DNA of 64,000 nt, taken from positions 155,252 through 219,251 of the forward strand of contig JBCCZZ010000001.1 in assembly GCA_039186605.1 (NCBI GenBank). The letters run 5' to 3'. Each line of letters starts with the position of its first letter. Position 1 is the stretch's first letter. Below are positions 1 to 64,000 of the stretch, in pieces. A program made the position numbers and the translations under genes. Source of the stretch: Planctomycetota bacterium (GTDB taxonomy: Bacteria > Planctomycetota > Phycisphaerae > Phycisphaerales > UBA1924). The notes under the pieces were generated by a model that worked only from the letters and a program-made list of their open reading frames with translations, ran no database searches and was not told where the DNA came from.

Positions 1-496
1 CGCTCGCGAAGACCACAAGACCGGCGCCCCGGTAGATGTACATCTGCTTGATACCCACCGGGTCGCGACCCAGCAGCACCCGACGGCCTGCGCGGTCGAG
101 CACACACACCGTGTACATGCCCTCCAGGTGATCGAACAGTGCCCCACCGTGGCGAGTAAACAGATGGGGCAACACCTCGGCATCGCTGCCGGTCTCTAGG
201 CACGCCCCGTCGTGCGCCAGCCCAGCGCGGAGCCGCCTGTGGTTGAAGATCTCGCCGTTCAGAAAGCAGCTCGCGCGGCCCTCCTCGGGACCCGCTGTCT
301 CGAAGGGCTGTGTGCCGTTCGCGACGTCGAGGATGCTCAGGCGGACAAAACCCACCTCGGCGAACGGCGCGGATGCCCGGCCCCGAGAATCGGGCCCGCG
401 GTGGGCCATCGCGTCGAGCATCCGACCCACCCTTACGGCTGGTGGAGGTCCCTGGGGCGGGTCGCCTTCCCAATAGATGCCGCCGATCCCGCACAC
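1..496 (-). CDS. Asparagine synthase (glutamine-hydrolysing)-like amidotransferase, N-terminal part (runs off window start); possibly an exosortase-system-associated amidotransferase
   Basis: Reverse-strand translation from GTG at 496 gives M(V)CGIGGIYWEG...RMLDAMAHRGPD...GEIFNH, the class-II glutamine amidotransferase N-terminus (Cys2 nucleophile) typical of AsnB-family enzymes. Not in the ORF track because it is truncated and uses GTG. Confidence 0.75.
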   Translation of the reverse strand, partial: MCGIGGIYWEGDPPQGPPPAVRVGRMLDAMAHRGPDSRGRASAPFAEVGFVRLSILDVANGTQPFETAGPEEGRASCFLNGEIFNHRRLRAGLAHDGACLETGSDAEVLPHLFTRHGGALFDHLEGMYTVCVLDRAGRRVLLGRDPVGIKQMYIYRGAGLVVFAS

Positions 497-602
497 GCGT
501 CGATCATCCCTCCCTGGCCCCAACGTTGGGGCACAATCATGCCCTCAGCGAGCCGATGGCGTCTATCGGTCGTAGAACCCCACTCCCACGCGGGAATCCT
601 CG

Positions 603-1094
603 TTGCCAAAGCCCCGAACTACGCCCAGAACCAAGCGAGTACTGGCGGTCTCCAGCGGGGGCGGGCACTGGGTGCAGCTTCTCCGCCTCCGCCCCGCGTT
701 CCAGGACTGCGACGTGACCTATGTGACGGTCCGTCCGGGTTACGCCCAGGACGTCCCTGGGGATCGGTTCAAGGTCATTAACGACGCGACCCGCTGGGAC
801 AAGCTTGGGCTCCTCCGGATGGCCCTCAGGCTCGCTTGGATCGTCGCCCGAACCAGGCCCGATGTGATCGTCTCGACCGGGGCGGCGTGCGGGTATTTCG
901 CGTTTCGGATCGGCCGGCTCCTTGGGGCTCGAACCGTCTGGCTCGACTCGATCGCCAACGTCGAAGAACTCAGCATGACCGGGCGTCTGGTGGCCAATCA
1001 CGCCGACCTCTGGCTCACCCAATGGGCCCATCTCGCGGAGAAGCCAGCGGGTGAGACGGGCAAGAACCCCTGTTTTCAGGGATCAGTCCTGTGA
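603..1094 (+). CDS. Alg14-like glycosyltransferase accessory subunit (PssD/Cps14F family)
   Basis: 163 aa with VSSGGGHWVQLLRL motif and Alg14 size. Immediately followed by an Alg13-like gene with a GTGA overlap. Confidence 0.75.
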   Translation: MPKPRTTPRTKRVLAVSSGGGHWVQLLRLRPAFQDCDVTYVTVRPGYAQDVPGDRFKVINDATRWDKLGLLRMALRLAWIVARTRPDVIVSTGAACGYFAFRIGRLLGARTVWLDSIANVEELSMTGRLVANHADLWLTQWAHLAEKPAGETGKNPCFQGSVL

Positions 1095-1585
1095 TCTTTG
1101 TCACCGTCGGAGCCCAGATGCCGTTTGATCGGCTTGTGCAGGCGGTGGATGCCTGGGCCGCGCGGTCGGGGCGGGCAGACGAGGTGTTCGCTCAGATCGG
1201 GATCGATGCCGAGACCCCCACTCACATCGAGTCATCGCCGTTGCTCGATCCGAGCGAGTTCGAGGCACGGGTCGCGGGCTCGGACGTGATCGTTGCCCAT
1301 GCGGGAATGGGCTCCATCTTGACCGCACTCAGGCACGGCAAGCCCATCCTGGTCATGCCCCGGCGCGGTGCGCTGCAGGAAACCAGGAACGACCACCAGG
1401 TCGCAACCGCCGAGCGGCTTGGCGCGATGGCTAAAGTTGCCGTGGCGATGGACGAACGCGGGCTTGCCGATCGTCTCGATCGGATCGATGAGTTGGCAGC
1501 TGCCGACCCGATCGGGCCGCACGCGTCGGAGTCGCTAATCCGCGCGATCCGCGGATTCATCATGGACGATGGGCGGTCGAGTTAG
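1091..1585 (+). CDS. Alg13-like glycosyltransferase catalytic subunit (GT28 C-terminal domain; PssE/Cps14G family)
   Basis: 164 aa with IFVTVGAQMPFDRL...VIVAHAGMGSILTALRHGKPILVMPR, the MurG/GT28 C-terminal signature. GTG start overlaps the Alg14-like stop. Confidence 0.75.
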   Translation: MIFVTVGAQMPFDRLVQAVDAWAARSGRADEVFAQIGIDAETPTHIESSPLLDPSEFEARVAGSDVIVAHAGMGSILTALRHGKPILVMPRRGALQETRNDHQVATAERLGAMAKVAVAMDERGLADRLDRIDELAAADPIGPHASESLIRAIRGFIMDDGRSS

Positions 1586-1616
1586 CGCACACCGCCGCTT
1601 GCACAGGGGCTGATCC

Positions 1617-2963
1617 GTGAGTAATGCGTTCGAGACGCTGAAGTCGAAGCTCGAGTCGGGCGATGCCCTTGCCGCGGTTGTCGGCATGGGCTATGTGGGC
1701 CTCCCGCTGGCGAGCAGCCTGCACCGTGGCGGGCTCCGGGTCCTTGGCCTCGATATCGATCCCGCGAAGATCGAGGCCCTCGAAAAGGGCGAGAACTACC
1801 TCAAGCACCTTGGCGATGAGATGACCAGCGAGCTGGCATCCAGCAATCGCTTCGAGGCCAGCGCCGACTTCTCGCGGCAGGCCGAGGCGGACGTGGTGAT
1901 CGTTTGCCTCCCGACCCCGCTGGGTCGCCACCGCGAACCGGATCTGAGCTACGTCGTTGCCTCGGGCGAGTCGATCGGCAAGTACCTGCGAGCCGGCCAG
2001 CTCATCAGCCTCGAGAGCACGACGTACCCGGGCACGACACGCGGCGAGTTCCTTGAGGCGATCAAGAAAGGCATGGGCGAATCCGGCACGGATCTGGCCT
2101 GCGGCGAGGACTACTTCGTCGCTTACAGCCCCGAGCGTGAGGATCCGGGCCGAAAGGACCATACAACGAGCACGATCCCGAAGCTCGTCGGCGGTCTGGA
2201 CGATCGGGCGACGGACCTCGCCGTTCAGATGTACGCCAAGGGAATCGCGAACGTGCACCGCGTCGAGTCTGCGGAGATTGCCGAGGCCGCGAAGCTGCTG
2301 GAGAACATCTTCCGAGCGGTGAACATCGCGTTGGTGAACGAGATGAAGACCGTGATGGATGGTCTCGGGATCGATGTTTGGAAGGTCATCGACGCGGCCA
2401 GCACGAAGCCATTCGGCTTCATGCGGTTCACGCCGGGCCCGGGCCTGGGCGGCCACTGCATCCCGATCGATCCCTTCTACCTGTCGTGGAAGGCTCGCGA
2501 AGCAGGCGTCACGACACGGTTCATCGAGTTGGCTGGCGAGGTCAACACCGCAATGCCTGCCTACGTGATCAACCGTGCCGCCGACGCGCTGAACGAACGC
2601 GGCAAGGCGGTCAAGGGCTCGAAGGTCTTGGTTATGGGCCTCGCGTACAAGCCGGACGTTGATGATGTCCGCGAGAGCCCGGCCTTCGAGCTGATCGACC
2701 TGCTGCTCGACCGCGGCGCGATGGTGGATTACGCGGACCCGCACGTACCACAGACGCCGAGCATGCGGCATTACGACATCGAGATGCAGGCGGTTGAGCC
2801 GACTGCGGCGGCCCTGGCCTCGTACGACGCGGTGCTCATCGCGACGGACCACAAGGCGTTCGACTACGGGCAGGTCGCCGAGCATGCGAGGCTCGTGATC
2901 GATACCAGGAACGCGATGGCGGAACACGCGGACGCGATGGGCGACCGGCTTGTCAAGGCCTGA
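1617..2963 (+). CDS. Nucleotide-sugar dehydrogenase (UDP-N-acetyl-D-mannosamine/UDP-GlcNAc 6-dehydrogenase family)
   Basis: 448 aa. N-terminal GMGYVGLPLA Rossmann fold, central catalytic region, and C-terminal LAYKPDVDDVRESPA motif typical of the UDP-glucose/GDP-mannose dehydrogenase family. Confidence 0.85.
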   Translation: MSNAFETLKSKLESGDALAAVVGMGYVGLPLASSLHRGGLRVLGLDIDPAKIEALEKGENYLKHLGDEMTSELASSNRFEASADFSRQAEADVVIVCLPTPLGRHREPDLSYVVASGESIGKYLRAGQLISLESTTYPGTTRGEFLEAIKKGMGESGTDLACGEDYFVAYSPEREDPGRKDHTTSTIPKLVGGLDDRATDLAVQMYAKGIANVHRVESAEIAEAAKLLENIFRAVNIALVNEMKTVMDGLGIDVWKVIDAASTKPFGFMRFTPGPGLGGHCIPIDPFYLSWKAREAGVTTRFIELAGEVNTAMPAYVINRAADALNERGKAVKGSKVLVMGLAYKPDVDDVRESPAFELIDLLLDRGAMVDYADPHVPQTPSMRHYDIEMQAVEPTAAALASYDAVLIATDHKAFDYGQVAEHARLVIDTRNAMAEHADAMGDRLVKA

Positions 2964-3007
2964 CTGGCCGCCTGTCCTGCCGAACCGCGGATTGGGGTGA
3001 GCGGAGC

Positions 3008-3907
3008 ATGGGCGCCGGGGGCAACGGGATCGACCGCGTGGTGCTGCTCGCGGGTGGGCTCAAGCCCAGCCCGCTCGCTCGTGCACTGGGCCAGCCAGCG
3101 GTCGATCTGCCGCTGGTGCGGGACTCGACGCTGTTCTCGCTCTGGCTCCGAGCGTTCTCGGGCGCTCGGGAGGTACGCCTCGTCCATCACCGCGACCTTC
3201 CCCCCAAAGCAGAACTGCCTGAGGCCGAAGGCACCAAGATCTCGATCGAGGCGGACCGCGATGACTTCCGGGGTCCAGCGGGGATCGTCCGCGATGTCAC
3301 CGAGGACCTCGCCGACGATGCCCTTGTACTCGTCGTCGAATCCGCAAGGTTCCCGAGCCCCAGCGCCGCGGGCATGGCGGCTGCTCATCACCAGCACCGG
3401 GCCGACGTCACCTTGGGCGTGAACCCCGACCGATCACCCGCGGGGCTGTTTTTGTTCCGGCGTGAACTGATCGCGAGCGTCGCGGAACTTGGCTTTACCG
3501 ACCTCAAGGAACAGTGGCTTGGCAAGCTCATCAAGGACGGCGCTGAGGTCAGACCCCACGATCTCGAGACACCCGGCTGCTTCCTGATCCGGAGCGCGGA
3601 GGCTGCGCTCGACGCGGCCCGTTGGGCTTCGGAGCTATTCCAGTCGGGCGAGCACCCGATAACCGATGAACAGCCCACAGACGCGGGCGTACGAGTGGTG
3701 CAAGAAGGGGCCAAGGTCGATCCAACCGCTCGGGTCATCGACAGCATCGTCATGAACGGGGCGCAGGTGGGCCCAGGTGCGATCGTTGCCCGCAGCATCC
3801 TGTGCCCGGGGGCCGATATCCCCCCCGGAGCCGAGATTGTCGGGCGAATCGTGGGCGGGCCAGCTCAGGACGAGCCCGCGACAGCGGAGGCGGCATGGCG
3901 TTCCTAG
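3008..3907 (+). CDS. Sugar-nucleotidyltransferase-like protein with C-terminal left-handed beta-helix (hexapeptide) repeats
   Basis: VVLLAGGLKPSPLARALG N-terminus is NTP-transferase-like. C-terminus VIDSIVMNGAQVGPGAIVARSILCPGADIPPGAEI is hexapeptide/LbH-like. The ORF end overlaps the exosortase start. Confidence 0.5.
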   Translation: MGAGGNGIDRVVLLAGGLKPSPLARALGQPAVDLPLVRDSTLFSLWLRAFSGAREVRLVHHRDLPPKAELPEAEGTKISIEADRDDFRGPAGIVRDVTEDLADDALVLVVESARFPSPSAAGMAAAHHQHRADVTLGVNPDRSPAGLFLFRRELIASVAELGFTDLKEQWLGKLIKDGAEVRPHDLETPGCFLIRSAEAALDAARWASELFQSGEHPITDEQPTDAGVRVVQEGAKVDPTARVIDSIVMNGAQVGPGAIVARSILCPGADIPPGAEIVGRIVGGPAQDEPATAEAAWRS

Positions 3908-4803
3908 GCGGGACATCCGGGGACGGGCGCGAGCAGGCCCGCCGCTCTTGGCGTTTCGGTGACGGCTTGCTCGCGATGGGCCTGGTCGCACTCGCACTCG
4001 TCGGCACCAGCGAGATCTGGGCTGTCATCTGGCGGATCGGGCGCCACAACGAGGAGCAATCCCACGTGCTGCTCGCCCCGTTCGTTGCGGCCTGGCTCTT
4101 CTGGGTCCGGCGCGAGCGGTTGCGGTTCTGCAAGCCGGGCTTTAGCCCGGTCGGGCCGGTCCTGATCGCGGCAGGCTGGGCGCTCGCGGCCTTTGGATTC
4201 CGGGGTGCGTTCGACCTCTTCTGGCATCTGGGCGGGCTGATCGTCGTGCTCGGGGCACTCGTAACGGTCGTCGGTGTAGAGCCGCTCAGACGATTCGCAC
4301 CGGCGTTCGGCGCGTTGCTGTTCCTCCTCCCCGTACCGGGGCGGATCAGGCAGCAGATCGCGTTGCCGCTCCAGGAGTCGAGCGCCACGGTCACAACGTT
4401 CGTCCTCGATACCTTCGGTGTCCCGATCACCCAAGCGGGCAACCTGATGACCGTCAACGGCGTGGACATCGCGGTCGCCGAGGCATGCAACGGGATGCGC
4501 ATGGTGGCGGCATTGCTCCTCGTCACCTACGCGTTTGTGTTTTCAACACCCATGCGCAACAGCGTTCGAATCGGGCTGGTCCTTATCAGCCCGGTGCTCG
4601 CCCTGCTGGTCAACGTCATCCGCCTTGTGCCGACGGCGCTTTGGCACGGGTACGGCTCGGAGCGAGGGGCCGGCATGTTCCACGACATCGCGGGCTGGGC
4701 GATGCTCGGGATCGCCGCGGTGCTGCTCTGGGGCATCCTGGGCCTGCTCCGTTGGCTCGAGGTACCGATCGCGCCGTACGCCATCGCGGAGGACGAGCGA
4801 TGA
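3895..4803 (+). CDS. Exosortase (EpsH/Xrt family transpeptidase)
   Basis: Polytopic membrane protein with about 8 TM segments and a VAEACNGMRM motif that matches the conserved exosortase/archaeosortase AEACSG-type Cys active-site block. ATG at 3895 follows an SD-like GGAGG and overlaps the upstream stop. Confidence 0.8.
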   Translation: MAFLGGTSGDGREQARRSWRFGDGLLAMGLVALALVGTSEIWAVIWRIGRHNEEQSHVLLAPFVAAWLFWVRRERLRFCKPGFSPVGPVLIAAGWALAAFGFRGAFDLFWHLGGLIVVLGALVTVVGVEPLRRFAPAFGALLFLLPVPGRIRQQIALPLQESSATVTTFVLDTFGVPITQAGNLMTVNGVDIAVAEACNGMRMVAALLLVTYAFVFSTPMRNSVRIGLVLISPVLALLVNVIRLVPTALWHGYGSERGAGMFHDIAGWAMLGIAAVLLWGILGLLRWLEVPIAPYAIAEDER

Positions 4804-5540
4804 AGACCCCTCACCTGATCCGGATGGCATCCCCCGCGGTCGCCGCGGCGCTGCTGATTGCGTTGATCGCTTCAACCGGCGGAATCGCCGGTGCTAGGAC
4901 ACCTGGCAGCGCCGTGTACTTCGAGCGGGTCAAGGACGCGATCGAGGCGGTGCCCTACATCATCGATGGTCGCTGGGTGGGCCAAGACGAGGACCCGCAA
5001 GAGGCCGCGACGACGCTGCTCAAGCCCAACAAGCTGATGCAACGGCGGTACCGCGACCAAGAGACGGGACAGGTCGTCACCCTCCTGATCGTCCACTGCA
5101 AGGACGTCCGCGACATGGTGGGTCACTACCCGCTCAACTGTTACCCGAACGCGGGTTGGGAGCTGACGGGACAGGAGCGCGAATCGAACGCGGTCGGCGC
5201 GCTGAGCGTCTCTAGCACGGCCTATGGGTTCCGGCGCGAACACGAGGGCCTTCGCCACGAGATGCGTGTGCAGAACTTCTTTATTCTCCCGGCGGGGGAT
5301 GAGACCGCTGGACGCGTCGCGGCCGACTATGACGAGCTCGATCGTGCCGGGCGCAGCGCACGCTGGACTGAACTCGGGGCGGCGCAGGTGCAGATCCTGA
5401 CCGATCCGCTCATGGACGCAGAGTTCCGAGATGAAGCGACCCGAGCGTTCATGGCGGCGCTCGAGCCCGTGATCGATCAGATCGCGAGTGGCGTTCAGCC
5501 CGGTGACGCCGAGGCCGAGCGCGAAGGGGGAGGGGCATGA
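4800..5540 (+). CDS. EpsI-like exosortase-associated protein (N-terminal TM anchor, periplasmic domain)
   Basis: ATG at 4800 overlaps the exosortase TGA (ATGA). It has a single N-terminal hydrophobic segment, lies directly downstream of the exosortase as epsI does in XrtA loci, and is about 246 aa. Confidence 0.45.
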   Translation: MKTPHLIRMASPAVAAALLIALIASTGGIAGARTPGSAVYFERVKDAIEAVPYIIDGRWVGQDEDPQEAATTLLKPNKLMQRRYRDQETGQVVTLLIVHCKDVRDMVGHYPLNCYPNAGWELTGQERESNAVGALSVSSTAYGFRREHEGLRHEMRVQNFFILPAGDETAGRVAADYDELDRAGRSARWTELGAAQVQILTDPLMDAEFRDEATRAFMAALEPVIDQIASGVQPGDAEAEREGGGA

Positions 5541-7852
5541 GCGACTACGGGTCGATTTATGACCGCGATGTGACACCCGAGCCGGTCTCGGCGGGCTCGC
5601 CGAACGGCGCCCCACCGGTTGGGGCGATCGGTGGTTCGACGCAGGGCCCCGCAGCCCAAACCTCGGAGCCCCCGGAGGTGCAGCCTCTCGCGCTGTTCCA
5701 TCGGATCATGCGCAAGTACTACATCTGGGCGATCGTGCTCGGGCTTGTGCTCGGGCTCCCTGCCGCGTACGCGGGCTACAAGTTCATACCGAAGGAGTAC
5801 ACCAGCACCGGACAGCTGGTGATCGAGACCGAGCCAGAGCGGATGCTCTTCGATATCGAGGAGACCCGCGGCCCGCGATCCGTGAGCCTGGTCGCGGCGA
5901 CGCAGGCCGAGCTGCTGGGCCAGCGCCGAGTCATGGAGCGTGCGAGCGCCAAGCTCGAGCGTGAGGGAATCAGCTGGCCGATCGGGAACGACGGGGTCGT
6001 CAGACTGATCTCCTCGATGGATATCTTCGACTCACGGCGTGCGCCGATCGTCTACTGCTCGGCGACCGACCAGAGCGCGGTGATCGCCGAGCGCATGGCC
6101 AACGCGGTACTCGACGCGTACAAAGAGCTGTACATCGACAACGTGTCGAACCGCCAGCGCCGGGACTCGCTCCAGAGCGTGCGGGACAACCAGACACGCG
6201 AAATCCGTGAGATCCAGGAAGAAATCGACCGGCTGAGCCGGGCGTACGGGACGTCAGATCTCGCGCCGCTGGAGGCCGCCGGTGCGCGGCGAATTAGCGA
6301 GTTGAGCGCACGGATCGATGATCTGCTCCTCGCCCGAAACCAAGCAACGGCATCGCTCGCCCGGTCCGGTGAGGATGGTCCTGGAGAACTAGACGAGGAA
6401 CCGGAAGACCCGCCAGAAGCCATGGCGGCAGGTGAGCTCCCTCCCGAGCGAGTGCTTGAGGCGATGGCCACCAATGATGAGCGGCTCAAGGGCCTTCTCG
6501 ACTACTGGCGCGCACTTCAGGATCAGCGGACCCGCATGAGCCTGACGTTTTCACCCGAACACCGACAGATGAAGCGGAACGCCGTGAGCCTTGCGGCGGC
6601 GCGGCAAGACCTCCTCGCTCGCGTCGAGGAACTCGGAATCCCAGAAGATGCGACGGTCACCGCGTCCGATCCGCAGGAGCGGCTCGACCAGATCAACAGG
6701 CTTATCGAGCAGGAAGAGCAGCGCCTCACGACGCTCCAGAACGAGCAGAACGTGATGAGGCTCGCGCGGAACGAGATCGATGAGCGGCTGCGCGTCAAAC
6801 GAGACAAAGAATCAATCCTCGGCGAGGTCACCCGAGAGCTCGAACAGATCGAAGCAGAGCTTGCGGGCAACAACGATTTCGATCGTGTTCAGGTCGAACC
6901 GGCACCGATCCCGCTCACACCGAGCGCGGACAAACGAAACGCGGTCGCGGCGGCTGGTCTCGCCGCGGGCTTCGGGTTCAGCGGTGTGCTTTTCTTCGCG
7001 ATCGGGTTCCTCGGTCTTGGATATGAGCGGATCGGTGATCTCGAGGAGCTCGGCCACCTGACCCCGACGATCGGCGTGATGCCGGACCGCGACGATCCGG
7101 ACGCGGCCGACCAGACGATGGCGTCGCTGAGTGTCCACCACCTCCGCAACCTGCTTCTTGTGCGAAGACAGGGGCAGAAAGTCTGCCGGATCTACGCAGT
7201 AACGAGCCCGGCGCCATCCGACGGCAAAACGAGCCTTGTTGACCACCTCGGAACGAGCTTCGCGAAGGTCGGTCACAAGGCACTCGTCGTGGATGCTGAC
7301 ATGATCGGTCACTCGCTGAGCAGGCAGAGCGGGTTCGGTGAGGAAGACGGGCTCTGGCAGGCGCTCGATAACGCTCCGCTCGAAGACTGCGTCCATGAGA
7401 GCGAGCACGAGGGCCTGTTCGTGATGCCCTCCGGCGCCCTCCGGACGGCGCAGCCCGAACGTATGAGTGGCGAGTCCTTGGTCCGCCTCATCGCGCGCCT
7501 CCGCGAGCAGTACGACACAGTGCTGATCGATACCGGCCCCCTGCTCGGCAGCCTTGATGCGAGTCTCGTGGTTTCGGCATCCGACGAGACACTGCTCGTT
7601 GTGAGCCGAGGCCGGCGCGCCAGAATGGTGAAAGCCGCGATCGCGCGGCTCAAGAGCCTGGGTGTCTCGCGTGCGTCGATTGTGTTCAACCGTGCGCTCT
7701 GGAGTGACCTTGGGAGCAGCGTAAGCGGCGTTTCGATCAGCGGGCCGTCGCTCCGGTCGGTCGCGCCCGATGAGGTCAGACCCGGCTCATCGGGACGGAG
7801 TGTGAAGCGCCGGCTGAGGACCACCTCAGGCGGGGGCGCTCCGAAGCTGTGA
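5537..7852 (+). CDS. Polysaccharide chain-length determinant / BY-type tyrosine autokinase (Wzc/GumC/EpsG-like, fused)
   Basis: 771 aa. N-terminal TM segment plus Wzz-like domain, a long coiled-coil, a second TM, and a C-terminal P-loop domain (VTSPAPSDGKTSLVDHLG, LVVDADM, DTVLIDTGP) typical of the CpsD/Wzc kinase domain. ATGA overlap with the upstream gene. Confidence 0.8.
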   Translation: MSDYGSIYDRDVTPEPVSAGSPNGAPPVGAIGGSTQGPAAQTSEPPEVQPLALFHRIMRKYYIWAIVLGLVLGLPAAYAGYKFIPKEYTSTGQLVIETEPERMLFDIEETRGPRSVSLVAATQAELLGQRRVMERASAKLEREGISWPIGNDGVVRLISSMDIFDSRRAPIVYCSATDQSAVIAERMANAVLDAYKELYIDNVSNRQRRDSLQSVRDNQTREIREIQEEIDRLSRAYGTSDLAPLEAAGARRISELSARIDDLLLARNQATASLARSGEDGPGELDEEPEDPPEAMAAGELPPERVLEAMATNDERLKGLLDYWRALQDQRTRMSLTFSPEHRQMKRNAVSLAAARQDLLARVEELGIPEDATVTASDPQERLDQINRLIEQEEQRLTTLQNEQNVMRLARNEIDERLRVKRDKESILGEVTRELEQIEAELAGNNDFDRVQVEPAPIPLTPSADKRNAVAAAGLAAGFGFSGVLFFAIGFLGLGYERIGDLEELGHLTPTIGVMPDRDDPDAADQTMASLSVHHLRNLLLVRRQGQKVCRIYAVTSPAPSDGKTSLVDHLGTSFAKVGHKALVVDADMIGHSLSRQSGFGEEDGLWQALDNAPLEDCVHESEHEGLFVMPSGALRTAQPERMSGESLVRLIARLREQYDTVLIDTGPLLGSLDASLVVSASDETLLVVSRGRRARMVKAAIARLKSLGVSRASIVFNRALWSDLGSSVSGVSISGPSLRSVAPDEVRPGSSGRSVKRRLRTTSGGGAPKL

Positions 7853-9303
7853 TGACCCAGGGGCGTGCCATGTCCGAACTGGAGGGCGCCATCGCCCGAC
7901 CGGTATCGCCGACATTGCGCGGCGCACCGGGAACGGTCTGGGGGCTCGAGCCCGTCGAGCTGCACGACAGGTACTGGGCTTCGGCGCGTGTCCGCGTCGT
8001 ACGCCCTGGCGGCCCGGCCCCAGAGAAACGCGGGCCGAGCATGTACCTGCTTTGCGGGCCCGAGGACCTTGTGCTCTTCAAGCTCCACCCGATCGTCCGC
8101 CGGTTCGTGTGGGCCCAGGCGAAGATGGTCCGTCTGAGGATCAGCGATCCCGCCGGCGAGCGCTATTCCGAGCGCGTGGTCACAGACGCAGAGGGACGGA
8201 TCTCGGGCATCAAGCGGATCTACGGGGGCACGCTTCGGGGCTCTGTGCGGGTCGTGCTCACACCCAGCTACCGAGTTGCGGAAGCCTGGGCCCGGTCGGA
8301 GGAACCTGTCTCGGCGTTCCGCGCGGCGCGTGTCGAAGCTGGCCGAGACGCGATCCTCGCGCTGACCACGCGCGGCCGGACGCTCAACGCCGGCTCGACA
8401 CATGAGCAAGAGGCGTTCGTGCGCGAGCTCACCCAGGTGTGGCGTGAGGTGGGTGCTGCCCTCGATGGCGTTTATGAATTTGCCCCGCGCGTCTGGCTAC
8501 ACGAGACCGCGGAAATCGCGCAGTCCGCGAGACTGGTCGGTCCGCTTTGGATCGGTGGCGCCGCCTCGATCGGCGCCGATCAGATCCGTGTGGGCCCGGG
8601 CCTGATCCCCGACGCCGCGGGCTCGGAGGTCAAGCCGCCCCCCATCGATTGGCGTGAGCAGCACCCGCCGGGATGGCGGATCGTGCCGAGGCTCAGGCGC
8701 CGACGCGTCAGGCGGGTGAGCAAGCGGGCATTCGATGTCTTGTTCGCGTTGGCCGCTCTCCTGGGGACACTTCCCCTTTATCCCCTCGTGATGTTCCTGA
8801 TCTGGCGCGAAGATGGACGACCGTTCTTCTTCGCCCACACGCGGCAGACCGCCGGGGGGCGGGACTTCCCCTGCTACAAGTTCCGCACGATGCGGCGCGA
8901 CGCCGAGAAGATCAAAGCCGAACTCGCCAAGGCGAACCAGGCCGACGGCCCGCAGTTCTTCATGCGGGACGACCCTCGGCTGCTCCGCTGCGGGAAAGTC
9001 CTGAGGCGGCTCCAGATCGACGAGTTCCCCCAGTTCTTCAACGTGCTCTTGGGCCACATGAGCGTCGTCGGGCCCAGGCCCAGCCCCGACAAAGAAAATC
9101 AGTTCTGCCCAGCTTGGCGCGAGGCCCGCCTGAGCGTGCGGCCGGGGATCACGGGGCTTTGGCAGGTGCGGAGGACGAGAGAGCCGAAGACAGACTTCCA
9201 AGAATGGATCCGCTACGACCTCGAGTACGTCCAGCACGAGAGCTGGGCCCTCGACCTGTGGATCATCTACCAGACGGTGCGGCAGATCGTGCTGCGCGGC
9301 TGA
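7849..9303 (+). CDS. Polyprenyl-phosphate glycosyl-1-phosphate transferase (bacterial sugar transferase family, PglC/WbaP C-terminal-domain type) with ~290-aa non-membrane N-terminal domain
   Basis: The C-terminal 190 aa are KRAFDVLFALAALLGTLPLYPLVMFLIW (re-entrant helix) followed by FRTMRRDAE...IDEFPQFFNVLLGHMSVVGPRP, the Bac_transf signature. The N-terminus lacks TM helices and ends in a hexapeptide-like stretch. ATGA overlap with the Wzc-like stop. Confidence 0.8.
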   Translation: MMTQGRAMSELEGAIARPVSPTLRGAPGTVWGLEPVELHDRYWASARVRVVRPGGPAPEKRGPSMYLLCGPEDLVLFKLHPIVRRFVWAQAKMVRLRISDPAGERYSERVVTDAEGRISGIKRIYGGTLRGSVRVVLTPSYRVAEAWARSEEPVSAFRAARVEAGRDAILALTTRGRTLNAGSTHEQEAFVRELTQVWREVGAALDGVYEFAPRVWLHETAEIAQSARLVGPLWIGGAASIGADQIRVGPGLIPDAAGSEVKPPPIDWREQHPPGWRIVPRLRRRRVRRVSKRAFDVLFALAALLGTLPLYPLVMFLIWREDGRPFFFAHTRQTAGGRDFPCYKFRTMRRDAEKIKAELAKANQADGPQFFMRDDPRLLRCGKVLRRLQIDEFPQFFNVLLGHMSVVGPRPSPDKENQFCPAWREARLSVRPGITGLWQVRRTREPKTDFQEWIRYDLEYVQHESWALDLWIIYQTVRQIVLRG

Positions 9304-9371
9304 GGGAACAGCCGAAGTAGCACAGACCGACGGGGCCAACTGACCCGGCGAACGACTGACGGAGGCGTGGT

Positions 9372-12300
9372 ATGTCCAGCAGAGGCTTGCGGAGACTTGT
9401 GATCTTGCTCGTGGTCTTGGTGGTCACCGCCGGGGCCGGCTTCGCGCTGGTGCAGGTGAGAGACGCGGGACGCCGGGCCTCGGCCCTGGAGGCGAAGGAG
9501 GCGGGCGATGCCGCGTTCGAAGAGGAACGCTGGCGCGATGCCCTCTCGGGGATGGCGGCCTACCTGAGCTACGACGAGTTCAAAGGCGACGCCCAGGCGG
9601 TGTACAGGCTCGCAGAGGCGCGGAGCCGTGTGCCCGAGGATCGCACGAGCCGGCACAAGCTCGACGCATTGAGCCTGGCCAACCAAGCTGTACGTCTGGC
9701 GCCAGACTCGCTCGACGCGAGGCTTCTGCTGATGCGTTTGAACGTGGATCCCGCGATCCGTCGGCTACCCGAAGCGCTCGAGGCGAGTGCCGAGGTGCTC
9801 CGCATCGACCCGGACAACGAAGAGGCGGTGCTCACCCGTATCGCTTTGCTCGGCGCGTTCGATCGCCACGAGGAAGCCGTCGATCTCGCTGAGAGCTACG
9901 CCGAAGGCATGCCGGGTGATTTCCGCGCCGAGCTGATGAAGCTCCAGGCGATGCGCTCTGCAGGGGCGACGAACGAGGATGTCCTCGCGGAGGCAACGGG
10001 ACTCATCGACGCCTATCCCGATGAGCCCGGCTATCTCGTGCTGGCGACCGACCTGCTCTTGCGCACTGGCGATACCGCCGGTGCTCGGGCGATGGCGATC
10101 CGCGCGAACGACGCGGGCATCACGTCGCCCGCAACGCTGCGGGCACACACGGAGAACCTCGACGCATTGGGCTTGCGCGCGGAGGCCGACAGGCTGCTCG
10201 AGGACATGGTCGAGCAGGGCGGGTCAGACTGGGAGTTCGCGATCGCCTATGCCGACCGTGCGTGGCTCTCGGGCCGACCGCAGGAAGCTCTTGATCGTCT
10301 GCGGCCCCACACGAGTGCGCTGATCGAGGCAGACGACGGAGTGCTGGGCTTCGCGGCTTTCATCGAGCACGTCGCACTGGATGATGATGCGGACCGCCCG
10401 CTCCTCACGGCGCTGCGTGAGCGAGGGTCCTCCGCCGCTCAGTCCTGGGCGTCGCTCTGCGAAGCTGCGGACGCGCTTGAGGAAGACGACGCGGCACGCG
10501 CGCGTGATCTGCTTGAGGGCCTGCTGCTCACAATCCCCGGCGAGGCGTTGCCAGCCGCGATGCTCGCGAGGGCGTACGCGAAGCAGGGCGAGGCGCTCAA
10601 CGCGATCGATCTTTACGAGCAGGCTCTATCCCGGAGCCCCCGGTGGGTGGGGCCGAGGCTCGAGCTTGTGGAGGTGCTGATCAACCACGGCAGTCCGAGC
10701 CTGGCGCGCCAGAACGCGGCGATCGGGTACCGCTTCGCGCCGGAGTCGGTGGCGGCTCGTGAGGCGTTGCTCGAAGCGTCAACAGTCGCGTACGAAGCAG
10801 AGCCGGATCAGGGCGCGACCTGGCGCGCCGCGCTGATGGAAGATCTCGGTCGGCTGGCCGACGAGATCCCGGATTTCCGGGGCCGAGCGCTGGGCCGACT
10901 CGCCCGGATCGCGATCGCAGACGGAGACGCTGCGCAAGCCGAGGCACTGATTAGTGACCTGTTCGCATCAGAACCATCGATCCCGACGGGCGAGATGGCG
11001 AGGCTCGTCGCTGCAGCGGAGGGTGCGCAGCTCACCGCAGCGCGTCGGCTCCGCGGGCTCACGCCCATCGGCGAGTTGCAGGCGGCTCTAGCGGAGGCGG
11101 AGGCCGGGCGGGCGGACGCTGGCAAGGTCAGGCTCCGGGAGGCGATCAGCGGTGCCGAGGGCGTCGAAAGGCTCCGCGCCGAGCTCCGGCTCGCGGTGTA
11201 CCTCGACGAGATCGACGACCCGGAAGCCCGGGACGAGCTGCTCAAGCTCAGCCGTGCGTATCCAGACAACGCGGGGTTGCAAGCCGACATCCTCCGAACG
11301 AGGTCGATTTGGAATGATCAGGACACGTGCGGCGAGGTGATCAACCGCCTCCGCGAACTGACCGGCGACGGTGCCCTGAACTGGCGCACATTCGCGGCGC
11401 GCCGTGTGCTGGCTTTCGACAGGACCGAGCAGGCCGCGGCCGAGGCGCTGACGCTCCTCGACCCCGTACTCCGATCTGGGAACGACAACACCGATGCGCT
11501 CGTGCTCGCGGCCGACGCCTCTGGACTGTCAGGGCTTCGTGAGAAGAAGATCGAATATCTGGAAGCAGCATTGCGGACAGCGCCGGACCGCAGCGATCTG
11601 GCGCGGATTTTGGCTGATGCGCTCTCGGAGGCTGGGCAGTCCGAAGAGTCCACCGCGGTGCTCTTGCAGGGGCTCGGTGATCAGGACTTGGCGGCTCCTG
11701 ACCGCCGCAGGCTGATCGAGCGGCTCTTGGCGCGGGGTCTCGTCGCAGAGGCACGAGGTGAGCTCGAACTGCTCGCGGGCGATGACGCTCGGGACCGCGC
11801 GCTATCGGCGATGGTGGCCGCGATGTCGGGCGATGTACCCGGCGCGAGGGCGTCGTTCATCACCTTGTTGGATGCTCAGGATGCGCCCGCGACGGTGCTC
11901 ATGGATGCCGCCGAGTTCTTTGTTCAGATCGGCGAGCGGCAGCTCTTTACCCGTGCGATCGAGCGTGCGATGCCCGATGCGAGCGAAGCCGAGCGGCTCC
12001 GCGTCGGCACCGGGATCGCTGTTTCGGTCAACGCCTGGGCCTCTGCGGAGGCGTCGGCTCGCCGCCTGGTAGATATGGGTGAGACAGAGCCGACCGAGCT
12101 GGGTGTTCTGATCGCCGCGGCGCTCAGCCGGGGCGATCTCGAGGGCGCCGAGGCGAGCGCCTCGCTCGGAGCAGTAACAGACATTCATAGCCGAGCGGTG
12201 TCGCTCGCTCGCGAGGCCGCCGGCTCGGGCCGGCTTGATGCCATCCGATCGATCGGTCGGCTGTTGGCCGATCCGAGCGAGCGAGCGCAGGCTTTGTTCG

Positions 12301-13529
12301 GGGCGCTCGAGAGGCACCTGACCTCGCCTGATCGCACGAGCCTGGACGGGCTTCGTGGCTTCACCGAGGACCACCCAACCTGGTCGCTATCTTGGCTGAC
12401 ATTGGCGACGGAACTTGTTGCCGCGGGCGATGCAAACGAAGCAGTGCGCGTGCTCGTGAACGCCAGCGATCGTGTTCCGAACGAGGCGGTCATCCCGGCA
12501 ACCGGCTGGGAACTCGCCGCCGGGCTCGGTGAGTGGGGCCAGGCCGAACGATTCGCTCGGACATGGCGGACTCGATCGGCCCTGGATCCGCACGGCGCCA
12601 ACATGGCGCTTGCGACATCGCTCGCACGCCGTGGCGATCTCGCGGGAGCCGAGCAGATCCTGTCCGCGTCGCGCGATCGGATCATCGCAGAGGCCAACGC
12701 CAGACCGCGAGATCTGGTGACCTACGCGGAGGTGTTGGTCTCACTGGGCCGACTCGCGGAGGGTGAGGCCTTGCTCCGCCCAAGGCTTGACGAAGCGGAA
12801 GGCTGGGTGGCGTCCTACACGCAGCTCGGGCTGAGGCTTCCGGCCCTTGAAGAGCGGCGTGCTTTCCTTCGGCGGGCAATCGAGGTGGTCGCAGACAAGC
12901 CTGCGGGTATCGCGATCATTGGCCAGGCTTGGCTCGAAGACGCCGAAGCAACGGGAGAGGCCGCGAGCGCCGAAACCGCGCGGGACACGCTTCGGCTCGT
13001 CGCGAGAGAGCCAAGGTTCGCGGCCGCGGCCTGGGGCATGATCGCTCGCAGTGAGGAACTGCTCGACAACCAGGACGCGGCGATCGAGGCCTACCGGACC
13101 GCGGTCGAGCTGAGTCCTGACAACGTCCTGGCACTCAACAATCTGGCCTACATGATGCTGTCCGATGAGTCCAACGACGGTGTCGAAGCGGCTGGATATG
13201 CACGACGGGCGGTCGAGCTGCTCAGGCGAGGTGGGTCGTCGGGCGACGTTGTGGCTCAGGCCCTCGATACACTGGCGGACGCCGAACGACGACAGGGACG
13301 ATTCGAGGAGGCGGCGGCGGCCTCGGCCGAGGCGATCGAGCTCGGGCTGGGTCTTGCTATTGGAAGCCGAGCGGGCATTCTCCTTGACCTCGCTGAGGCT
13401 CAGGTCGAGCTGGGACAGCAGAGCCAAGCCGCCAGGACACTTGAACGGGCGGAAACTCTTGTGGGGGCTGAGCCAGATCCGGAGCGGGTGCGTCGGCTTA
13501 GCGAGTTGAAAGCTCGAAATTCAAGCTAA
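9372..13529 (+). CDS. Membrane-anchored TPR-repeat protein (1385 aa), PrsT-like candidate of the PEP-CTERM system
   Basis: N-terminal hydrophobic anchor LVILLVVLVVTAGAGFALV, then Ala/Leu/Arg-rich helical repeats with TPR-like periodicity throughout. It sits between the sugar transferase and the PEP-CTERM-like cargo gene. Confidence 0.65.
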   Translation: MSSRGLRRLVILLVVLVVTAGAGFALVQVRDAGRRASALEAKEAGDAAFEEERWRDALSGMAAYLSYDEFKGDAQAVYRLAEARSRVPEDRTSRHKLDALSLANQAVRLAPDSLDARLLLMRLNVDPAIRRLPEALEASAEVLRIDPDNEEAVLTRIALLGAFDRHEEAVDLAESYAEGMPGDFRAELMKLQAMRSAGATNEDVLAEATGLIDAYPDEPGYLVLATDLLLRTGDTAGARAMAIRANDAGITSPATLRAHTENLDALGLRAEADRLLEDMVEQGGSDWEFAIAYADRAWLSGRPQEALDRLRPHTSALIEADDGVLGFAAFIEHVALDDDADRPLLTALRERGSSAAQSWASLCEAADALEEDDAARARDLLEGLLLTIPGEALPAAMLARAYAKQGEALNAIDLYEQALSRSPRWVGPRLELVEVLINHGSPSLARQNAAIGYRFAPESVAAREALLEASTVAYEAEPDQGATWRAALMEDLGRLADEIPDFRGRALGRLARIAIADGDAAQAEALISDLFASEPSIPTGEMARLVAAAEGAQLTAARRLRGLTPIGELQAALAEAEAGRADAGKVRLREAISGAEGVERLRAELRLAVYLDEIDDPEARDELLKLSRAYPDNAGLQADILRTRSIWNDQDTCGEVINRLRELTGDGALNWRTFAARRVLAFDRTEQAAAEALTLLDPVLRSGNDNTDALVLAADASGLSGLREKKIEYLEAALRTAPDRSDLARILADALSEAGQSEESTAVLLQGLGDQDLAAPDRRRLIERLLARGLVAEARGELELLAGDDARDRALSAMVAAMSGDVPGARASFITLLDAQDAPATVLMDAAEFFVQIGERQLFTRAIERAMPDASEAERLRVGTGIAVSVNAWASAEASARRLVDMGETEPTELGVLIAAALSRGDLEGAEASASLGAVTDIHSRAVSLAREAAGSGRLDAIRSIGRLLADPSERAQALFGALERHLTSPDRTSLDGLRGFTEDHPTWSLSWLTLATELVAAGDANEAVRVLVNASDRVPNEAVIPATGWELAAGLGEWGQAERFARTWRTRSALDPHGANMALATSLARRGDLAGAEQILSASRDRIIAEANARPRDLVTYAEVLVSLGRLAEGEALLRPRLDEAEGWVASYTQLGLRLPALEERRAFLRRAIEVVADKPAGIAIIGQAWLEDAEATGEAASAETARDTLRLVAREPRFAAAAWGMIARSEELLDNQDAAIEAYRTAVELSPDNVLALNNLAYMMLSDESNDGVEAAGYARRAVELLRRGGSSGDVVAQALDTLADAERRQGRFEEAAAASAEAIELGLGLAIGSRAGILLDLAEAQVELGQQSQAARTLERAETLVGAEPDPERVRRLSELKARNSS

Positions 13530-13621
13530 TCCGTTGTTCAACAAGCCTTTGTGCCATTTCACATATCGGACCATTGGATCGTGACTAGCGCGCAAAGCTA
13601 GCGCGAAACTGGTACTTATCG

Positions 13622-13650
13622 CTTGTCGGGCAGGGAATGGCGGGCTATAC
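13622..13650 (+). promoter_or_regulatory. Candidate sigma70-like promoter (TTGTCG-17 bp-TATACA) upstream of the PEP-CTERM-like cargo gene
   Basis: Hexamers at 13622-13627 and 13645-13650 with a 17-bp spacer, in a locally AT-richer 208-bp intergenic region. An SD-like GGAGGG lies 9 nt before the ATG at 13738. Confidence 0.3.
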
Positions 13651-13737
13651 ATTGATCAGAGTAAAGAGAGAACCCACCCTGCGCCCTTGGCGTATGGGTG
13701 GTCAGCACTTGGGAAAATGCACTTGGAGGGACGTCAA

Positions 13738-14382
13738 ATGAAGATCGCAACAATCGCGGCTGTTGCCGCTGCAGCCGGCTTTGCCAGCTCGGCGATGGCC
13801 TCGGCCCCATACCCGAACCTGCGCTTCGACATTCAGCAGTTCAGCTACGAGGCTGACAGCGCGCTGAGCGAGAGCTACACCGGTTCGATCAACTACACGC
13901 TCGGCGCGGGCTTCCTGAACTCGGTTGAGGGTTCGGACTCCGGCGCGTTCGGCACCTTTGAGAGCGCTGGCGACGGCGGCACCCTGACCGACTTCACCGG
14001 CATGCTGACCTTCGTCAGCGGTAACGTGACCGGTGGCTCGTTCAGCTGGACCAACGACACCGGTGACACCATCACCGTCGACGTTGTTGCCAACGCCGGC
14101 AGCCTCAACTCGACCGCTGGCAGCGGTTTCGCCATCGACGGCCTGCTCATCGACTTCGTCTTCAGCGACGACATGTTCGGTGCGGTCGATGCCTCCGAGT
14201 TCTTTGACATGGGCACCCCGCTGCCCGCGACCGGTGACTTCCTGAACCTCCGCCTCGCCGGCGGCATGTCGGGCACCGCGGACGGCGAGTTCCAGATCTC
14301 TGCCCAGATCATCCCGGCCCCGACCGCGGCTGGCCTCGGCCTTGCCGGCCTCGCCGGTATCGCCACCCGTCGTCGCCGCTAA
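13738..14382 (+). CDS. PEP-CTERM-like sorting-signal protein (exosortase cargo), Gly/Ser/Thr/Asp-rich
   Basis: Signal peptide MKIATIAAVAAAAGFASSAMA. C-terminus IIPAPTAAGLGLAGLAGIATRRRR is a Pro-containing motif, hydrophobic helix and Arg cluster, i.e. a tripartite PEP-CTERM-type signal (a PAP variant). Confidence 0.75.
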   Translation: MKIATIAAVAAAAGFASSAMASAPYPNLRFDIQQFSYEADSALSESYTGSINYTLGAGFLNSVEGSDSGAFGTFESAGDGGTLTDFTGMLTFVSGNVTGGSFSWTNDTGDTITVDVVANAGSLNSTAGSGFAIDGLLIDFVFSDDMFGAVDASEFFDMGTPLPATGDFLNLRLAGGMSGTADGEFQISAQIIPAPTAAGLGLAGLAGIATRRRR

Positions 14383-14412
14383 TCGCGGATACGACACGAT
14401 TCGTCACTCCAA

Positions 14413-14443
14413 GCGGCATCCGCGTAAGCGGATGCCGCTTTTT
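14413..14443. terminator. Rho-independent terminator hairpin (bidirectional position between convergent genes)
   Basis: GCGGCATCCGC-GTAA-GCGGATGCCGC followed by TTTTT, lying between the cargo gene stop (14382) and the rfbB stop (14490). Confidence 0.6.
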
Positions 14444-14489
14444 CGTTCAGCACTTTTGTGTCGACTACCGGGACCGTGGAGTAGGCGGC

Positions 14490-15548
14490 TCAGCCGTACT
14501 GCTTCTCGTAGTACTCGCGGTACGCGCCCGATCGGACACGCTCCCACCATTGGCGGTTGTTACTGTACCAGCGGATGGTGTCTTCCAATGCGGCGGGCCA
14601 GGCCGAGCGAGTTGGCTCCCAACCAAGTTCATTCTTGATCTTGGTCGCATCGATCGCGTACCGGCGGTCGTGACCCGGGCGGTCGGGGACGTACTCGATC
14701 ATCTCCTCGCCGTGGCCCATGCCCTCAAGGATCGAACGAGTGAGCTCCAGGTTGCTGCGCTCATTGTTCCCGCCAATGTTGTATGTCTCGCCGCTCCGGC
14801 CCTTCTCAAGCGCCGCGAGGACGGCTTCGCAGTGATCTATCACGTGGAGCCAGTCCCGGACATTCTGGCCATCGCCGTACAGCGGGACCTTCTTTCCGTC
14901 GAGCAGATTGGTGACAAACAGCGGGATGACTTTCTCGGGGAACTGCCAAGGCCCGAAGTTGTTCGAGCAGTTGGTCGTCACCAGATCCATACCAAACGTG
15001 TTGTGGTAGGCATTGACGAGAAGATCGCTCGCGGCCTTGCTGGCCGAATACGGACTGCCCGGGTCGTAGGGCGTGGTCTCGGTGAAGAGCTGCGTCTTGT
15101 CATCGAGCGGCAGTGAGCCGTACACCTCGTCGGTGGAGACGTGGAGGAACCTGCCAGCGCCGTCCGCTAGGCCTTTGCCATCGCACGCGCGGCGTGCGGC
15201 GTCAAGCATGGTCTGGGTGCCGAGGACGTTGGTCTTGATGAACGGGCCCGAGTCCATGATCGACCGATCGACGTGGCTCTCGGCGGCCATGTGGACTACG
15301 GCGTCGCACTCGCTACAGAGATCACTCACGAGCCGAGCATCGCAGATGTCACCCTTGACGAATCGGTAGCGATCGTCGCCATCGACATCGGCGAGGTTCT
15401 CGAGGTTCGCGGCATATGTCAGCACGTCCAGGTTTGTCACGCGCACGCCGGGGCGGTTCTCGAGGACGAACCTGATGAAGTTCGACCCGATGAATCCGGC
15501 GCCGCCGGTGACCAGGATGTGCTCGAACGATCTTGGCTTGGTCATCAT
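14490..15548 (-). CDS. rfbB: dTDP-glucose 4,6-dehydratase
   Basis: ILVTGGAGFIGSNF and YSASKAASD motifs, SDR-extended RmlB family. ATG start preceded by GAGGA. Confidence 0.9.
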   Translation of the reverse strand: MMTKPRSFEHILVTGGAGFIGSNFIRFVLENRPGVRVTNLDVLTYAANLENLADVDGDDRYRFVKGDICDARLVSDLCSECDAVVHMAAESHVDRSIMDSGPFIKTNVLGTQTMLDAARRACDGKGLADGAGRFLHVSTDEVYGSLPLDDKTQLFTETTPYDPGSPYSASKAASDLLVNAYHNTFGMDLVTTNCSNNFGPWQFPEKVIPLFVTNLLDGKKVPLYGDGQNVRDWLHVIDHCEAVLAALEKGRSGETYNIGGNNERSNLELTRSILEGMGHGEEMIEYVPDRPGHDRRYAIDATKIKNELGWEPTRSAWPAALEDTIRWYSNNRQWWERVRSGAYREYYEKQYG

Positions 15549-15549
15549 C

Positions 15550-16386
15550 TCAGTCCTCAAGTCGGCTGATCACGGCTCGGAGGTTTTCGCGCCAATCGGG
15601 CATGGGGCCGATCGCGGCCTCGGTCTCGGAGAGGTCCATCACGCTATAGGGCGGACGCTTGGCGGGCCTGGGGTACTCATCGCTCGTGCAGGGATGGACA
15701 GTGCATCGTCCGTCGGCTGCGGTGCGGTTGATCTCCTGGGCAAAACCGTGCCAGGTGCACTCGCCTCCGTCGGTGATGTGATGGAATCCATCGACGCCCG
15801 CCCGGAGCATGCCGAGGGACGCCGAGGCCAGGTGCTCGGCGCTGGTGGGCCGACCACGCTGGTCGTCAACCACGCGGAGCTCATCCTTTGAGCGGGTGAG
15901 GTTCGCCATTGTGAGCACAAAGTTCTTGCCCCAGGGGGCGTAGAGCCAGCTCGTGCGGGCGGTGAGGTGTCGGCAGCCCGACTCGGCGATCGCGGCTTCG
16001 CCGACGGCCTTGCTGCGGCCGTAGGCGTTAAGTGGCTCGATGGGAGCTTCTGTGGGGTACGGTTCGGTGGCGTTGCCGTTGAAGACGTAATCGGTGCTGT
16101 AGTGGATGAGTGTTGCGCCTTCGTTTGCGCAGGCTCTGGCGAGCCGCCCCACCGCTTCACCGTTGATCTTCGTTGCTTCGGATTCGTGTGTCTCTGCGCC
16201 GTCTACATCGGTCCATGCGGCGCAGTTGATGACGGTGCCATAGCCGGCAAGATCCCAGTCTGCGTCCCCAAGATCGAGTTCGGTACGCGGGGGCGCGTCG
16301 TGCTCGAGCGCCTCGCGCTCCAGCAGTTCCTGCCACGCCCGGCCCAGCATGCCCGAGCCACCGATGAGCAAGGCCCGGCCCAGCAT
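15550..16386 (-). CDS. rfbD: dTDP-4-dehydrorhamnose reductase
   Basis: MLGRALLIGGSGMLG...YSTDYVF...YGRSKAVGE, RmlD family. The start overlaps the rfbA stop. Confidence 0.85.
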   Translation of the reverse strand: MLGRALLIGGSGMLGRAWQELLEREALEHDAPPRTELDLGDADWDLAGYGTVINCAAWTDVDGAETHESEATKINGEAVGRLARACANEGATLIHYSTDYVFNGNATEPYPTEAPIEPLNAYGRSKAVGEAAIAESGCRHLTARTSWLYAPWGKNFVLTMANLTRSKDELRVVDDQRGRPTSAEHLASASLGMLRAGVDGFHHITDGGECTWHGFAQEINRTAADGRCTVHPCTSDEYPRPAKRPPYSVMDLSETEAAIGPMPDWRENLRAVISRLED

Positions 16387-17159
16387 CAGGACGAGGCCAC
16401 CTCGACGGAGCCGGCGGCCATCTGCTCGGGCGTCTTGTTCGCACCGTCCCTTGCGACGTAGCTTGCTGCTCGGTGGAGACTCTCGAAGGTGCCGGCGTCG
16501 GTCCACCAGCCGTCGAGTTCGGTCCAGCTCAGGTCGCCGCGTTCGAGGTACATGTTGTTTACATCGGTGATCTCGAGCTCACCCCGGGCACTCGGCTCAA
16601 GGTTGTTGCACATGTCGAAGACCGAGCCGTCGTAGAAATAGATCCCCGTAACCGCTTTGTTGCTGGGCGGGTCCTTGGGCTTCTCCACGATGCCGGTGAT
16701 GTTGCCGTTGTCGTCGAGCGACGCGACGCCGAAGCGCTGGGGGTCGTGGACCTCCTTGAGCAGAAGCTTTGCGCCTGTGGGCTGGCTGAAGAAGTCGCCC
16801 GCAGCTCGGCGGATGTTTCCCTCGATGATGTTGTCACCGAGAATGACACAGATCTTGCTGCCCTCGGCGAAGTCCTCGGCCAGCCGGAGGGCATCGGCGA
16901 TCCCGCCCTCGCCCTCCTGGTAGGCGTAGGCGAGGCGTTTGAGGCCCGTGTCCTGACCGTTCTTGAGCAGCTTGAGGAAATCGCCTGCGTGCTCACCGCC
17001 GGTGACGATCAGAACCTCGTCGATCCCGGCATTGCGCAGGCACTCGATCGGGTAGTAGATCATCGGGCGGTCGTAGACCGGCAGGAGGTGCTTGTTGGTA
17101 ACGAGGGTCAGGGGCCGAAGCCTGGTCCCGAGCCCGCCGGCGAGGATTACACCCTTCAT
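16386..17159 (-). CDS. rfbA: Glucose-1-phosphate thymidylyltransferase
   Basis: MKGVILAGGLGTRLRPLT...HLLPVYDRPMIYYPIE, RmlA family. Confidence 0.9.
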   Translation of the reverse strand: MKGVILAGGLGTRLRPLTLVTNKHLLPVYDRPMIYYPIECLRNAGIDEVLIVTGGEHAGDFLKLLKNGQDTGLKRLAYAYQEGEGGIADALRLAEDFAEGSKICVILGDNIIEGNIRRAAGDFFSQPTGAKLLLKEVHDPQRFGVASLDDNGNITGIVEKPKDPPSNKAVTGIYFYDGSVFDMCNNLEPSARGELEITDVNNMYLERGDLSWTELDGWWTDAGTFESLHRAASYVARDGANKTPEQMAAGSVEVASS

Positions 17160-17242
17160 CTCACAGCCCCAATCCGCCTTTGATCCCGTCCGATCGGCCT
17201 TGTACTCGTCCCGTTATCGGCGGATCCTATCGCTCGGGTGAG

Positions 17243-18076
17243 TCACCTGGTGGTCTCATCACGGAGCCAGGCTTTGCCCTCTCCATCGGCGATGCGACGG
17301 GCCGCCTCCCACCTGGTTTGCAGCTTCGTCCAGAGGTAGACACCGAGGGCGGGCCAGAGCCAGGGGCGGAATCCGAGGAGCAACAGCGCGGTCTTCTGCG
17401 ACCGTTGGCGCCGCTCCATCAGGTCCGGGTACCGCTCGGCCAACTCGCTGAACCCGGACCGGCGGCGGATCTCGATCCGACGCAGGGCCTCGAGCGTCGC
17501 GGGTGGACTCATCCGAAACCTGGATCCTTCGATGACGGCCTGCTCCTTTGGCTCGACGCGCGTGGATGCGAAGGTGTCATCCGCGATCAGATCGGGCCAC
17601 TCATCGAAACGGCCTCGTCCCTCCTCGCTGAACGCGAACACTCCGCCGATCTTGGATCTGTAGTAAGGCAGCCTCGTCCAGATCCGGTAGTACGCGCGGA
17701 CCGACCAGGGACGGTCCTCAAGATCGATATCCATCCTTGGGCTCACCAGATGCAGATCGCCGGTGGGCGCGAGTGCGCTGGCGAGACGCCGGCAGTCATC
17801 GGTCGGCAGATCAACGTCGGCATCGAGGTAGATGCGCGGGAAGGACCTCGCGTGCTGATCGCCCAGATTGAGGGCGTGGATCTTCGACCCAACCTCGGTC
17901 TCGATGACCCGGATCGGGTAATCGATGCCCCGCGCCCGGTCCGCGGTCTCGTCGGTGCAGCCGTTCGCAACGACGATGATGTCGAGTTCACCTGGTGAGG
18001 CATCACGCGTCAGCGCGGTGAGTGTCCGCTCGATAACCGACGCCTCGTTGTGTGCCGGAACTATGACGGTGATCAC
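17243..18076 (-). CDS. Family 2 glycosyltransferase
   Basis: MITVIVPAHNEASVIERTL...DADVDL, a GT-A fold with a DxD motif. Confidence 0.8.
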   Translation of the reverse strand: MITVIVPAHNEASVIERTLTALTRDASPGELDIIVVANGCTDETADRARGIDYPIRVIETEVGSKIHALNLGDQHARSFPRIYLDADVDLPTDDCRRLASALAPTGDLHLVSPRMDIDLEDRPWSVRAYYRIWTRLPYYRSKIGGVFAFSEEGRGRFDEWPDLIADDTFASTRVEPKEQAVIEGSRFRMSPPATLEALRRIEIRRRSGFSELAERYPDLMERRQRSQKTALLLLGFRPWLWPALGVYLWTKLQTRWEAARRIADGEGKAWLRDETTR

Positions 18077-18162
18077 TGGACGCTCGCCTCGGGCTCGATG
18101 GGTGGGCCCGAGCGTAACCCGATACGCGACGGGCGCTCGTTCGGGCCACGGTAGCGCGTGAT

Positions 18163-19134
18163 CTAGCGCCTCGTGGTGCCTACACCCATCGGCGGTTCAT
18201 CGCGAGCGTTCCAGTCCGGATTGTCGTACCGTCGGGCTTCATTGGCCCAGAACCTCAGGTCACGGAAGTCATCCTCATCGCGGAGACTGACAGCCCCGTC
18301 GAGGGTCGCGGCGATCGCTTTCCCACCCCATCGCAGATCGACATATCCGAAGTCGCTGTCTGCAGACTGAGTCCCGAACTCGCTTCGAGAAAAGATGTCG
18401 GTCTGGTACGGGTTTTCCCGGACGGGAGGGTTGATGCGCCAGTAGCCATCGAACGAACCGTGGAAGCCAGCATCCTGGAGCGTCAGATCGAAGGCGTCGG
18501 GATCGACCCGGCTTCGGGCGGACGCGAATACAAGGAGTTCGCCGGGTGCAATGGCCTCGCTGAGACGCCGGACGGGCCCGTACTGGTCAAAGAACGGGTT
18601 TCCGTACTGCGATCTGCTGTATGTGCTGTAGTCGCCCCCGACGTAATAGCCGTTCAGGCCAAACGACGGATAGAGAGACACAAGGTAGTAGAACCACTCG
18701 CCCAACTCGCTCCGGACGTCAAGGAGGCCTGACTGACGGCCGGCAAGGAAGACGCCGTCCACGCTCCGATTGATGTAGGGAACGAGACGCCAGACCCAGC
18801 GTGCAGGCACCTCTCCGGCGGACAGCCCCTCAGACCCGAACGGCTGTCCGAGGTCGTCAACGAGATCCTCGACCTCATCCTTCGTGTAGGCCGGGAGAAA
18901 CGCGTCGTTGTGCTCGATCGCATACGACGTGTACGCGGTGACCAGGTTGCGAACCGCAGCCAGTTCTTTGGTCTTTGCCGCCTGACTCCGAGCGGAGCCC
19001 AGGGCGGGGAGGAGGATACCAATCAGGATTGCGATTATTGCGATCGAGACCAGCAACTCAATCAGTGTGAAAGCACCGGCTCGACCAGGACGAGCGAGGT
19101 AACAAGTCATTCTATCCCTCACGCGATCGATCAT
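18163..19134 (-). CDS. Type IV pilin-like (prepilin N-terminal methylation motif) secreted protein, planctomycete DUF1559-type
   Basis: GAFTLIELLVSIAIIAILIGILLPAL is the class III signal/prepilin cleavage-methylation motif. The true start is probably the MTCY codon at about 19110. Confidence 0.7.
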   Translation of the reverse strand: MIDRVRDRMTCYLARPGRAGAFTLIELLVSIAIIAILIGILLPALGSARSQAAKTKELAAVRNLVTAYTSYAIEHNDAFLPAYTKDEVEDLVDDLGQPFGSEGLSAGEVPARWVWRLVPYINRSVDGVFLAGRQSGLLDVRSELGEWFYYLVSLYPSFGLNGYYVGGDYSTYSRSQYGNPFFDQYGPVRRLSEAIAPGELLVFASARSRVDPDAFDLTLQDAGFHGSFDGYWRINPPVRENPYQTDIFSRSEFGTQSADSDFGYVDLRWGGKAIAATLDGAVSLRDEDDFRDLRFWANEARRYDNPDWNARDEPPMGVGTTRR

Positions 19135-20262
19135 TCAGGGGCACCCGGGGAGCCAGACCGTCAGGAAGTACCCGAGGTCGTCGAGATCAACGACGCCATC
19201 GGAGATGCCAAACCCCGGCTGACCGCTCAGCGTGGCACCGCTCGTCGTGACATCGCCGACCGGATCACCAACGAGCCAGAACCCGAGGAAATAACCGAGA
19301 TCGTCGAGATCTGCGGTGCCATCGGGCTCACCAAAGCCTGCCTGGCCCGGGAGCGTGGCGCCGGTCGTCGTCAGGTCGGCCTCGCTGCAAGCCAATACCG
19401 GGCCCTCAAAGATCGTGATGTCTAGTTCGGGCAGCGGGAAGGTGAACAGGTTCTCTGTGGCAAACCGCGCGTAGATATCGCCTAATCCTGAGCCATCGAT
19501 CGGCGAGGTGGCGCCATGGAGACCGGAGATAACCAGGCCCAGGTAACCGTTCCCGATCTCGGTCACGAGATAGTCATTTATCCGGTTATCTGATGCGGCG
19601 ACTGAGAACGTGATCGCGGCACCGTCTTGGATACGCTCGGTGCCCCCAAACATCTGGGTCTGTGTGGTCTGTCCTACAGCGAATGGGCGGGCTTCGATCA
19701 CATCATCAACATTGCTGAGAACGGATTCCGGTGTACCACCTTCACCCGCTTGGACCGGCTGGACCGAGTACTCGCCACCCGAGATGAGCGGCGCGTTCGC
19801 CGCCTCCCAAGTCATGAAATCGAACGTGTCGGTGAGCCCTGCGCCGAAGAGCGAGAGGGGGCGGCCCGGATCCGAGTCGGTCGAGGTCCCGGCGGGCGGA
19901 TAGGTATCGATCGAGTCGTAGGTCGGGTCGTAGATGATCGTGTCCAACGGATCGCCCGTGCTCGAGTTGAGGATGTACGTGGTCAGATCGAGAGTGACCT
20001 GCGGGTTCGAGAATCCAGAGAGATCGATGCCGGAGGTATCAAACACCAGGACGAAGAAACTCAACCGATCAGGATCGGCTGGGACTCCGAAAGGAGAAGC
20101 GAAGACAGCCGCACTCGTACGTACAAGGCCATTCACTACCGGGGGATAGTGATAGACGTCGTAAGCAGGGTTGAGGGTGAATGTCTGAGCAGCGGACGGA
20201 GCGGCAGCGCAGGCCGCGAACACTGCTGCGGAAAGTGTCCCGATGGTCTTGCGGGTATTCAT
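19135..20262 (-). CDS. Secreted protein with two C-terminal dockerin/EF-hand-like repeats
   Basis: Signal peptide MNTRKTIGTLSAAVFAACAAAPSAAQ. A tandem ~36-aa repeat ATLxGQxGFGxxDGxxDLDDLGYFLxxWL occurs at the C-terminus. Confidence 0.5.
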   Translation of the reverse strand: MNTRKTIGTLSAAVFAACAAAPSAAQTFTLNPAYDVYHYPPVVNGLVRTSAAVFASPFGVPADPDRLSFFVLVFDTSGIDLSGFSNPQVTLDLTTYILNSSTGDPLDTIIYDPTYDSIDTYPPAGTSTDSDPGRPLSLFGAGLTDTFDFMTWEAANAPLISGGEYSVQPVQAGEGGTPESVLSNVDDVIEARPFAVGQTTQTQMFGGTERIQDGAAITFSVAASDNRINDYLVTEIGNGYLGLVISGLHGATSPIDGSGLGDIYARFATENLFTFPLPELDITIFEGPVLACSEADLTTTGATLPGQAGFGEPDGTADLDDLGYFLGFWLVGDPVGDVTTSGATLSGQPGFGISDGVVDLDDLGYFLTVWLPGCP

Positions 20263-20412
20263 TTCTTGCCTCTTGCGCAAGTATTTGCGCCGGATGGGGT
20301 CTGGAGGGTTCATCGATCCGACGGGTGCCGGATTGCAGCCTCAGCCACCTGCAATAGCGACTGAGACCCAGTCTCAACGAGTGTACGACTGACCCCCCGC
20401 TTTAGTCAAAGC

Positions 20413-23001
20413 TCATGCACCCGAATCGAGGCGGATCGAGGCATTGATCACGGCGAGGTGGCTGTAGGCCTGGGGGTGGTTCCCAAGGGCCACCGACTGG
20501 GCCGGGTCGTACTGCTCGGGGAGCAGCCCGGTGGGCCCGGCCAGAGCGCAGAGGTCGGTCAGCAGGGCTCTAGCTGCAGCAACCCGGCCGATCAGTACCA
20601 GCGACTCGATCAGCCAGCCCGTGCAGATCAGGAACCCGCCCTCGCGGCCGGCGAGCCCGTCGTCGTAGCGGTAGCGCCACACGGCGGGGCCCTCGCGGAG
20701 TTGCTCATCCACCAGTTCCACGGTCTTAACGAACCGCTCATCCATGGGATCGAGCATGCCGGTCAGCCCGACGAGCAGGGCCGAGGCATCGGGGTCGGGA
20801 TAGCCGTACGCGGTCGTGAACGCGCCGGTGTCGGGATCGACGCCGTTGCGGAGCAGATCGGACTTGATCTCCTCGGCGAGCGCGGCCCATTCGGGCTTGT
20901 CGCGGCCTGTGAAGCGTCGGGCGATCCGAGCACCGCGGTCTGCAGCGAGCCAGCACATGGCGCGGGAGTGGACGTGGTGGCGTCTCGCGAGGCGTATCTC
21001 CCAGATGCCGTGGTCCGGCTCATGCCAGCGTTTTTCGACGGCGGAGAGCAGAGACTCGGTCAGCCGCATGTGCTCGGCGCTGATGGGGGCGCCGCGTTCG
21101 CCGAGCTCGTCGATGAGCTCGATGATCGGGCCGATGACATCGAGTTGGATTTGTGCACTCGCGGCGTTGCCAACACGGACCGGACGGCTGCCCGCGTAGC
21201 CGGCCAGTTCGGTGATCTCTGCCTCGGGAGGTAGATCGCCGCCCGTGACGCTGTAAATCGGCCGGATGCGGTCTGGGCTCGGCAGTTCATCGACGATGTT
21301 GAGGCACCAATCGAGGAAACGCATCGCCTCCTGTGTTGAGCCGAGGCGCACGAGCGCCAGGGCACTCATCGATGCGTCGCGGGGCCAGCAGAAGCGGTAG
21401 TCCCAGTTTCGAACGCCCCCCAGGGTCTCGGGGAGGCTCGTCGTAGCGGCGGCGGAGAACGCGCCGGTCGGACCGTACGCGAGAGCGCGGAGGGTGAGGG
21501 CGCTACGCCGGACGAGGTCGGTGTGCAGGCCCGGCAACTCGAGCTTGTCAGCCCACTTCGTCCAGCCGTGGGCGGTCTCGCTCCGCCTTGCCGCCTCGTC
21601 ACGGGAATCGGGACGGAGGTTGCCGGTGCCGCACCGGAGTTCGAGCATGAGCGGCTCACCGGCCTTCAGGGTGATCTCGGCTGTGGCCGTCACGTGCTGG
21701 CCCTCGCGGTGGAGTTCCCAGTTGACACCAGGCGCACGGAGGACGATGGGGTCCACGGTGTCAGAGACGCTGAGCCCCTCATCGGTTACATCGAATGCGG
21801 TCGCGGTTCGGCCGAAGTCCAGACGCGGAGCAAACTCGATCCGGACGGGGCCCTTGCCTTCAAGCACACGGATCAGGTCGGTGCGGCCGGCACGCTGTGT
21901 GGCTCGCCCGCCCGAGGTGTCGAGATAGTCGGTCACCGAGAGATCAGGCCAGGACGTTCGCAGGACCAGCGAGTTGCTGTCGTAGGCCTGTTTGGGTTCC
22001 CCGCCCGAGAGGGGATGGACTGTGAAGTGCCCGGCGGCGTCGCCGCCCAGCAGGTCGGCGAAGAGGGCGGGCGAGTCGATCCGGGGTGCGCACATCCACG
22101 TCACCCGAGCCTTAGGCGTCACAAGCGCAACGGTCCGACCATCGCTCAGGAGTGCGTGTTCCTCGATGGGAACTGCACCCTCGCCTCGGAGCCAGGCCGC
22201 GCGGTGGTCACTGAGCTTGGCCAGGATGCGGCTGACGTCCTGGGTGTCATCCACACGGAATGTCGCGAGGGTCTCGCCAACGCCGACTTTGACCGAGACG
22301 TCTGGCCCACTCATCGCGGCAAACGCGTCCTCGTCGGTGCGGTCGTCACCGAGGAAGACCGCGGCGCTCGCGCCGAAGCGCTGACGGAGTGTCGCGAGGG
22401 CCCGGCCCTTGTCGGTGGGCACGACGGCAAGCTCGATGACCTTCTTCCCACGGCGGACGTGCACACCCGGGAGGCATGCGGGCCCCGCGTTGACACGGCT
22501 TACCGCGGCGTCGGCCTCGGCTTCGGCTGCGTTGCGGTAGTGGAACGCGGTGCTCGCGGGCTTGGTCTCGATCGCGAGGCCTTGGGCCGAGCTGGCGATA
22601 TCGCCCAGCTGCTCTGTCACCCGCTCGAGCAGCCGGCGCTGGGCAGGGGTGAGCGAGTCGGCGAAGCCCACGTCGAACTCGCTGCCGTGGCTGCCGACCA
22701 GATGGACACCTGCCGGGGAGCCGGTGAGGTCGGCGAGGTCGGCCAGCGAGCGGCCCGAGATGATTGCGGCCTCGGTCTTGTGGATCTCGGCGAGTGTGCG
22801 CACGGCGATGACTGCCTCGCGGTGGGGCCTGGCGTCCGCGGGGTTCTCGACGATGGGCGCGAGGGTTCCGTCGTAGTCGGTTGCGACAAGCAGTACTGGC
22901 GAACGAGCGACACGGGCGATGGCCTCGTCGAGGGTCTCGGCGGGGCGGTGCTCTGCGGGCCGTTGTTCTGAGGCGTTGTGTCGGTCGGTCATGGTTGGCA
23001 C
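20413..23001 (-). CDS. otsB: Bifunctional trehalose-6-phosphate phosphatase (HAD) / glycoside hydrolase family 15
   Basis: N-terminus has ATDYDGTLAP and FLGDDRTDEDAF HAD motifs. The C-terminal ~600 aa form a GH15 (glucoamylase/trehalase-like) alpha-alpha toroid region. Confidence 0.8.
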   Translation of the reverse strand: MPTMTDRHNASEQRPAEHRPAETLDEAIARVARSPVLLVATDYDGTLAPIVENPADARPHREAVIAVRTLAEIHKTEAAIISGRSLADLADLTGSPAGVHLVGSHGSEFDVGFADSLTPAQRRLLERVTEQLGDIASSAQGLAIETKPASTAFHYRNAAEAEADAAVSRVNAGPACLPGVHVRRGKKVIELAVVPTDKGRALATLRQRFGASAAVFLGDDRTDEDAFAAMSGPDVSVKVGVGETLATFRVDDTQDVSRILAKLSDHRAAWLRGEGAVPIEEHALLSDGRTVALVTPKARVTWMCAPRIDSPALFADLLGGDAAGHFTVHPLSGGEPKQAYDSNSLVLRTSWPDLSVTDYLDTSGGRATQRAGRTDLIRVLEGKGPVRIEFAPRLDFGRTATAFDVTDEGLSVSDTVDPIVLRAPGVNWELHREGQHVTATAEITLKAGEPLMLELRCGTGNLRPDSRDEAARRSETAHGWTKWADKLELPGLHTDLVRRSALTLRALAYGPTGAFSAAATTSLPETLGGVRNWDYRFCWPRDASMSALALVRLGSTQEAMRFLDWCLNIVDELPSPDRIRPIYSVTGGDLPPEAEITELAGYAGSRPVRVGNAASAQIQLDVIGPIIELIDELGERGAPISAEHMRLTESLLSAVEKRWHEPDHGIWEIRLARRHHVHSRAMCWLAADRGARIARRFTGRDKPEWAALAEEIKSDLLRNGVDPDTGAFTTAYGYPDPDASALLVGLTGMLDPMDERFVKTVELVDEQLREGPAVWRYRYDDGLAGREGGFLICTGWLIESLVLIGRVAAARALLTDLCALAGPTGLLPEQYDPAQSVALGNHPQAYSHLAVINASIRLDSGA

Positions 23002-23006
23002 GGGGA

Positions 23007-24413
23007 TCAGGCGAGCATCGGCTGGCCGGCGAGGTCACTCAAGAAGGCATCAGCCCAGCGGAACACGTCGTGCCGGGTCACGATCTTGCGGAGCGTAGCC
23101 ATGCGTTTTCGGGCCTCGTTGCTGGTCATGTCGAGAGCCTCGGTCAGGGCGCCCGCCATGCCGTCAACGTCATGAGGATTGACCAGGATTGCGCCGCGGA
23201 GCTCGGCGGCGGCACCGGCGAACTCGCTGAGCACGAGTACGCCGTCGGATTCGAGCCTGCACGCGCAGTACTCCTTGCACACCAGGTTCATGCCGTCGCG
23301 GAGAGGCGTGACCATCAGAATGTCAGCGGCGAGGTAGAAGCTGATCAGTTCTCGGATGGGCAGGCCCCTGTACAGGTAGTGGACCGCGACCCAGCCGGGG
23401 CTGGCGTGCTGGCCGTTGATGCGACCAACGATCTGCTCGATGTTGGCCCGCTCGGTGGCGTACTCCTCGACGCCGGCGCGGCTGGGAACGGCGACCTGAA
23501 CAAAGACCACGTCGTCGGATGTCGCCTTGCCCGAGGAGAGGATCTCCTCGAAGGCCCTCAGGCGGATGTCGATGCCCTTGGTGTAGTCGAGGCGATCGAC
23601 ACCAAGGATGATCTTTCGATCACCAAGAACTGTTCGGAGTTCGTCGGCCTTTGCGATGACCTCCGGTTCCCGAGCCATCTTGTCGAAAAATGGCGTGTCC
23701 ACGCTTATCGGGAAGCATCGTGCGCGGCAGACGTGCTCATCGACCTGGAGGTCGCGATCGCGGCCCTTGGCGTCGGCGAGCATGCGCGCAGCGCGTGCGA
23801 AGTTCTGGGCACCGGAAGCTGTTTGGAACCCGACCAGGTCGGCGCCGAGCAGTCCGCGGAGGATCTCGCGACGCCATGGCATCTGTGCGAAGAGCTCTTC
23901 GGGCGGGAAGGGGATGTGCAGGAAGAACCCGATGCGGCAATCGGGGCGGAGTTTCCGGATCATCTCGGGCACCAGTTGGAGCTGGTAGTCGTGGACCCAG
24001 ATGGTGTCGCCCGGCTTGGCCTGGCTGGCCGCGGCCTTCGCGAAGCGCTTATTGATCTCGACATATGGGCGCCACCAGTGACGGTGGAACTCGGGCGGCC
24101 TGACGCAGTCGTGGTAGAGGGGCCAGAGGGTCCGATTACTGAAGCCCTCGTAGAAGGCCTCGAACTCAACCTCATCGAGGGGTACCGGGCGGTTGCGGAT
24201 GCCGTCGAGCTTAAAGGGGCGCGGGGCGGGCCCGGTCTCGCCCGCCCAGCCGACCCAGGTGCCCTCGCGTTCCTGGAGGATGGGTTTAAGGGCGCTCACG
24301 AGGCCCCCGGGACTGACCTTCCAGCCTTGGCCGTCTTTGCCACCCGTGTCCACCCGTCGAACGGGCAGGCGGTTGGCGACAACGATCAGTCTTCCTGCGG
24401 GATCCGCTGGCAT
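23007..24413 (-). CDS. otsA: Alpha,alpha-trehalose-phosphate synthase (UDP-forming)
   Basis: [10 protein letters not shown]...[11 protein letters not shown]...[10 protein letters not shown]20 family. Start taken at the internal ATG (MPADPAG); the long ORF extension upstream is not conserved. Confidence 0.9.
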
Positions 24414-24703
24414 GAACTGAACGTACCAGAAACCACGACCCGCTCGTGGCACCTGTGCTTCGGGACAGCGGGCGGTGGCCTGCGTATCCTCCTGACCCGG
24501 GGGGAAAGAGCCCTTCCGGCACCCCATGGAGGGGACGGCGGGGCTAGAGCCGTGAGCAGCGGCGCATGCCCGGCAGACACCAGTCAGGACCCATGCCTGT
24601 TTCGGGCACCCGTGGACGATCCTCGGGCCCCGTGAAGCCGGCCCTCGGGGCGGGCGGCTGGGACGACGTACACCGAGCACCGCACGCGAAAGGCGAGCAA
24701 CCC

Positions 24704-25015
24704 ATGAGCGACAACCCCGAGCAGCGTCAGGTCCAGCTCCGCATCGACGAGAGCAAGATGCAGACGACCTATGCCAACACGATCCGAACCTCGACAACTC
24801 AGGACGAGGTCATCATGGACTACGGCGTGAACATCCCGGTGCAGGGCCAGGACGGGCAGCCGGCGATGAACTTCGGGATCACCAGCCGCGTGATCATGAA
24901 CTGGTCGGGCGCGAAGCGTCTGGCGATTAATCTGGGTCAAGTCATCCGCGCCTATGAGGAGCGGAACGGCGAGATCGAACTCCAGCGTCCGCAGCAGCCA
25001 GGGGCCGAGGGCTGA
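24704..25015 (+). CDS. DUF3467-like small protein (103 aa)
   Basis: MSDNPEQRQVQLRIDESKMQTTYANTIR...FGITSRVIMNWSGAKRLAINLGQVIRAYEE matches the conserved pattern of the ~100-aa DUF3467 family. It is the first gene of the operon described in findings. Confidence 0.55.
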   Translation: MSDNPEQRQVQLRIDESKMQTTYANTIRTSTTQDEVIMDYGVNIPVQGQDGQPAMNFGITSRVIMNWSGAKRLAINLGQVIRAYEERNGEIELQRPQQPGAEG

Positions 25016-25056
25016 GCGAGCGCCGCTCCGAGCGGGGCCTGGGGCCCCACTGAGAC

Positions 25057-26943
25057 ATGAGTACAACCGGGACCGAACGCGAACAAGCTGCGCTCGGGCG
25101 CACGAGCCCGAACGCGGAGGGTGCCGCGCGGCTCCGTGCGTTCCTGGGTGAGCTGCTGGAGTTCCAGTGCTCGCTGGTTGGCGCAACGGGCGGTGTGGTT
25201 GTTCTACGCGAGACCAAGGTGCGCCAAGGGGGGGTGATCGCCGAGCGGGCCTGGCCCGGGGGCGGACCGCTTGATCCATCGGTCCGCGCCCGGCTTGAGC
25301 GTGCGGGTGCGGATTCGCTTCGCACGCCTGCGAGATCGAGCGTCGCGGGTCAGTTGCGGGATTTGGGTGGCAGCGGGATCTACGGCGAGGGCGAGGCGAG
25401 GCCGATGGTCGTCGTTGGGCTCTTCGCCGCCGGCATGCGTGAGGGCTCGGCGGTGCTGCTGTTACCGCCCGGGACAGACGAGCGTGACGCCCTAGACAAG
25501 CTTGAGCTGACTGCGGACCGGTTCGAGAGCTATCTGTGGTCTCAGCGTGCGATCGCCGAAGCCGAGCAGAAGACGGTGCTTCGCGAAACGCTTGAACTGC
25601 TGGACACGATGCAGCAAGGGCGAGACGCACGCGCAATGGCGTCGCTCCTGGCTCACGAGATCGCGCGGCGGTTCGGCTGCGTGCGCGTGAGCGTCGGGCT
25701 TGTCGGCAGGGATCGGATCAGGCTCTCAGCGGTGAGCGGCTCGGACGACCCTGACCCAAAGGGTGAGGCAGCCGAAGCGCTGGAAGCCGCGATGGAGGAG
25801 GTTGCTCAACAAGACGCGGAGGTGATCTACCCGGAGCCTCCAGAGGCCGAGCATGACCCGATGCTGCGGCGCGTGACTCGTGCGGCCGAAGCGCTGAGCA
25901 AACGGTTTGGGCCTACGGCGGTCATGGGACTTCCTCTGCGTGTGGAGGGCGACCTGGTCGGGGTCGCGATCCTGGAGCGGGATCCAGAAGAGCCTTTCCC
26001 GTCGGGCGCGGCTTCGCTGACAAGGCTTGTCGCGGAGTATGCGGGACCGGCGCTCTGGACGAGGCGTCTGGCGGACCGCGGGCTGATCCGGGTGGTGTAC
26101 GACTGGTGCATGGATATCGCGTCGATCCTGGTCGGGCCCAGGTACACGGCGACGAAGCTGGTGTGTGCGTTGCTGCTGGGGATTGCGGTTGCATCCGCGC
26201 TCGTGCCGATCCCCGGGCGTGTGACGGCGGAAACCCGTGTCAGAGCGGGGATGTCGCGCACGGTGGTTCCAGCGATCACGGGGTACCTGAACGGGGTCTT
26301 CGTTGAGCCCGGCGATCGGGTTGAGGTGGGCGATGAGCTGGCCCGGATCGATACCTCCGACATGGAGTTGGACCGCGCCGAAATCCTCGGTGAGTTGGCT
26401 CGGCTTCGAAGCGAGCGGGACGGCGCGGCTGCTCGGCGCAGGAACGCCGAAGTCAGGCAGCTCGAAGCGCAGATTGAGCAGCAGGACGCCAGGCTTATGC
26501 TGCTCGACCTGCGCATTAGCCGTGCCACACTGACCGCGCCGATCGACGGGGTGGTCGGCCGGGGCCGGCTGGACGAGTTGGTCGGCGCACAGGTCGATCC
26601 GAGCCGGCCGCTCTTCGAACTGGTGGATGAGGAACGGGTGCTGGTGCTTCAGGTGCCCGAGTCCGTCGTAACAAAGGTCGAGGTGGGCCAGACGGGCCGG
26701 TTTGTCTCGAAGGCAATCCCGGGCGAGAGCGTCGACGTGCGTGTCGTCTCGATTAGCCCTGTTGCCGAGCCGATCGAGGGTGGGAACGTGTACGGCGTCG
26801 AGGCCGAGATTGTTGGTGAGGTGCCGGCCTGGCTCCGCCCAGGCATGTCGGGCAAGACCAAGCTCGACAAGGGGCAGACCACGGTGATGCGTTTGCTGGC
26901 GGACCCGCTGATCGATCGGGCGAGGCTGTACCTTTGGTGGTAA
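25057..26943 (+). CDS. HlyD-family membrane-fusion/adaptor protein with cytoplasmic tandem GAF-like N-terminal domains
   Basis: Two GAF-like modules (~370 aa), one TM helix (LVCALLLGIAVASALVPI), then a biotinyl-lipoyl-like hairpin (GYLNGVFVEPGDRVEVGDELARID), coiled coil and beta-barrel, as in HlyD/MFP proteins. Confidence 0.7.
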   Translation: MSTTGTEREQAALGRTSPNAEGAARLRAFLGELLEFQCSLVGATGGVVVLRETKVRQGGVIAERAWPGGGPLDPSVRARLERAGADSLRTPARSSVAGQLRDLGGSGIYGEGEARPMVVVGLFAAGMREGSAVLLLPPGTDERDALDKLELTADRFESYLWSQRAIAEAEQKTVLRETLELLDTMQQGRDARAMASLLAHEIARRFGCVRVSVGLVGRDRIRLSAVSGSDDPDPKGEAAEALEAAMEEVAQQDAEVIYPEPPEAEHDPMLRRVTRAAEALSKRFGPTAVMGLPLRVEGDLVGVAILERDPEEPFPSGAASLTRLVAEYAGPALWTRRLADRGLIRVVYDWCMDIASILVGPRYTATKLVCALLLGIAVASALVPIPGRVTAETRVRAGMSRTVVPAITGYLNGVFVEPGDRVEVGDELARIDTSDMELDRAEILGELARLRSERDGAAARRRNAEVRQLEAQIEQQDARLMLLDLRISRATLTAPIDGVVGRGRLDELVGAQVDPSRPLFELVDEERVLVLQVPESVVTKVEVGQTGRFVSKAIPGESVDVRVVSISPVAEPIEGGNVYGVEAEIVGEVPAWLRPGMSGKTKLDKGQTTVMRLLADPLIDRARLYLWW

Positions 26944-26953
26944 GGGGCGCGCG

Positions 26954-29185
26954 GTGCGGCTTTTCGAGGTAGACACCGGCGGGACCTATTCCGACGAGTG
27001 GTACAGGGTCAGCCAGCTCCAGCCCAGGCTGAACCCGATCGCACACGTCGTGCGTCAGAGCAGCGGGGACACGGTGTGGTACATCATCGAGGACCCGGCA
27101 GGGAGCCGCTACTTCCGGGCGGGTGAGGGGGCGTACTTCTTCGCCGCGCTCCTCGATGGCAGGCGGACGGTGGATGACGCGTGGGAGGCGTGCTGCGCGC
27201 AACTTGGGGACGCGGCGCCGACACAGCGTTCGTGCCTCGACATCCTGATGAAGCTCCAGTCTTTCGGGCTGCTGCTTGGCGATGATGTAGCAGCGGCGGA
27301 TCTCGTGGGCGAGCGGATCAGGCGGGGGCGGAAGAGCCGCCGCGAGAAGCGAACAGGGCGCTGGTTTTTCCTCAGCGTGCCGCTGGTCAACCCGGAACGG
27401 CCGCTGGCAGCGACGAACTGGCTCTGGAAAGCGGCATGGGGACCCCTCGGGCTGATCCTCTTTCTCGCGTCCGTTGTGGCGGGCGGGTACAGCGTTTGGA
27501 CCAACGCCGATCAGCTCGCGGATCCGATCAATGAGTTGATGACACCCACGCGGCTCATGCTGGTGGGGCTGATCTTCATTGTTCTTCGTGCGGTTCATGA
27601 GCTCGGGCATGCGACGGCTTGTAAGGCGTACGGCGGCCGTTGCACAGAGATTGGGCTTTTCCTGGTGGCGCTCATTCTCCCGCTTCCCTACTGCGATGCA
27701 TCGAGTTCGTGGCGCTTCCCGGAGCGTTGGAAGCGGATCATGGTCGCGTTGGGCGGCGTGATGGTTGAGCTGTTCATTGCCGGGATTGCGGCGGTGATTT
27801 GGGCGAACACATCCGCAACGGATGCGCCCGCTCTAAAGAACGTGTGCTACCACGTGATGCTGGTGTCGGGTGTCGCGACGTTCCTGTTCAACCTCAATCC
27901 GCTGCTTCGATACGACGGGTACTACATCCTGAGCGATCTCATCGCTGCGCCAAATCTGGCGCAGCGCAGCAAGGAGATCTGGCGCTACCTGACGGAGCGG
28001 ATCGCGTTCGGGGTCAAGAGGAGCAGGCCTCCGACACTGCGATCCAGGAGCGAGGCAATCTGGCTTTTCTTCTACGCACTCGCATCCACGCCCTACCGAT
28101 TGTTCATCGCGGTGTCGATCATCCTTCTGGTCTCGTCGAAGTACCTGACAGTTGGTGTTGTGATCGCGGTCGCGACCGCGACGATCATGTTGATCTGGCC
28201 ATCACTCAAGGGCGCGTGGTACCTGCTGAGTTCGCCCACACTTATCGGGCGGCGTGTTCGAGCGTTCGCTGTGGTTGCGGTCGTGCTCGGTGCGTTGATC
28301 GGTGGGCTCGGGTTCGTCCCCGCACCGGCGGCGGAGATCTCGCCGGCAACGATCGAGGCCCGGTGGACCGATCCCATCCGGGCACCGCTCGACGGGTTCG
28401 TTGAGAGCTTCCTTGTTTCTCCCGGAGACGAGGTCGAGGCGGGCCAGCCGCTGATTCTGCTGCGCAACGATCCGCTTGATATCCAGATCACCGAGCTCGA
28501 GTCGATCAGAAGGCTGACTGAGGCGCAGCTCGCGCAGGCCGAGACGGAATCTCCGGCGCTCGCGGTGCTCGCGAGGCAGAAACTCGATCTGATCAACGAG
28601 CGCCTGGCGGACGCGGTCGGGAGACGGGACTCGCTGACCGTTCGTGCGACACGTGCCGGACGGTACGTCGCGCCCGGCGCGATCGCGGGTGGGCTCGACC
28701 GGCTGACGGGTGTGTTTGTGTCGCGCGGGGAACCTCTGGGCAGTGTGGCGAGCCGAGACTCGTTGGTCGTGCGGGCGTATGTCTCTGATCGAGAGCACGC
28801 GTACGTATTCAGGAATGACGACCTGGGTGCGGTACCCGCGTCGGTTCGGCTGTGGGGCCGGGCGGGGCTGGAACTGCCCGCGGTGGTGACCGCGACTGAG
28901 CCTGTTGCGTCGCGCGGCGCAGACTTGGCGGTGACCACGCTCGCTGGAGGAGAGGTAGAGATCACCCAGGACGCCGAGGGGAACCAGATCGCCATGGTGC
29001 CCCAGTTCCGTGTGGATCTCCAGCCATCTGATGACGGGCGGTGGGCCGAAGCGGGCGAGATCCGCGCTGGTTTGCGTGCCCGCGTGCGTTTCGCGGCTCC
29101 TGATGAACCGCTCGGCGCGCAGTGGTTCAGGCGTGCGAGCCGCTATTTCGAGGAGCGGTTCGCGGGCGGCGGGGGTGCCCTGTGA
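26954..29185 (+). CDS. Site-2 protease (peptidase M50) fused to N-terminal PqqD/RRE-like domain and C-terminal HlyD-like periplasmic domain
   Basis: N-terminal ~110 aa (P..P....R..G..W...DP...RYFR..EGAYFFAALLDGRRTVDDAWE...DILMKLQSFGLLL) is PqqD-like. HELGH lies in a TM helix, and FNLNPLLRYDGYYILSD is the second S2P motif. The C-terminus has VESFLVSPGDEVEAGQPLILL plus coiled coil, i.e. HlyD-like. Confidence 0.75.
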   Translation: MRLFEVDTGGTYSDEWYRVSQLQPRLNPIAHVVRQSSGDTVWYIIEDPAGSRYFRAGEGAYFFAALLDGRRTVDDAWEACCAQLGDAAPTQRSCLDILMKLQSFGLLLGDDVAAADLVGERIRRGRKSRREKRTGRWFFLSVPLVNPERPLAATNWLWKAAWGPLGLILFLASVVAGGYSVWTNADQLADPINELMTPTRLMLVGLIFIVLRAVHELGHATACKAYGGRCTEIGLFLVALILPLPYCDASSSWRFPERWKRIMVALGGVMVELFIAGIAAVIWANTSATDAPALKNVCYHVMLVSGVATFLFNLNPLLRYDGYYILSDLIAAPNLAQRSKEIWRYLTERIAFGVKRSRPPTLRSRSEAIWLFFYALASTPYRLFIAVSIILLVSSKYLTVGVVIAVATATIMLIWPSLKGAWYLLSSPTLIGRRVRAFAVVAVVLGALIGGLGFVPAPAAEISPATIEARWTDPIRAPLDGFVESFLVSPGDEVEAGQPLILLRNDPLDIQITELESIRRLTEAQLAQAETESPALAVLARQKLDLINERLADAVGRRDSLTVRATRAGRYVAPGAIAGGLDRLTGVFVSRGEPLGSVASRDSLVVRAYVSDREHAYVFRNDDLGAVPASVRLWGRAGLELPAVVTATEPVASRGADLAVTTLAGGEVEITQDAEGNQIAMVPQFRVDLQPSDDGRWAEAGEIRAGLRARVRFAAPDEPLGAQWFRRASRYFEERFAGGGGAL

Positions 29186-31221
29186 GCGGTGTGGTCGGCG
29201 GGGGCACGATCGGCCGGTCGGGGCGGCTCTGGGCAGACCTCGCGAAGCCACAGGAACGAACGCTCGCGCTTCGAGGCGCGGACGTGTTTGGCTCGACAGT
29301 CGTTGGAATCGGTGCCCGGTTCAGGCGTGCAAGAACCGAGCGAGGTCGGGCAAAGTCCATACTCACCGAGGCCCGAACGCTCAGCGATCACTCGTCCGCG
29401 GCGTTCGCTGAACGGGTGAGTGAGGCGCAGTCGTTGGTGCTCTTGGATCGCTCGAGCAGAGCCGCGGTTGACGCTGCGTACGCCTGTGCGGTCGAGGCGG
29501 TGCGCCGCACGCTCGGGTTCGAACTGCACACGGTGCAGGTGATGGCCGCGCTCGCGATGGCGAAAGGCTGCTGCTGCGAGCTGGCGACCGGCGAGGGAAA
29601 GACGGCGGCCGCGATCTTGCCTGCGGCGCTAGACGGCATGGTCGGTCGCGGCGTTCACGTGATCACGGTGAATGACTACCTCGCGGGGCGCGATGCGGAA
29701 ATCACTGGTCCTGCGTATCGGTTGCTGGGCTTGCGTGTCGGCTTCGTGACGGAGACTTCGTCGACGGAGGCGCGTCGAGAGGCGTATTCGGCAGATATCA
29801 CCTACGCGGCGGAGAAGCAGCTGATCTTCGACTACCTGAGGGATCGCCTCCTGACCCCCGTGAACCCCCGGATGGCCTCGGCGTTGCTTGACGAGGTGGC
29901 GGGATACGACCGACGTGTACGCGGCGCGGAGACCGAGCGGGGCGACGCCAAATGGGCACAAACGGTAACCCAGCGCGGGCTGCACGCGGCGGTGATCGAC
30001 GAGGCGGACAGCGTGCTGATCGACCAGGCCGGGACGCCGGCGATCATCGGGCGTGACGCGCCGGAGGAACTCGGTGAGGCGGCAGCCGAGCGGTACCGGA
30101 CGTCCGACGCCATCGCGGCCTCGTTGACCCGGGGGGTTCATTACAAGCTGGATGAAGGGCAACGCTTTGTTGCGCTCACCGACGCGGGACGACACGTGCT
30201 TGACGAGCGTTCTGTGGAACTCCCCCCGTTCTGGTCGGGACCGAGGCGTCGAGAAGAACTTGTGAAGCTCTCACTCATGGCTCGGGAGACGTTCGAGCGG
30301 GACGACGACTATGTCGTCCGCGACGGTGCGGTCGAGCTTGTTGACCGACAGACGGGGCGGGTGCTGACGGGTCGGCAGTGGCAGCAGGGGTTGCACCAGG
30401 CGGTCGAGGCGAAAGAGGGCGTCACGATCACCGCGGGTCGGCAGACCATGAGCCGGATCGGTTATGCCGCGTTCTTTGCTCGCTACCGGCGGCTATGCGG
30501 CATGAGCGGTACTTGCTGGGAAACACGGCACGAGCTGTGGCGCATGTATCGGTTGCCGGTTGCGCGTGTGCCAACCCATAAACGCGTGCGGCGGAGGCAC
30601 GCGGGTGATCGCGTGTTCACGAGCGAGACTCAGAAGTTCGAGGCGGTCGCGAACCGAACTGCGAAGCTCAGCGGTGTGGGACGGCCCGTGCTCATTGGGA
30701 CGCGGAGTGTTGCAGCAAGCGAGCGGCTTGGCAAGCTGCTTGACGAACGAGGCGTCGGATGCAAGATCCTGAACGCCTACCGCGAGGCTGAAGAAGCGGA
30801 GATCATCGCTGCCGCCGGCGAAGAACACGCGGTCACGGTCGCGACGAACATGGCTGGCCGCGGCACGGATATCAAACTGACGAAGAAAGCCAAGAAGCTG
30901 GGCGGACTGGTGGTTGTTGCCACAGAGCGGCACAACGAGCGACGCGTTGATCGCCAGCTCTTCGGCCGTGCGGGACGGCAGGGCGATCCTGGGCGTGCAG
31001 AGATGTTCGTCTCGCTCGACGATGAACTGGTGCGCGGCGCGATGCCCACGACCGGCCGTCTGGCGCTCAGGCTAACGCCTCCGCCTTTCCGCTCGCTGCT
31101 CGGGCGCCTGCTGTTGCCGGTGAGCCAGCGGATCGCGAGCGGCCGCGCAGCGGTGCATCGGCTCGAAAGCTGGAAGCATGACTCGTCGAAGGATCTTGCG
31201 CTGCGAGGTCACACGCGTTAG
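29182..31221 (+). CDS. SecA-like motor ATPase (NBD1 + PPXD-like + NBD2 only; no helical scaffold/wing/C-tail)
   Basis: GEGKTAAAILPA (Walker A), VHVITVNDYLAGRDAE, VIDEADSVLIDQAGTPAIIG, ATNMAGRGTDIKL and ERHNERRVDRQLFGRAGRQGDPG all match SecA DEAD-motor signatures. The protein ends ~70 aa after NBD2. GTG start overlaps the upstream stop (GTGA). Confidence 0.75.
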   Translation: MSGVVGGGTIGRSGRLWADLAKPQERTLALRGADVFGSTVVGIGARFRRARTERGRAKSILTEARTLSDHSSAAFAERVSEAQSLVLLDRSSRAAVDAAYACAVEAVRRTLGFELHTVQVMAALAMAKGCCCELATGEGKTAAAILPAALDGMVGRGVHVITVNDYLAGRDAEITGPAYRLLGLRVGFVTETSSTEARREAYSADITYAAEKQLIFDYLRDRLLTPVNPRMASALLDEVAGYDRRVRGAETERGDAKWAQTVTQRGLHAAVIDEADSVLIDQAGTPAIIGRDAPEELGEAAAERYRTSDAIAASLTRGVHYKLDEGQRFVALTDAGRHVLDERSVELPPFWSGPRRREELVKLSLMARETFERDDDYVVRDGAVELVDRQTGRVLTGRQWQQGLHQAVEAKEGVTITAGRQTMSRIGYAAFFARYRRLCGMSGTCWETRHELWRMYRLPVARVPTHKRVRRRHAGDRVFTSETQKFEAVANRTAKLSGVGRPVLIGTRSVAASERLGKLLDERGVGCKILNAYREAEEAEIIAAAGEEHAVTVATNMAGRGTDIKLTKKAKKLGGLVVVATERHNERRVDRQLFGRAGRQGDPGRAEMFVSLDDELVRGAMPTTGRLALRLTPPPFRSLLGRLLLPVSQRIASGRAAVHRLESWKHDSSKDLALRGHTR

Positions 31222-32783
31222 GGCGTTCGTTGGCTCGGCTGTGGATCGCGGTCGATCATTGAGTCGAGCATGGTGCCGATGAGGGCGGTCGTGGCGCTAT
31301 CGCTCTCATCCGCACCACCACCGTTGACCATTACACGCGGTGCGATGTTGATCCCGCGTTCGCCGATCACCTGCAGCACTTCGATGAGCGCGGCGTTTCC
31401 GGGGCCGATCTCGCGGGCGATGGCCTGGAATGCCGCAGCCTGGGCCTCGGCGCGGACGCGGATCGCCTCGGCTTCGGCCTCTGCGGCGATGATGCGCTTG
31501 CGCTTGTCTTCCTCAGCGATCTGCACCTCGTAGCGCGCTGTGGCGAGGCGCCGCTCTTCCTCGGCCTCCTGCTCGGTTCTGGTCAGCTGCTTGCGTTGTT
31601 CTGCGGCTCGTTGCTGCTCCTGGAACGTGATCTGCTCCTGGAGCGCGATCTCCCGATCGGTCTGGGTCTGCAGCAGCTCTCCCAGCGTTTCGCGATCTCC
31701 GACATCACCGATCGCGACGCCGGTGACGGTCACACCAAGCGGCGCAAGCCTCATCTGGAGCATGCTCAGCGATTGGGCTTCCTGGCTTGAACGCTGCTGC
31801 ACATAGTCAAGAGCCTTGACACCCTCGGCGTTGTTCCGAAAGACGGAGCGGACTGCGGAGATCAGGCGGTCTTGGAGCAGTTCTCCATCATCGCGGAAGG
31901 TCGCGACGACCAAGGGGGCATCGATCGGTTTGATCTCGTACTCGACACGCACATCAACGGGGAATGTGAACCCATCGCTTGAGCGGACTGTGATCTCGCT
32001 CTCGGCTTCCGTACGTTGCGCCTTGGTGAACTCGAGTACGCGTTTGGCGGTGCTGATCACGGTGACCTCGAGCGCTTTGCTGTTCAGGTAGTACTCCTTA
32101 GGCTCGAGTGGTTGGCGACGGATGCCGCGCTCGTCGGGGCCGACAAGCCCGTCGTCCGAGATGGCTGGAGGCGTGGCGCCAACGTTGGACTTCACGACAC
32201 CAACGGTGGCCCGCTCGATGTTGGTCAGACGGACGAGTTCGACATCGAAGAGCTTGGGGTTGATCCTGTAGGACCCGGGCCTGAGCACGCTGGTCTGTGG
32301 GCCCTTGTACCCCCCGCCATCACCCAAGAAGTAACCGGCATCCTGCGCCATGCGCTTCGTGTCACTCTCGGCCCACTCCGGCGCGTAGATTGAATCGGCG
32401 GGGAGTGGAAGCCCGTCACGTGCGGTTACGAGCCCGACCGAGCCCGTCTCAACGCGAACGATTGGGTGGAACTCGACATCGAAGATGAAGGGCCACAGGA
32501 ACGGGTGCCAGCCGGGTGGGAGGATGTCCGCCTGCGGTCCTTTCTCGCCTTCTGTCGCGATGATCTTCCCGGGTGGGAGCCCCTTGCCGCCGACGTTCTT
32601 GATCACAACGCCGATGCGGTCCTCGGGAACGAAGCGGAAGCTCCCGAGCACGAAGAACACGCCGAGCACGATGATCGCAGCCGTGGCGATCGATGCCCTC
32701 AGCGCTGAGGACTTCACCTTTGGGATGAGTGCGAGGATGCCGCCAGCAATGACGAGCCCGAACACGAGCAGGATCGCGGTCAT
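31218..32783 (-). CDS. SPFH/Band 7 (flotillin-like) membrane protein
   Basis: N-terminal TM hairpin, SPFH core, and a long Ala/Glu-rich coiled-coil C-terminus (EAEAEAIRVRAEAQAAAFQAIA). Confidence 0.8.
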   Translation of the reverse strand: MTAILLVFGLVIAGGILALIPKVKSSALRASIATAAIIVLGVFFVLGSFRFVPEDRIGVVIKNVGGKGLPPGKIIATEGEKGPQADILPPGWHPFLWPFIFDVEFHPIVRVETGSVGLVTARDGLPLPADSIYAPEWAESDTKRMAQDAGYFLGDGGGYKGPQTSVLRPGSYRINPKLFDVELVRLTNIERATVGVVKSNVGATPPAISDDGLVGPDERGIRRQPLEPKEYYLNSKALEVTVISTAKRVLEFTKAQRTEAESEITVRSSDGFTFPVDVRVEYEIKPIDAPLVVATFRDDGELLQDRLISAVRSVFRNNAEGVKALDYVQQRSSQEAQSLSMLQMRLAPLGVTVTGVAIGDVGDRETLGELLQTQTDREIALQEQITFQEQQRAAEQRKQLTRTEQEAEEERRLATARYEVQIAEEDKRKRIIAAEAEAEAIRVRAEAQAAAFQAIAREIGPGNAALIEVLQVIGERGINIAPRVMVNGGGADESDSATTALIGTMLDSMIDRDPQPSQRTP

Positions 32784-32830
32784 GAAGATCCCCCATTCTG
32801 AATCACTACAACCAGCATATGCCCGCGTGA

Positions 32831-33634
32831 TTACACGTCGAGATCAACGGAGACAGGTGCGTGATCTGAGATCGCTAGGCCCGCTTCGCGGTCGATAGAG
32901 ACCGATTTGACGAGTTTGGCCGCTGCCTTGTTCGCGAGCAGATAGTCGATGCGCCAGCCGCGATCCAGTTCGCGGGCGTTGCCGCGATTCGACCACCACG
33001 TGTAGGGCCCGTCGCGGTCGCCGGCGTCAAGGCGGATAAGGTCGGCCCAGCCCTGGGCGAGTAGCTCTCCGAACCACGCTCGTTCGTGAGGGAGGAAGCC
33101 GCTCGTTTTCTGGTTCGATCGCCAATGGAAGATATCGCGCTCGGTGTGGGCGATGTTGAAGTCGCCGCCGAGAACTGTGGGCACGCGAGAACGAGCAAGC
33201 GCTTCTGCCCAGGGAAAGAACGACTTCATCCAGCGTTCCTTCTCGGCTTGGCGGTGGTCGCCCGATGTGCCACTGGGGAGGTAAACGCTGGCCGCGCGGA
33301 CAGGTCCGACTTTGGCCATCACCAAGCGTCCCTCGGGGTCGGGCTCACCGATGCCGGTCTTGGGCGCGGCGTGCTTCTCACGACTCCAGAGCGCGGTGCC
33401 CGAGTAGCCCTTCTTCTCCGCCGGATGCCAGCGGGCGTGATAGCCCTCTGGGTTCGCCCACTCGTCGTCGAGTTGCTCGGGCAGCGCTCGGACCTCCTGG
33501 AGGAGCAAGACGTCCGGGTCGAGCGAGCGGAGGCGGAGGTCGAGGCCTTTCCGGATCGCGGCGCGGATGCCGTTGAGGTTCCAGGTCGTGATACGCACGG
33601 AGGGAACGGTAGCATGGCTCAGCCAAAGGAGCAT
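32831..33634 (-). CDS. xth: Exodeoxyribonuclease III
   Basis: VRITTWNLNGIRA...LLLQE...GDFNIAH...DHAPVSVDL, EEP-family AP endonuclease. Start is ATG at 33634 or GTG at 33598. Confidence 0.8.
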   Translation of the reverse strand: MLLWLSHATVPSVRITTWNLNGIRAAIRKGLDLRLRSLDPDVLLLQEVRALPEQLDDEWANPEGYHARWHPAEKKGYSGTALWSREKHAAPKTGIGEPDPEGRLVMAKVGPVRAASVYLPSGTSGDHRQAEKERWMKSFFPWAEALARSRVPTVLGGDFNIAHTERDIFHWRSNQKTSGFLPHERAWFGELLAQGWADLIRLDAGDRDGPYTWWSNRGNARELDRGWRIDYLLANKAAAKLVKSVSIDREAGLAISDHAPVSVDLDV

Positions 33635-34780
33635 GCGATGGGCTACGACGCGACGCTGATCGGCGGGAACCCCGGTGACCACATGGGTCTGTACCACGCG
33701 GTACGGTTCGGTTGCCACGACGCTGGGGCCTACCTCCGGTTCGAACAGACTGGCGAGACCGTGTTCATCGTGCGCGACATCGAGCTGCTCCGCGCTCGCG
33801 AGCAGGCGAGGGCCGACAGGGTCTACGCACCGGCCGAACTCGCACCGGCGGGAGGGCTGAGCAAGGACCGCGACACCGGGGTCGCCCAGGCGGTGGCCGA
33901 GTGCCTCAGGCGAGGCGGCGCCTCGCGGGTACGCGTTGATCGTGCGACACCCATGCTCTTCGCCCACGTGCTCATGGGATCAGGCTTCGAGGTGGTCTGC
34001 GATCCGGATCTTGGCGCCGCCGAGCGACGTGCGAAGGATGAGCAGGAAGTCGCGTGGCTGACCGAGGCACAGGCCGCGACCGAGGAAGTGATGCGTCTTG
34101 CGTGCGAGACCATTGCGCGAGCCAGCCCTGGGCCAGACGGATCGCTCTCGCTCGACGGGGCAGCGCTGACGAGTGAACGTGTTCGGGCGATGATCGATGT
34201 CAGGCTCCTCGAGCTTGGGTACTCGAACGGTGATTGTGTTGTGGCAGGCGGTGTGCATGGGGCTGACCCGCACGAGCGCGGCTCCGGTGTGCTGCGCACC
34301 GCTGAGGCGGTGGTCATCGACATCTTCCCGAGGAACAAGCGGACGCTCTACAACGGCGATTGCACGCGCTGCGTAGTCAACGGGGAAGTGCCCGATGCAA
34401 TCACACGGATGCATGCGGCGGTTGTCGAGGCGAAGGCGGCGGGGATCGCCCGGGCATCGGCGGGGACACCGGCGGGCGACCTGCACGCCGATGTTGTCTC
34501 GGTGATCGAGAAGCACGGTTTCGCTTTCAGGAGGCCCGGGATCGAGGGCACTGGTGCTGCGATGCTCCACGGCACCGGGCACGGCATCGGGCTGGATGTA
34601 CATGAGCCGCCGCTGCTGGATGAGGGCCAGGGTCCGCTGATCGCGGGAGACGCCGTGACAATCGAGCCCGGCCTCTACGACCCGGCGATCGGTGGGATCC
34701 GTATCGAGGACATGGTCATCGTTACGGAAGACGGCGCAATGAATCTCAACAGCCTGCCAGAGGGGCTCGGTTGGGCCTGA
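33614..34780 (+). CDS. M24-family Xaa-Pro aminopeptidase/dipeptidase
   Basis: Creatinase-like N-terminus. C-terminus has the HGTGHGIGLDVHEPP and metal-ligand pattern of the M24B family. An SD-like GGAGGG precedes the ATG at 33614. Confidence 0.75.
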   Translation: MAQPKEHAMGYDATLIGGNPGDHMGLYHAVRFGCHDAGAYLRFEQTGETVFIVRDIELLRAREQARADRVYAPAELAPAGGLSKDRDTGVAQAVAECLRRGGASRVRVDRATPMLFAHVLMGSGFEVVCDPDLGAAERRAKDEQEVAWLTEAQAATEEVMRLACETIARASPGPDGSLSLDGAALTSERVRAMIDVRLLELGYSNGDCVVAGGVHGADPHERGSGVLRTAEAVVIDIFPRNKRTLYNGDCTRCVVNGEVPDAITRMHAAVVEAKAAGIARASAGTPAGDLHADVVSVIEKHGFAFRRPGIEGTGAAMLHGTGHGIGLDVHEPPLLDEGQGPLIAGDAVTIEPGLYDPAIGGIRIEDMVIVTEDGAMNLNSLPEGLGWA

Positions 34781-34789
34781 GCTTTGGAT

Positions 34790-36139
34790 CTAGACGATGC
34801 GGCCGAGCGTTACGATCGCGAGGAGCGCGGCGAGTGTTACGGGACCGAGCAGGGCGAGTGGATGTGGCGAGGCTCCTCTGGCACGGATCGCACAAGCCGC
34901 GGCGATGGGGAAGAGCAGGAGGACCATCGGCTCCATGTAGCGCTGGTAGGCCTGTGCGTTGGCCGACTGCGCTGCGGTCGAGGCGACGAGCGCGAGGGTG
35001 AGTAGCCAGCGTGAACTCGACCCTGGCGCAACGAGAAGGCAGGCCGCGGCGAATCCGGCCCCGACCGCGCTGCCGATGACGATCAGTGGACTGCGATCAA
35101 ACACCGTGGGTGTTACCCGCACGGCCTCCCAGATCCCGCTCACGCGGCCCTCCTCGAATGAGTAGGTCGATTCCGGGAGTATGCCGATCAGCAGCCCGAG
35201 CGCAGCGGCCGATCCCACGATCGGCACCACTGGTGCGCCACCCGATATCGCCTGGCGTAGCGCGGGGAGGAAGACCGGGAAGAACGCGAGCCCGGCGAGC
35301 CCGCAGAGCGAGAGCATGAACGCGGGTGTGACCGGGTTGGGCCCGACATTTGCTGCGATGAACCGGCCCGGGGTGAGGCTGCCCCAGATGCTGTAGAACC
35401 ATGCAATCACCGCGAACGCGGGTAGTGTTGCAACGAAAGCGATGGCTGTTCGCTTGGCTCTCGATGCACGATCCTGGATGGGCGGCGCGAAGACGTCGGA
35501 TGGCGGGTCGTTGCCTTTGGGACCGAGCCAGGCGGCCAGCCAGACTAGCGATGCGGTCCAGAGATTCACCTGCCGGGTGAGGACGCAGAACAGGACGACA
35601 AGACCGGCAACAACCGTTGTCGAGTTGGTGAACCGGTCGCGCATCGCGAGAATCATGAGCAGGAGGACGAATGCCCAAGCGCTCGATTCCGGCAACACAT
35701 GGGTCGAGAAGCCGACGGTGTGCGGCGAGCACATGAGCGGGAGGCCCGAGAGGATCGCCACGGTTGGTCCTGCGCGGGCCGAGCAGTAGAAAACAAAGAG
35801 CCCGATCATGAGTGTGACCGGCGTCCCACTGATAAGCCTGAGTGTCTCAAGGCTTGGGTCGAAGCGATCGTCAATGGCTGCGAGTGCGAGGTGGTGGCCA
35901 GGTGTCGAGGCTGCGGCGTAGTCGCTGACGTCGGGCGATGGCCACTGCTGTACGAACTGCTCGACAGTGGGTTGATGGAAGTTGAGCGCGTCGGTTTCGG
36001 CCGGGCCCGTGATCCCAGGGCCAAAGATCACCAGCGTGCGCAGCACGGTGTGCACGAGCATTGCCGCGACCGCCGCGATCGCGGCATGTCGGCGAGCTCG
36101 TGCGTCTCGTTCCCCAACTAATTCGGACACACCGCTCAT
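34790..36139 (-). CDS. Polytopic integral membrane protein (possible GT-C-type glycosyltransferase or polymerase)
   Basis: More than 10 predicted TM segments and an acidic DD motif in the first loop (LAAIDDRFDP). Adjacent to rfbC. Function not assignable by eye. Confidence 0.35.
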   Translation of the reverse strand: MSGVSELVGERDARARRHAAIAAVAAMLVHTVLRTLVIFGPGITGPAETDALNFHQPTVEQFVQQWPSPDVSDYAAASTPGHHLALAAIDDRFDPSLETLRLISGTPVTLMIGLFVFYCSARAGPTVAILSGLPLMCSPHTVGFSTHVLPESSAWAFVLLLMILAMRDRFTNSTTVVAGLVVLFCVLTRQVNLWTASLVWLAAWLGPKGNDPPSDVFAPPIQDRASRAKRTAIAFVATLPAFAVIAWFYSIWGSLTPGRFIAANVGPNPVTPAFMLSLCGLAGLAFFPVFLPALRQAISGGAPVVPIVGSAAALGLLIGILPESTYSFEEGRVSGIWEAVRVTPTVFDRSPLIVIGSAVGAGFAAACLLVAPGSSSRWLLTLALVASTAAQSANAQAYQRYMEPMVLLLFPIAAACAIRARGASPHPLALLGPVTLAALLAIVTLGRIV

Positions 36140-36142
36140 TCG

Positions 36143-36712
36143 TCAGTCGAACTCGAAATAGTCCGGTGTCGCCGCGAAGGCGGGGTTCTTTGCGTCCTTA
36201 TCGCTCAGCACCGGGGTGAGCCCGTTCAGGGGCCAGTCGATTGCGAGGTCCGGGTCGTTCCACATGATCCCGGCCTCGCGATCCGGGTCGTATGGGCTGT
36301 CAACCTTGTAGGCGACCTCCGTGTCTGGCTCGAGCGTCATGAAGCCGTGAGCGAAACCACGAGGGATGTAGATCTGCGACCAGTTCGATTCGCTGATCTC
36401 GGCGCCGACCCACTCGCCGAATGTCGGCGAGCCTTTTCGGATGTCGATCGCGACATCAAAGATCGAGCCTCGTAGCACCCGAACGAGCTTCGCTTGGACG
36501 GACGCGCCGTGCTGGAAATGGAGCCCGCGGAGCGTGCCGGGGACGGCTGACCTCGACTGGTTGTCCTGGACGAACTCGCAGCTGATGCCGGCTTCGGCGA
36601 GGTGGGCTTTGTTGTAGGTTTCGCTAAAGAAGCCGCGGTGGTCCCCGAACTTCGGTGGGGTAATGACCAGGACCCCGGGGATCTTCAACTCACGGACTTC
36701 GGGGGCGGGCAT
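36143..36712 (-). CDS. rfbC: dTDP-4-dehydrorhamnose 3,5-epimerase
   Basis: GVLVITPPKFGDHRGFFSETY...LRGLHFQ, RmlC cupin family. Confidence 0.9.
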   Translation of the reverse strand: MPAPEVRELKIPGVLVITPPKFGDHRGFFSETYNKAHLAEAGISCEFVQDNQSRSAVPGTLRGLHFQHGASVQAKLVRVLRGSIFDVAIDIRKGSPTFGEWVGAEISESNWSQIYIPRGFAHGFMTLEPDTEVAYKVDSPYDPDREAGIMWNDPDLAIDWPLNGLTPVLSDKDAKNPAFAATPDYFEFD

Positions 36713-36800
36713 CGGTCACGGCTCCCTCTGGAAATGGCCGGTTGGGCGTCAGTGTATGGGCCCGATCCGGTAGGTTGGTCGGCTGCGAACCGACAGGAGG

Positions 36801-38573
36801 ATGAGCGATATGGCGGAAGATGGTCTTTCGAGCGGTAGAGGTCCGGACGGGTTCTCAAGGCGGGGGTTCATGGGCGCTGGCGCAGCGTTCTCGGCCTGGC
36901 TGATCGCCAATGAGGTCAGGGTCGCCGAGGGGGCCAGCCAGCCCCAGTCGCCCCTGTCGCTCCCTGGCGAGGAAGCTCCGGGGTTGGGCGGGAACGACGG
37001 GGCCATCACGAAAAGCACGGTGCGGGAGGCTGAGAAGCTGGCAGGGCTTCGGTATACGGATGCTGAGCGGGCCATGATCGTCGAGTCGATCGGCGGAGCC
37101 GAGCGGTTCAACGACAGGCGAGCCCATCAGATCCCGAACGGGGTCGGGCCGGCGACCGTGTTCCGGGTCAGCGCGGATGCCCCCACCGCCGATGGCCCGG
37201 TCATCCCGGGGATCGCCGACCCGGGTCCTCTCCCCGCGAGTGAAGAGGACATCGCGTTTGCACCTGTAACGAGCTTGAGCGTTTGGGTCCGGGATCGGGA
37301 GCTGACGAGCACCCGCCTCACGCGGATCTACCTTGAGCGGATCAAAAGGCTCGATCCGAAGCTTGAGTGCATCGTGACCCTGACCGAGACCCTGGCGCTC
37401 GAGCAAGCGACGCAGGCGGACCGGGAGATCGCGGCCGGCAACTACCGCGGACCTCTCCACGGGCTTCCGTACGGGCTGAAGGATCTGTTCGACACAGAGC
37501 AGATCCGGACGAGCTTCGGCGCGATGCCCTACAAGGATCGCGTACCACAGTCGGACAGCACGGTGTACCGAAAGCTGACCGAAGCCGGCGCGGTGCTGAT
37601 CGCGAAAACAACGCTTGGCGCGCTGGCGTATGGCGACATCTGGTTTGATGGCCGCACGAACAACCCGTTCAACCTTGATGAGGGTTCGAGCGGTTCGAGC
37701 GCGGGCTCGGCGTCCGGCACAGCAGCTGGACTGTTCGCTTTCAGCATCGGCACCGAGACGCTTGGCTCGATCGTGTCACCCAGTATGCGGTGCGGCACGA
37801 CGGGGCTTCGGCCCACGTTCGGGAGGGTCGGGCGCGGCAACGCGATGGCGCTCTGCTGGAGCCTGGACAAGGTCGGGCCCATCTGCCGGGGTGTGGAAGA
37901 CACGGCGTTGGTGCTGTCGGCGCTGAATGGGCACGACCCCCTGGATGCTTCGAGTGTTGCGAGCGGGTTCACCTATGACGGCACGCGGTCGGTCCGTGGC
38001 ATGCGCGTCGGATACAGCCCCGCGTGGTTCGCCGAGGGCGCGGCGGACGATATTGACCGCAAAGCGTTCGAGGAGCTCCGGCAGGTCGGCGTGGAACTCG
38101 TCGAGATCGAACTCCCCGATCTTCCGTACGGCGCGCTCTACACCCAGCTGATCGGTGAGGCCGCGGCGGCATTCGAGGAGATCACACTGACAAACTCCGA
38201 TGACACGATGAAGTGGCAAGAGCCACAGGCCTGGCCCAACAGCTTCCGTACGGCGTGGTTCACGCCCATGATCGAGCTGATCCAGGCGGATCGGATCCGA
38301 CGACAGATCGTGGTAGAGATGGATCGGATCTTTGGTGATGAAGAGAACGGACTCGATTGTTTGTTCGGCCCAAGCTTTGCGGGGCCGATGCTCCTCATCA
38401 CGAACTACACGGGCCATCCGCAGCTTTGCCTGCGTGCCGGCTTCCGGGACAATGGGACGCCGAAGGGCGTGAGCGTCTGGGGCCGGTTGTACGGCGAGGA
38501 GAAGGTTTGCCGGCTCGGCGCAGCGCTCGAGAGGCGGCTCGGGGTTGCATCGCGACGGCCTGATTTGAGTTAG
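36801..38573 (+). CDS. Amidase-signature family amidase with twin-arginine (TAT) signal
   Basis: SRRGFMGAGAAFSAWL is a TAT motif. GSSGSSAGSASGTAAG is the Gly/Ser-rich AS signature. The catalytic Ser-cisSer-Lys context is present. Confidence 0.8.
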   Translation: MSDMAEDGLSSGRGPDGFSRRGFMGAGAAFSAWLIANEVRVAEGASQPQSPLSLPGEEAPGLGGNDGAITKSTVREAEKLAGLRYTDAERAMIVESIGGAERFNDRRAHQIPNGVGPATVFRVSADAPTADGPVIPGIADPGPLPASEEDIAFAPVTSLSVWVRDRELTSTRLTRIYLERIKRLDPKLECIVTLTETLALEQATQADREIAAGNYRGPLHGLPYGLKDLFDTEQIRTSFGAMPYKDRVPQSDSTVYRKLTEAGAVLIAKTTLGALAYGDIWFDGRTNNPFNLDEGSSGSSAGSASGTAAGLFAFSIGTETLGSIVSPSMRCGTTGLRPTFGRVGRGNAMALCWSLDKVGPICRGVEDTALVLSALNGHDPLDASSVASGFTYDGTRSVRGMRVGYSPAWFAEGAADDIDRKAFEELRQVGVELVEIELPDLPYGALYTQLIGEAAAAFEEITLTNSDDTMKWQEPQAWPNSFRTAWFTPMIELIQADRIRRQIVVEMDRIFGDEENGLDCLFGPSFAGPMLLITNYTGHPQLCLRAGFRDNGTPKGVSVWGRLYGEEKVCRLGAALERRLGVASRRPDLS

Positions 38574-39175
38574 CGCTCGATCAGCGAGAACAGGTAGATC
38601 ATCTCGCGAGCGATCTCCTTCGCTCGCTCGCGATAGGTCTCCGTTTCACGATCAGTGCCATCGGACGCTTTGGGATCCTTGTAGAGAAGCGGGATGCGGG
38701 CATCGGCGTTGGGAAGCGTCGGGCACGCTTCGTTCGCGGAGTCGCAGACCATCACAGCGACAAGCCCCGACGCAGGCAGCGACGGGTCATCGAAGCGTTT
38801 GCTGAAGCACTCTGTGGGTTCAGTAGTGGCACCGAGTGTGATACGGTGCTTGGGGTTGGGTGCCTGGGGGTCGGCGGTCTCGATGAGAAAACCCGCGCCG
38901 TGGATGGACGCGAGCGCTCGCTTGTCGAAAGCGGTGGCTTCGGTGCCCGCGGAGTACGTGGGACACTCGATACCGGCTCGTGCAGCGGCGGCCGCAGCGA
39001 AACGCTCTGCCATGTGGCTGCGGCGGCTGTTGTGGGTACAAACGAAGATCAGAGCCGAATCGCGGTGCTCGCTGATGACCTCGGCGAGAGCGGCGAGTTC
39101 ATTGCGCCGCTCGCTCGGGATCTGGTCCCGCTCAGCTTCGCGTGCTTTGAGATAGTCGGCGAGATCGGGATTCAT
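38570..39175 (-). CDS. Low-molecular-weight phosphotyrosine phosphatase / ArsC-like family protein
   Basis: IFVCTHNSRRSHMAE contains the CX5R(S) P-loop of LMW-PTP/ArsC-type enzymes. ~200 aa. Confidence 0.7.
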   Translation of the reverse strand: MNPDLADYLKAREAERDQIPSERRNELAALAEVISEHRDSALIFVCTHNSRRSHMAERFAAAAAARAGIECPTYSAGTEATAFDKRALASIHGAGFLIETADPQAPNPKHRITLGATTEPTECFSKRFDDPSLPASGLVAVMVCDSANEACPTLPNADARIPLLYKDPKASDGTDRETETYRERAKEIAREMIYLFSLIER

Positions 39176-39178
39176 GGC

Positions 39179-40966
39179 TCAACTCAAGACGCCAAACGCG
39201 TCGCGTGGGCTGCGCTCAGCGATCAGGCGCCGGTCGGCGTCGCGGACGCTTTCGACGAGTTCCATCAGTTGCTGTGCCGCGCCCTCGACCTTGAGGCTGG
39301 TGTGCCTGTCGCTGGAGTCGGACACGGTGCGGAACTTGAGTTCGAGCTCGCCGTTGTCGAGATTTCGAGGTGAGACCACGACCCGTACAGGCGCTGATAC
39401 CAGGTCGGCGTCGGCAAACATGATGCCAGGGCTGAGCTTCCGATCGTCGATGAGCACGTCGGCACCCAGGGCTTTGAGTTCTTCGTAGAGCTTGTCGGCG
39501 ACCTCACGGACCGCAGGTTTCTTCGCCTGGAGACAGCAGAGGGCGATCTGGAATGGAGCCATGTCCATCGGCCAGAGCGGCCCGTGCTCGTCGTGGTGCT
39601 CCTCGATGATGCAGGCGAGGGATCGGCCGACGCCGATGCCGTAGCAGCCCATGATCGGGTGGACCTTGGCGCCGTTCTCCTCGGAATAGACGAAGCCCAT
39701 CGACTCGGAGTACTTGGTGCCGAGCTGGAATATGTTGCCGATCTCGATGCCGTTCTGCGCGGTCAGCGGTTCCCCGCTGATCGGGCACGGGAGGCCCGCC
39801 GCCGCCTCGGCGATGTCGCCCACATTTGCATCGGGGGTGTCGCGGCTGTAGTTGTAACCAAGGACGTGCTTGTCTGGTTCGTTGGCCCCCACCACCATCG
39901 CGTTGGACTTGGCGATGACCTGGTCGATGATGATCTCAACGCCGTCTGGCAGCCCCATCGGGCCCATAAAGCCTGCGACAAGGCCCAGATTGGTGAGCTC
40001 TTCTTCTTGCATGGGCCGGACGTCGCGGGCGTCCAGGTGGGCCCGGAGCTTGGGGATGCTCACGTTGAGATCGCCTCGGCAGAACACGAGGATCATCCGC
40101 TCGTTGTCGGCGACCAGGGCGTTGGCGCGAGCGGTGGCTGTCGTTTCCATCCCGAGGAAAGCTGCGACCTCATCGATCGTCTTGGCATTCGGCGTCTCGA
40201 CGGTCTCGAGCTCGCGGACATCGCTCGGCACGACTGTCTTATCGATGTCGAACGACGCGATCTCTCGGTTGGCTTTGTAGCCTGACTCGGGGCAGATGAT
40301 CAGGTGGTCCTCGCCGAACTCGCTGAGGAACATGAACTCGTGAGCGAGGCTTCCGCCCATCATGCCCACGTCGGACTTGATGCTGAGTACGCGCGAGAGG
40401 CCGAGGCGCTGGAAGATCCGCTCGTATGCGGCGTGGCACTCGGCGTAGAACTCTTCGAGGCTCTCTTGGGTGCGATGGAAGGAGTACGCGTCCTTCATCG
40501 TGAACTCGCGGACACGAACCAGCCCGCCTCGACTCCGGGGCTCATCGCGGAACTTGGTCTGGATCTGGTACACCGCGACCGGGAGTTGGCGGTAGCTGTC
40601 GAGGTTGGCCGCCGCGGCGTCCACGACGGCTTCCTCGTGCGTCATGTTCAGGACGTGGCCTTGGCCGGTGCGGTCCTCGAAGCGAACGAGCTCGGAGCCC
40701 ACAGCGTCGAGCCGGCCTGACTTCTGCCAGAGGCTGTCGGGCACCGCGACGGGCATGAGCAGCTCTTGGCAGCCGATCGCGTCCATCTCTTCTCGGAGAA
40801 TGGCTTCGATTTTGCGCGCGATCCGAGCACCGAGAGGCAGAAGCGTGAAGATGCCCTGACCGACTTGGCGGACGTAGCCGCCCCTGGAAAGGAGCTGGTG
40901 GCTGGGGAGAAGGCTGCCACTGGGTGCGTCCGGTGACCGCTTGCCGAAGAGGTGCTGCATGCGCAT
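39179..40966 (-). CDS. proS: Proline--tRNA ligase (bacterial type with editing insertion)
   Basis: LMPVAVPDSLWQKSGR, HEEAV, YQIQTKFRDEPRSR and FTMKDAYSFH are class II aaRS ProRS motifs. 595 aa. Confidence 0.9.
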   Translation of the reverse strand: MRMQHLFGKRSPDAPSGSLLPSHQLLSRGGYVRQVGQGIFTLLPLGARIARKIEAILREEMDAIGCQELLMPVAVPDSLWQKSGRLDAVGSELVRFEDRTGQGHVLNMTHEEAVVDAAAANLDSYRQLPVAVYQIQTKFRDEPRSRGGLVRVREFTMKDAYSFHRTQESLEEFYAECHAAYERIFQRLGLSRVLSIKSDVGMMGGSLAHEFMFLSEFGEDHLIICPESGYKANREIASFDIDKTVVPSDVRELETVETPNAKTIDEVAAFLGMETTATARANALVADNERMILVFCRGDLNVSIPKLRAHLDARDVRPMQEEELTNLGLVAGFMGPMGLPDGVEIIIDQVIAKSNAMVVGANEPDKHVLGYNYSRDTPDANVGDIAEAAAGLPCPISGEPLTAQNGIEIGNIFQLGTKYSESMGFVYSEENGAKVHPIMGCYGIGVGRSLACIIEEHHDEHGPLWPMDMAPFQIALCCLQAKKPAVREVADKLYEELKALGADVLIDDRKLSPGIMFADADLVSAPVRVVVSPRNLDNGELELKFRTVSDSSDRHTSLKVEGAAQQLMELVESVRDADRRLIAERSPRDAFGVLS

Positions 40967-41087
40967 GGGCCTAGCGTATGCGGGGCATTCAACCGGCCCT
41001 GTCCCCTACCCCACGCGAGACAGCTCCTCAGGCGCGAGAGCAGCCCGGGCGGAGGCGGTGTCGCGTTGTTGAACTCGGTTGGCGCTA

Positions 41088-43076
41088 CTAGACCCGGAAC
41101 TCCTCGGTGAGGTTCCGGAGACCCCCCACCTTATGCGAGAGTGAGGCGATGGCGGTGGCCGACTCCTCACACGCCGCGGTGGTGTTCTGGGCAGCGGCCG
41201 CGATCTCCTCGACCGAACGGCCAACCTCTTCGGCGGTTGCGCTTTGCTCGGTGGTCGCGGCGGCAATCGAGGAGACGACGTTGCTGATGTCACGGGAGGT
41301 GTCGACGATGCGGTCGAGCGACTCCCCCGCCTCGTTGACTCGTGCGACACCGGCGTTGACCTTGGTCGAGCCGGCATCCATACGCTCGACCGCCTCACTT
41401 GTCTTCTCTTGGATCGCCTGGATGGCTGTGGCGATGCCCTCGGTGGCCTGGGTGGTCCGGTCGGCGAGCTTCCGAACCTCGTCGGCGACAACGGCGAAAC
41501 CGCGGCCGTGCTCGCCCGCTCTGGCGGCCTCGATCGCGGCATTGAGTGCCAACAGGTTGGTCTGATCTGCGATGTCGTTGATGACTGCGATGATCTCACC
41601 GATCTGCTCGCTGCGGCTACCAAGCTCACTGACACATTCGGACGACATGCTGACTGCCTCGACGATCTCGTCCATGGTTGAGATGGTCGCGCGAACGGTT
41701 ACCCCACCCGTCTCGGCGATGCTGCCGGCCTCTTCTGCCTGGGTTGAACCGTCCGTGGCCTTGCTGGCGACGTCGCCGACGGAGGCCGCCATCTCGCTGG
41801 CCGCGGAGGCGATCCGCGAGACCTGAGCACTCTGGCCGCGGGCGCGATCAGCGATTTGTTCAGAAGTCGCGGCGAGGTCTTCAACATCCGAGGCGACCTC
41901 CACCGCGGAGTCTCTCACCGAGGCCAGAAGGTTGGTGAGCGAGCGCTGCATCTCATCAACCGCGCGGCCGACATCGCCGATCTCGTCCTGGCGCTCCATC
42001 GTGAGCGGCGCGCCGGTCAGGTTGCGACCTGCGATTTCCTGAGCACGATTCCGGACGGTGGCGAGGCCCGACGCGATCGAGCGAGAGATCGCAAAGGCAA
42101 TCGCGGCTCCCACGCCGATCGCGGCGACCGCTGCGATACCCACGAATGTCAGGAGCTTTGCTCGGGACTGCTTGAAGGACGCGATCCCTGAGTCGCGGAC
42201 CTCGGTCTGCCGCTGAGCGATTACAGCGGCCAAGTCGTTGGCTTTGTTCGCGAGAGGCGTGACTTGGTTAAGACACACATCCTCCGAGACGCACCACCCA
42301 TCGCTGCGCCGGATCTCGACGGCTTCCAATGTGGTCGCGAGAAACTGATCTCGAACGGCGAGGTACTCGCCGAACGAACTCGCTTGCTCGGGAGTGAACA
42401 GATCGGTCATTGTCTTCAAGCGCTCGACGGAGGCAGAGCAGTTGGCAGCGTAGCTTTCGAATGTGCCATAGTCTTCGTCGGTACCCGACGAGAGAAACGT
42501 GGTGGCGGCCGCTTTGGTCTTCAGGAAGTGGCCCTTGGCCTCGGCAAGGCGCTCGACGAGCAGCTTGCGTTCATCCGTGGCCGGCTGGCTTCGTTCGAGG
42601 TGTAGAACTTCATCCACGGCTTCGAGCATGCGCTTCCCAAGCGGGCCGCCTTTACCAAAGAAGAGAGCATCGGCCGGCCGGTCGGCCGGGGTGTGAGCCA
42701 CTGAGGCGATCTTGTCCTGGTGAGCGCGGAAGTCTGCCAAGACAACGCCGAGCTCGTGAAGTGCTTGCCGCGACTCCTCGTCCTGCCATGCAACCGCATG
42801 CTGTTCGAGTTGCCCCTGGTATTCCCCAATCTTGTCCCAGGCATCGAGTCGCTCGTTGGCGAGGGACGGCATCCCCAGGATCATGTAGCCGCGATGCATT
42901 GACAGAGCATGGTGAAGTTCGGACTGGATGCCTCGAGCGCCTTCGACAGACGGGATCGCCACGTCGAGTAGCCCATCGGACTGTCTTAGCTGCCAGAACA
43001 CACCTGCGCTCAATATGCAGTTAAGGAGAAGGATGACACCGAACCCAAGAATCAGTTTCCTGGAAATCGTCCAACG
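41088..43076 (-). CDS. Methyl-accepting chemotaxis protein
   Basis: N-terminal TM, periplasmic sensor region, HAMP, and the highly conserved MCP signalling-domain block [32 protein letters not shown]. Confidence 0.85.
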
Positions 43077-43330
43077 CATAAGGCTCACTCCCCGGATGCT
43101 CCATATCAACCAGGTAGGTATGGCAGGAGACATCCCTACCGCAATCGGAGGATCGATCCACCGTATTGATAGATCTCGCCCCCCTATTCTGCGGACGACC
43201 GGATGTAGGGGATCTCGGGTTTCGGTGGCCGAATGCGCAGCGCAATCGCGGAGCAGTTCTCTCGATTCTGGAGAATTGGCGGTCCTTATCCTGAGTGCAT
43301 GCTGCGATCTCTTGTGCGACAGCTCTGCCG

Positions 43331-44863
43331 CTATAGGGCCAGGATCTTTGGGAGTCTGTGGTCTGGCACGTTGTCATAGCACGCCAGCCTTGTGAACCTG
43401 CGGAGTGATGCGGGGATCCCCACTGCAGTGAAATGTGGGTGCCCAGTGGCGGGGAACGGGCCACCGTGATTCATCGCGGGGCTGACCGCAACGCCGGTGG
43501 GCATCTTGTCATTGATGAGCCTGCCGACTCTTGGGCGGAGCGCGGAAGCAACGAGGTGGTATCGGTCTTCTTCTGTTCCATCGGTGGAGGCATAAATCGT
43601 GCCCGTTAGATTGCCTCCCAGAACGCCGAGCACGCGGGCGGCCTCATCGTCACCGCGTACAACCACGAAGAGAAGTGCATTGCCGAACGCCTCGGCCTGT
43701 AGGTCTTCCGATCGTTCAAGGAACCCTTCACCCGACACACGGAGCACAGTGTTTTTGAAGGTATTGTGTGGTTCGGCATTGCCCGCTCCACAGACAATCT
43801 CAGCGCCTGCTTCGATCAATGCCGCAACAGAAGTCGCGAGGTTGTCACGGACACCAGCGGTCAGGAGCGATCCGCATGGACTTGCCTGATACTTTCGTGC
43901 GACTGCGTCCAGAACCGCTTCGGAAGTGTCGCTCATCCAAAGCACGACAAGACCAGGGCTGGTGCAGAACTGGCCGGTGCCCATGAGCCCGCTCATAGCG
44001 AGTTCGTCAGCGATCGCCTCGCCGCGTTCTGCAATAGCACCGGGCAGGATGACAACCGGGTTGATCGATGACATCTCACCGAAGAAGGGCGTTCCGACCC
44101 GGTCTGCCTCGGCCTTGAGCGCTACACCCGCCTCACGCGAACCAGTGAAGGCGAATGCACCGAGACGGCGGTCTTGAGCGAGGCGGAGGCCGTCATCTCG
44201 ATCGAGGGCGTAGAGAAGTTGGAACGACGTGTCAGGGAGGCCAGATGCAACGAGGGCTTCCCAAGCAGACTCGGCTAGCAGGCGCGTCGTTGTTGGGTGT
44301 GCCGGGTGTGCCTTTGCGATAACTGGGTTGCCAGCGGCAATGGCAGTCGCGAAATCACCCCCGCTCACGCTGTTGAATGCGAATGGGAAGTTGTTGGGCC
44401 CGAAGATCGCGACCGGGCCGACGGGTTCGAGCACGGAACGAAGGTTGTTGTCGGTATCGATGATCGGCGAGCGCCACGACTGATCCTCGGCAGCGGACGC
44501 GGCCAGACGGAGTTGGTTCGTTGTGCGCGGGAGTTCAACACTGCGGAATCTGGGCTCTGCGGGTAACGCGGTTTCCTTTTCGGCCGTGGCGATCAGTTGC
44601 TCGGCTCTGGATTCGATGTTGTCCGCGTATGACCTCAGGAATGCGGCGAAGCTGCTGCCTTCGATATCGCGGAGTTGAGTACAGGCGCTTGCGGCTGCAT
44701 TGAGTGCGAGCTCAGCGTCGGCCCACTTGCTCATCGGATATTGGTCGCTGAGGTCATCGCCACGCTTGGGATCGACCGCTCGGAACATGCCGCTTACCTG
44801 GGCACTGCGCCATGCGCCATCGATCAGGACAGGGTGACATTGTGCGTTGTCCTGTGCTGGCAT
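43331..44863 (-). CDS. NADP-dependent aldehyde dehydrogenase, alpha-ketoglutarate-semialdehyde dehydrogenase-like
   Basis: ALDH superfamily (FTGS, catalytic Cys in [14 protein letters not shown]). The ATG at 44863 has an AGGGAGGA SD. Context is the hydroxyproline pathway. Confidence 0.75.
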
Positions 44864-44971
44864 TGGTCGATCCTCCCTGGTTTGCTCCCATGCCATGGCA
44901 ACACGGGCCTGATTGGAGCGGAAGCGTACGATATGCGCTCCTAGTCCGGGGTCTCCCACGAGAGGATCAGC

Positions 44972-45922
44972 ATGACCGGGACCGAGATCTTTCAGGGCTG
45001 TTTACCGGCGCTGATGACGCCTTGTGATAGCGGAGGAACCATCGATCACGCGAGGCTCGTGGAGACCGCACGATCACTTATGGACGCTGGCATGTGCGGC
45101 GTGGTTTATTGCGGCTCGATGGGTGACTGGCCTTTACTGACCGACGAGCAGCGTCGAATGGGTGTCAAGGCACTCGCGGATGCGGGTATCCCTGTCGTCG
45201 TCGGAACGGGGGCTCAGAACACGAGGCTTGCTGCCGAGCACGCTGCTCATGCGAAAGAGGTCGGCGCCGCTGGCCTGATGGTGATCCCGCGCGTGCTCTC
45301 GCGTGGTTCTTCGCAGCAGGCTCAGCGGAACCACTTTGCCGCGATCCTTCGGGCCGGCGCCGGCATCCCCTCGGTCATATACAACAGCAAGTACTACGGG
45401 TTCGAGACCAAGGCGGATCTGTTCTTCGATCTGAGGCGAGATTTTTCATCGCTCGTCGGGTTCAAAGAGTTCGCGGGGGCCGGCGCACTAAGCTACGCGG
45501 CGGAGCACATCACAAGCGGCGATCCGGATCTGTGTCTGCTTGTTGGCGTCGATACGCAGGTATATCACGGGTATGTGCGGTGCGGTGCTGTCGGCGCGAT
45601 CACCGGCGTTGGGAACGCCTTGCCGCGGGAGGCATTGCGGCTCATCGAGTTGTGCCGCCAGGCCGCGAGCGGCGATGCCGACGCGACCCGTCTTGCCCGA
45701 GAGTTGGACGACGCGCTCTCGGTGCTCGCATCGTTCGACGAGGGGCCGGATCTTGTGCTGTATTACAAGCGGCTGATGTCGCTTGAGGGCCATCCTGGGT
45801 ACGAGCACCAGATCTGCGGGAGTGATTCGCTGTCAGACAGCCAGCTTGGGTTCATCGATTCCCAGTGGAAAGCGTTCCGTGCCTGGTGGGACTGCTGGCC
45901 AGGGCGTGGGCAGCCTAGGTGA
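44972..45922 (+). CDS. DapA-family lyase (1-pyrroline-4-hydroxy-2-carboxylate deaminase candidate)
   Basis: Dihydrodipicolinate-synthase family pattern (ALMTP...GVVYCGSMGDW, Schiff-base Lys region). Adjacent to a hydroxyproline epimerase. Confidence 0.7.
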   Translation: MTGTEIFQGCLPALMTPCDSGGTIDHARLVETARSLMDAGMCGVVYCGSMGDWPLLTDEQRRMGVKALADAGIPVVVGTGAQNTRLAAEHAAHAKEVGAAGLMVIPRVLSRGSSQQAQRNHFAAILRAGAGIPSVIYNSKYYGFETKADLFFDLRRDFSSLVGFKEFAGAGALSYAAEHITSGDPDLCLLVGVDTQVYHGYVRCGAVGAITGVGNALPREALRLIELCRQAASGDADATRLARELDDALSVLASFDEGPDLVLYYKRLMSLEGHPGYEHQICGSDSLSDSQLGFIDSQWKAFRAWWDCWPGRGQPR

Positions 45923-46860
45923 CCGGCAAGCTCCGATACATCGATTCCCACACCGGTGGCGAACCGACTCGTGTCGTCCTCGAGGGTGGGCCAGACCTTG
46001 GTACTGGGCCGCTCGACGAGCGGCTCGAGCGTCTTGCGCGCGATCATGACACGCTTCGGACATCGGTCATCCTTGAGCCGCGAGGTTCGGACGCGATGGT
46101 TGGTGCGTTGCTGTGCGAGCCAACCGATCCGAAGTATTCAGCGGGCGTCATCTTTTTCAACAATGTTTCCTATCTCGGCATGTGTGGGCATGGGACCATC
46201 GGGCTCATGGTGACACTGGCACATCTCGGCCGGCTCGGACCGGGCAACCATTTATTCGAAACACCGGTCGGACCCGTCGAGGTACGGCTCCTCAACACCA
46301 ACACAGTGGAGATTGAGAACGTCCCGAGTTGGCGATACGCCTCGGCCGTCGCGATCGATGTGGAGGAAGATGGACGGTACGTGGGCGATATTGCATGGGG
46401 GGGAAACTGGTTCTACCTGACAACACATCCAACGCTGAGGCTGACGCGCGAGAACATCCCCAACTTGCTCCGAGCGAGCGACCGCATACGCGAAGCGCTT
46501 CGACGCGCAGGTATCACCGGGGCAAACGGCGGTGATATCGACCATGTCGAGTTCTTCGGCCCTCCTGACGACACCAGCGCGAATGGCAAGAACTTCGTCA
46601 ACTGCCCGGGCGGCGCCTACGACCGCTCGCCTTGCGGCACCGGCACGAGTGCAAAGCTCGCATGTCTCGCGGCTGAGGGGAAGCTCGCGCCGGGCGAGAC
46701 CTGGGTGCAAGAGAGCATTCTCGGCAGCCAGTTTCACGCTCGCTACCGTCCCGATCGCGAAGGCAGGATCGTTCCGATGATCCAAGGGAGCGCATATGTG
46801 TGCGCCGAAGGTGTGCTCGTGCGCCAGCCAGGTGATCCTTTCGCAGACGGGATCCACTGA
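45919..46860 (+). CDS. Proline racemase family protein (4-hydroxyproline 2-epimerase candidate)
   Basis: Both catalytic-Cys blocks are present: SYLGMCGHGTIG and DRSPCGTGTSAKLA. GTG start overlaps the upstream stop. Confidence 0.85.
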   Translation: MTGKLRYIDSHTGGEPTRVVLEGGPDLGTGPLDERLERLARDHDTLRTSVILEPRGSDAMVGALLCEPTDPKYSAGVIFFNNVSYLGMCGHGTIGLMVTLAHLGRLGPGNHLFETPVGPVEVRLLNTNTVEIENVPSWRYASAVAIDVEEDGRYVGDIAWGGNWFYLTTHPTLRLTRENIPNLLRASDRIREALRRAGITGANGGDIDHVEFFGPPDDTSANGKNFVNCPGGAYDRSPCGTGTSAKLACLAAEGKLAPGETWVQESILGSQFHARYRPDREGRIVPMIQGSAYVCAEGVLVRQPGDPFADGIH

Positions 46861-46862
46861 TC

Positions 46863-48116
46863 ATGGCCGACAAGCCGGACTTCTTGGTCGTCGGCGGCGG
46901 GATCATCGGTCTCGCGTGCGCGCACTATCTGCGCGCGCTCGGGGGCCGCGTCACAGTTATCGACCGCGGCACAATCGGTGGTGCTTGTTCGCACGGAAAC
47001 TGTGGGTACATCTGCCCAAGCCACGTGCTGCCTCTCACCGAGCCTGGAGCATTGGCGGAGGGCCTGCGGTCGTTGTTCGATCCCGGCGCGGCCTTCCGGA
47101 TACGACCTAGCCTATCTCCCGCGTTGTGGTACTGGCTCGCACAGTTCGGTTCGCGCTGTACGAAGAAGCAGATGATGCGAGCCGCGCCAGCGCTTAAGGC
47201 GATGCTTGATTCATCGATTGCTGAGTATCGTGATCTTGTCAGACAGGGAACGGTCGATGGCGAATGGGAAGACCGCGGCTTGCTGTACGTCTTCCGATCG
47301 GCATCGGCCCTGGACCGGTTCGGTGAGAAGGTCGCACTGATACGAGATTCGCTGGGCGTGTCTGCGACGAACATCAACCGTGAAGAGCTTCCCGATTTTG
47401 ATCCGGCTATACGGCCAGGCATGGCCGGTGCCTACCACTTCATGGGAGACGCATCCGTTAGGCCCGAGGCACTCATTTCGAGCTGGGCTGATACGCTGCA
47501 AGAAAAGGGTGTTGAACTGATTGAAGGCTGCGCTTTTGAAGGCCTCGATACCCATGCTGGGCGTATACGCGCGATTCGCACCGATCGAGGGAACATGCCC
47601 GCTGGTTCATTTGTGTTTGCGCTTGGCGCGTGGAGTTCGCAGTTCGCGAGCATACTCGGTTGCGCGATACCAATCCAGCCCGGCAAGGGCTACTCGATCA
47701 CGATGCGCAGGCCCGACGTATGTCCGATCCACCCGATGCTCTTCCCTGAAGAACACGTCGGGGTGAGCCCGTTCAGGGACGGCTACCGCCTGGGCTCGAT
47801 GATGGAGTTCGCCGGTTACGATGAGCACATACCAGAGCGCCGTATCCAACAACTTCGCCGGGCGGCAGAGCCATACCTGGTCGAGCCGCACAGCCCAGAC
47901 GAGATCGATCGATGGTACGGCTGGCGACCAATGACATGGGATAGCCTGCCGATCATCGGACGCCTCGACGAGCTGTCGAACGTGATTTTAGCGACGGGCC
48001 ACAACATGCTGGGAATCAGCATGGCTGCCGCGACGGGCCGATTGGTCGCGGAGATCGCGGCAGACAAAGTGCCCCACATCGATCCCAAGCCGTACTCGCC
48101 TGCACGGTTTCGATAG
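46863..48116 (+). CDS. FAD-dependent oxidoreductase (D-hydroxyproline/D-amino-acid dehydrogenase family)
   Basis: DFLVVGGGIIGLACAHYL dinucleotide-binding motif, DAO-family length (417 aa). Confidence 0.75.
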   Translation: MADKPDFLVVGGGIIGLACAHYLRALGGRVTVIDRGTIGGACSHGNCGYICPSHVLPLTEPGALAEGLRSLFDPGAAFRIRPSLSPALWYWLAQFGSRCTKKQMMRAAPALKAMLDSSIAEYRDLVRQGTVDGEWEDRGLLYVFRSASALDRFGEKVALIRDSLGVSATNINREELPDFDPAIRPGMAGAYHFMGDASVRPEALISSWADTLQEKGVELIEGCAFEGLDTHAGRIRAIRTDRGNMPAGSFVFALGAWSSQFASILGCAIPIQPGKGYSITMRRPDVCPIHPMLFPEEHVGVSPFRDGYRLGSMMEFAGYDEHIPERRIQQLRRAAEPYLVEPHSPDEIDRWYGWRPMTWDSLPIIGRLDELSNVILATGHNMLGISMAAATGRLVAEIAADKVPHIDPKPYSPARFR

Positions 48117-48233
48117 CGGTTTGCAGCCAGCTCGGGATCAGCGCTTATGGCACGGTACGATGGGTTTTCTGCGAGCACAACAATGTTCGTGTGCGAGTCC
48201 TAGGCTTGCTGCAAACCAGGCTCCTGAGAAGTT

Positions 48234-48268
48234 TTCCGGTGTAGCCCAGTGGTAGAACGTCAGCTTCT
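48234..48268 (+). pseudogene. tRNA-Gly-like 5' fragment (acceptor/D-arm/anticodon-stem part only)
   Basis: CCGGTGTAGCCCAGTGGTAGAACGTCAGCTTC is nearly identical to nt 3-35 of the intact tRNA-Gly at 52044, then diverges. No T-arm or 3' acceptor strand. Confidence 0.45.
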
Positions 48269-48348
48269 CAATGCACAGAAGCACGACTTTCACATATCAG
48301 AGTTCCCGCTCATGAGCTCTCAAATCTGATTTGCAGATTGAGCGTGGG

Positions 48349-51174
48349 TCAACTGGTCAATTCAACTCGTTCTGGATCGACTGCCGTCTGCCAGCCTGCT
48401 TGCAGGTACTTGCGCTGGTCCAGTTGCCCACCCTCAAGCTTGCCGAGATCGAGATCGATCCACCGAGCCCACACGGCTTGCTCGCCGTCGGCCGCGACGA
48501 CCATCGCCCGAGCCCGCGTGAATGCCGCCTCGGCTTCTTCGATCCGGCCCAACGCGGCGAGCGCGTAGCCGCTTTCGCGAACGATGACCCCGGCTTCGCG
48601 CAGGGGCGCGCCTTGAAGATCGAACCCTTCGACTTCATCCAGAAACTGACCGATCACTTCCAGGGATTCCTTGGGTCTTTCCTTCATGCGCGCGATCGCT
48701 GCAAGCTGCCCCTTGTGGCGCAGCTGGTCTTCTCCACTAGGATCCCGGAATGGCATTGGCACTGTGAGGTCATCCTCGTCTGGCAGTCCTTCAAGCGCGC
48801 GTTCTGCTTCGGCGATCTGGCCATCGGCTAGCAGGGTCAGGGCGAGCACGGTGTGCGCAGAGTAGGTTTCGGTTGAATCTGAACCGAATACATCGAGGAC
48901 CACAGCGAGGGCGTCATGTGCCGTGCGCACCGCCTCTGCCGATTGGCCTTCAAAAAGATGGAACGTTGCGATAGACGACTCCCAGCTCGCGGTGTAGGCA
49001 TGCTTTACGCCCAGCAAAGATCGGTATTCTTCGAGGCCTGCAGTGCCATACTCAACGGCATCGCCCGGGATCCCGTGCGCCCCGTACAGCCTGGCAGTAG
49101 TCAACAGCGCGAACCCGCGGGAGAGGCCCGGAAATGTCTTGGGATCCGAGTTCAGTACAATCTCAAGCTGCCGGATCGCCTCTTCGAACCGACCTGTTCG
49201 CCGTAGGGCGTTTGCGAGAAAGACGCGGTCAAGACCTGCGAAGTCCCTCACGATTTGGCTGATCGAGCCGTCTTCGCAAAGCCCGACACGCGGCGTCAGG
49301 AACTCGATTGTGTCTTCGAACTGTCCCGCAAAGAATGCGGTTCCTCCGATGAGATGGCAGAGATTCCGGTACCGCTCGTGACAAACGTCGACGAGACCGC
49401 TGACCGCGGCCTCTTTTTTCATGGCAACTCGCAGACGCTCATCCATCGGAAGCGACGTGTCGTACAGCGCGGCGAGACCTTCGGCGATCAGAAGGCGGGG
49501 GTCACCTTCGGGGAGCCCTGCTTCGCGGTAGAGACGGACGATGTCCTGAGATTGATCAGGGATCCCCTCGAAGTTACCTGTCGAGAAAATCGCTGCTTCG
49601 ATCGCGATCCGGGCTTCTACTTCTAGGAGCGGCCGGCCTTCAAAGCGGATAGGAAGCATCTCCATTGCACGCTGGATGACATCGTGGACTGTGCTTTCAG
49701 ATGTAATCTTGATTTCACCGGAGGAACTTGTACCCCACGTGATCCCTCCGAACATGTCGAGGAAGTACGAGTTGAGTAACTCCGTATCGAGCCTTGCTTG
49801 CTGAGCCGCGATGTACTGATTGTGAGCGTCTTCACGTGCTGACTCTGCTCGGAAGTAGAGACCTGTTAAACCAGCGACGGCGCCGACGGCGAGCAAGATG
49901 AACAGTCCGGCGACAGTCACCGGAGCGCGGTTCCGGCGGACGAACTTGCGGACCCGGTACGCGCTGCTGGGGGGCCCCGCGAGCACGGGCTCGTCGTGCA
50001 GATGTCGCTGGAGATCTGTGGCGAGCCCGTTTGCGGTCTCGTAGCGCCGCGTGCGGTCCTTCTCAAGGCACTTCATCACGATCCAGTCGATGTCACCCCG
50101 AAGCAGCGCGCCAAGCTTCTGCACGTCAGCTCGGCGTTGGTCCGCCGTCTCGGTTGCGGTCGCGCCGAGCGTCGAAAGCCGGGTTGAGGGCTTGTGCGGC
50201 TCGACCTCGCGGATCATTCGCATCATGCCGTCGTAGCCCGCAGACCCCAGCTCTTCTTCGGTGAAGGGGGTCGTGCCGGTCAGCAGCTCGTAGAGCAGGA
50301 CGCCGAGCGAATAGATGTCACTCCTCGTGTCTATGTCGAGCCCGGACATCTCGGCCTGTTCGGGGCTCATGTAAGCAGGAGTGCCAATCATCTGGCGGTG
50401 CTGTGTGTAGATGGTCTTCTCGGTAAGCTCCTGGTTGGTGGCCTTCGCGATACCGAAGTCGATAACCTTGACGACCGGCACACTGTCGTGCAGTGTGACC
50501 AGCACGTTGTTAGGCTTGATGTCCCGATGAATGATGCCCTTTTGATGTGCGTGCTGGATCGCGTTGCACACTTGGGTGAATAGCCCGAGCCTTTCCCTCG
50601 TTCCGAGCCTCTCTGTGTCGCAGTATTCGAGAATTGGGACACCTCGAACCAGCTCCATGACAAAGAACGGTCGGCCCGTCTCTGTCGCACCCGCGTCGAG
50701 CACCTTGGCGATGTTTGGGTGGTCCATCATCGCCAGGGCCTGCCGCTCGGCCTCGAATCGAGCGATCACCTGCTTCGTATCCATACCCAGCTTGATGATC
50801 TTCAACGCAACGCGTCGTTTTACGGGTTCCTTTTGTTCAGCAGCCCAGACCGAGCCGAACCCACCCTCTCCGAGCTGCTCGAGAAGCTTGAATCGATCGA
50901 TCTGCTGTCCAACAAACTCTTGCTGCCGTGATGCCGGGACGGGCGATGGGACACCATCCGGCGCGGGGCTCTCGGTGAGAGCCGCTTCGGCTGTAACATC
51001 GCCAAGAAAGCCATCGTCCTCCGCTGCACGCACTATCGTGAGCACACGCTGCTTGAGTTCCTCATCACCACCACACTCGCGTTGAAGCAACTGCTCCCGT
51101 TCTTTGCCCTTGGTATCGAGCGCGAGGTCGAACAGTCTGCGAATGTCGTCTTGGGAGTATCGCGTCATGGCCAC
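48349..51174 (-). CDS. Ser/Thr protein kinase with TM segment and C-terminal TPR-like region
   Basis: LGEGGFGSVW, VALK, HRDIKPNNVL, DFGIAK and GTPAYMSPE are Hanks kinase subdomains. This is followed by a TM helix and a ~500-aa helical repeat region. Confidence 0.9.
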   Translation of the reverse strand: MAMTRYSQDDIRRLFDLALDTKGKEREQLLQRECGGDEELKQRVLTIVRAAEDDGFLGDVTAEAALTESPAPDGVPSPVPASRQQEFVGQQIDRFKLLEQLGEGGFGSVWAAEQKEPVKRRVALKIIKLGMDTKQVIARFEAERQALAMMDHPNIAKVLDAGATETGRPFFVMELVRGVPILEYCDTERLGTRERLGLFTQVCNAIQHAHQKGIIHRDIKPNNVLVTLHDSVPVVKVIDFGIAKATNQELTEKTIYTQHRQMIGTPAYMSPEQAEMSGLDIDTRSDIYSLGVLLYELLTGTTPFTEEELGSAGYDGMMRMIREVEPHKPSTRLSTLGATATETADQRRADVQKLGALLRGDIDWIVMKCLEKDRTRRYETANGLATDLQRHLHDEPVLAGPPSSAYRVRKFVRRNRAPVTVAGLFILLAVGAVAGLTGLYFRAESAREDAHNQYIAAQQARLDTELLNSYFLDMFGGITWGTSSSGEIKITSESTVHDVIQRAMEMLPIRFEGRPLLEVEARIAIEAAIFSTGNFEGIPDQSQDIVRLYREAGLPEGDPRLLIAEGLAALYDTSLPMDERLRVAMKKEAAVSGLVDVCHERYRNLCHLIGGTAFFAGQFEDTIEFLTPRVGLCEDGSISQIVRDFAGLDRVFLANALRRTGRFEEAIRQLEIVLNSDPKTFPGLSRGFALLTTARLYGAHGIPGDAVEYGTAGLEEYRSLLGVKHAYTASWESSIATFHLFEGQSAEAVRTAHDALAVVLDVFGSDSTETYSAHTVLALTLLADGQIAEAERALEGLPDEDDLTVPMPFRDPSGEDQLRHKGQLAAIARMKERPKESLEVIGQFLDEVEGFDLQGAPLREAGVIVRESGYALAALGRIEEAEAAFTRARAMVVAADGEQAVWARWIDLDLGKLEGGQLDQRKYLQAGWQTAVDPERVELTS

Positions 51175-51179
51175 TCCTG

Positions 51180-51821
51180 TCAGTCACGCGTCGACTCGAT
51201 CGCTTCACGCAGCCAGCCACGAGCGAAGGCCCATGTGCGTTTCACGGTGGGCTCCGAGACGTTGAGCACGAGCGCGGTCTGCTCGATGCTCAGCCCCGCA
51301 AAGTACCGAAGGCGGACGATCTGAGCCGATTTTGGATCCACACTCTCCAAGCGGAAGATCGCGTCGTGGAGGATCAGGAATCCCGCATTTTCGCACACAG
51401 AGGATGGGTCTGGCAGGGATGCCAGGTTCAGCGCGCATTTCCGAGCGTCAGGGCCACCTCGTTTCTTGGCCACTTTTGCGCGGGCGTGATCGATCAGGAC
51501 TTGCCTCATGGCCTCGGCAGCCGCTGCATAGAAGTGCGCCCGACCGGCCCACGGGACCTGCCTATGCCCGGCGAGTTTGAGAAAGGCCTCGTGGACCAAT
51601 GCGGTCGCCGATAGCGTGTGCCCTGGGTGTTCACTCGCCAGATGCCCACGGGCGGCCGCGCGAAGTTGCTCGAACACCAGTGGCAGGAGCGCATCCGCGG
51701 CTGCACGGTTGCCACCAGCGGCGGCGTTCATGAGGACGGTTGCATCCGTATATGAGCTGGCCCCGGACATGTTCTCCATTATGCTGGACGTGTGCGGCGA
51801 GCCTGGCGAGTTCGGCTTCAC
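51180..51821 (-). CDS. ECF-type RNA polymerase sigma factor (planctomycete STK-associated type)
   Basis: Sigma-2 region (ALVHEAFLKL) and sigma-4 HTH (LRYFAGLSIEQTALVLNVSEPTVKRTW). Immediately upstream of the kinase on the same strand. Confidence 0.85.
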   Translation of the reverse strand: MKPNSPGSPHTSSIMENMSGASSYTDATVLMNAAAGGNRAAADALLPLVFEQLRAAARGHLASEHPGHTLSATALVHEAFLKLAGHRQVPWAGRAHFYAAAAEAMRQVLIDHARAKVAKKRGGPDARKCALNLASLPDPSSVCENAGFLILHDAIFRLESVDPKSAQIVRLRYFAGLSIEQTALVLNVSEPTVKRTWAFARGWLREAIESTRD

Positions 51822-52043
51822 TCCGGTGCGGCAGATGGCGATCGCATTCGGCCTGGGAACTCAAAGAAATTCTAGCTTTGGGAGCTGACGTTCTGACTCG
51901 CGATACCGGCTGAGCGATGCTGGAGCGGGATTCGGCGCATACTCTGAAGAGCAACGTAGTAAAATGTCGCGCGATGTCGAGCGATTTTGCACGACTTCAA
52001 CCCAGAGGTCTTGTCGCCGTAAAATACCGTAGAATATTGACTT

Positions 52044-52116
52044 GCGGGTGTAGTTCAGTGGTAGAACGTCAGCTTCCCAAGCTGAATGTCGCCGGTTCGA
52101 CTCCGGTCACCCGCTT
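52044..52116 (+). tRNA. tRNA-Gly (anticodon CCC)
   Basis: GCGGGTG acceptor, D-arm TAGTTCAGTGGTAGAAC, anticodon stem-loop TCAGC-TTCCCAA-GCTGA, T-arm GGTTCGACTCC, 3' CACCCGC. Candidate promoter TTGTCG/TAGAAT immediately upstream. Confidence 0.85.
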
Positions 52117-53454
52117 TCCAGTTTCCGCCGATGCATGGGGGTGCGAGGCGGTGCTAAGCCCCGCGAATTGCAGCACTTCGCCATCGGTCGACTGACCGTC
52201 GTCCGCGGCTGTCTTGGTGCCGCCGAATGGCAGCGAAGCGCGGCCAACCGCACTGGAAAGCTGTGTGCGCGCTGCGCCAGGCGCTGCAACCCCGGGCAAG
52301 CCATCGATGGCTCTGGTGGTGTCGGACAGCCCCAGGACGGTGTAGTGCGACAGGGTGGTGCGGTAGTCGCTGTGCCGCATGATCTGCTGAGCCAGCTGCG
52401 GGGCCACGCCCGCCCGCGCGAGCGAGGTGCCCAGTGTGGTCCGCATCGCGTGAAAGTCGACGACGCGACCCTCGCTGTCGGTCTGCTTCAAGAAGTCTGA
52501 TGCCGAGCGGGTTTCGCGATCGTCTTCCGTCTCCGCTGCCTCGATCCATGCTTGACGGGCTCTATCGAGATCGCTGTAGAAGGTGCGGATCGTGGGCATC
52601 GTCTGGAAGACCGGGCTGTTCGGGTCGGGTGCCTCGGGGCGGATCGAGACCAGGGCGTCAACCGCGGCCAAGTGGAGCGGGATCACGTCCTCACGTTTGG
52701 CTTTGCCCACGCTGATGCGCACTCGAAGCGACCGCTGGTCGAGGTCCACGTCGCTCCAGGCGATCTTGCCCATCTCGCCTCGTCGCAGCCCAGTGAGTGC
52801 CGCCACGAGGTACACGACATGCCGCGGCGTGTACTTTCGCTTCGTGTGTCGTTGGTCCTCATGAACCGTCTGACCAATGAGCCAACTGAGTTCTTCAACG
52901 GACAAAGCGCGTCGCTGGCGGCGACGGTCGACCCGCTCTTCTGCCTTCGCCACTCGCGCCAGCGGGTTGCTGCGCAGCCGACCGGTCTTCACGCACCAGT
53001 TCATGAACGCGACGATGTCCTGACGGCGATGATTCACCGTTCGTGCCGCAAGCCCTTCTTTGCGCAGACCGTGGAGGTATCGCTCGAACGAGTTGGTGTC
53101 AAGATGAGCCAGTCGGGTCGCCCGCGACATCGAGACGAAGGCGTCGAGGTGATTGCGCTTCTGGCCGACTGTCCGGCCAGACATCCGCACGTGCTCGCAG
53201 TGCTCGTAGTACTCAGTCAGATGTTCCGCAAGGTCTCGATCGCCCTCACTCGCATATCGATCATCGTCGGCATTCGTGACGCCGAACCGACGACGCATGA
53301 CTTTGGACTCGAACTCCCGGGCAATCTCCTGGGTGACGGCCTTGTCGGTGCTGCCGGTGACGGTCCGGCGACGTCCGTGTTCGTCGGTATAGGCGATCAT
53401 CCACGGGCGGCCCTTCTTGCCCTTGTCGCAGGCTCGCTTGAAGATGCTGGCCAT
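52069..53454 (-). CDS. Tyrosine-type site-specific integrase (3' end overlaps the tRNA-Gly 3' half)
   Basis: C-terminal catalytic domain with the R...HxxR...Y pattern (HAMRTTLGT...IMRHSDYRTTLSHYT). No stop codon until inside the tRNA, as is typical for int genes that overlap their att site. Start taken at MASIF. Confidence 0.85.
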   Translation of the reverse strand: MASIFKRACDKGKKGRPWMIAYTDEHGRRRTVTGSTDKAVTQEIAREFESKVMRRRFGVTNADDDRYASEGDRDLAEHLTEYYEHCEHVRMSGRTVGQKRNHLDAFVSMSRATRLAHLDTNSFERYLHGLRKEGLAARTVNHRRQDIVAFMNWCVKTGRLRSNPLARVAKAEERVDRRRQRRALSVEELSWLIGQTVHEDQRHTKRKYTPRHVVYLVAALTGLRRGEMGKIAWSDVDLDQRSLRVRISVGKAKREDVIPLHLAAVDALVSIRPEAPDPNSPVFQTMPTIRTFYSDLDRARQAWIEAAETEDDRETRSASDFLKQTDSEGRVVDFHAMRTTLGTSLARAGVAPQLAQQIMRHSDYRTTLSHYTVLGLSDTTRAIDGLPGVAAPGAARTQLSSAVGRASLPFGGTKTAADDGQSTDGEVLQFAGLSTASHPHASAETGKRVTGVEPATFSLGS

Positions 53455-53455
53455 C

Positions 53456-53668
53456 TCACGCGTCCTTGTCTTGGTACGCAACCACAAGCCCCAGGTACTC
53501 GGCGAGGGCGTCGACGTACCGGAGCGAGAGACTGCTCTTCTTGTTCACGAATCTGGAGAGCAGCGATTGGTCGATGCCGGTGTCCTTGGCGATCCGGTAC
53601 TGGCTCTCGTCGGCCTTGATCACGGCTGCTCGAAGCTGATCGCTGAGTGACAGTTTCTTGCGAGGCAT
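53456..53668 (-). CDS. Small HTH DNA-binding protein (XRE/excisionase-like)
   Basis: 71 aa. LRAAVIKADESQYRIAKDTGIDQSLLSRFVN is an HTH. Immediately upstream of the integrase. Confidence 0.55.
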   Translation of the reverse strand: MPRKKLSLSDQLRAAVIKADESQYRIAKDTGIDQSLLSRFVNKKSSLSLRYVDALAEYLGLVVAYQDKDA

Positions 53669-53969
53669 GGCTGTTCCTAATACATGACTATTTGTCAAGT
53701 ATATGTGCTGTATGCAAGCTTGGCAATGACCAGGCTGCCCGGTAGGGCAACCCGGCCTGTCGAGGCCTGAGAGGCGTTGAGATGCCCTCAGAGGCCACTG
53801 GGCACCGGGCAGGGCACATGGCGTGGGCCAGGGCCGTGCACGGGCAGGCACGCGTACAGCGGCACTGCCGTTGCCCCATTGGCCATGTACACAGGTTCCC
53901 TTTCCAGCGCCAAGGGCCCTGGGTACCGCGTGTCATTGCGTGCACCCCGGGCCCCACCCAGCCCCGGGG

Positions 53970-56159
53970 CTAGAACCCAAGCCTGGGGGCGTTGGGCAGC
54001 AGCCGAACGCCGCGATAGACGCGGTACCGGCTTTCCTTGCTGCCCCGCTGTGACACCGATACCTCCGGATGAGCTGCGAGCAGATCACGTCCAAAGGTCT
54101 GAACTGGCGTGGGGTGATCGATCCCGACTCGTTCGCACCAGGCGCGGTACGAGCCATGCAGATCCGTCACTGACGTCTCCGCACCATCCGTCAGATCGCA
54201 ACACTCTTTGACGAACGTGGATACGGGGCTCGCGAGCTCGGTGAGCATGCCAAGGGCTTCCTCACCCGCACGAGGCTGGATGAACTTACCTCGCTCGTAG
54301 AGCCGACGCCGCCCTTCCATTGCCCAGATCAGGATGCCGGGTAGATCGGCGAGTAGCCGGTCTGTCAGCCGGGTGTCTTCCTTTCCCAAGAACGACTTCT
54401 TGAGCGACAGAACGATGAAACGCTGCGCAAGAGCACCACTCGAATCTTGCAGCCGAGGGAGTTCGTTGGACATGATGATCAACCGAGACTGCAGCGTGAC
54501 TGTGATGGTCTCCTTGAACTTTCGGTTCACGGTCAACGCGTCCTCGCCGCTGATGCTCAGCAGACGTTCGGCGATCTGACCAACCGCGGCACCTCGTTGG
54601 ATGCGGGCATCGGAGATGATTGCCAGAATCGCGTTGAGCAATGGAGCAAGCCCGAACTCGCCACCAAGACTCGAGAGCGTCGGGCCCTTCACACTCTGGT
54701 TCCCGAGAAGACCACGAATCACACGAGCAATAGTGCCCTTTCCAGATCGCGGCGGCCCGACGATGAGAAGCATCTTGTGGAACCGCACATCCGGAGTCAG
54801 GCAGAGCCCGATGAATTCCTGGAGAACGCCCATCTGCTGGGTGTCTCCATCGAAAATATCATCGAGGAAATCGAACCATGCGGTGGGTGGGCCTGCTCCG
54901 GGGTCGTAGTCCATCGGGGCGTGGTAGGTACAGAAGAACTGAGGCGTTGCGGGCACAAGCATCCCGCTCTGGACATCAACCAGACCGTTTCGAGCGGGAA
55001 GCAGTTGTTTGGCCGGTACGCTTGCTGAACGGGCATCGAGCCACTCATGAGTCCCGCGATCAATCTCGCGGTGTCTCAAACGACTCAATGCATGCCTGAC
55101 TCGCTCGATCAGCGCTTTGTCGGGCTTGAGCAAAGTTCTTGCGGGCCCACCTTTGACCTTGGACGCTACCTTCAGCTTGGCCAGGTAGAGGTACAGCTCT
55201 TTCTCGATGTGGGCACTCTCAATGACTCGATAGCTTCCTTCTGTGTACGCATAGAAGTCGCCTGCGTAGTAGACAAGTGTCGGATCTCCCCGAAGGGTGT
55301 ACTTGGCGTTGAGGAACCCCAGTGACAGCTGAAGCACATCACGCGGGTCGGACACACGCTCGTCTCCCTCCCCGGTGATGTACTCAGCAAGGACGTCGAG
55401 ACCGCCGGCCTTTGAGCTTGCTAGGACCAAGAGCTCATCCAGGGTGTGCCCGGCCTCAAGCCAATCAGACACATCTTGTTTGTTCTCAAGGCCGTCGAGC
55501 AACAGGATCGAGACGGACGCAACGCCCGCTCTTTGCAGCTGCTCAAACACGGTCATTGCGTATCGGAAGCCAGCAATGTCGTGATCAGGCACGATGCATA
55601 CCCGCCGACCCATCAGATTCGAGAGATCGGTGAGGTGCGGGGATGACGCGCCGCCGAGTGTCGTAGTGGCTACGCCACCGAGGTCGTTGATGTTCTCAGC
55701 GTCCTTCTCGCCCTCGACAAAGAAGACAGTCTCGGCGTGATCTGCCCTCATAATCCCGCGCAGATTGAACGGGATTCGATCAGTACCACCAAGACCATCA
55801 ACCCGGCCTTCTGGTGTCGTCCGTTCAATGGCGAAATGCTTGTTTGGGTATCTGACCACCCAGTACGCGATATCGCCGTCCTCGTCCTCGTATGGCCACG
55901 CATTCACGTAGTCATCGCGAACACCAGGGAACGAACCGAGATCACTCTCAGTCAGGCCGAGAGCAGCCAAGACCTTGCCGCGCGAACAGCCTGCGTGACA
56001 CTTGACGTGGACGCGATCGCCGCACACGCCGGCCCAAAAACTCGGTCGCTGATCATCGTGACCTGGCACGGGGCAGCGACCACGGATAAACGTGCCGTCT
56101 GGGCTCCACGTCACATCTTCAATTCGCGATGCGATTCGATCGAGAGTTGAGTGATTCAC
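53970..56159 (-). CDS. DNA primase/helicase, phage/plasmid P4-type (zinc-binding N-terminus, TOPRIM, D5_N-like, P-loop NTPase)
   Basis: CxxH...C...C zinc module (CPVPGHDD...HVKCHAGC), TOPRIM acidic blocks (VFFVEGEKDAENIN, IVPDHDIAG) and Walker A LLIVGPPRSGKGT. A GTG at 56159 overlaps the AlpA-like stop (GTGA). Confidence 0.8.
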   Translation of the reverse strand: MNHSTLDRIASRIEDVTWSPDGTFIRGRCPVPGHDDQRPSFWAGVCGDRVHVKCHAGCSRGKVLAALGLTESDLGSFPGVRDDYVNAWPYEDEDGDIAYWVVRYPNKHFAIERTTPEGRVDGLGGTDRIPFNLRGIMRADHAETVFFVEGEKDAENINDLGGVATTTLGGASSPHLTDLSNLMGRRVCIVPDHDIAGFRYAMTVFEQLQRAGVASVSILLLDGLENKQDVSDWLEAGHTLDELLVLASSKAGGLDVLAEYITGEGDERVSDPRDVLQLSLGFLNAKYTLRGDPTLVYYAGDFYAYTEGSYRVIESAHIEKELYLYLAKLKVASKVKGGPARTLLKPDKALIERVRHALSRLRHREIDRGTHEWLDARSASVPAKQLLPARNGLVDVQSGMLVPATPQFFCTYHAPMDYDPGAGPPTAWFDFLDDIFDGDTQQMGVLQEFIGLCLTPDVRFHKMLLIVGPPRSGKGTIARVIRGLLGNQSVKGPTLSSLGGEFGLAPLLNAILAIISDARIQRGAAVGQIAERLLSISGEDALTVNRKFKETITVTLQSRLIIMSNELPRLQDSSGALAQRFIVLSLKKSFLGKEDTRLTDRLLADLPGILIWAMEGRRRLYERGKFIQPRAGEEALGMLTELASPVSTFVKECCDLTDGAETSVTDLHGSYRAWCERVGIDHPTPVQTFGRDLLAAHPEVSVSQRGSKESRYRVYRGVRLLPNAPRLGF

Positions 56160-56386
56160 GCGCCACCTCGCTGTCCCCACTCAGCGCGGATGAACGTGTC
56201 GATTGTGGACTTGCGCCAGCGACGAATTCGCTTCGTCGCAACATCTGGAGGAGGAAACTGTCCTTGGGACCTACGCGACTGCAGAGTTCGCTTGCCAATC
56301 TTGAGGTACCGGGCGATCTCGTGGAGTGTGAGAAAACAGTCTTCAACCCCGTCGTGGGCTTCGTAGCCCAAAATCTGACTTGTCAT
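56156..56386 (-). CDS. AlpA/MerR-like phage-type HTH regulator (excisionase-like)
   Basis: FLTLHEIARYLKIGKRTLQSRRSQGQFPPP is an AlpA-family HTH_17 signature. About 76 aa. Confidence 0.6.
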   Translation of the reverse strand: MTSQILGYEAHDGVEDCFLTLHEIARYLKIGKRTLQSRRSQGQFPPPDVATKRIRRWRKSTIDTFIRAEWGQRGGA

Positions 56387-57165
56387 TCGAGTGATTCCAT
56401 GGCAACCGCAGCGGGCCATAACGAGCTGTCGCGACCCGCTGCCCGGTGTCTTTCACCGGTAGCCAGACACGATTCAACGGCAACAGCTCACGAACATGAA
56501 GATGATCGTTGAGCGTCGTCGCATTGCTGCGTTGAGAGGTTGGAATCAGTGAGGCACCGGAGCTTTGGAACGGGCTCCAAGACCGGAAGTTCAGGCAGTC
56601 ATCCGATTGATACGACGCAAAAAGGCCGCTGAAGACTGGTCCGTACCGCCGGGGTGTGGTCCCGATGTATCCAGCGTAGCGATGACTGCCAGGTAGTCAA
56701 GACCAGGTTTGGTGGCGGCACCCCGATGCGCGAAAAAGCACCAAGATTCATGCTCGGTATCAATCTACGTTGCTGGGGATCTGTAGGTCGGCAATCCGGC
56801 CAAGGGGCGGTGAGCTGGCGCGACGGGTGTTTAGCCAATACCCTTGAGGTGCGGGAGTTGCTGGGCAGCGTGCCCCGGCCCGCTTGGACATGAAGGAGCC
56901 ACGAACCTGAGCCTGGCCCGGGCTGAACGGGCCGACATCCGAACGACGCGCGAGCGTCTTTGCTGCTTCCGGAGAAACCGCCAACCTGGGCTTCGGCCCT
57001 TGAACAGGAATGGCAGCACTGGTGCCGCGCCCCCGTATGGGGGTGTCGGCCATGTGTTGTCTTCCTGTGCCCCTTGGCGGGGGCCTCCGGAGCAGCCATG
57101 GTTCGGCGCCTCCTTTTTTGGTGGACCGAACCTGCCGGCTCAGCAGCTCCGCAGGAGGTACCGCC

Positions 57166-57984
57166 ATGACACATGATCGAGTTGCCGTTGCCCTTGTTGC
57201 TGTCGCCATTGCGATCACCGGCTGTGAACGAGAGGAAGAGTCGCAATCTGCAGACAAGCGAAGGTCTATTCCCCTTGGTGTGACCGAAGAGCGAGTCGAT
57301 GACACGAGAACTCCGGCCGGCCTCCGGAACACACCCATTGCGCCAGGGATACGCCAGCCCGAACAGTCAGCACCGGCAGCCGAAGAGCTGAGCGAACCGG
57401 AGTACATACGAGTTGGTCGCGTTCGCGGCTTTCCGTATGCGGGCGTCAGGCGATGGGAAGTCCGAATCGAGATCCAGCCAGGGCACACTCGCGACGAAGT
57501 GGGATCAATCATCGAAACTGCTGCACGAGATGCCATCGCCCAGTACGGGGGAAAGGCTGCCGATGTGCTAGCCTTCGCACCGGGTGACGACACGAGCGGA
57601 ATGGCTACCATCGGCCAAGGCGTGTTTGCTCCCAATGGCAGGTGGGGAGATGCCGCCAAGGATGCGCCGATGGCGTTTCAGCTAACCGGACTACGCGACG
57701 AGTACTTCCGTACTCCGGATGGGCTCGACCGCTGGGCAGTCGGAACCACCGTCACATTGCGGAGTTCGGGTGATCGGGCAATCCGGGTGTCCAACAGTCG
57801 TGATCGATGGGATTCAGAAAGCGAGATTGCCGCTGTGACGCCAGGCACCGAAGCTTTGATCATGCAGCGGTACGTGACGCCGATTGCCTCTGATATGGAG
57901 CTGATCCGATACGAGGTGGAATTAGAGCGCGAAGGCCAGACGATTCGTGGCTGGGTCAGCCAATGGGCCGTGGAAGGCTCCTGA
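57166..57984 (+). CDS. Hypothetical lipoprotein
   Basis: Lipobox AIAITGC after a hydrophobic signal. GGAGG SD 7 nt upstream of the ATG. No recognisable domain. Confidence 0.5.
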   Translation: MTHDRVAVALVAVAIAITGCEREEESQSADKRRSIPLGVTEERVDDTRTPAGLRNTPIAPGIRQPEQSAPAAEELSEPEYIRVGRVRGFPYAGVRRWEVRIEIQPGHTRDEVGSIIETAARDAIAQYGGKAADVLAFAPGDDTSGMATIGQGVFAPNGRWGDAAKDAPMAFQLTGLRDEYFRTPDGLDRWAVGTTVTLRSSGDRAIRVSNSRDRWDSESEIAAVTPGTEALIMQRYVTPIASDMELIRYEVELEREGQTIRGWVSQWAVEGS

Positions 57985-57994
57985 TCGTGAGTAC

Positions 57995-58969
57995 CTAGCT
58001 ATCTGCTCCGGTACCACTTTCATTTTGCCACTCGCGGAATGTCGTACTTGTCCCGGCAACGCGCCACTCCTTGCGCCCGTTTGCATTGCGCGCCATGATG
58101 ACTGATGCCGCAGCGCTGGGACTCGCGAAAGGGACATCCTGACCGAACACGAAAAGTTCAGGATCATCGTCAGGGGTGAGCTTGCCTGCTTCGATCAGTT
58201 GCTCGCGAAGCCCCTTGTAGCTGGTCCACGACTCGACACCTTCACGTCGAGCGGTTGACCCCACAGAGACAACGAACTCACCGTCGATCTCACGCGCTCG
58301 CGCCGAGGCACCGACTCGATTCAGCTCGAAGATGGGTGAGCTTGACGCCAGCTCGCTCGGACCAGCCTCGACCGATGGGCGCTCGTGTAGGAAGGAGAAG
58401 CCGATCGCGGGCAGCACAAGCCGCATCTGGTCCAGAAACCCCTCCATATCAGCGATCTCCGACTCTGGAAGCGGAGGTGGCACTGGAGCCGCGCTGTTCA
58501 TCAATCGCGCGCGACCGGCTTTGCTGATCATGTCGATCAGGCGGCTCTCGAGATAACGCCCGTGAGCCTTCGTGATGTTGTCGTCCTTACTCACCACGAT
58601 GACCGTTCGAGACCAGAAGTCCTTCGAGTCGTCCTTGTCGTGGTGGGCGAGGCGCGTGGCGACACTGTCACCTTCACCGACGTACACGGCGTCTTGGCCA
58701 GTTGTGTCGGGGTCCGGGCCGACCAGGAGGTACACACCTGTCCGACGAGCTTCCTCTCGCTTTGCAGCATCAGCGAGCTGTGAGCGAGGTACGACCAAGA
58801 CCTTGCCGGTCCAGTTGATGATCTCGGCCGTCAACGTGCCGGTTGCGGTCCCGTCAACCAGATAGAGGCGGATGGTCTTGCCCTTCACAGTGAGAGCATA
58901 GCCGATAGATCTCAGGGTTCTGAAAACCAAACAAAGATCGTACAAATTGGACTTAGCCAGCGACATCGC
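57995..58969 (-). CDS. GIY-YIG/T5orf172-like nuclease-domain protein with C-terminal extension (possible DUF4357)
   Basis: GVYLLVG...AVYVGEGDSVATRLAHH fits the GIY-YIG core. Its position next to a type I R-M module is typical for this architecture. Confidence 0.45.
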   Translation of the reverse strand, partial: AMSLAKSNLYDLCLVFRTLRSIGYALTVKGKTIRLYLVDGTATGTLTAEIINWTGKVLVVPRSQLADAAKREEARRTGVYLLVGPDPDTTGQDAVYVGEGDSVATRLAHHDKDDSKDFWSRTVIVVSKDDNITKAHGRYLESRLIDMISKAGRARLMNSAAPVPPPLPESEIADMEGFLDQMRLVLPAIGFSFLHERPSVEAGPSELASSSPIFELNRVGASARAREIDGEFVVSVGSTARREGVESWTSYKGLREQLIEAGKLTPDDDPELFVFGQDVPFASPSAAASVIMARNANGRKEWRVAGTSTTFREWQNESGTGADS

Positions 58970-59282
58970 ACAATTTTTGAAAAGTAGCACCGCTACACAT
59001 TCGTAAACTTGACTCTGAGTTGTGATTCAGTATGGTTGTAGGGGGACTACTGCCTCCAAAATGACAAACGCCCGGTGCGACAACACCGGGCGAGTAGATC
59101 CTTGAACGAGGCCGAGTAGGCCGGACGCACAGGACCAGCTACGGGCATTCAACCGTCCGCCGGTGCGTCGGTCAAGTCTCGGCCGCAGAGATGAAGGGAG
59201 GTCGCTCCCAGCCGAGACAGAACGAGTGCCGTCAGACCTGGCGGCTCCTTCCCGATCGATTCACCTGACTGGAGGCACAACC

Positions 59283-59579
59283 ATGCCCACCACCTCGAGC
59301 GTCGCGAGCGAGATCGACGCACACATTCACAAGTGCGGAGGCGGATACCAGAGCTGGTACATCGGCATCGCGGCCGATCCCCGTGCCCGCCTCTTCGCCG
59401 ACCACAACGTCGCCGAGAACGGGGACGCCTGGATCTTCCGGGATGCCGGCACCGACGCCGCCGCCCGTCAGATCGAGGACCACTTCCTCCGCCTCGGATG
59501 TCGTGGCGGCGATGGTGGCGGCAGCTCCGCCACCAAGTACGTCTACGCGTACAAGATCAACTCGCACACCCGCGAGTAG
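59283..59579 (+). CDS. Small hypothetical protein with GIY-YIG/T5orf172-like motif (98 aa)
   Basis: Strong GGAGG SD. GGGYQSWYIGIAADPRARLFADH resembles the GIY...YIG...R...H motif. Confidence 0.35.
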   Translation: MPTTSSVASEIDAHIHKCGGGYQSWYIGIAADPRARLFADHNVAENGDAWIFRDAGTDAAARQIEDHFLRLGCRGGDGGGSSATKYVYAYKINSHTRE

Positions 59580-59624
59580 TAAGCACCCTCCCGTCGGCGG
59601 GCGGAAACGCCCGCCGACGCATTC

Positions 59625-60227
59625 ATGACCACACGAACAGCACAACTCGACCAGATCGCCGAGGTCTTCAGCGGTCATTACGAGAAAGGCGCTGGAAGTG
59701 ACGATCCCGCCGGTACGCATCGGCTGGTGTTCATCGCATCGATCGACCCCGCGCCAGATCATGCTCTGATCCGTCAGAGCTGCCCCCGATTCATGCCCAA
59801 GAAGGCCCCTGGCAGAGCAGTTCTCGAGCATGGTGATCTGCTGGTCCCCGCCCGTGGTGATCGATTGCACATCGCCATTATCGAGCATCCTGATGACCGC
59901 CGTCCGCTCGTGGCGGCGTCCTTCCTCCACGTAGTGAGGCCGAGGGCTGATGACCTTGATCCATATTACCTCCGTTGGTGGATTGAGTTCGGCGCTCGTG
60001 AGCGACTGCAGCAGGGCATCCAGGGCAGCAACATTCCGACGCTATCGATCAAGGTACTGCGGACTGTGGCGGTCCCGATCCCACCTCTCGATATCCAGCG
60101 TCGCATCGCCGAATTTCACGCCCTCACTGTCCGCGAATCCCAGATCATGACCGACCTGCGTGATACGAGATCGCAATTGAACAACGCCCTCGCACTCCAG
60201 GTCGCCACAGGAGCCGTCCACGCATGA
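59625..60227 (+). CDS. hsdS: Type I restriction-modification specificity subunit, half-size (single target-recognition domain)
   Basis: LDQIAEVFSG...GDLLVPARG and terminal conserved block VPIPPLDIQRRIAEF, typical of HsdS TRD plus conserved region. 200 aa. Confidence 0.55.
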   Translation: MTTRTAQLDQIAEVFSGHYEKGAGSDDPAGTHRLVFIASIDPAPDHALIRQSCPRFMPKKAPGRAVLEHGDLLVPARGDRLHIAIIEHPDDRRPLVAASFLHVVRPRADDLDPYYLRWWIEFGARERLQQGIQGSNIPTLSIKVLRTVAVPIPPLDIQRRIAEFHALTVRESQIMTDLRDTRSQLNNALALQVATGAVHA

Positions 60228-61741
60228 GCCAGACCAAGCACACCAGACCGCAGATCTCCAACGCAGTGTGGGCCGCGTGCGACACGTTCCGAGGCGCTGT
60301 CGACCCGGCGAACTACAAGAACTACGTCCTCACCATGCTCTTCCTGAAGTACCTCTCCGACATGATGCTCGACCGCCGGGACGAGCTGCTGGAGAAGTAC
60401 AAGGGCGACGAGGCTCGCGTCGAGCGTGCCCTCCGAAACGAGCGGTTCGTGCTCCCGGCGGGCTCCGACTTCCGCGACCTCTACACGAAGCGGGATGCCG
60501 ACAACATTGGTGAGCTGATCAACATCGCCCTGGCCGAGCTCGAGGACAACAACAAGGCCAAGCTCGAGAACGTCTTCAGCAACGTTGACTTCAATAGCGA
60601 GGCCGAGCTTGGCGAGACCCGCGAGCGAAACGTGCGTCTCAAGAACCTGCTGGAGGACTTCAACAAGATCGACTGCCGCCCATCACACCTCGATGGCCGA
60701 GACACGATCGGCGACGCGTACGAGGAGTTGATTGGCTGGTTCGCCGCTGGTGCTGGAAAGAAGGCTGGCGAGTTCTATACGCCGCCGGCCGTGTCGACAC
60801 TCCTCGCCAAGCTGCTCAAACCCGAGGAGGGTGCCCGCATCCTCGACCCCGCCTGCGGCTCGGGCTCGCTGCTCATCAAGGTCGCCCGCGAGGTCGGCTC
60901 GGACAACTTCGCCGTCTTCGGCCAGGAGTCCAACGGCTCCACCTGGGCCCTGTGCAAGCAGAACATGTTCCTGCACCGCATGGACCAGGCCCGCATCGAG
61001 CGGTGCGACACGCTCCGCTCACCCAAGCTCCTCGACAACGACGAGCTCATGCGGTTCGACATCGTCACCGCCAATCCCCCGTTCAGTCTCGACAAATGGG
61101 GCCAGGAGGACGCCGAGAAGGACCGCTTCAACCGCTTCTGGCGGGGCGTGCCGCCTAAGAGCCGGGGCGACTACGCGTTCATCAGCCACATGATCGAGAC
61201 CGCCCTGGAGGGGCACGGCCGCGTCGGCGTCATCGTGCCTCACGGCGTGCTCTTCCGCTCGGGGGCTGAGGGCCGCATCCGCCGCAGGCTCATCGAGGAC
61301 AACCTGCTCGACCTCATCGTCGGGCTGCCGCCCAACCTCTTCTACGGCACCGGCATCCCCGCCGCAATCCTCATCTTCGACAAGTCGCGGAAGGGGAACA
61401 CCAAGCAGGACACAGTCCTCTTCATCGACGCCAGCCGCGAGTTTGAGCAGGGCACCAACCAAAACCGTCTGACCGAGGACAACATCCAGAAGATTCTCGC
61501 GACCTACGAGGCATACGAGAGCGTCGAGAAGTACGCCCACGCCGCGACGGCCGAGGAGCTCGCCGCGAACGACTTCAACCTGAACATCCCGCGGTATGTC
61601 GACACCTTCGAGGACGAGGAGGAGATCGACATCGAGGAGACGCAGACCGAGATCGAGCGGCTTGAGAACGAGCTGACCGAGGTCCGCGGCAAGATGGCGG
61701 CAACGCTGAAGGAGCTTGGGCTTGCGACCAACATTGCCTGA
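60224..61741 (+). CDS. hsdM: Type I restriction-modification N6-adenine DNA methyltransferase subunit
   Basis: HsdM N-terminal domain (NYKNYVLTMLFLKYLSD), AdoMet-binding ILDPACGSGSLL, and catalytic DIVTANPPFS. Confidence 0.9.
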   Translation: MSQTKHTRPQISNAVWAACDTFRGAVDPANYKNYVLTMLFLKYLSDMMLDRRDELLEKYKGDEARVERALRNERFVLPAGSDFRDLYTKRDADNIGELINIALAELEDNNKAKLENVFSNVDFNSEAELGETRERNVRLKNLLEDFNKIDCRPSHLDGRDTIGDAYEELIGWFAAGAGKKAGEFYTPPAVSTLLAKLLKPEEGARILDPACGSGSLLIKVAREVGSDNFAVFGQESNGSTWALCKQNMFLHRMDQARIERCDTLRSPKLLDNDELMRFDIVTANPPFSLDKWGQEDAEKDRFNRFWRGVPPKSRGDYAFISHMIETALEGHGRVGVIVPHGVLFRSGAEGRIRRRLIEDNLLDLIVGLPPNLFYGTGIPAAILIFDKSRKGNTKQDTVLFIDASREFEQGTNQNRLTEDNIQKILATYEAYESVEKYAHAATAEELAANDFNLNIPRYVDTFEDEEEIDIEETQTEIERLENELTEVRGKMAATLKELGLATNIA

Positions 61742-62957
61742 ATCCTGGAAGTGGTGTCACCTCGACGATGTCGCGACGGTCCAGACGGGTCTTGCTCTCG
61801 GCAGGAAGGATCTGAAGGATGCCGTCGAGCGTCCGTACCTTCGCGTCGCGAATGTGCAGGATGGATACTTCGACCTCCGCGAGGTGAAGACCGTTCGTGT
61901 CGAACGCAGTAAGGTTGCGAGGCACTCCCTTCGGTACGGCGATGTTCTCCTCACCGAGGGCGGCGACTTCGACAAACTCGGACGCGGACACATCTGGCGT
62001 GATGAGGTTGCGGAGTGTCTACACCAGAACCATGTGTTCGCGGTTCGCCCGGACGATTCTGTCTTGCTGCCCGAATACCTCGCCGCAATCACCAGTGGGC
62101 CGTGGGGCCGGGCCTACTTCCTCGGGTGCTCAAAGCAGTCGACTAACTTGGCGAGCATCAACTCGACACAGGTCAAAGAGATGCCTCTGCCGCTGCCACC
62201 GCTCGACGAACAGAGTCAGATCGTTGACCGACTCACCCAGTTTGACGAGGCGAGCACATGCTTGGAGGAACTGACCGAGCACCGTCGCCAGTACCTCCGC
62301 GGCCTGATGCAGCAGCTCCTGACCGGCCGCCGCCGCCTCCCGGCGTTCGCGGGCGAGGCGTGGGATGAGGATCACCTCGGTGATCTGTTCGGTGAGCGTG
62401 CTGAAACCGGCCGGGCCGACCTGCCTCTTCTCTCCATCACCGCCGAGCGTGGCGTGATTCCTCGGGAGGAGATCGAGCGGAAGGACACTTCCAACGCGGA
62501 CAAGTCCAAGTACAAGCGGATCGCCCCCGGCGACATTGGCTACAACACAATGCGGATGTGGCAGGGCGTGTCGGCACTGTCGAGCCTGGAGGGCATCGTC
62601 AGCCCCGCGTACACGATCTGCATCCCGGGACCGAAGGTCGACGGCCGCTTCGCTCGCTGGTTCTTCAAGTTCCCGCGTGTGGTCAACCTGTTCTACCGAT
62701 ACTCGCAGGGCTTGGTGGACGACACCCTGAACCTCAAGTACCCGCACTTCGCCGAGATCAAGGTTAGTGTGCCGACCTTGCTCGATGAGCAGCGTGCCAT
62801 CGCCGACATCCTCGACACCGCTCAACGCGAGATCGAGCTGCGCGAACAGCTCCGCGAGCAGATCCAGCTCCAGAAGCGTGGCCTGATGCAGAAGCTGCTG
62901 ACCGGCGAGATCCGCGTGCCCGCCGACGAGCCTGTCACCGAGGAGGTGTCGACATGA
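61716..62957 (+). CDS. hsdS: Type I restriction-modification specificity subunit (two TRDs)
   Basis: LPESWKWCHLDDV start, central MPLPLPPLDEQSQIVDRL conserved repeat, second TRD, and terminal coiled-coil conserved region. Confidence 0.85.
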   Translation: MGLRPTLPESWKWCHLDDVATVQTGLALGRKDLKDAVERPYLRVANVQDGYFDLREVKTVRVERSKVARHSLRYGDVLLTEGGDFDKLGRGHIWRDEVAECLHQNHVFAVRPDDSVLLPEYLAAITSGPWGRAYFLGCSKQSTNLASINSTQVKEMPLPLPPLDEQSQIVDRLTQFDEASTCLEELTEHRRQYLRGLMQQLLTGRRRLPAFAGEAWDEDHLGDLFGERAETGRADLPLLSITAERGVIPREEIERKDTSNADKSKYKRIAPGDIGYNTMRMWQGVSALSSLEGIVSPAYTICIPGPKVDGRFARWFFKFPRVVNLFYRYSQGLVDDTLNLKYPHFAEIKVSVPTLLDEQRAIADILDTAQREIELREQLREQIQLQKRGLMQKLLTGEIRVPADEPVTEEVST

Positions 62958-64000
62958 CGACATCAGAGCTGCTCGACTTCAACGACGCGATCAAGCAATG
63001 CAACAAGTCTCCACACGCCTTGCTCGGCAACGGCTTCAGTGTGGCCTGCCGGCCCAATCTGTTCAACTACAGCCGTCTTCTGGACCAGGCAAACCTCACC
63101 GATCGCCCACAGGCACGCGAGGCATTCGACCGGCTCGGCACGACGGACTTCGAGATCGTGATGAACGGCCTCTCCCGGGCCGCTGAGCTTGCAGACGTGT
63201 ACGGCACCTCTGATGGGTCACTCGCCGACCGATTCCGCGAGGATGCCGAAGCCCTGAAAGAGGTCCTCGTTCAGACGATTGCCGGGACGCACCCTGACCT
63301 GCCCAAGGCGATCACTGACGGGGAGTGTGCGGCAGCGAAACGCTTCTTGTCCAACTTCCGTGGACGGGGCGACAAGCAGAAGATCTACCTGCTCAACTAT
63401 GACCTGTTGACCTACTGGGCGTTGATGCGGTCCGATGTCGAGCCGCAGCTTCAGTTCGACGACGGGTTTCGGCAGCCGGAGAACGGTCCCGAAGACTGGG
63501 TCGTGTGGGAATCGAACCGCCACAGCCAAGATCTCTTCTACCTTCATGGCGGCCTGCACATCTACCAGTCCGGTCCGGAGATCCGGAAGTTCACTTGGTG
63601 CAACACCGGCTTGCCGCTGATGGATCAGATCCGTGGGGCTCTCGACGAGAACCGGTTCCCGCTTTACGTCGCCGAAGGCACATGGCGGGACAAGATGACG
63701 CGGATCCGCCGGAGCGATTTCCTCGGCCGCGGCCGACGTAGCTTCCGACAGATCGGTGGCACGCTCTTCATCTACGGAATGTCAATGAGTGACAACGATG
63801 ACCACATCCTGCACGCCATAGCGGCTGGCAAGGTTGAGCAGCTCTTCGTCTCTGTGTACGACGATATCGGCAGCGAGGTGAATCAGGAGCTCGTAAGCCG
63901 CGCGTTGACCTTGCCAGATCGGCGAGCGACAGCAGGTGGTACAAATCCAAAGCCGCTCGAGATCAAGTTCTTTGATGCAGAGTCCGCTCAGGTATGGAGC
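62954..64000 (+). CDS. DUF4917/SIR2-like domain protein (partial, runs off window end)
   Basis: AGGAGG SD. ATG overlaps the hsdS TGA. The N-terminal LLGNGFS...FDxL block is the SIR2-like/DUF4917 signature. No stop codon before the window end. Confidence 0.5.
   Translation, partial: MTTSELLDFNDAIKQCNKSPHALLGNGFSVACRPNLFNYSRLLDQANLTDRPQAREAFDRLGTTDFEIVMNGLSRAAELADVYGTSDGSLADRFREDAEALKEVLVQTIAGTHPDLPKAITDGECAAAKRFLSNFRGRGDKQKIYLLNYDLLTYWALMRSDVEPQLQFDDGFRQPENGPEDWVVWESNRHSQDLFYLHGGLHIYQSGPEIRKFTWCNTGLPLMDQIRGALDENRFPLYVAEGTWRDKMTRIRRSDFLGRGRRSFRQIGGTLFIYGMSMSDNDDHILHAIAAGKVEQLFVSVYDDIGSEVNQELVSRALTLPDRRATAGGTNPKPLEIKFFDAESAQVWS

Follow-up and report, generated by a model that had tools for sequence, protein, structure and literature searches.

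A four-gene Planctomycete operon with an RRE-like/site-2 protease/HlyD fusion and a motor-only SecA paralogue belongs to a widespread uncharacterized module and may take part in the export of giant LEPR-XLL proteins

Background

Little is known about the export of bacterial proteins with lengths between 5,000 and over 30,000 residues. Many giants are named by NCBI after LEPR-XLL, an N-terminal tag without an assigned machinery. Classical type I secretion systems, represented by HlyB-HlyD-TolC and by the Lap-type exporters of giant adhesins, rely on an ABC transporter that energizes transport at the inner membrane, on HlyD-type periplasmic adaptors and on a TolC-type outer-membrane factor, and their cargo has an uncleaved C-terminal signal.

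The closest precedent for the operon analyzed here is the conserved locus described in several phyla by Kamneva, Poudel and Ward in 2015 (PLoS One 10:e0129066, PMC4452313), which comprises genes for a secondary SecA_DEAD protein, an M50-HlyD protein, a GAF-HlyD protein and a further HlyD protein, and is exemplified by META1p2399-2402 in M. extorquens and PSMK_16490/16500 in Phycisphaera mikurensis. These authors connected the locus with type I secretion and reported no function for it; their supplementary table includes SapC and, beside the GAF gene, a 'conserved hypothetical' gene that is probably DUF3467, and their text contains no mention of PqqD/RRE domains, RTX or giant neighbors, or LEPR-XLL. 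Our literature search found no experimental study of the module and no other description of it, and returned essentially nothing on DUF3467. The Achromobacter ArtA locus was considered as another instance and rejected, being a classical HlyB/HlyD/TolC system.

Judged by gene content, the operon reported here is a member of this secondary-SecA_DEAD module, known yet uncharacterized, and the statement in the first-pass annotation that no system of this composition had been described is thus incorrect. It shares with the published locus the SecA_DEAD protein without SecA_SW, the M50+HlyD and GAF+HlyD proteins, their clustering and the phyla concerned, and differs by having no separate HlyD/Biotin_lipoyl protein, SapC or outer-membrane efflux protein (OEP) in the window, that is, in the whole 64-kb stretch of DNA that was analyzed. 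It adds a further instance, and one that looks incomplete, to those of a module whose first report dates from 2015. The link to LEPR-XLL giants, the identification of the RRE, and DUF3467 as a component are absent from the literature searched, and are new relative to it.

Results

Organization of the operon

The features of the locus are as follows (positions are those of the window).

24420..24703, no strand: otsA/g1 divergent intergenic region, presumed operon promoter region (from position only)
24704..25015, + strand: g1, DUF3467 protein, 103 aa, small cytosolic beta-beta-beta-alpha protein (Pfam DUF3467, 59 bits)
25057..26943, + strand: g2, GAF-HlyD adaptor, 628 aa (Pfam, NCBIfam, hydropathy, internal hhalign)
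g2 aa ~15-178, + strand: weaker GAF-like N-terminal region, cytoplasmic (internal hhalign)
25633-26055, + strand: g2 GAF domain, aa 193-333, cytoplasmic (Pfam GAF 28.5 bits, GAF_3 29.6 bits, both above cutoff)
26158-26214, + strand: g2 single TM helix, aa 368-386 (hydropathy)
26257-26844, + strand: g2 periplasmic HlyD barrel-sandwich/beta-barrel, aa 401-596 (HlyD_D23 52 bits, HlyD_3 39.5 bits)
26954..29185, + strand: g3, RRE(PqqD-like)-M50-HlyD fusion, 743 aa (Pfam, NCBIfam, hydropathy)
27086-27274, + strand: g3 RRE (PqqD-like), aa 45-107 (Pfam PqqD)
g3 between aa 157 and 455, + strand: ~7-8 TM helices (hydropathy)
27596-27610, + strand: g3 HELGH motif, aa 215-219 (sequence motif)
27890-27919, + strand: g3 NxNPxxxxDG motif (NLNPLLRYDG), aa 313-322 (sequence motif)
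28373-28810, + strand: g3 HlyD-type periplasmic domain, aa ~474-619 (Pfam HlyD_3, 22.9 bits)
29182..31221, + strand: g4, SecA paralogue of the motor-only type, 679 aa when started at GTG 29182 (Pfam, PDB alignment)
29344-30540, + strand: g4 SecA_DEAD (Pfam, 259 bits)
30085-30408, + strand: g4 SecA_PP_bind (Pfam, 89 bits)
~30586-31041, + strand: g4 P-loop_SecA (175 bits)

Four plus-strand open reading frames are closely packed between 24704 and 31221, with gaps of 41 bp (g1/g2) and 10 bp (g2/g3), and with a GTGA overlap at the g3/g4 junction, where the GTG start at 29182-29184 runs into the TGA stop at 29183-29185. These coordinates agree with the layout given in the first-pass annotation, and a Pfam profile search of each protein recovered the domains named there, with qualifications for two of them that are given below. 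An alternative GTG start of g4 lies at 29122. On the upstream side an OtsA (GT20) domain begins at ~24419 on the minus strand, divergent from g1, and the region 24420-24703 presumably holds the operon promoter, as its position suggests. A scan of 24300-31500 for sigma-70-type promoter and terminator consensus sequences returned nothing, such a consensus being uninformative for a Planctomycete. On the downstream side a convergent SPFH gene abuts the stop codon of g4.

The flanking genes within ~10 kb include no ABC transporter, as had been stated at first pass, and none is present among the families conserved across the 82 related loci that served as the comparison set. No OEP, third HlyD, SapC, RTX or LEPR-XLL protein is encoded anywhere in the 64-kb window, in which an HMM of the third small HlyD from 66 loci matches nothing beyond the HlyD portions of g2 and g3; the gene for this third adaptor may lie on another part of the 571-kb contig. 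The absence of an outer-membrane factor noted at first pass holds for the window, and a TolC-like OEP adjoins the module in 11/82 relatives. Lacking the OEP and additional adaptors is a peculiarity of this window, which holds the four-gene core only; genes for the cargo, the third adaptor and the outer-membrane factor would have to lie in other parts of the genome.

Domain content of the four proteins

The DUF3467 protein g1 is a folded protein of ~100 aa without a LEPR-like or leader-like N-terminus. It is present in 36 of the 82 related loci, and is 65-90% identical across Phycisphaerae versus only 41-49% for g3. A relationship of DUF3467 to SapC was rejected (hhalign probability 0.4%).

In g2, the tandem GAF arrangement proposed at first pass is confirmed by Pfam for one domain, whereas the second, N-terminal copy is weakly supported by its internal hhalign match to the first (79% probability, E 1.6e-5). 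HlyD domains are matched in both g2 and g3 (HlyD_D23, HlyD_3), yet every NCBIfam model of membrane fusion proteins stays below its cutoff; the best scores are against the RND/MFP model RND_mfp (TIGR01730), where g2 reaches 76 bits and g3 25 bits.

The site-2 protease core of g3 is confirmed: Peptidase_M50 scores 31.6 bits, above the Pfam cutoff, and matches 41/46 diverse members of the family. In these 46 members H215, E216, N313, N315, P316 and D321 never vary, with G218 and H219 at least 90% conserved. The RRE is supported by sequence at the family level, where PqqD matches 29 of the 46 members (best E 1.8e-8), whereas g3 itself, at 20.2 bits (E 8e-4), falls just below the gathering cutoff of 23.4. 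Pfam finds no PDZ domain in g3. At E <= 1e-30 the g3 family comprises 3,574 clusters (50% identity); the top matches listed are, with few exceptions, full-length (~715 aa).

The fourth protein consists of NBD1, the preprotein cross-linking domain (PPXD) and NBD2, followed by a ~58-aa C-terminal tail, and shares with SecA and SecA2 these three domains and all ATPase motifs. It differs from them by the absence of the helical scaffold, the two-helix finger, the wing domain and the C-terminal linker, by ~35 additional residues inserted ahead of the DEAD motif, and by having no link to SecY2 or Asp genes. Pfam detects no SecA_SW in g4, which also has no TM helix, and its PDB alignment with SecA of B. 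subtilis stops at about residue 552. All NCBIfam SecA/SecA2 models (TIGR00963, TIGR03714, TIGR04221 and others) score it below cutoff, at 434-526 bits versus cutoffs of 725-1493 (e.g. 526 versus 862). A frameshifted full-length SecA was considered and rejected: the SPFH gene abutting the g4 stop codon leaves no downstream room in which scaffold or wing coding sequence could have been lost, and the median ORF among the 68 homologues is 673 aa long. The first-pass description of a SecA motor stripped of scaffold and wing is thus confirmed. The motifs GEGKT (Walker A), DEAD, GRGTD and GRxGRQGDPG are kept in at least 66 of the 68 homologues.

Conservation of the module

The core order GAF-HlyD > M50-HlyD > SecA-like is nearly invariant (79, 81 and 68 of the 82 loci, respectively), with the GAF-HlyD gene immediately preceding the M50 gene in 79 loci and the SecA-like gene immediately following it in 68. 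The carriers belong to Planctomycetota, Verrucomicrobiota, four proteobacterial classes, Nitrospirota, Rokubacteria, Acidobacteriota, Lentisphaeria and Myxococcales, covering at least eight phyla. Cultured carriers include Methylobacterium extorquens AM1 (META1p2399-2404), Ruegeria pomeroyi, Desulfomicrobium baculatum (from Dbac_1340), Phycisphaera mikurensis and Marinobacterium mangrovicola. A gene order that recurs in 68-79 of 82 loci over this range is far beyond chance, and the co-occurrence of the four genes across phyla, a check proposed at first pass, is borne out. A third small HlyD is encoded in 66 of the 82 loci and SapC in nine; together with the 11 loci that have a TolC-like OEP, these neighbors link the module to type I secretion. 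Conserved families of RND, MFS or ABC pump components, of sigma factors, anti-sigma factors or transcription factors near the module, and of RiPP-modifying or tailoring enzymes were all absent from the 82 loci. Likewise, ORFs of 18-70 aa within 1 kb of the module form no conserved family, the best group covering three loci only and consisting of low-complexity or shadow ORFs.

Giant and LEPR-XLL neighbors

At 23 of the 56 loci with enough upstream sequence (~40%), an ORF of at least 1000 aa on the same strand ends just before the module. Outside Planctomycetota such giants were found at 21 of 39 loci, 16 of them with at least four GGxGxD motifs, and within Planctomycetota at only two of 17; LEPR-type neighbors in Planctomycetota occur at loci L007, L009, L052 and L072. 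The domains of the giant neighbors are HemolysinCabind (RTX), Cadherin, Big_9, He_PIG and PKD, and look-ups anchored on DUF3467 revealed, immediately upstream, giant genes of 18,499, 9,406 and 4,468 aa.

Of the 23 upstream giants, only those at L024 and L072 have their N-terminus inside the available DNA. Where the N-terminus of a giant neighbor is visible, the LEPR-XLL motif is found on it; an adjacent large ORF starts with LEPR-XLL at 13-14 loci, and four of five N-termini tested pass the NCBIfam model NF012209 (LEPR-XLL). The presence of giant or LEPR-XLL neighbors at ~40% of loci across phyla is, on these counts, unlikely to be due to chance.

Discussion

Proposed function

The module adjoins genes of giant surface proteins in other bacteria, so it is probably their dedicated exporter. 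We give an even chance to the reading that it spans the envelope as an exporter akin to type I secretion and works without an ABC transporter, the mechanism for LEPR-XLL cargo being inferred. Its cargo would be large repeat-rich surface proteins with an N-terminal LEPR-XLL leader, in which [F/L]ExLEPRxLLSAD comes after a basic stretch. By pure analogy with RiPP systems, this leader may be bound by the cytoplasmic RRE domain of g3, and it would then be removed at the membrane by the site-2 protease core of the same protein (HELGH and NPxxxxDG). [quoted passage not shown] Gating or regulation of the machine could fall to the cytoplasmic GAF region of g2, and DUF3467 could be a small cytosolic accessory, possibly an adaptor or chaperone.

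Such a machine would share with classical type I secretion its HlyD-type adaptors and, in related loci, the TolC-like OEP, SapC and the giant Ca-binding RTX/cadherin/Big repeat proteins. In contrast to type I secretion, it has a soluble SecA-derived ATPase in place of the ABC transporter, a membrane component that joins an S2P-like protease to HlyD, as many as three different adaptors, and a candidate signal that in relatives is N-terminal (LEPR-XLL) and not C-terminal. A stronger proposal, which we hold tentatively and at somewhat less than even odds, is that the module is a distinct, unnamed secretion system dedicated to LEPR-XLL giants, combining leader removal by RRE-S2P-HlyD, a SecA-derived motor that replaces the ABC transporter, N-to-C threading, a conduit of HlyD and TolC with two or three adaptors, and DUF3467 or SapC as cargo-handling accessories.

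Several points count against an exporter. S2P proteases have no known role as pores for export. The 64-kb window contains no LEPR-XLL gene, third HlyD or OEP, and in Planctomycetota the upstream giant is confined to the two loci mentioned above. Some loci, including L029, L044, L046, L047 and L070, have no adjacent SecA-like gene, and at least one copy of DUF3467 lies outside the module (L084). The PqqD score of the window protein under the Pfam cutoff bears on the RRE part of the reading. In M. extorquens, only the GAF gene is clearly expressed in exponential phase, according to the reanalysis by Kamneva et al. (PMC4452313).

Alternative explanations

The combination of an RRE with a membrane protease, emphasized at first pass, has a characterized precedent in the daptide enzyme MpaP, an RRE-dependent intramembrane leader peptidase in which the RRE is fused to a site-2 protease (PMC10028931). 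Residues 26-413 of g3 are homologous to this family (NCBIfam daptide_HExxH NF041824, 158.4 bits, E 2.7e-46, profile positions 3-365 of 379) and to YydH/LiaK (NF058609, E 1.7e-8), with which g3 shares the M50 core with HExxH, preceded by a putative PqqD-like RRE at the N-terminus. Together with the first position of DUF3467 in the operon, this homology favors a RiPP-like system, in which a small precursor, either DUF3467 or a small ORF, would be recognized by its leader, cleaved within the membrane and exported through HlyD with the help of the SecA-like motor. We regard it as unlikely. The score of g3 is well under the 300-bit equivalog cutoff of NF041824, and g3 has an extra C-terminal HlyD periplasmic domain (~290 aa) and is partnered by SecA-like and GAF-HlyD proteins; a folded, leaderless DUF3467 that is more conserved than g3 does not resemble a precursor. 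The small-peptide substrate envisaged at first pass finds no counterpart in the flanks of the module, where giant LEPR-XLL proteins recur instead of conserved short ORFs and modifying enzymes.

M50/S2P enzymes are classically signaling proteases, as in RseP and SpoIVFB, and GAF domains are sensory. Regulated intramembrane proteolysis or membrane quality control, in which GAF senses a ligand, the SecA-like motor extracts or unfolds a substrate, S2P cleaves it and the HlyD domains are periplasmic scaffolds, would fit these properties as well as the separate expression of the GAF gene in M. extorquens (PMC4452313). It is a decidedly unlikely solution, as g3 has no PDZ domain, no regulator is conserved near the module, the three HlyD-type adaptors with OEP/TolC and SapC in relatives argue for a trans-envelope conduit, and the giant secreted-type neighbors would be left unexplained. 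The preference of the HlyD domains for RND/MFP models could instead point to a tripartite efflux pump acting on small molecules or lipids, with the SecA-like protein as a helicase-like factor or chaperone and the association with giants incidental. The missing pump components, the preprotein-binding domain retained by g4, the invariant S2P catalytic residues and the recurrence of giant neighbors across phyla make this highly improbable.

Implications

If the exporter reading is true, the module would represent a route of secretion in which a SecA motor is put to use apart from SecYEG, and would extend RiPP-style leader recognition by an RRE to protein secretion. The g3 family is very large and occurs in at least eight phyla, so a function of any kind would be of broad relevance; it might concern surface adhesion, symbiosis (e.g. 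the giants of the Chlorochromatium consortium) or predation. A comparable association has been described in Omnitrophota and Actinobacteria, where SecA_DEAD and PP_bind are embedded in giant proteins and the authors propose export of the giant itself (bioRxiv 10.1101/2023.11.21.568195). These proteins resemble g4 in having a SecA motor without scaffold and wing that is tied to giants, whereas the motor is there a domain of the giant and g4 is a separate 679-aa protein in an M50/HlyD operon. In Chlorobium chlorochromatii, the co-expression cluster of the horizontally acquired secA Cag_1676 offers an independent hint for the exporter reading (bioRxiv 10.64898/2026.03.19.712371).

Operon structure and relation to described systems

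The first-pass annotation had proposed a four-gene, same-strand operon, and this arrangement holds. In a window of ~65% G+C, all four ORFs have high third-position GC.

Genes of the operon
24704-25015, + strand, g1, DUF3467 protein
25057-26943, + strand, g2, GAF-HlyD protein
26954-29185, + strand, g3, PqqD-like RRE/M50 site-2 protease (S2P)/HlyD fusion
29182-31221, + strand, g4, SecA-like motor

Spacers of 41 bp and 10 bp separate g1 from g2 and g2 from g3, and at the GTGA junction the GTG start of g4 (29182) overlaps the TGA stop of g3 (29183-29185), with a G-rich stretch directly 5' of the GTG. The g3 protein is deposited as AAGB51_00800, annotated as hypothetical, on a 571-kb contig of a Planctomycetota MAG, and its nearest relatives are found in Phycisphaerales.

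The locus adds a new, minimal member to a kind of system that was described in 2015 and is functionally uncharacterised. The claim that no system of such composition was known is refuted because Kamneva, Poudel and Ward (2015) reported 'secondary SecA_DEAD domain proteins' that had lost the wing/scaffold domain, in a conserved neighborhood of Peptidase_M50/HlyD, HlyD/Biotin_lipoyl, GAF/HlyD and sometimes outer-membrane factor (OEP) genes (PMC4452313). They proposed type-I-like secretion in which the SecA-like protein would act as ATPase and the M50 protein might be the membrane pore. Entries in their supplementary table include Phycisphaera mikurensis PSMK_16490/16500, a SapC cluster and a 'conserved hypothetical' NOG277429 beside the GAF gene, which we infer to be DUF3467. 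PqqD/RRE, DUF3467 by name and RTX/hemolysin neighbors are absent from that paper and its supplements, and no functional study of the module was found in the literature searched. The earlier account stands as an observation and in part as an interpretation, and falls as a claim of novelty. A link to giant LEPR-XLL proteins, the RRE-S2P homology and the DUF3467 association were not found stated in the literature searched; together they may add a concrete, testable hypothesis.

Conservation of the module

The g3 family comprises 3,574 representative clusters (50% identity) at E <= 1e-30, and the top matches listed are nearly all full-length (~715 aa). Scanning one genome per species yielded 80 loci from at least eight phyla; with two earlier loci, 82 entered ORF clustering. 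The OEP, SapC and small-HlyD families were assigned by Pfam.

Occurrence of module genes among 82 loci
g3 (M50-HlyD), 81/82, anchor
g2 (GAF-HlyD), 79/82, immediately 5' of g3
g4 (SecA-like), 68/82, immediately 3' of g3
third small HlyD (~240-290 aa), 66/82, at either module end
DUF3467, 36/82, immediately 5' of the GAF gene, in many phyla
OEP/TolC, 11/82, adjoining
SapC, 9/82, adjoining

Co-occurrence in related genomes is observed for g2, g3 and g4, and the synteny crosses phyla. The window alone has the bare order DUF3467>GAF>M50>SecA, and family HMMs found nothing further for a third HlyD, OEP, SapC or RTX elsewhere in the 64 kb. The SecA-like gene is not adjacent in some loci (L029, L044, L046, L047, L070); local variants at L070:8906-14425, L029 and L044 read GAF>M50>HlyD and lack a SecA-like gene within 10 kb.

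Domain architecture of the encoded proteins

Pfam and NCBIfam bear out the domains originally assigned. In g2 they place a GAF domain and HlyD barrel-sandwich/beta-barrel domains, the likeness of the N-terminal part to GAF being weak (hhalign 79%, E 1.6e-5). The protein has one transmembrane helix (residues 368-386); the ~365 residues of its N-terminal region probably lie in the cytoplasm, and the HlyD part in the periplasm.

In g3, the Pfam match to M50 is above threshold and that to PqqD below it; ~7-8 hydrophobic helices within residues 157-455 precede a C-terminal HlyD-type domain. Among 46 diverse family members, PqqD is found in 29 (best E 1.8e-8), H215, E216, N313, N315, P316 and D321 are invariant, and G218 and H219 are at least 90% conserved. 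These residues form the site-2 protease motifs HExxH and NxxPxxxxDG, and their conservation suggests that the putative protease is probably active. Nearly the whole NCBIfam model of the daptide RRE-fused intramembrane protease aligns to g3 residues 26-413, although at 158 bits it falls below the 300-bit cutoff. The daptide S2P leader peptidase MpaP depends on an RRE (PMC10028931).

The g4 protein matches SecA_DEAD, SecA_PP_bind and P-loop_SecA in Pfam and gives no match to SecA_SW. Its alignment to solved SecA structures stops at the end of NBD2, and its 68 homologues have a median ORF length of 673 aa, which confirms a motor-only paralogue. Every ATPase motif is conserved in at least 66 of these homologues, and g4 is a genuinely short, probably active, soluble motor. 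Relative to B. subtilis SecA, g4 carries a ~35-residue NBD1 insertion just before DEAD (residues ~225-259; window 29850-29960).

Pfam identifies g1 as DUF3467. Within Phycisphaerae this protein is 65-90% identical, whereas g3 is only 41-49% identical; such conservation speaks for a structural role under constraint and against a precursor peptide. A confident AF2 model from a diverse alignment (pLDDT 82.8) shows three antiparallel strands and, at the C-terminus, a long helix. It has no significant neighbor among solved structures and a weak likeness to COMM, PC4 and Pur-alpha, small beta-sheet-plus-helix modules that usually oligomerise. Comparisons with SecB and SapC gave no similarity. Four of five DUF3467-anchored look-ups hit the module, and a family member also occurs away from it (L084). 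Tentatively, DUF3467 might be an accessory adaptor or chaperone. Tandem DUF3467 genes lie 5' of the GAF gene at L057:5450-7212 and L087:9402-10312. A conserved GPRLSE-like tail is present at the end of most DUF3467 proteins from Phycisphaerae; g1 lacks it and finishes in ...PGAEG.

Giant neighbors as candidate cargo

Leader-peptide recognition coupled to intramembrane cleavage had been suggested. No conserved family of 18-70-aa ORFs was found near the module; giant repeat proteins adjoin it instead, and the neighbors point to giant cargo rather than small peptides. In 23 of the 56 loci with at least 3.3 kb of upstream sequence, an ORF of 1000 aa or more on the same strand stops shortly 5' of the module; the majority are longer than 2,200 aa and extend beyond the fetched DNA. 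Outside Planctomycetota such ORFs occur in 21 of 39 loci, 16 of them with at least four GGxGxD motifs. Domains of the giants include HemolysinCabind, Laminin_G_3, Big_9, cadherin-like, He_PIG and PKD. In DUF3467-anchored loci, called genes of 18,499, 9,406 and 4,468 residues lie directly upstream (L083:1-9929, L086:1-9929, L085:1-9757), ending ~70-240 bp 5' of the DUF3467 gene, their N-termini beyond the fetched DNA.

Large neighbor ORFs with a visible N-terminus start with a run of basic residues and continue as [F/L]ExLEPRxLLSAD. They occur in L007, L009, L011 (twice), L015, L024 (2714-7375), L043 (7527-), L051, L052 (14317-), L069, L070, L072, L079 and L082, and weakly in L013, either directly 3' of a SecA-like or small HlyD gene or directly 5' of the module. 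Of five N-termini compared with NCBIfam NF012209 ('LEPR-XLL domain-containing protein'), four score above its cutoff of 17 bits, at 26-32 bits. A giant and/or LEPR-XLL gene adjoins ~35 of the 82 loci (~40%), including Phycisphaerae L052 and L072. Adjacency to LEPR-XLL giants, like that to TolC and SapC, is observed repeatedly. LEPR-XLL may serve this machinery as a secretion and leader signal.

In Chlorobium chlorochromatii, the giants Cag_663 and Cag_665 have N-terminal LEPRxLL domains, are flanked by SapC and TolC, and are co-expressed in a cluster with a horizontally acquired secA, Cag_1676; the preprint does not mention the M50/GAF module (bioRxiv 10.64898/2026.03.19.712371). We infer that Cag_1676 is a motor-only SecA paralogue. 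Chlorobi are among the phyla covered in 2015 (PMC4452313).

In L070 the third HlyD bears a SPOR domain and a LEPR-XLL giant lies directly 3' of it. Giant RTX proteins upstream in L020, L030, L060, L063, L065, L071 and L076 share, in their C-terminal ~200 aa, a conserved block (D-AAG-GWF-D...MDLL-V-HE-GH-LG-xH) with a metzincin-like HExxH motif; those of L083, L086 and L087 share a different one.

Proposed mechanism

The SecA scaffold and two-helix finger work on SecY. The g4 motor, which retains the preprotein clamp without these two elements, may dock on the cytoplasmic face of g2/g3 and thread the unfolded chain N-terminus first. By analogy with MpaP, the g3 RRE would bind the LEPR-XLL leader, and the S2P core would remove it. 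The HlyD domains of g2, g3 and the third adaptor could form a periplasmic conduit to TolC, and the GAF region may regulate the machine. Weak points are the module loci without an adjacent SecA-like gene, and the window itself, which has no cargo gene, third adaptor or outer-membrane factor.

Genomic neighborhood in the window

On both sides the operon adjoins unrelated genes on the opposite strand.

Flanking genes
20413-24419, - strand, trehalose gene pair divergent from the operon: fused trehalose-phosphatase/TREH_N/GH15 (862 aa) and otsA (GT20)
downstream flank, - strand, SPFH/Band-7 gene convergent on g4
32831-33967, - strand, Exo_endo_phos gene, two genes downstream

At the Tepidisphaera locus L002:14304-15095, an Exo_endo_phos gene lies directly 3' of the SecA-like gene with overlapping stop and start, which may be coincidence. 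In the last third of the window (~42000-64000) G+C drops from ~0.65 to ~0.60. A polysaccharide-biosynthesis neighborhood at 5507-18196 encodes Wzz/AAA_31, a Bac_transf sugar transferase, a 1,389-aa TPR protein, GDP-mannose dehydratase, a nucleotidyl transferase and GT2.

Follow-up and report, generated by a model that had tools for sequence, protein, structure and literature searches.

What does a cell do with a protein that joins a PqqD-like RiPP-recognition element (RRE), an M50 site-2 protease (S2P) and a HlyD-type membrane-fusion protein (MFP) domain in one chain? The question is raised by a 743-residue product encoded in the 64-kb window analyzed here (the whole stretch of DNA under study), which is identical over its full length (100%) to the NCBI entry "hypothetical protein AAGB51_00800" of a Planctomycetota MAG. 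Many homologs carry the automatic names "PqqD family peptide modification chaperone" or "putative peptide zinc metalloprotease," and others are called "HlyD family efflux transporter periplasmic adaptor subunit" by PGAP.

Domain architecture of the fusion protein

The open reading frame runs exactly as the initial annotation had given it, and every motif quoted there was found. The three-domain architecture that it proposed (PqqD/RRE, M50/S2P and HlyD-like) fits the Pfam and NCBIfam matches, the AF2 model (mean pLDDT 85.4), the Foldseek results and the profile search alike. The protein consists of a cytoplasmic RRE, a 7-TM M50 protease with intact catalytic motifs, and a periplasmic MFP domain (Table 1).

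Table 1. Coordinates of the cassette genes and of the features of the fusion protein within the window.
Feature	Position	Strand	Remarks
DUF3467 small protein, 103 aa	24704..25015	+	operon's first gene; optional cassette member
GAF-MFP protein, 628 aa	25057..26943	+	GAF region in the cytoplasm, single TM helix (~366-388), HlyD-type adaptor in the periplasm
RRE-M50/S2P-MFP fusion gene	26954..29185	+	GTG start 26954, TGA stop 29185; 743 aa
PqqD-like RRE, residues ~26-110, cytoplasmic	27029..27283	+	
M50/S2P membrane core, residues ~160-457	27431..28324	+	7 TM helices and re-entrant β-hairpin 232-248
HELGH zinc-binding/catalytic motif, residues 215-219	27596..27610	+	cytoplasmic end of TM2
NLNPLLRYDG motif, residues 313-322	27890..27919	+	third zinc ligand Asp321; cytoplasmic end of TM4
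HlyD-type membrane-fusion domain, residues ~458-737, periplasmic	28325..29164	+	
SecA-like ATPase, 679 aa	29182..31221	+	NBD1, preprotein cross-linking domain and NBD2 only

The initial annotation had made its reading depend on a PqqD/RRE match for the N-terminal part and on an HExxH motif lying inside the membrane. The N-terminal match is present. With the full-length sequence, the Pfam PqqD profile (PF05402) gave 20.2 bits and missed its gathering cut-off of 23.4; with residues 1-119 alone, it gave 24.1 bits and passed. Of 55 family members, 54 gave a match, with a best E of 3.6e-8. The AF2 model of this region displays the β3-α3 winged-helix order (strands 31-37, 40-47 and 52-57; helices 58-66, 73-87 and 91-103), and a fold search matched it to lasso-peptide RREs.

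The membrane core matched the Pfam M50 family (PF02163) at 31.6 bits against a cut-off of 27.2, as did 53 of 55 homologs. Both catalytic motifs were invariant across the 55 homologs and kept in all 77 full-length homologs from other loci. TM topology prediction placed the two motifs where predicted TM helices end on the cytoplasmic side, with HExxH inside the membrane; in the AF2 model, HELGH lies within helix 198-225 and NLNPLLRYDG at the end of helix 292-313. The positive-inside rule fits the 7-TM, N-in/C-out topology, with 31 Lys and Arg residues in inside loops versus 2 outside, and the modeled M50 active site faces the cytoplasmic leaflet. In RseP, SpoIVFB and MjS2P, too, HExxH and NxxPxxxxDG sit in TM helices close to the cytoplasmic side, and a re-entrant β-hairpin follows the HExxH helix. 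Unlike these proteases, the 743-residue protein lacks PDZ and CBS domains and a site-1 protease context, and it bears an RRE at its N terminus and an MFP domain at its C terminus. A sequence search of the PDB returned no solved S2P relative, and none appeared among the fold-search matches listed (the best 50-60) when the full-length model was the query.

The nearest curated relative is the daptide protease MpaP (NF041824, "daptide biosynthesis intramembrane metalloprotease"), described as an "RRE-dependent intramembrane peptidase," a site-2 protease that carries an RRE at its N terminus (Ren et al. 2023, PMC10028931/PMC10036551). Residues 26-413 aligned with positions 3-365 of the 379 in the NF041824 model (E 2.7e-46), a match that covers both the RRE and the M50 part, and the two proteins are homologous over both. 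At 158.4 bits, the score falls well short of the 300 required for the family; a Tepidisphaerales-type relative scored 151.6 bits, and the profile of the YydH/LiaK epipeptide protease (NF058609) gave 34.4 bits (E 1.7e-8) against a cut-off of 225. By profile comparison, then, the protein is homologous to MpaP and lies outside the MpaP family. It further differs from MpaP in having three extra TM helices and a periplasmic MFP domain of ~280 aa. The initial annotation had called substrate selection through a peptide leader unusual for S2P enzymes. Its suggestion that the RRE makes such a selection is reasonable with MpaP as the nearest curated relative, but the fusion embodies no new principle and has been in print since 2023.

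The C-terminal domain follows a TM anchor and folds as a lipoyl/barrel-sandwich, a short α-hairpin (helices 506-532 and 534-559) and a β-barrel. Foldseek matched it to MacA, MexA, AcrA and TMexC at E ~1e-11, and the profile search matched MacA, TriAB, HlyD, EmrA and the TriA-TriB fusion 6vej, with the alignment to HlyD including the TM-proximal part of that protein. An ABC, RND or MFS transporter partner for this domain was absent from the window cassette and from every related cassette examined.

Gene context and conservation of the cassette

What is new at this locus is the gene context and not the RRE-S2P fusion itself. The gene belongs to a conserved cassette with the order (DUF3467), GAF-MFP, RRE-M50-MFP and SecA-like ATPase, the last of these without scaffold and wing domains. 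A gap of 10 nt separates the GAF-MFP gene from the M50 gene, whose stop overlaps the GTG start of the SecA-like gene (GTGA), and the M50 gene is translationally coupled to both neighbors. The GAF-MFP gene was directly 5' of the M50 gene in 64 of 65 related loci and the SecA-like gene directly 3' in all 58 of 58. As exceptions, the SecA-like gene is missing from the cassette of one relative, and one Phycisphaerales homolog of the fusion protein stands alone. Apparent M50-SecA fusions (ORFs of >1,400 aa) turned out to be frame artefacts, namely stop-to-stop ORFs in GC-rich DNA. Our literature search found no description that joins an S2P with HlyD, nor one of the cassette; M50, HlyD and SecA fusions go unmentioned in the RRE-Finder papers, and the cassettes described in the NHLP paper are of the ABC/HlyD kind only.

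Cassette carriers were found in Planctomycetota, Nitrospira, Alphaproteobacteria and Gammaproteobacteria, and the fusion protein also in Verrucomicrobiota; its family comprises 5,538 clusters at 50% identity (E<=1e-30) in at least four phyla. A short third MFP was present in 49 of 89 sequences (88 loci and the window). In Nitrospira the same gene order is accompanied by the third MFP, a TolC-like (OEP) gene and upstream Cadherin/CARDB proteins, and this is the only relative with a linked TolC-like gene. A Xanthobacteraceae member and a gammaproteobacterium have the same cassette order adjoining proteins of 10,534 aa and 9,025 aa, respectively.

The downstream protein matched SecA_DEAD (5e-77), SecA_PP_bind and P-loop_SecA in Pfam. 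Its Walker A, DEAD and arginine-finger motifs are those of canonical SecA and SecA2, as are its NBD1, preprotein cross-linking domain and NBD2, and GEGKT, DE[AV]D and GRGTDI were found in 60-61 of 61 orthologs. Unlike SecA and SecA2, it stops just past NBD2. The alignment is confined to residues ~51-587 of Bacillus subtilis SecA, so the scaffold, wing, two-helix finger and C-terminal parts are absent, and its NCBIfam scores (520-526 bits) are under every SecA/SecA2 cut-off (800-862). The two-helix finger is the part of SecA that enters SecY. By alignment, the ATPase has kept the motor and the preprotein clamp and lost every SecYEG- or membrane-binding part. Giant proteins of Omnitrophota and Actinobacteria have been described as containing a similar SecA module without a scaffold (bioRxiv 10.1101/2023.11.21.568195).

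On the other side of the fusion gene, the GAF-MFP protein matched GAF/GAF_3 at residues 193-333, HlyD_D23/HlyD_3 at 401-596 and TIGR01730 with an E of 2.2e-21, and its hydrophobicity profile contains a single strong segment (368-386). The GAF region probably lets a small ligand gate the machine. The cassette has more than one MFP paralog in common with the two-MFP pump TriABC-OpmH, but TriABC relies on an RND pump that handles small molecules, and the cassette has no pump.

The initial annotation had offered the small upstream protein as the substrate of the protease. It is a conserved DUF3467 protein (PF11950, E 3.8e-16; a 127-aa version with a start further upstream in the NCBI annotation) and a poor candidate for that role. 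Its identity across Phycisphaerae relatives is 65-80%, versus only 42-48% for the protease, and it lies directly 5' of the cassette in ~45% of loci (25 of 56 by tblastn, 24-27 of 57 by profile search). The AF2 model, with three strands and a long helix, is poor (pLDDT 58.8); Foldseek of this model against the PDB gave no significant match (best PC4/SSB-like, E ~0.1), and a profile search of PDB sequences was equally empty. The DUF3467 protein may be a cytoplasmic chaperone or adaptor. A SecB-like chaperone was considered and set aside, as an hhalign comparison of the DUF3467 alignment with an approximate Escherichia coli SecB sequence found no match. The literature searched mentions DUF3467 and LEPR-XLL only in passing.

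LEPR-XLL proteins as candidate cargo

In 16 of 90 related loci (~18%), the adjacent gene codes for a large or giant repeat protein that opens with the LEPR-XLL motif (FEALEPRLLLSAD); among 88 loci, 15 had the motif at the N terminus of a long ORF, and so did locus L089. Scanning for the motif gave 17 forward matches versus 2 for the reversed-motif control, and the NF012209 "LEPR-XLL domain" profile scored above cut-off in three of the neighbor proteins. Among the 59 loci with enough downstream sequence, 11 had a same-strand LEPR-XLL ORF 3' of the final cassette gene, in 10 cases within 1 kb of that gene. The domains of these neighbors are of extracellular types (CARDB, Big_9/Cadherin, Cohesin, RTX and Laminin_G). 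One example of a LEPR-XLL leader is RFRLEALEPRILLSADG.

The LEPR-XLL leader is a predicted, candidate ligand of the RRE. Daptide leaders carry the motif ELExMEAP, in which Leu(-7) and Met(-4) are essential (PMC10028931), and MpaP is inferred to remove the leader with this motif as its guide. ELExMEAP resembles the LE-x-LE-P core of LEPR-XLL, a likeness between two short motifs only. The cassette differs from the daptide system in its partners, the GAF-MFP and the SecA-like ATPase, and in its likely substrates, which are large proteins versus peptides of ~25 aa; no daptide genes (short precursors ending in Thr, MpaB/C/D/M, ABC transporter) were found in the window or in the related loci.

Neither the 64-kb window nor the surroundings of the closest relatives (loci L002-L004, L009 and L010) contain a LEPR-XLL ORF, a TolC-like gene or a third MFP. 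The link to cargo is therefore borrowed from relatives at 30-35% identity. The window holds the four core genes only; cargo and outer-membrane partner must be encoded elsewhere, and the function at this locus is one that we infer.

Protein export weighed against other functions

With the GAF-MFP and the truncated SecA-like ATPase as its fixed partners, the gene points to protein export over small-peptide maturation, and since the cassette adjoins huge LEPR-XLL surface proteins in relatives, it is probably an undescribed export and processing machine and not a small-peptide enzyme. We see about an even chance that a conserved cassette for protein export and processing spans the envelope here and that the 743-residue protein forms its core in the inner membrane; this protein is best explained as neither a stand-alone signaling S2P nor a RiPP enzyme. 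More tentatively, and as a possibility that we favor less, the cassette, taken together with the short MFP and in places a TolC-like factor, would be a previously unrecognized multi-phylum secretion system for LEPR-XLL proteins, including the giants of 9,000-10,000 aa. The N-terminal LEPR-XLL motif would then serve as the secretion leader, which the RRE would recognize and the protease cut, and translocation would be driven by a SecA-type motor that works without SecYEG.

In such a machine the RRE would capture the N-terminal leader of the cargo (consensus basic-FEALEPRLLLSAD), whose hydrophobic-Glu-x-hydrophobic-Glu pattern would be common to the ELExMEAP leader of daptide systems. The SecA-like ATPase would dock on the membrane complex instead of SecYEG and feed in the unfolded chain, and the S2P site would take off the leader. 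Two or three MFPs would form a periplasmic duct, and as this duct would reach an outer-membrane channel, the cargo could exit in one step. Leader binding by the RRE, proteolysis and secretion are putative functions, as is a conduit made by the TM helices of the M50 and MFP parts in a cassette that has no ABC, RND or MFS channel.

The proposed cassette would be functionally analogous to the peptidase-containing ABC exporters (PCATs) that work with HlyD and TolC. Like type I secretion systems (T1SS; HlyB/HlyD/TolC) and PCATs (C39 types such as CvaAB-TolC), it combines a cytoplasmic ATPase, a leader protease and HlyD-type adaptors, with a linked TolC-like gene in Nitrospira and giant repeat or RTX-type adhesin-like proteins as neighboring cargo candidates. 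It differs in lacking an ABC transporter and having a SecA-like ATPase, in its M50 metalloprotease where PCATs have a C39 cysteine peptidase, in its N-terminal LEPR-XLL candidate signal where those systems use a C-terminal RTX signal or a double-glycine leader, and in having two or three different MFPs per cassette. Without an ABC transporter, and with an outer-membrane factor linked in one relative, the cassette falls outside the definition of a T1SS and could be called T1SS-like at most by analogy.

Several other functions would account for parts of this evidence. The strict coupling of an ATPase and a zinc protease in overlapping genes (58/58 loci), the retention of the catalytic motifs of both, and the want of a linked outer-membrane factor in the window's own clade would suit FtsH-like, ATP-dependent membrane proteolysis or quality control, in which the SecA-like ATPase feeds the M50 site and the MFPs are mere scaffolds with no export. 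Two to three MFP paralogs per cassette and the Nitrospira TolC-like gene are, however, hallmarks of a trans-envelope conduit, and the neighbors are adhesin-like proteins of extracellular type with a common N-terminal signal; we regard this function as unlikely. RiPP-type maturation, with the RRE-S2P cutting the leader off a small peptide such as the DUF3467 product and the MFP parts exporting it, draws on the fact that the nearest curated families, MpaP and YydH/LiaK, are RiPP leader peptidases, on the lasso-peptide likeness of the RRE fold and on the small gene directly 5' of the cassette. Yet DUF3467 is a widespread domain family, better conserved than the protease and missing in more than half of the loci, and the loci without it show no other conserved small ORF (a search for an alternative small precursor upstream turned up nothing but antisense or chance clusters). 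Around the cassette, neither a RiPP-modifying enzyme nor a precursor family is conserved, and a SecA-like polypeptide motor and giant neighbors would be unexpected for a small peptide. We therefore consider RiPP maturation distinctly unlikely.

In regulated intramembrane proteolysis (RIP), the classical S2P role, the protease would cut an anti-sigma factor or a membrane regulator; GAF would be the sensor, and the RRE would bind the regulator. Such a role would suit a member of the M50 family whose partner has a GAF sensory domain, and an ECF sigma factor lies a few kb off in one relative. No sigma/anti-sigma pair is conserved beside the cassette in the related loci, though, PDZ domain and site-1 protease are both absent, and known RIP pathways have no role for a SecA-like ATPase or MFP domains, all of which makes a signaling function highly improbable. 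The PGAP names of homologs and the MFP fold would fit an ordinary efflux-pump adaptor with the M50 part as membrane anchor only. Given that the cassette contains no ABC, RND or MFS pump gene, that the invariant HExxH and NxxPxxxxDG motifs are unexpected in a mere anchor and that the RRE is conserved too, we give this last reading hardly any weight.

Returning to the proposed export and processing cassette, the RRE-S2P module, joined to a periplasmic adaptor, stands at the center of a large family and is wired to a SecA-like motor. To our knowledge, RRE-guided intramembrane proteolysis has so far come from one RiPP class only. If true, the export reading would provide a function and a sorting machinery for LEPR-XLL, an orphan signal carried by some of the largest proteins of bacteria. 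The export reading would also represent a second, SecY-independent way of using the SecA motor and a new solution for energizing tripartite envelope conduits and processing their cargo. Cultured carriers of the cassette (Humisphaera borealis, Marinobacterium arenosum and Nitrospira) make this reading directly testable.

Domains, topology, and relatives of the RRE-M50-MFP protein

The initial annotation had called an open reading frame at this locus, and it proved to be real, with a GTG start and a 743-aa product (the G+C content of the window is 63.7%). The product shows full-length identity to an entry from a Planctomycetota metagenome-assembled genome annotated merely as "hypothetical." All three parts claimed for it, a PqqD-like RiPP-recognition element (RRE), an M50/site-2 protease (S2P) core, and an HlyD-type membrane-fusion protein (MFP) domain, were confirmed by profile matches and an AlphaFold2 model built from 55 homologs (mean pLDDT 85.4, pTM 0.70).

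The RRE (residues ~26–110) is modeled as three strands followed by three helices. Against the Pfam PqqD threshold of 23.4 bits, the whole protein scored slightly under (20.2 bits) and the N-terminus alone slightly over (24.1 bits), and PqqD was matched in 54 of the 55 aligned family members. R55, F63, Q91, and G105 are among the RRE residues invariant in the family, some of which lie in β3 and α3, the usual leader groove of RREs. The M50 core (residues ~160–457) passed the PF02163 threshold; its HELGH (215–219) and NLNPLLRYDG (313–322) motifs are invariant across the 55 homologs and were found in all 77 full-length homologs from other loci. Seven TM helices and a re-entrant hairpin, with the N-terminus in and the C-terminus out, are supported alike by hydropathy, by the model, and by a positive-inside count in which the proposed cytoplasmic loops hold 31 Lys and Arg residues versus 2 in the periplasmic loops. 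On this topology the RRE is cytoplasmic and the C-terminal domain periplasmic, and HELGH and NLNPLLRYDG sit where TM2 and TM4, respectively, meet the cytoplasm. Residues ~458–737 have a membrane-fusion-protein fold, for which Foldseek returned MacA, MexA, AcrA, and TMexC at E ~1e-11 and a profile search matched MacA, TriAB, HlyD, and EmrA. We conclude that the catalytic motifs of the protease are intact and that the protein has the architecture and topology described.

The best curated match was NF041824, the daptide biosynthesis intramembrane metalloprotease MpaP (E 2.7e-46), in an alignment that covers the RRE and protease and, at 158 bits, is far under the 300-bit family cut-off. The protein is a relative of MpaP outside the MpaP family, and it differs from MpaP in lacking a daptide context and in carrying three additional TM helices and the MFP domain. 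Many homologs bear automatic names such as "PqqD family peptide modification chaperone" or "putative peptide zinc metalloprotease protein." An RRE on an intramembrane protease had been held to be unusual, but the principle is already published for MpaP, and we regard the 743-aa protein as a variant on that theme, a putative leader peptidase of the membrane guided by its RRE.

The operon and conservation of the cassette

Four closely packed genes on one strand make up the operon, with the RRE-M50-MFP gene in third place. The first, encoding a DUF3467 protein (127 aa in the longer NCBI version), is unusually conserved, at 65–80% identity across Phycisphaerae; its AlphaFold2 model reached a pLDDT of 58.8, and comparison with the PDB gave no significant match. 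Genes for an SPFH protein, a phosphatase-like protein, and enzymes of trehalose synthesis flank the operon; in relatives they are not conserved with it.

Features of the cassette in the window and in related loci (L numbers; the LEPR-XLL repeat proteins, large or giant, are among others found)
Feature	Position	Strand	Remarks
DUF3467 protein	24704-25015	+	E 3.8e-16
GAF-MFP protein, 628 aa	25057-26943	+	GAF, one TM helix, HlyD-type domain
RRE-M50-MFP protein, 743 aa	26954-29185	+	GTG start 10 nt past preceding stop
SecA-like ATPase, 679 aa	29182-31221	+	GTG start overlaps TGA of RRE-M50-MFP gene
Short third MFP + OEP (TolC-like) gene	L085:12053-14390		Nitrospira
Protein starting with LEPR-XLL	L051:6430-11301
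Protein starting with LEPR-XLL	L059:11190-16166
Protein starting with LEPR-XLL	L033:12-2927
Protein starting with LEPR-XLL	L085:1134-3917		Nitrospira
Protein starting with LEPR-XLL	L086 ~11213-13555		Marinobacterium
Protein starting with LEPR-XLL	L089:1-6705	-	Gammaproteobacterial

A metagenome scan and context look-ups yielded 90 related loci, and only those with long enough flanks entered the synteny counts. The GAF-MFP gene lies immediately 5' of the RRE-M50-MFP gene in 64 of 65 loci and the SecA-like gene immediately 3' in 58 of 58, down to 30–35% protease identity. DUF3467 immediately precedes the cassette in ~45% of loci. The scan for a third, short MFP (~280–320 aa) covered 89 sequences, the window and 88 loci; one was found next to the cassette, up- or downstream, in 49 of them, with neither the window nor its closest relatives among these. 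The cassette genes are strictly coupled, each cassette having two to three MFP paralogs, and linkage to a TolC-like gene is occasional.

Searching 1.84 billion cluster representatives with a profile returned 5,538 clusters at E ≤1e-30, the best 150 of which were nearly all full-length at E ≤1e-160. Named members belong to several phyla and come from Phycisphaerae (among them Humisphaera borealis, which is in culture), Nitrospira, Xanthobacteraceae, Chthoniobacteraceae, and Gammaproteobacteria, including Marinobacterium arenosum. The Nitrospira cassette runs GAF-MFP, RRE-M50-MFP, SecA-like, short MFP, and OEP/TolC-like, with two Cadherin/CARDB/Big_9 proteins 5' of it; that of Xanthobacteraceae runs DUF3467, GAF-MFP, RRE-M50-MFP, SecA-like, and short MFP. 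In one locus a 10,534-aa protein precedes the cassette, and a gammaproteobacterial cassette faces a 9,025-aa protein. Two exceptions were a Marinobacterium cassette without the SecA-like gene that retains the short MFP and a LEPR-XLL protein (L086:6184-10925) and a Phycisphaerales homolog with neither GAF-MFP nor SecA-like neighbor (L090:8184-10436).

Elsewhere in the window, an SPFH/Band 7 gene (31218–32783, −) is convergent with the SecA-like gene, the two overlapping by 4 nt; since its place next to the cassette is not conserved in relatives, it is probably unrelated. An 862-aa fusion of trehalose-6-phosphate phosphatase and a TREH_N/GH15 trehalase-like module adjoins OtsA (20413–23001, −, and 23007–24797, −), so that synthesis and hydrolysis domains occur within one locus. 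The stretch at 5537–13529 (+) encodes a polysaccharide-export-type pair (AAA_31 tyrosine-kinase-like and Bac_transf sugar transferase) and, after it, a 1,385-aa TPR protein. A D5_N/DUF5906/Pox_D5 primase-helicase-like gene (53970–56180, −) suggests that its part of the window holds an integrated mobile element or the remnant of a prophage.

The SecA-like ATPase and LEPR-XLL proteins

The ATPase contains NBD1, the preprotein cross-linking domain, and NBD2, and could be aligned only to residues ~51–587 of Bacillus subtilis SecA; the helical scaffold, wing, two-helix finger, and C-terminal tail are therefore missing. It scored under every SecA and SecA2 cut-off, and its orthologs are uniformly short (median 662 aa). 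GEGKT, DE[AV]D, and GRGTDI are kept in 60–61 of 61 orthologs, and the catalytic motifs are intact. Scaffold-less SecA modules inside giant proteins, with a suggested role in their own export, have been described in a preprint (bioRxiv 10.1101/2023.11.21.568195), a related yet different observation.

The large ORFs that adjoin the cassette have repeats of extracellular types (CARDB, Big_9/Cadherin, Cohesin, RTX, Laminin_G). They also share an N-terminal motif with the consensus FEALEPRLLLSAD, preceded by basic residues. This LEPR-XLL motif starts long ORFs in 15 of 88 loci and the 9,025-aa protein of L089, and three of these proteins scored over the threshold of NCBIfam NF012209 ("LEPR-XLL domain-containing protein"). 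Of the 59 loci with enough downstream sequence, 11 have the motif 3' of the cassette's final gene and in the same orientation, within 1 kb in 10 of the 11. The forward motif gave 17 matches versus 2 for a reversed-motif control (2.04 million six-frame positions). Linkage of the cassette to LEPR-XLL proteins is recurrent; the majority of loci have no adjacent LEPR-XLL gene.

LEPR-XLL, an orphan N-terminal signal, may mark proteins as cargo for the cassette. Daptide precursors have a conserved leader motif, ELExMEAP, in which Ala-scanning read out via MpaB/MpaC processing found Leu(−7) and Met(−4) essential (PMC10028931). LEPR-XLL has the same hydrophobic-Glu-x-hydrophobic-Glu spacing (L-E-A-L-E-P), a short resemblance that is no proof but fits the idea of homologous RREs reading related leaders.

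Possible function of the cassette

RiPP maturation with DUF3467 as the precursor is unlikely, since DUF3467 is more conserved than the enzyme (65–80% versus 42–48% identity) and optional in the cassette, and no other conserved small ORF or modifying enzyme was found in the related loci. A possible alternative is an FtsH-like, ATP-driven membrane protease acting without export, which would leave the multiple MFPs, the TolC-like gene, and the extracellular-type neighbors unexplained. For a classical anti-sigma RIP role, as for that of a plain efflux adaptor, the required partners are absent.

Under an export reading, the cytoplasmic RRE would capture the leader of unfolded cargo, and the SecA-like motor, presumably unable to dock on SecYEG, would act on the RRE-M50-MFP complex. 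The leader would be removed at the S2P site, the MFPs would form a periplasmic duct to an outer-membrane channel, the GAF domain would provide ligand control, and DUF3467 may be a cytoplasmic helper. In function, the cassette is best compared with a peptidase-containing ABC exporter that works through HlyD and TolC, the ABC transporter being replaced, in our proposal, by the S2P and SecA-like ATPase. The cassette contains no known channel-forming transporter, and no cargo, outer-membrane factor, or third MFP was found within the 64-kb window. In the literature that we searched, no paper described the cassette or a fusion of an S2P with HlyD, and none connected LEPR-XLL with any secretion machinery. 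We tentatively propose that the cassette is a new secretion system for LEPR-XLL proteins, a reading that we consider plausible but short of probable.

Follow-up and report, generated by a model that had tools for sequence, protein, structure and literature searches.

A wingless SecA-derived motor encoded beside HlyD and M50 membrane proteins in a planctomycete, and its candidate role in type I-like export

A 64,000-nt stretch of planctomycete DNA (the window) encodes a 679-aa ATPase derived from SecA. It retains NBD1 and NBD2 along with the polypeptide clamp (preprotein cross-linking domain, PPXD), whereas the wing, the C-terminal tail, the two-helix finger and most of the scaffold are gone. 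Together with its HlyD and M50 partners it probably forms a type I-like, envelope-spanning export machine that is not part of SecYEG, a reading that we favor with moderate confidence. Family, locus and export proposal are not new. In 2015 Kamneva, Poudel & Ward (PLoS One, PMC4452313) described 'secondary SecA_DEAD domain proteins' with a GAF-HlyD / M50-HlyD neighborhood, and proposed that SecA powers, as its ATPase, a type I-like secretion system in which the M50 protein is the membrane component; we found no experimental follow-up in the literature. Their family and the window protein share SecA_DEAD, PPXD and NBD2, a SecA_SW that is absent or a fragment, the GAF-HlyD and Peptidase_M50-HlyD neighbors, the phyla and the proposed role (PMC4452313). 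The two differ in nothing essential, and the window protein adds to the family a member from a Phycisphaerae-like MAG. The motor gene and its parts are as follows.

29182..31221, + strand: wingless SecA motor, 679 aa (N-terminal extension, NBD1, PPXD, NBD2 and one C-terminal helix)
29182..29466, + strand: family-specific N-terminal region, residues 1-95, with conserved motif RLWPxLxxPxxRxxPxxGxD, then helices (alignment A1)
29590..29604, + strand: Walker A GEGKT, residues 137-141, invariant in 25/25 family members
29854..29958, + strand: family-specific NBD1 insertion of ~35 aa, residues 225-259, between conserved DYLRD and QRGLH segments
29998..30009, + strand: DEAD motif, residues 273-276; D273, E274 and D276 invariant, A275 at >=90% (25 family members)
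30085..30408, + strand: PPXD, residues 302-409 (Pfam SecA_PP_bind 3.2e-25, above cut-off)
30586..31041, + strand: NBD2, residues 469-~620 (Pfam P-loop_SecA 2.4e-51)
30964..30993, + strand: motif VI / arginine finger GRAGRQGDPG, residues 595-604; GRxGRQGDPG invariant except position 597 (25 family members)
31087..31215, + strand: single C-terminal helix, residues 636-678 (AF2 helix H636-678), remnant of the SecA scaffold-helix start

NCBI and Logan gene calling likewise place the start at 29182, and the 679-aa product is identical to P0001; hydropathy gives a cytosolic protein with zero TM segments. The original prediction, a SecA paralog reduced to its motor with intact ATPase motifs, is borne out by the invariant motifs and by Pfam, where SecA_DEAD matches residues 55-453 (4.6e-77), SecA_PP_bind is present and SecA_SW gives no match. 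It had the protein ending ~70 aa past the NBD2 arginine finger, and the distance from motif VI to the C-terminus is 75 residues. Of the losses it listed, those of finger, wing and tail hold, but the start of the scaffold helix remains as the 43-residue helix 636-678, with family motif AQxxASxRxxxxRxExAKxDAWxxxAxHxxxR. The alignment with M. tuberculosis SecA2 (4uaq) extends to residue 667. Alignments to the NCBIfam SecA/SecA2 models stop at about model position 473-552 of ~760-790 (751 of 1118 for the long-form model NF009536), and all these models score under cut-off (e.g. TIGR00963, 520.8 versus 800). Invariance of Walker A, DEAD and motif VI predicts an active motor with ATPase activity.

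The AF2 model (pLDDT 82.9) ends in one helix and most closely matches structures of SecA, reaching TM 0.76 against the SecY-bound form (5eul, 6itc). E. coli SecA-N68 / isolated DEAD motor (5k9t, 3bxz) is also among the matches, and it resembles the window protein in its NBD1-PPXD-NBD2 content, in near-equal boundaries and in having no C-terminal regulatory/SecY-engaging region. The ATPase of N68 is deregulated and constitutively active, but N68 cannot translocate. It is, however, an engineered laboratory construct, whereas the natural protein adds the 95-aa N-terminal region (AF2 helices at 33-88, pLDDT 64-97), the 35-aa NBD1 insertion and the 43-aa helix. The insertion appears as a gap between two aligned stretches versus B. 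subtilis SecA; P226 and W258 are invariant within it (alignment A1), and AF2 confidence is low at 242-255. These three additions are candidate surfaces for the motor's own partners.

Short length is the only point in favor of an artifact, that is, a canonical secA that a frameshift, an assembly error or recent pseudogenization has shortened, and we give this explanation practically no chance. More than 120 close homologs have 644-722 aa; they come from independent assemblies, among them complete plasmids of cultured bacteria. Of the top 150 representatives at 50% identity, nearly all have 613-725 aa, and the conserved C-terminus stops at one common alignment column (25 sequences). Because short length and C-terminal motif are shared in this way, the truncation is a conserved family trait rather than a sequencing error. 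An independent Logan assembly carries the identical sequence. With canonical SecA C-terminal regions as queries, tblastn found no match past the end of NBD2 in any of the window's reading frames, so the frameshift for which the original prediction had allowed is not there. The motor gene also abuts a convergent gene:

31218..32783, - strand: SPFH/Band-7 gene (Pfam Band_7)
31218..31221, across both strands: TTAG stop overlap, motor TAG 31219-31221 (+) over SPFH TAA 31220-31218 (-)

The overlapping stop codons leave no space for additional SecA domains. On these four grounds a frameshifted or truncated canonical secA was rejected.

In a phylogeny with SecA and SecA2, the short SecA proteins form their own clade, separate from both (NJ bootstrap 100/100). 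No canonical secA lies within the window. The protein might instead be a SecA2-type accessory ATPase, serving a special protein subset via the housekeeping SecYEG as in mycobacteria, which we consider very unlikely. Homology to SecA and SecA2 is clear (~33% identity to SecA2 in structure-based alignments); the SecA2 proteins of mycobacteria and Gram-positives (TIGR04221, TIGR03714, TIGR04397; 4uaq, 6sxh) are likewise second SecA paralogs with special substrates; the AF2 model is nearest the SecY-bound conformation; and the 2015 tree sets the clade beside actinobacterial SecA2 (PMC4452313). Against this stand the missed cut-offs of all SecA2 models, the strict synteny with its own membrane proteins, the absence of secY2 and asp genes nearby, and the missing two-helix finger and most of the scaffold. 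In solved SecA-SecY complexes (3din, 5eul) finger and scaffold contact and insert into SecY, and mycobacterial and Gram-positive SecA2, which works via SecYEG or SecY2, retains both, unlike the window protein.

The genes upstream of the motor supply its presumptive membrane partners; cytoplasmic and periplasmic assignments are topology predictions.

24704..25015, + strand: DUF3467 small protein, 103 aa, the operon's first gene (Pfam DUF3467 5.3e-16; zero TM segments)
25057..26943, + strand: GAF-HlyD protein, 628 aa (Pfam GAF_3/GAF, HlyD_D23/HlyD_3; NCBIfam RND_mfp and type_I_hlyD under cut-off)
25624-26055, + strand: its GAF domain, residues ~190-333, predicted cytoplasmic
26158-26214, + strand: its one TM segment, residues 368-386 (hydropathy)
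26215-26877, + strand: its HlyD (membrane-fusion) domain, residues 387-607, predicted periplasmic
26954..29185, + strand: PqqD-like / M50 (site-2-protease-like) / HlyD fusion, 743 aa (Pfam Peptidase_M50 1.3e-07, HlyD_3)
27086-27274, + strand: its PqqD-like domain, residues 45-107, predicted cytoplasmic (Pfam PqqD 7.9e-4, below cut-off)
27422-28318, + strand: its ~7 TM segments, residues 157-455 (hydropathy)
27596-27610, + strand: its HExxH, residues 215-219, M50 active site
27896-27916, + strand: its NPLxxxD, residues 315-321, M50 active site
28343-28813, + strand: its HlyD domain, residues 464-620, predicted periplasmic
29182..29185, + strand: GTGA start/stop overlap, GTG 29182-29184 of the motor over TGA 29183-29185 of the M50-HlyD gene

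The gene before the motor is indeed a protease-HlyD fusion, as first proposed, with an M50 domain carrying HExxH, and the motor's GTG does overlap its stop; the 4-nt overlap suggests co-translation. L001 and Pontibrevibacter share the 4-nt overlap; the overlap is 8-13 nt in L095, Alisedimentitalea and Pseudohalocynthiibacter, and a gap takes its place in L096, L097 and Mesorhizobium (~26-37 nt) and in Methylosinus (73 nt). Relatives overall show either overlap or a gap of <= ~110 nt; in Pseudosulfitobacter a SapC gene separates the two. That the motor serves a different membrane partner predicts synteny with the M50-HlyD and GAF-HlyD genes, and this synteny is observed across Planctomycetota, Verrucomicrobiota and Proteobacteria. 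The order GAF/HlyD, M50/HlyD, SecA motor recurs in Phycisphaerae, Planctomycetaceae, Tepidisphaerales, Opitutaceae and Gamma-, Beta- and Alphaproteobacteria, and the GAF-HlyD gene is syntenic across all related loci. A second short-SecA subclade (L015, L024, L055, L061) is without adjacent HlyD or M50 genes.

DUF3467 heads the operon in the window and in 7/7 other Phycisphaerae loci examined that have enough upstream sequence (L001, L003, L010, L021, L095-L097), in one Burkholderiales locus and in 4/6 alphaproteobacterial plasmid loci. It has 798 homologs, the best 120 of which are 65-90% identical and, where named, belong to Phycisphaerae/Planctomycetota. The AF2 model, of low confidence (pLDDT 58.7), has three strands and one helix, and the product is possibly an adaptor or chaperone.

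Across 16 loci from several phyla, the M50 fusion never varies at H215/E216/H219 or at N315/P316/D321, which predicts an active protease that would cleave; its PqqD-like assignment is weak. PGAP names orthologs 'PqqD family protein', 'site-2 protease family protein' or 'peptidase M50', and also 'PqqD family peptide modification chaperone'. The last name, the weak PqqD match, the small gene at the operon head and an NCBIfam daptide_HExxH match (residues 26-413, 2.7e-46) would suit a RiPP-like pathway, in which the PqqD-like domain recognizes a leader, the HExxH protease removes it as in daptide clusters, and SecA and HlyD export a small peptide, either the DUF3467 product or that of an unannotated short ORF. 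We find this improbable. The daptide score, 158, is far under the cut-off of 300 and the YydH/LiaK model is likewise below; the operon is without modification enzymes or an ABC exporter; and the gaps upstream of the GAF-HlyD and fusion genes (41 and 10 nt) leave no space for a precursor ORF. DUF3467 resembles a folded beta3-alpha domain in its low-confidence model, and its mean column identity of 68% (A2) exceeds that of the machine proteins (relatives' SecA is ~50-58% identical to the window's, 71% in the closest), the opposite of typical secreted peptides.

The invariant zinc-protease site also bears on regulated proteolysis or signaling without export, the least improbable of the alternatives but still unlikely in our judgment. 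Here the M50 domain would be the effector, the GAF domain would sense a small molecule, and the SecA motor would be an unfoldase, likened to the AAA module of FtsH, that extracts a membrane or cytoplasmic substrate or feeds it to the protease. Signaling is the classic role of S2P enzymes, the partner has a GAF sensory domain, and the window has no cargo or TolC gene; GAF domain and protease would fit a signaling role too. The loci, however, encode two or three proteins each with periplasmic HlyD domains, and some encode TolC, hallmarks of trans-envelope ducts rather than of signaling proteases. No anti-sigma/sigma pair is conserved beside the operon, and giant proteins of extracellular type are adjacent in proteobacteria.

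On plasmids of six cultured alphaproteobacteria the orthologous operon lies directly downstream of a giant gene on the same strand (6/6). Five of these genes are annotated (24-39 kb; RTX/Ig/cadherin proteins of 8,000-13,000 aa), and in Pseudohalocynthiibacter the start of the locus truncates an ORF that carries no annotation and spans at least 1,756 aa. A LEPR-XLL domain is above cut-off at the N-terminus of the 4/4 giant proteins tested, and the last 1,200 aa hold RTX, Ig, cadherin, PKD and LamG repeats. Giant repeat proteins also adjoin MAG loci L007, L012 and L017; Planctomycetota and Verrucomicrobiota loci have no adjacent giant genes. The alphaproteobacterial giants are likely cargo. A small HlyD/biotin-lipoyl adaptor gene is present in many related loci and a TolC/OEP gene in L045 and Methylosinus; the window holds no cargo, small adaptor or TolC gene, and in having neither of the latter two it differs from many members of the 2015 family. 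No ABC transporter is annotated inside or immediately beside the related operons.

In the export machine that we favor, SecA would be the cytoplasmic motor and substrate-engaging subunit, physically associated with a membrane part built by two inner-membrane proteins, each with a periplasmic HlyD domain. The ~7-TM domain of the M50 fusion would be the inner-membrane passage and its zinc site would cleave the substrate; GAF-HlyD is a candidate sensor or regulator, the DUF3467 protein may be an accessory factor, and genes elsewhere in the genome would supply the small HlyD adaptor and the TolC-like channel that complete an outward duct. Counting against this reading, the two-helix finger thought to push polypeptide in canonical SecA is missing, and no M50 protease is known to act as a channel. 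The same holds for the lack of cargo, adaptor and TolC genes in the window, the lack of giant neighbors in Planctomycetota and Verrucomicrobiota, the weak PqqD-like assignment, the signaling role that GAF domain and protease would fit, and the short-SecA subclade that has no HlyD or M50 genes beside it. Type I systems for giant RTX adhesins (LapA/LapBCE, SiiE/SiiCDF) similarly have HlyD-type membrane-fusion proteins, TolC in some loci, and a giant RTX/Ig-repeat gene beside the transport genes, as in the proteobacterial relatives, and C39-ABC transporters (peptidase-containing ABC exporters) couple a protease domain to an exporter. Here, in contrast, a soluble, SecA-derived ATPase stands in place of an ABC transporter, an M50 metalloprotease joined to an adaptor domain takes the part of membrane component, and the candidate signal, LEPR-XLL, is N-terminal instead of C-terminal.

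West-Roberts et al. (bioRxiv 10.1101/2023.11.21.568195) describe giant proteins of Omnitrophota and Actinobacteria with wingless SecA modules in cis and propose self-export, an independent precedent for giant cargo; these genomes also have normal SecA. Those modules too combine SecA_DEAD with a preprotein-binding domain, without scaffold or wing, in a setting of proposed giant-protein export, but they are highly divergent and fused to a multi-TM giant, whereas the window motor is free-standing (679 aa) and encoded with HlyD/M50 partners, giants being separate genes found only in proteobacterial relatives. By analogy with those relatives, the planctomycete cargo is probably a surface protein that is both repetitive and very large. 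To the 2015 account, from which DUF3467, the PqqD-like domain, protease-site conservation and candidate cargo are absent (PMC4452313), we add DUF3467 at the operon head, the invariant M50 site in 16 loci and the candidate giant cargo.

Bacteria normally have a single SecA, an essential motor that is tied to SecYEG. The SecA motor of the window, a 679-aa protein listed by NCBI as 'hypothetical protein AAGB51_00805' of a Planctomycetota MAG, is encoded by the last gene of a four-gene plus-strand operon. The two HlyD proteins were assigned from Pfam, NCBIfam and hydropathy.

24704–25015, plus strand: DUF3467 protein of 103 aa, first gene of the operon
25057–26943, plus strand: GAF-HlyD, with one transmembrane segment between a cytoplasmic GAF domain and a periplasmic HlyD domain
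26954–29185, plus strand: M50-HlyD, a weakly PqqD-like/M50/HlyD fusion with a site-2-protease-like domain of about seven transmembrane segments and a periplasmic HlyD domain
29182–31221, plus strand: SecA motor

The GTG start of the motor (29182–29184) overlaps the TGA stop of M50-HlyD (29183–29185) as GTGA, just as the original prediction had read it. The NCBI gene call and the Logan assembly of run SRR22824305 both give a protein identical to that of the window. It had also been claimed that the NBD1, PPXD and NBD2 motifs of SecA are all present. They are, the three domains as Pfam matches above cut-off and the three motifs as invariant positions in an alignment of 25 members of the motor family.

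Residues 55–453: SecA_DEAD
Residues 137–141: Walker A, GEGKT
Residues 273–276: DEAD
Residues 302–409: SecA_PP_bind (PPXD)
Residues 469 to about 620: P-loop_SecA (NBD2)
Residues 595–604: motif VI

The protein ends 75 aa past motif VI, in a single helix, which bears out the claim of a C-terminus shortly after the NBD2 arginine finger. All of these domains and motifs are shared with canonical SecA (TIGR00963 / PRK12904), but the motor is without its helical scaffold with the two-helix finger, its wing (no SecA_SW match in the Pfam scan of the ORF) and its C-terminal tail. The losses include the parts that canonical SecA inserts into SecY in solved SecA–SecY complexes. In the AlphaFold2 model (pLDDT 82.9, pTM 0.81), NBD1, PPXD and NBD2 lead into one helix of 43 residues (636–678). 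This helix corresponds to the beginning of the SecA scaffold helix, of which it is a remnant, so the predicted loss of scaffold, wing and tail stands for the finger, wing and tail, while a stub of the scaffold is retained. Strong Foldseek matches to the model are all SecA, the best being the SecY-bound SecA structures 5eul and 6itc (TM 0.76), and the search also picked up the engineered fragments SecA-N68 and DEAD motor. No transmembrane segments are predicted in the motor. Features gained by the family are a conserved 95-residue N-terminal region, a 35-residue insertion in NBD1 (225–259) and the conserved terminal helix, all plausible docking surfaces for partners of its own.

Truncation by a frameshift, or a pseudogene, is rejected on three grounds. 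First, the short C-terminus is a family trait: more than 120 homologues at 50–72% identity are all 644–722 aa long with the same three Pfam domains, almost all of the best 150 representatives at 50% identity in a library of 1.8 billion proteins measure 613–725 aa, and the C-terminal motif is conserved and ends at the same column in the 25-member alignment. Second, tblastn of ten canonical SecA C-terminal regions (330 aa each) against all frames of the window found nothing past the end of NBD2, that is, no scaffold or wing coding. Third, a convergent SPFH/Band-7 gene on the minus strand adjoins the motor stop. The two stop codons overlap as TTAG (31218–31221), and there is therefore no intergenic terminator between the two genes.

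The NCBIfam models place the motor outside both canonical SecA and SecA2. Its alignment to the SecA and SecA2 models extends only to position 473–552 or so of about 760–790 (to 751 of 1118 in the long-form model NF009536), and its scores are well under cut-off in every case, for canonical SecA (TIGR00963, 520.8 against 800; NF009538, 516.1 against 814) and for SecA2 (TIGR03714, 448.7 against 930; TIGR04221, 434.4 against 725; TIGR04397, 478.2 against 1085; NF012136, 368 against 1100). An accessory SecA2 that still works through SecYEG is one rival reading, and the closest structural matches are indeed SecY-bound. Accessory SecA2 retains scaffold and finger, however, whereas the scaffold is truncated here, and no secY2 or asp genes were found among the scanned ORFs of the window. 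Nor does the 64-kb window hold a canonical secA, as judged from ORFs of at least 250 aa and from tblastn with canonical C-terminal regions.

A neighbor-joining tree, a distance method applied to a limited sample of 82 SecA cores over 489 columns, put all 25 short proteins on one split with 100/100 bootstrap support. This clade divides into a syntenic subclade (100/100), which has the operon partners, and a second subclade of four loci (L015, L024, L055 and L061), of Pirellulales type with one from Phycisphaerae. Flanks were scanned for two of the latter, L055 and L061, and hold no HlyD or M50 neighbors. In L061 the short SecA gene lies ~2.3 kb upstream of rpoA, and in L055 the stop-to-stop ORF reaches ~480 aa upstream of the SecA core.

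[quoted passage not shown] That family has SecA_DEAD without SecA_SW, or a fragment only, and forms a clade, separate from canonical SecA, that is common to Planctomycetes, Verrucomicrobia and Proteobacteria; the motor fits the former and falls in such a clade in our tree. Its genes were reported with GAF-HlyD, Peptidase_M50-like, HlyD/biotin-lipoyl and sometimes OEP genes, and the window has the first two (25057–26943 and 26954–29185). Canonical SecA was reported in all genomes of that study. Its authors proposed a type I-like secretion system with the SecA motor as ATPase and the M50 protein as membrane component, stressing that the function was unknown, and made no mention of giant LEPR-XLL/RTX substrates (PMC4452313). 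The original prediction of a SecA-derived ATPase serving another membrane partner is thus reasonable, being backed by the separate clade and by synteny, yet it is not new, since this very family and its locus had been published. A 2023 preprint (bioRxiv 10.1101/2023.11.21.568195) describes wingless SecA modules fused inside giant proteins of Omnitrophota and actinobacteria and proposes a role in self-export. Our homologue search also returned two long proteins with a SecA-motor module, P0336 (1240 aa) and P0345 (4930 aa, module at residues 3012–3539), and P0345 may be of this cis-fused type. A full-text literature search turned up only the 2015 paper, one paper citing it and this preprint, and no experimental follow-up on the motor family.

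The order GAF/HlyD, M50/HlyD, SecA motor recurs in more than 20 related loci. A genome scan and contig look-ups found it in Phycisphaerae, Planctomycetaceae, Tepidisphaerales and Opitutaceae, as well as in Gamma- and Betaproteobacteria. Many loci have a small HlyD/biotin-lipoyl adaptor gene (~300 aa) upstream or downstream, and a TolC/OEP gene adjoins the module in an Opitutaceae locus (L045) and in Methylosinus. Existing annotation names vary: the motor appears as 'prepilin peptidase', 'DEAD/DEAH box helicase', 'hypothetical protein' or 'preprotein translocase subunit SecA', and M50-HlyD as 'PqqD family protein', 'site-2 protease family protein', 'peptidase M50' or 'hypothetical protein'.

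To the components given in the 2015 paper our comparison adds a fifth that recurs, DUF3467. Its gene stands before the operon in the window and in each of the seven other Phycisphaerae loci that were examined, and also in a locus from Burkholderiales and four of the six alphaproteobacterial plasmid loci (operon heads in L001, L003, L010, L021, L083, L084, L086, L092 and L095–L097); a SapC-family protein takes its place in two plasmid loci (L085; L091 with L094). Mean column identity in the DUF3467 alignment is 68%, against ~50–58% identity of motors to the window sequence, and this higher conservation argues for a part of the machine rather than cargo. Its AlphaFold2 model is of low confidence (pLDDT 58.7) and no sequence match was found in the PDB. 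A SecB-like chaperone is unsupported, with an hhalign probability of 0.1 against an approximate query sequence of E. coli SecB.

The M50 protease is probably active, because 16 orthologues from several phyla all keep the metal-site motifs HExxH (215–219) and NPLxxxD (315–321) of M50-HlyD unchanged. Such a protease could serve signalling, with the SecA motor as an unfoldase that feeds it, or RiPP-like peptide export. For the latter, the N-terminal 413 residues resemble a daptide HExxH intramembrane leader protease (2.7e-46), at scores under the model cut-offs (NF041824, 158.4 against 300; NF058609, 34.4 against 225). The operon contains no RiPP precursor or modification genes, and its intergenic gaps are too short for a precursor ORF. 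The PqqD-like assignment of the N-terminal domain is itself weak.

Type I secretion systems have an HlyD-family membrane-fusion protein, and so does the window operon, in two proteins (HlyD_D23/HlyD_3 domains, with the type_I_hlyD subfamily score under cut-off). They also have an ABC transporter, but no ABC-transporter ATPase or permease was found in the operon or in the scanned ORFs of the window, and none is annotated within or immediately beside the orthologous operons of the plasmid loci. Their TolC factor has no gene in the window, although one stands beside the module in L045 and Methylosinus. A small HlyD/biotin-lipoyl adaptor gene is likewise absent from the window. Type I systems further have a dedicated substrate, often an RTX protein or giant adhesin, encoded nearby; no giant, RTX or LEPR-XLL gene was found in the window.

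Trehalose genes lie upstream of the operon and diverge from it (20413–24797, minus strand).

20413–23001, minus strand: trehalose-phosphatase/TREH_N/glycoside hydrolase 15 fusion, 862 aa
23007–24797, minus strand: OtsA, with homology from about residue 135 of the ORF

An exosortase-type exopolysaccharide locus occupies 1617–13529 and is followed by dTDP-rhamnose genes.

1617–2963: UDP-glucose dehydrogenase
3802–4803: exosortase EpsH
4485–5540: DUF3485 protein
5537–7852: Wzz/AAA_31 chain-length/kinase-like protein
7849–9303: sugar transferase
9372–13529: TPR protein, 1385 aa
14490–17159, minus strand: dTDP-rhamnose genes

GC content falls from ~0.65 to ~0.60 past 42 kb. The region 42000–64000, especially 53970–56180, is possibly an integrated mobile element or what is left of a prophage.

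48349–51174, minus strand: Ser/Thr kinase-TPR protein
53970–56180, minus strand: D5-like primase/helicase (D5_N, DUF5906, Pox_D5)

Candidate cargo comes from Proteobacteria. Full-length orthologues of all four window proteins were found by tblastn on plasmids of cultured Mesorhizobium, Methylosinus, Pontibrevibacter and Pseudosulfitobacter, and plasmids of Alisedimentitalea and Pseudohalocynthiibacter carry annotated operons in the same gene order. In all six of these alphaproteobacterial plasmid loci (L083–L086, L091 and L092, from Mesorhizobium ciceri, Methylosinus sp. C49, Pseudosulfitobacter, Pontibrevibacter, Alisedimentitalea and Pseudohalocynthiibacter) the operon is directly preceded, on its own strand, by a giant gene. 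In five loci this gene is annotated, at 24–39 kb and ~8,100–12,900 aa; in Pseudohalocynthiibacter the ORF, of at least 1,756 aa, is unannotated and runs off the start of the locus. The NCBIfam LEPR-XLL model was matched above cut-off by four of the four N-termini tested, which share the motif LEPRxLLSAD after a basic stretch. The motif is absent from the first 120 aa of the annotated Alisedimentitalea protein, which may have a wrong annotated start or may truly lack the domain. The last 1,200 residues of the giants hold RTX, bacterial Ig, cadherin-like, PKD, LamG and cohesin domains. Giant repeat proteins adjoin the module in three further loci, from proteobacterial MAGs, and no giant gene adjoins it in the Planctomycetota and Verrucomicrobiota loci examined, the window included. 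Giant LEPR-XLL/RTX-type proteins are therefore candidate cargo of the module, on the gene context of nine proteobacterial loci. Neither this link between cargo and machine nor the DUF3467 component appears in the literature searched.

We favor export over a signalling protease, RiPP-like export and a SecYEG-dependent SecA2, because of the multiple membrane-fusion domains, the TolC gene in some loci and the adjoining giant proteins of extracellular type. The most economical reading would be a duct, a soluble motor and a leader protease. The motor, which keeps its nucleotide-binding domains and polypeptide clamp, would be a soluble polypeptide-engaging ATPase bound to the cytoplasmic face of an M50-HlyD/GAF-HlyD assembly, the HlyD domains would form a duct across the periplasm that leads to a TolC-like channel, and the M50 protease would remove a leader. 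Since the ATPase of engineered SecA-N68 is deregulated, the motor may take its regulation from partners such as GAF or DUF3467. More tentatively, and on balance less likely than not, the module could form a distinct secretion route of its own, dedicated to giant surface proteins, with a DUF3467/SapC accessory, GAF-HlyD, PqqD-like/M50/HlyD, the wingless motor, a small adaptor and TolC as its parts. In it the motor would replace the ABC transporter and thread LEPR-XLL/RTX proteins of 8,000–13,000 aa N-terminus first, while the PqqD-like domain would recognize the LEPR-XLL leader and M50 would cleave it; the window would then be the Phycisphaerae version, with its cargo encoded elsewhere.

The window itself is of modest value, as one further member of a family described in 2015. 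The motor lineage comprises more than 150 clusters at 50% identity in at least three phyla, some of them on plasmids of cultivable rhizobia, roseobacters and methanotrophs. Names can now be put to candidate cargo and to tractable hosts: Methylobacterium extorquens AM1 (META1p2399-2402), Mesorhizobium ciceri R30 (LRP29_RS31435-31460) and Methylosinus sp. C49 (GYH34_RS19180-19210). Because so widespread a lineage keeps motor and clamp and travels with membrane-fusion and protease partners of its own, it suggests a polypeptide-threading engine re-used outside the Sec channel. If the module does export the adjoining giants in Proteobacteria, some of the largest bacterial proteins would have a route to the surface without an ABC transporter, and the LEPR-XLL domain and DUF3467 would each gain a function.
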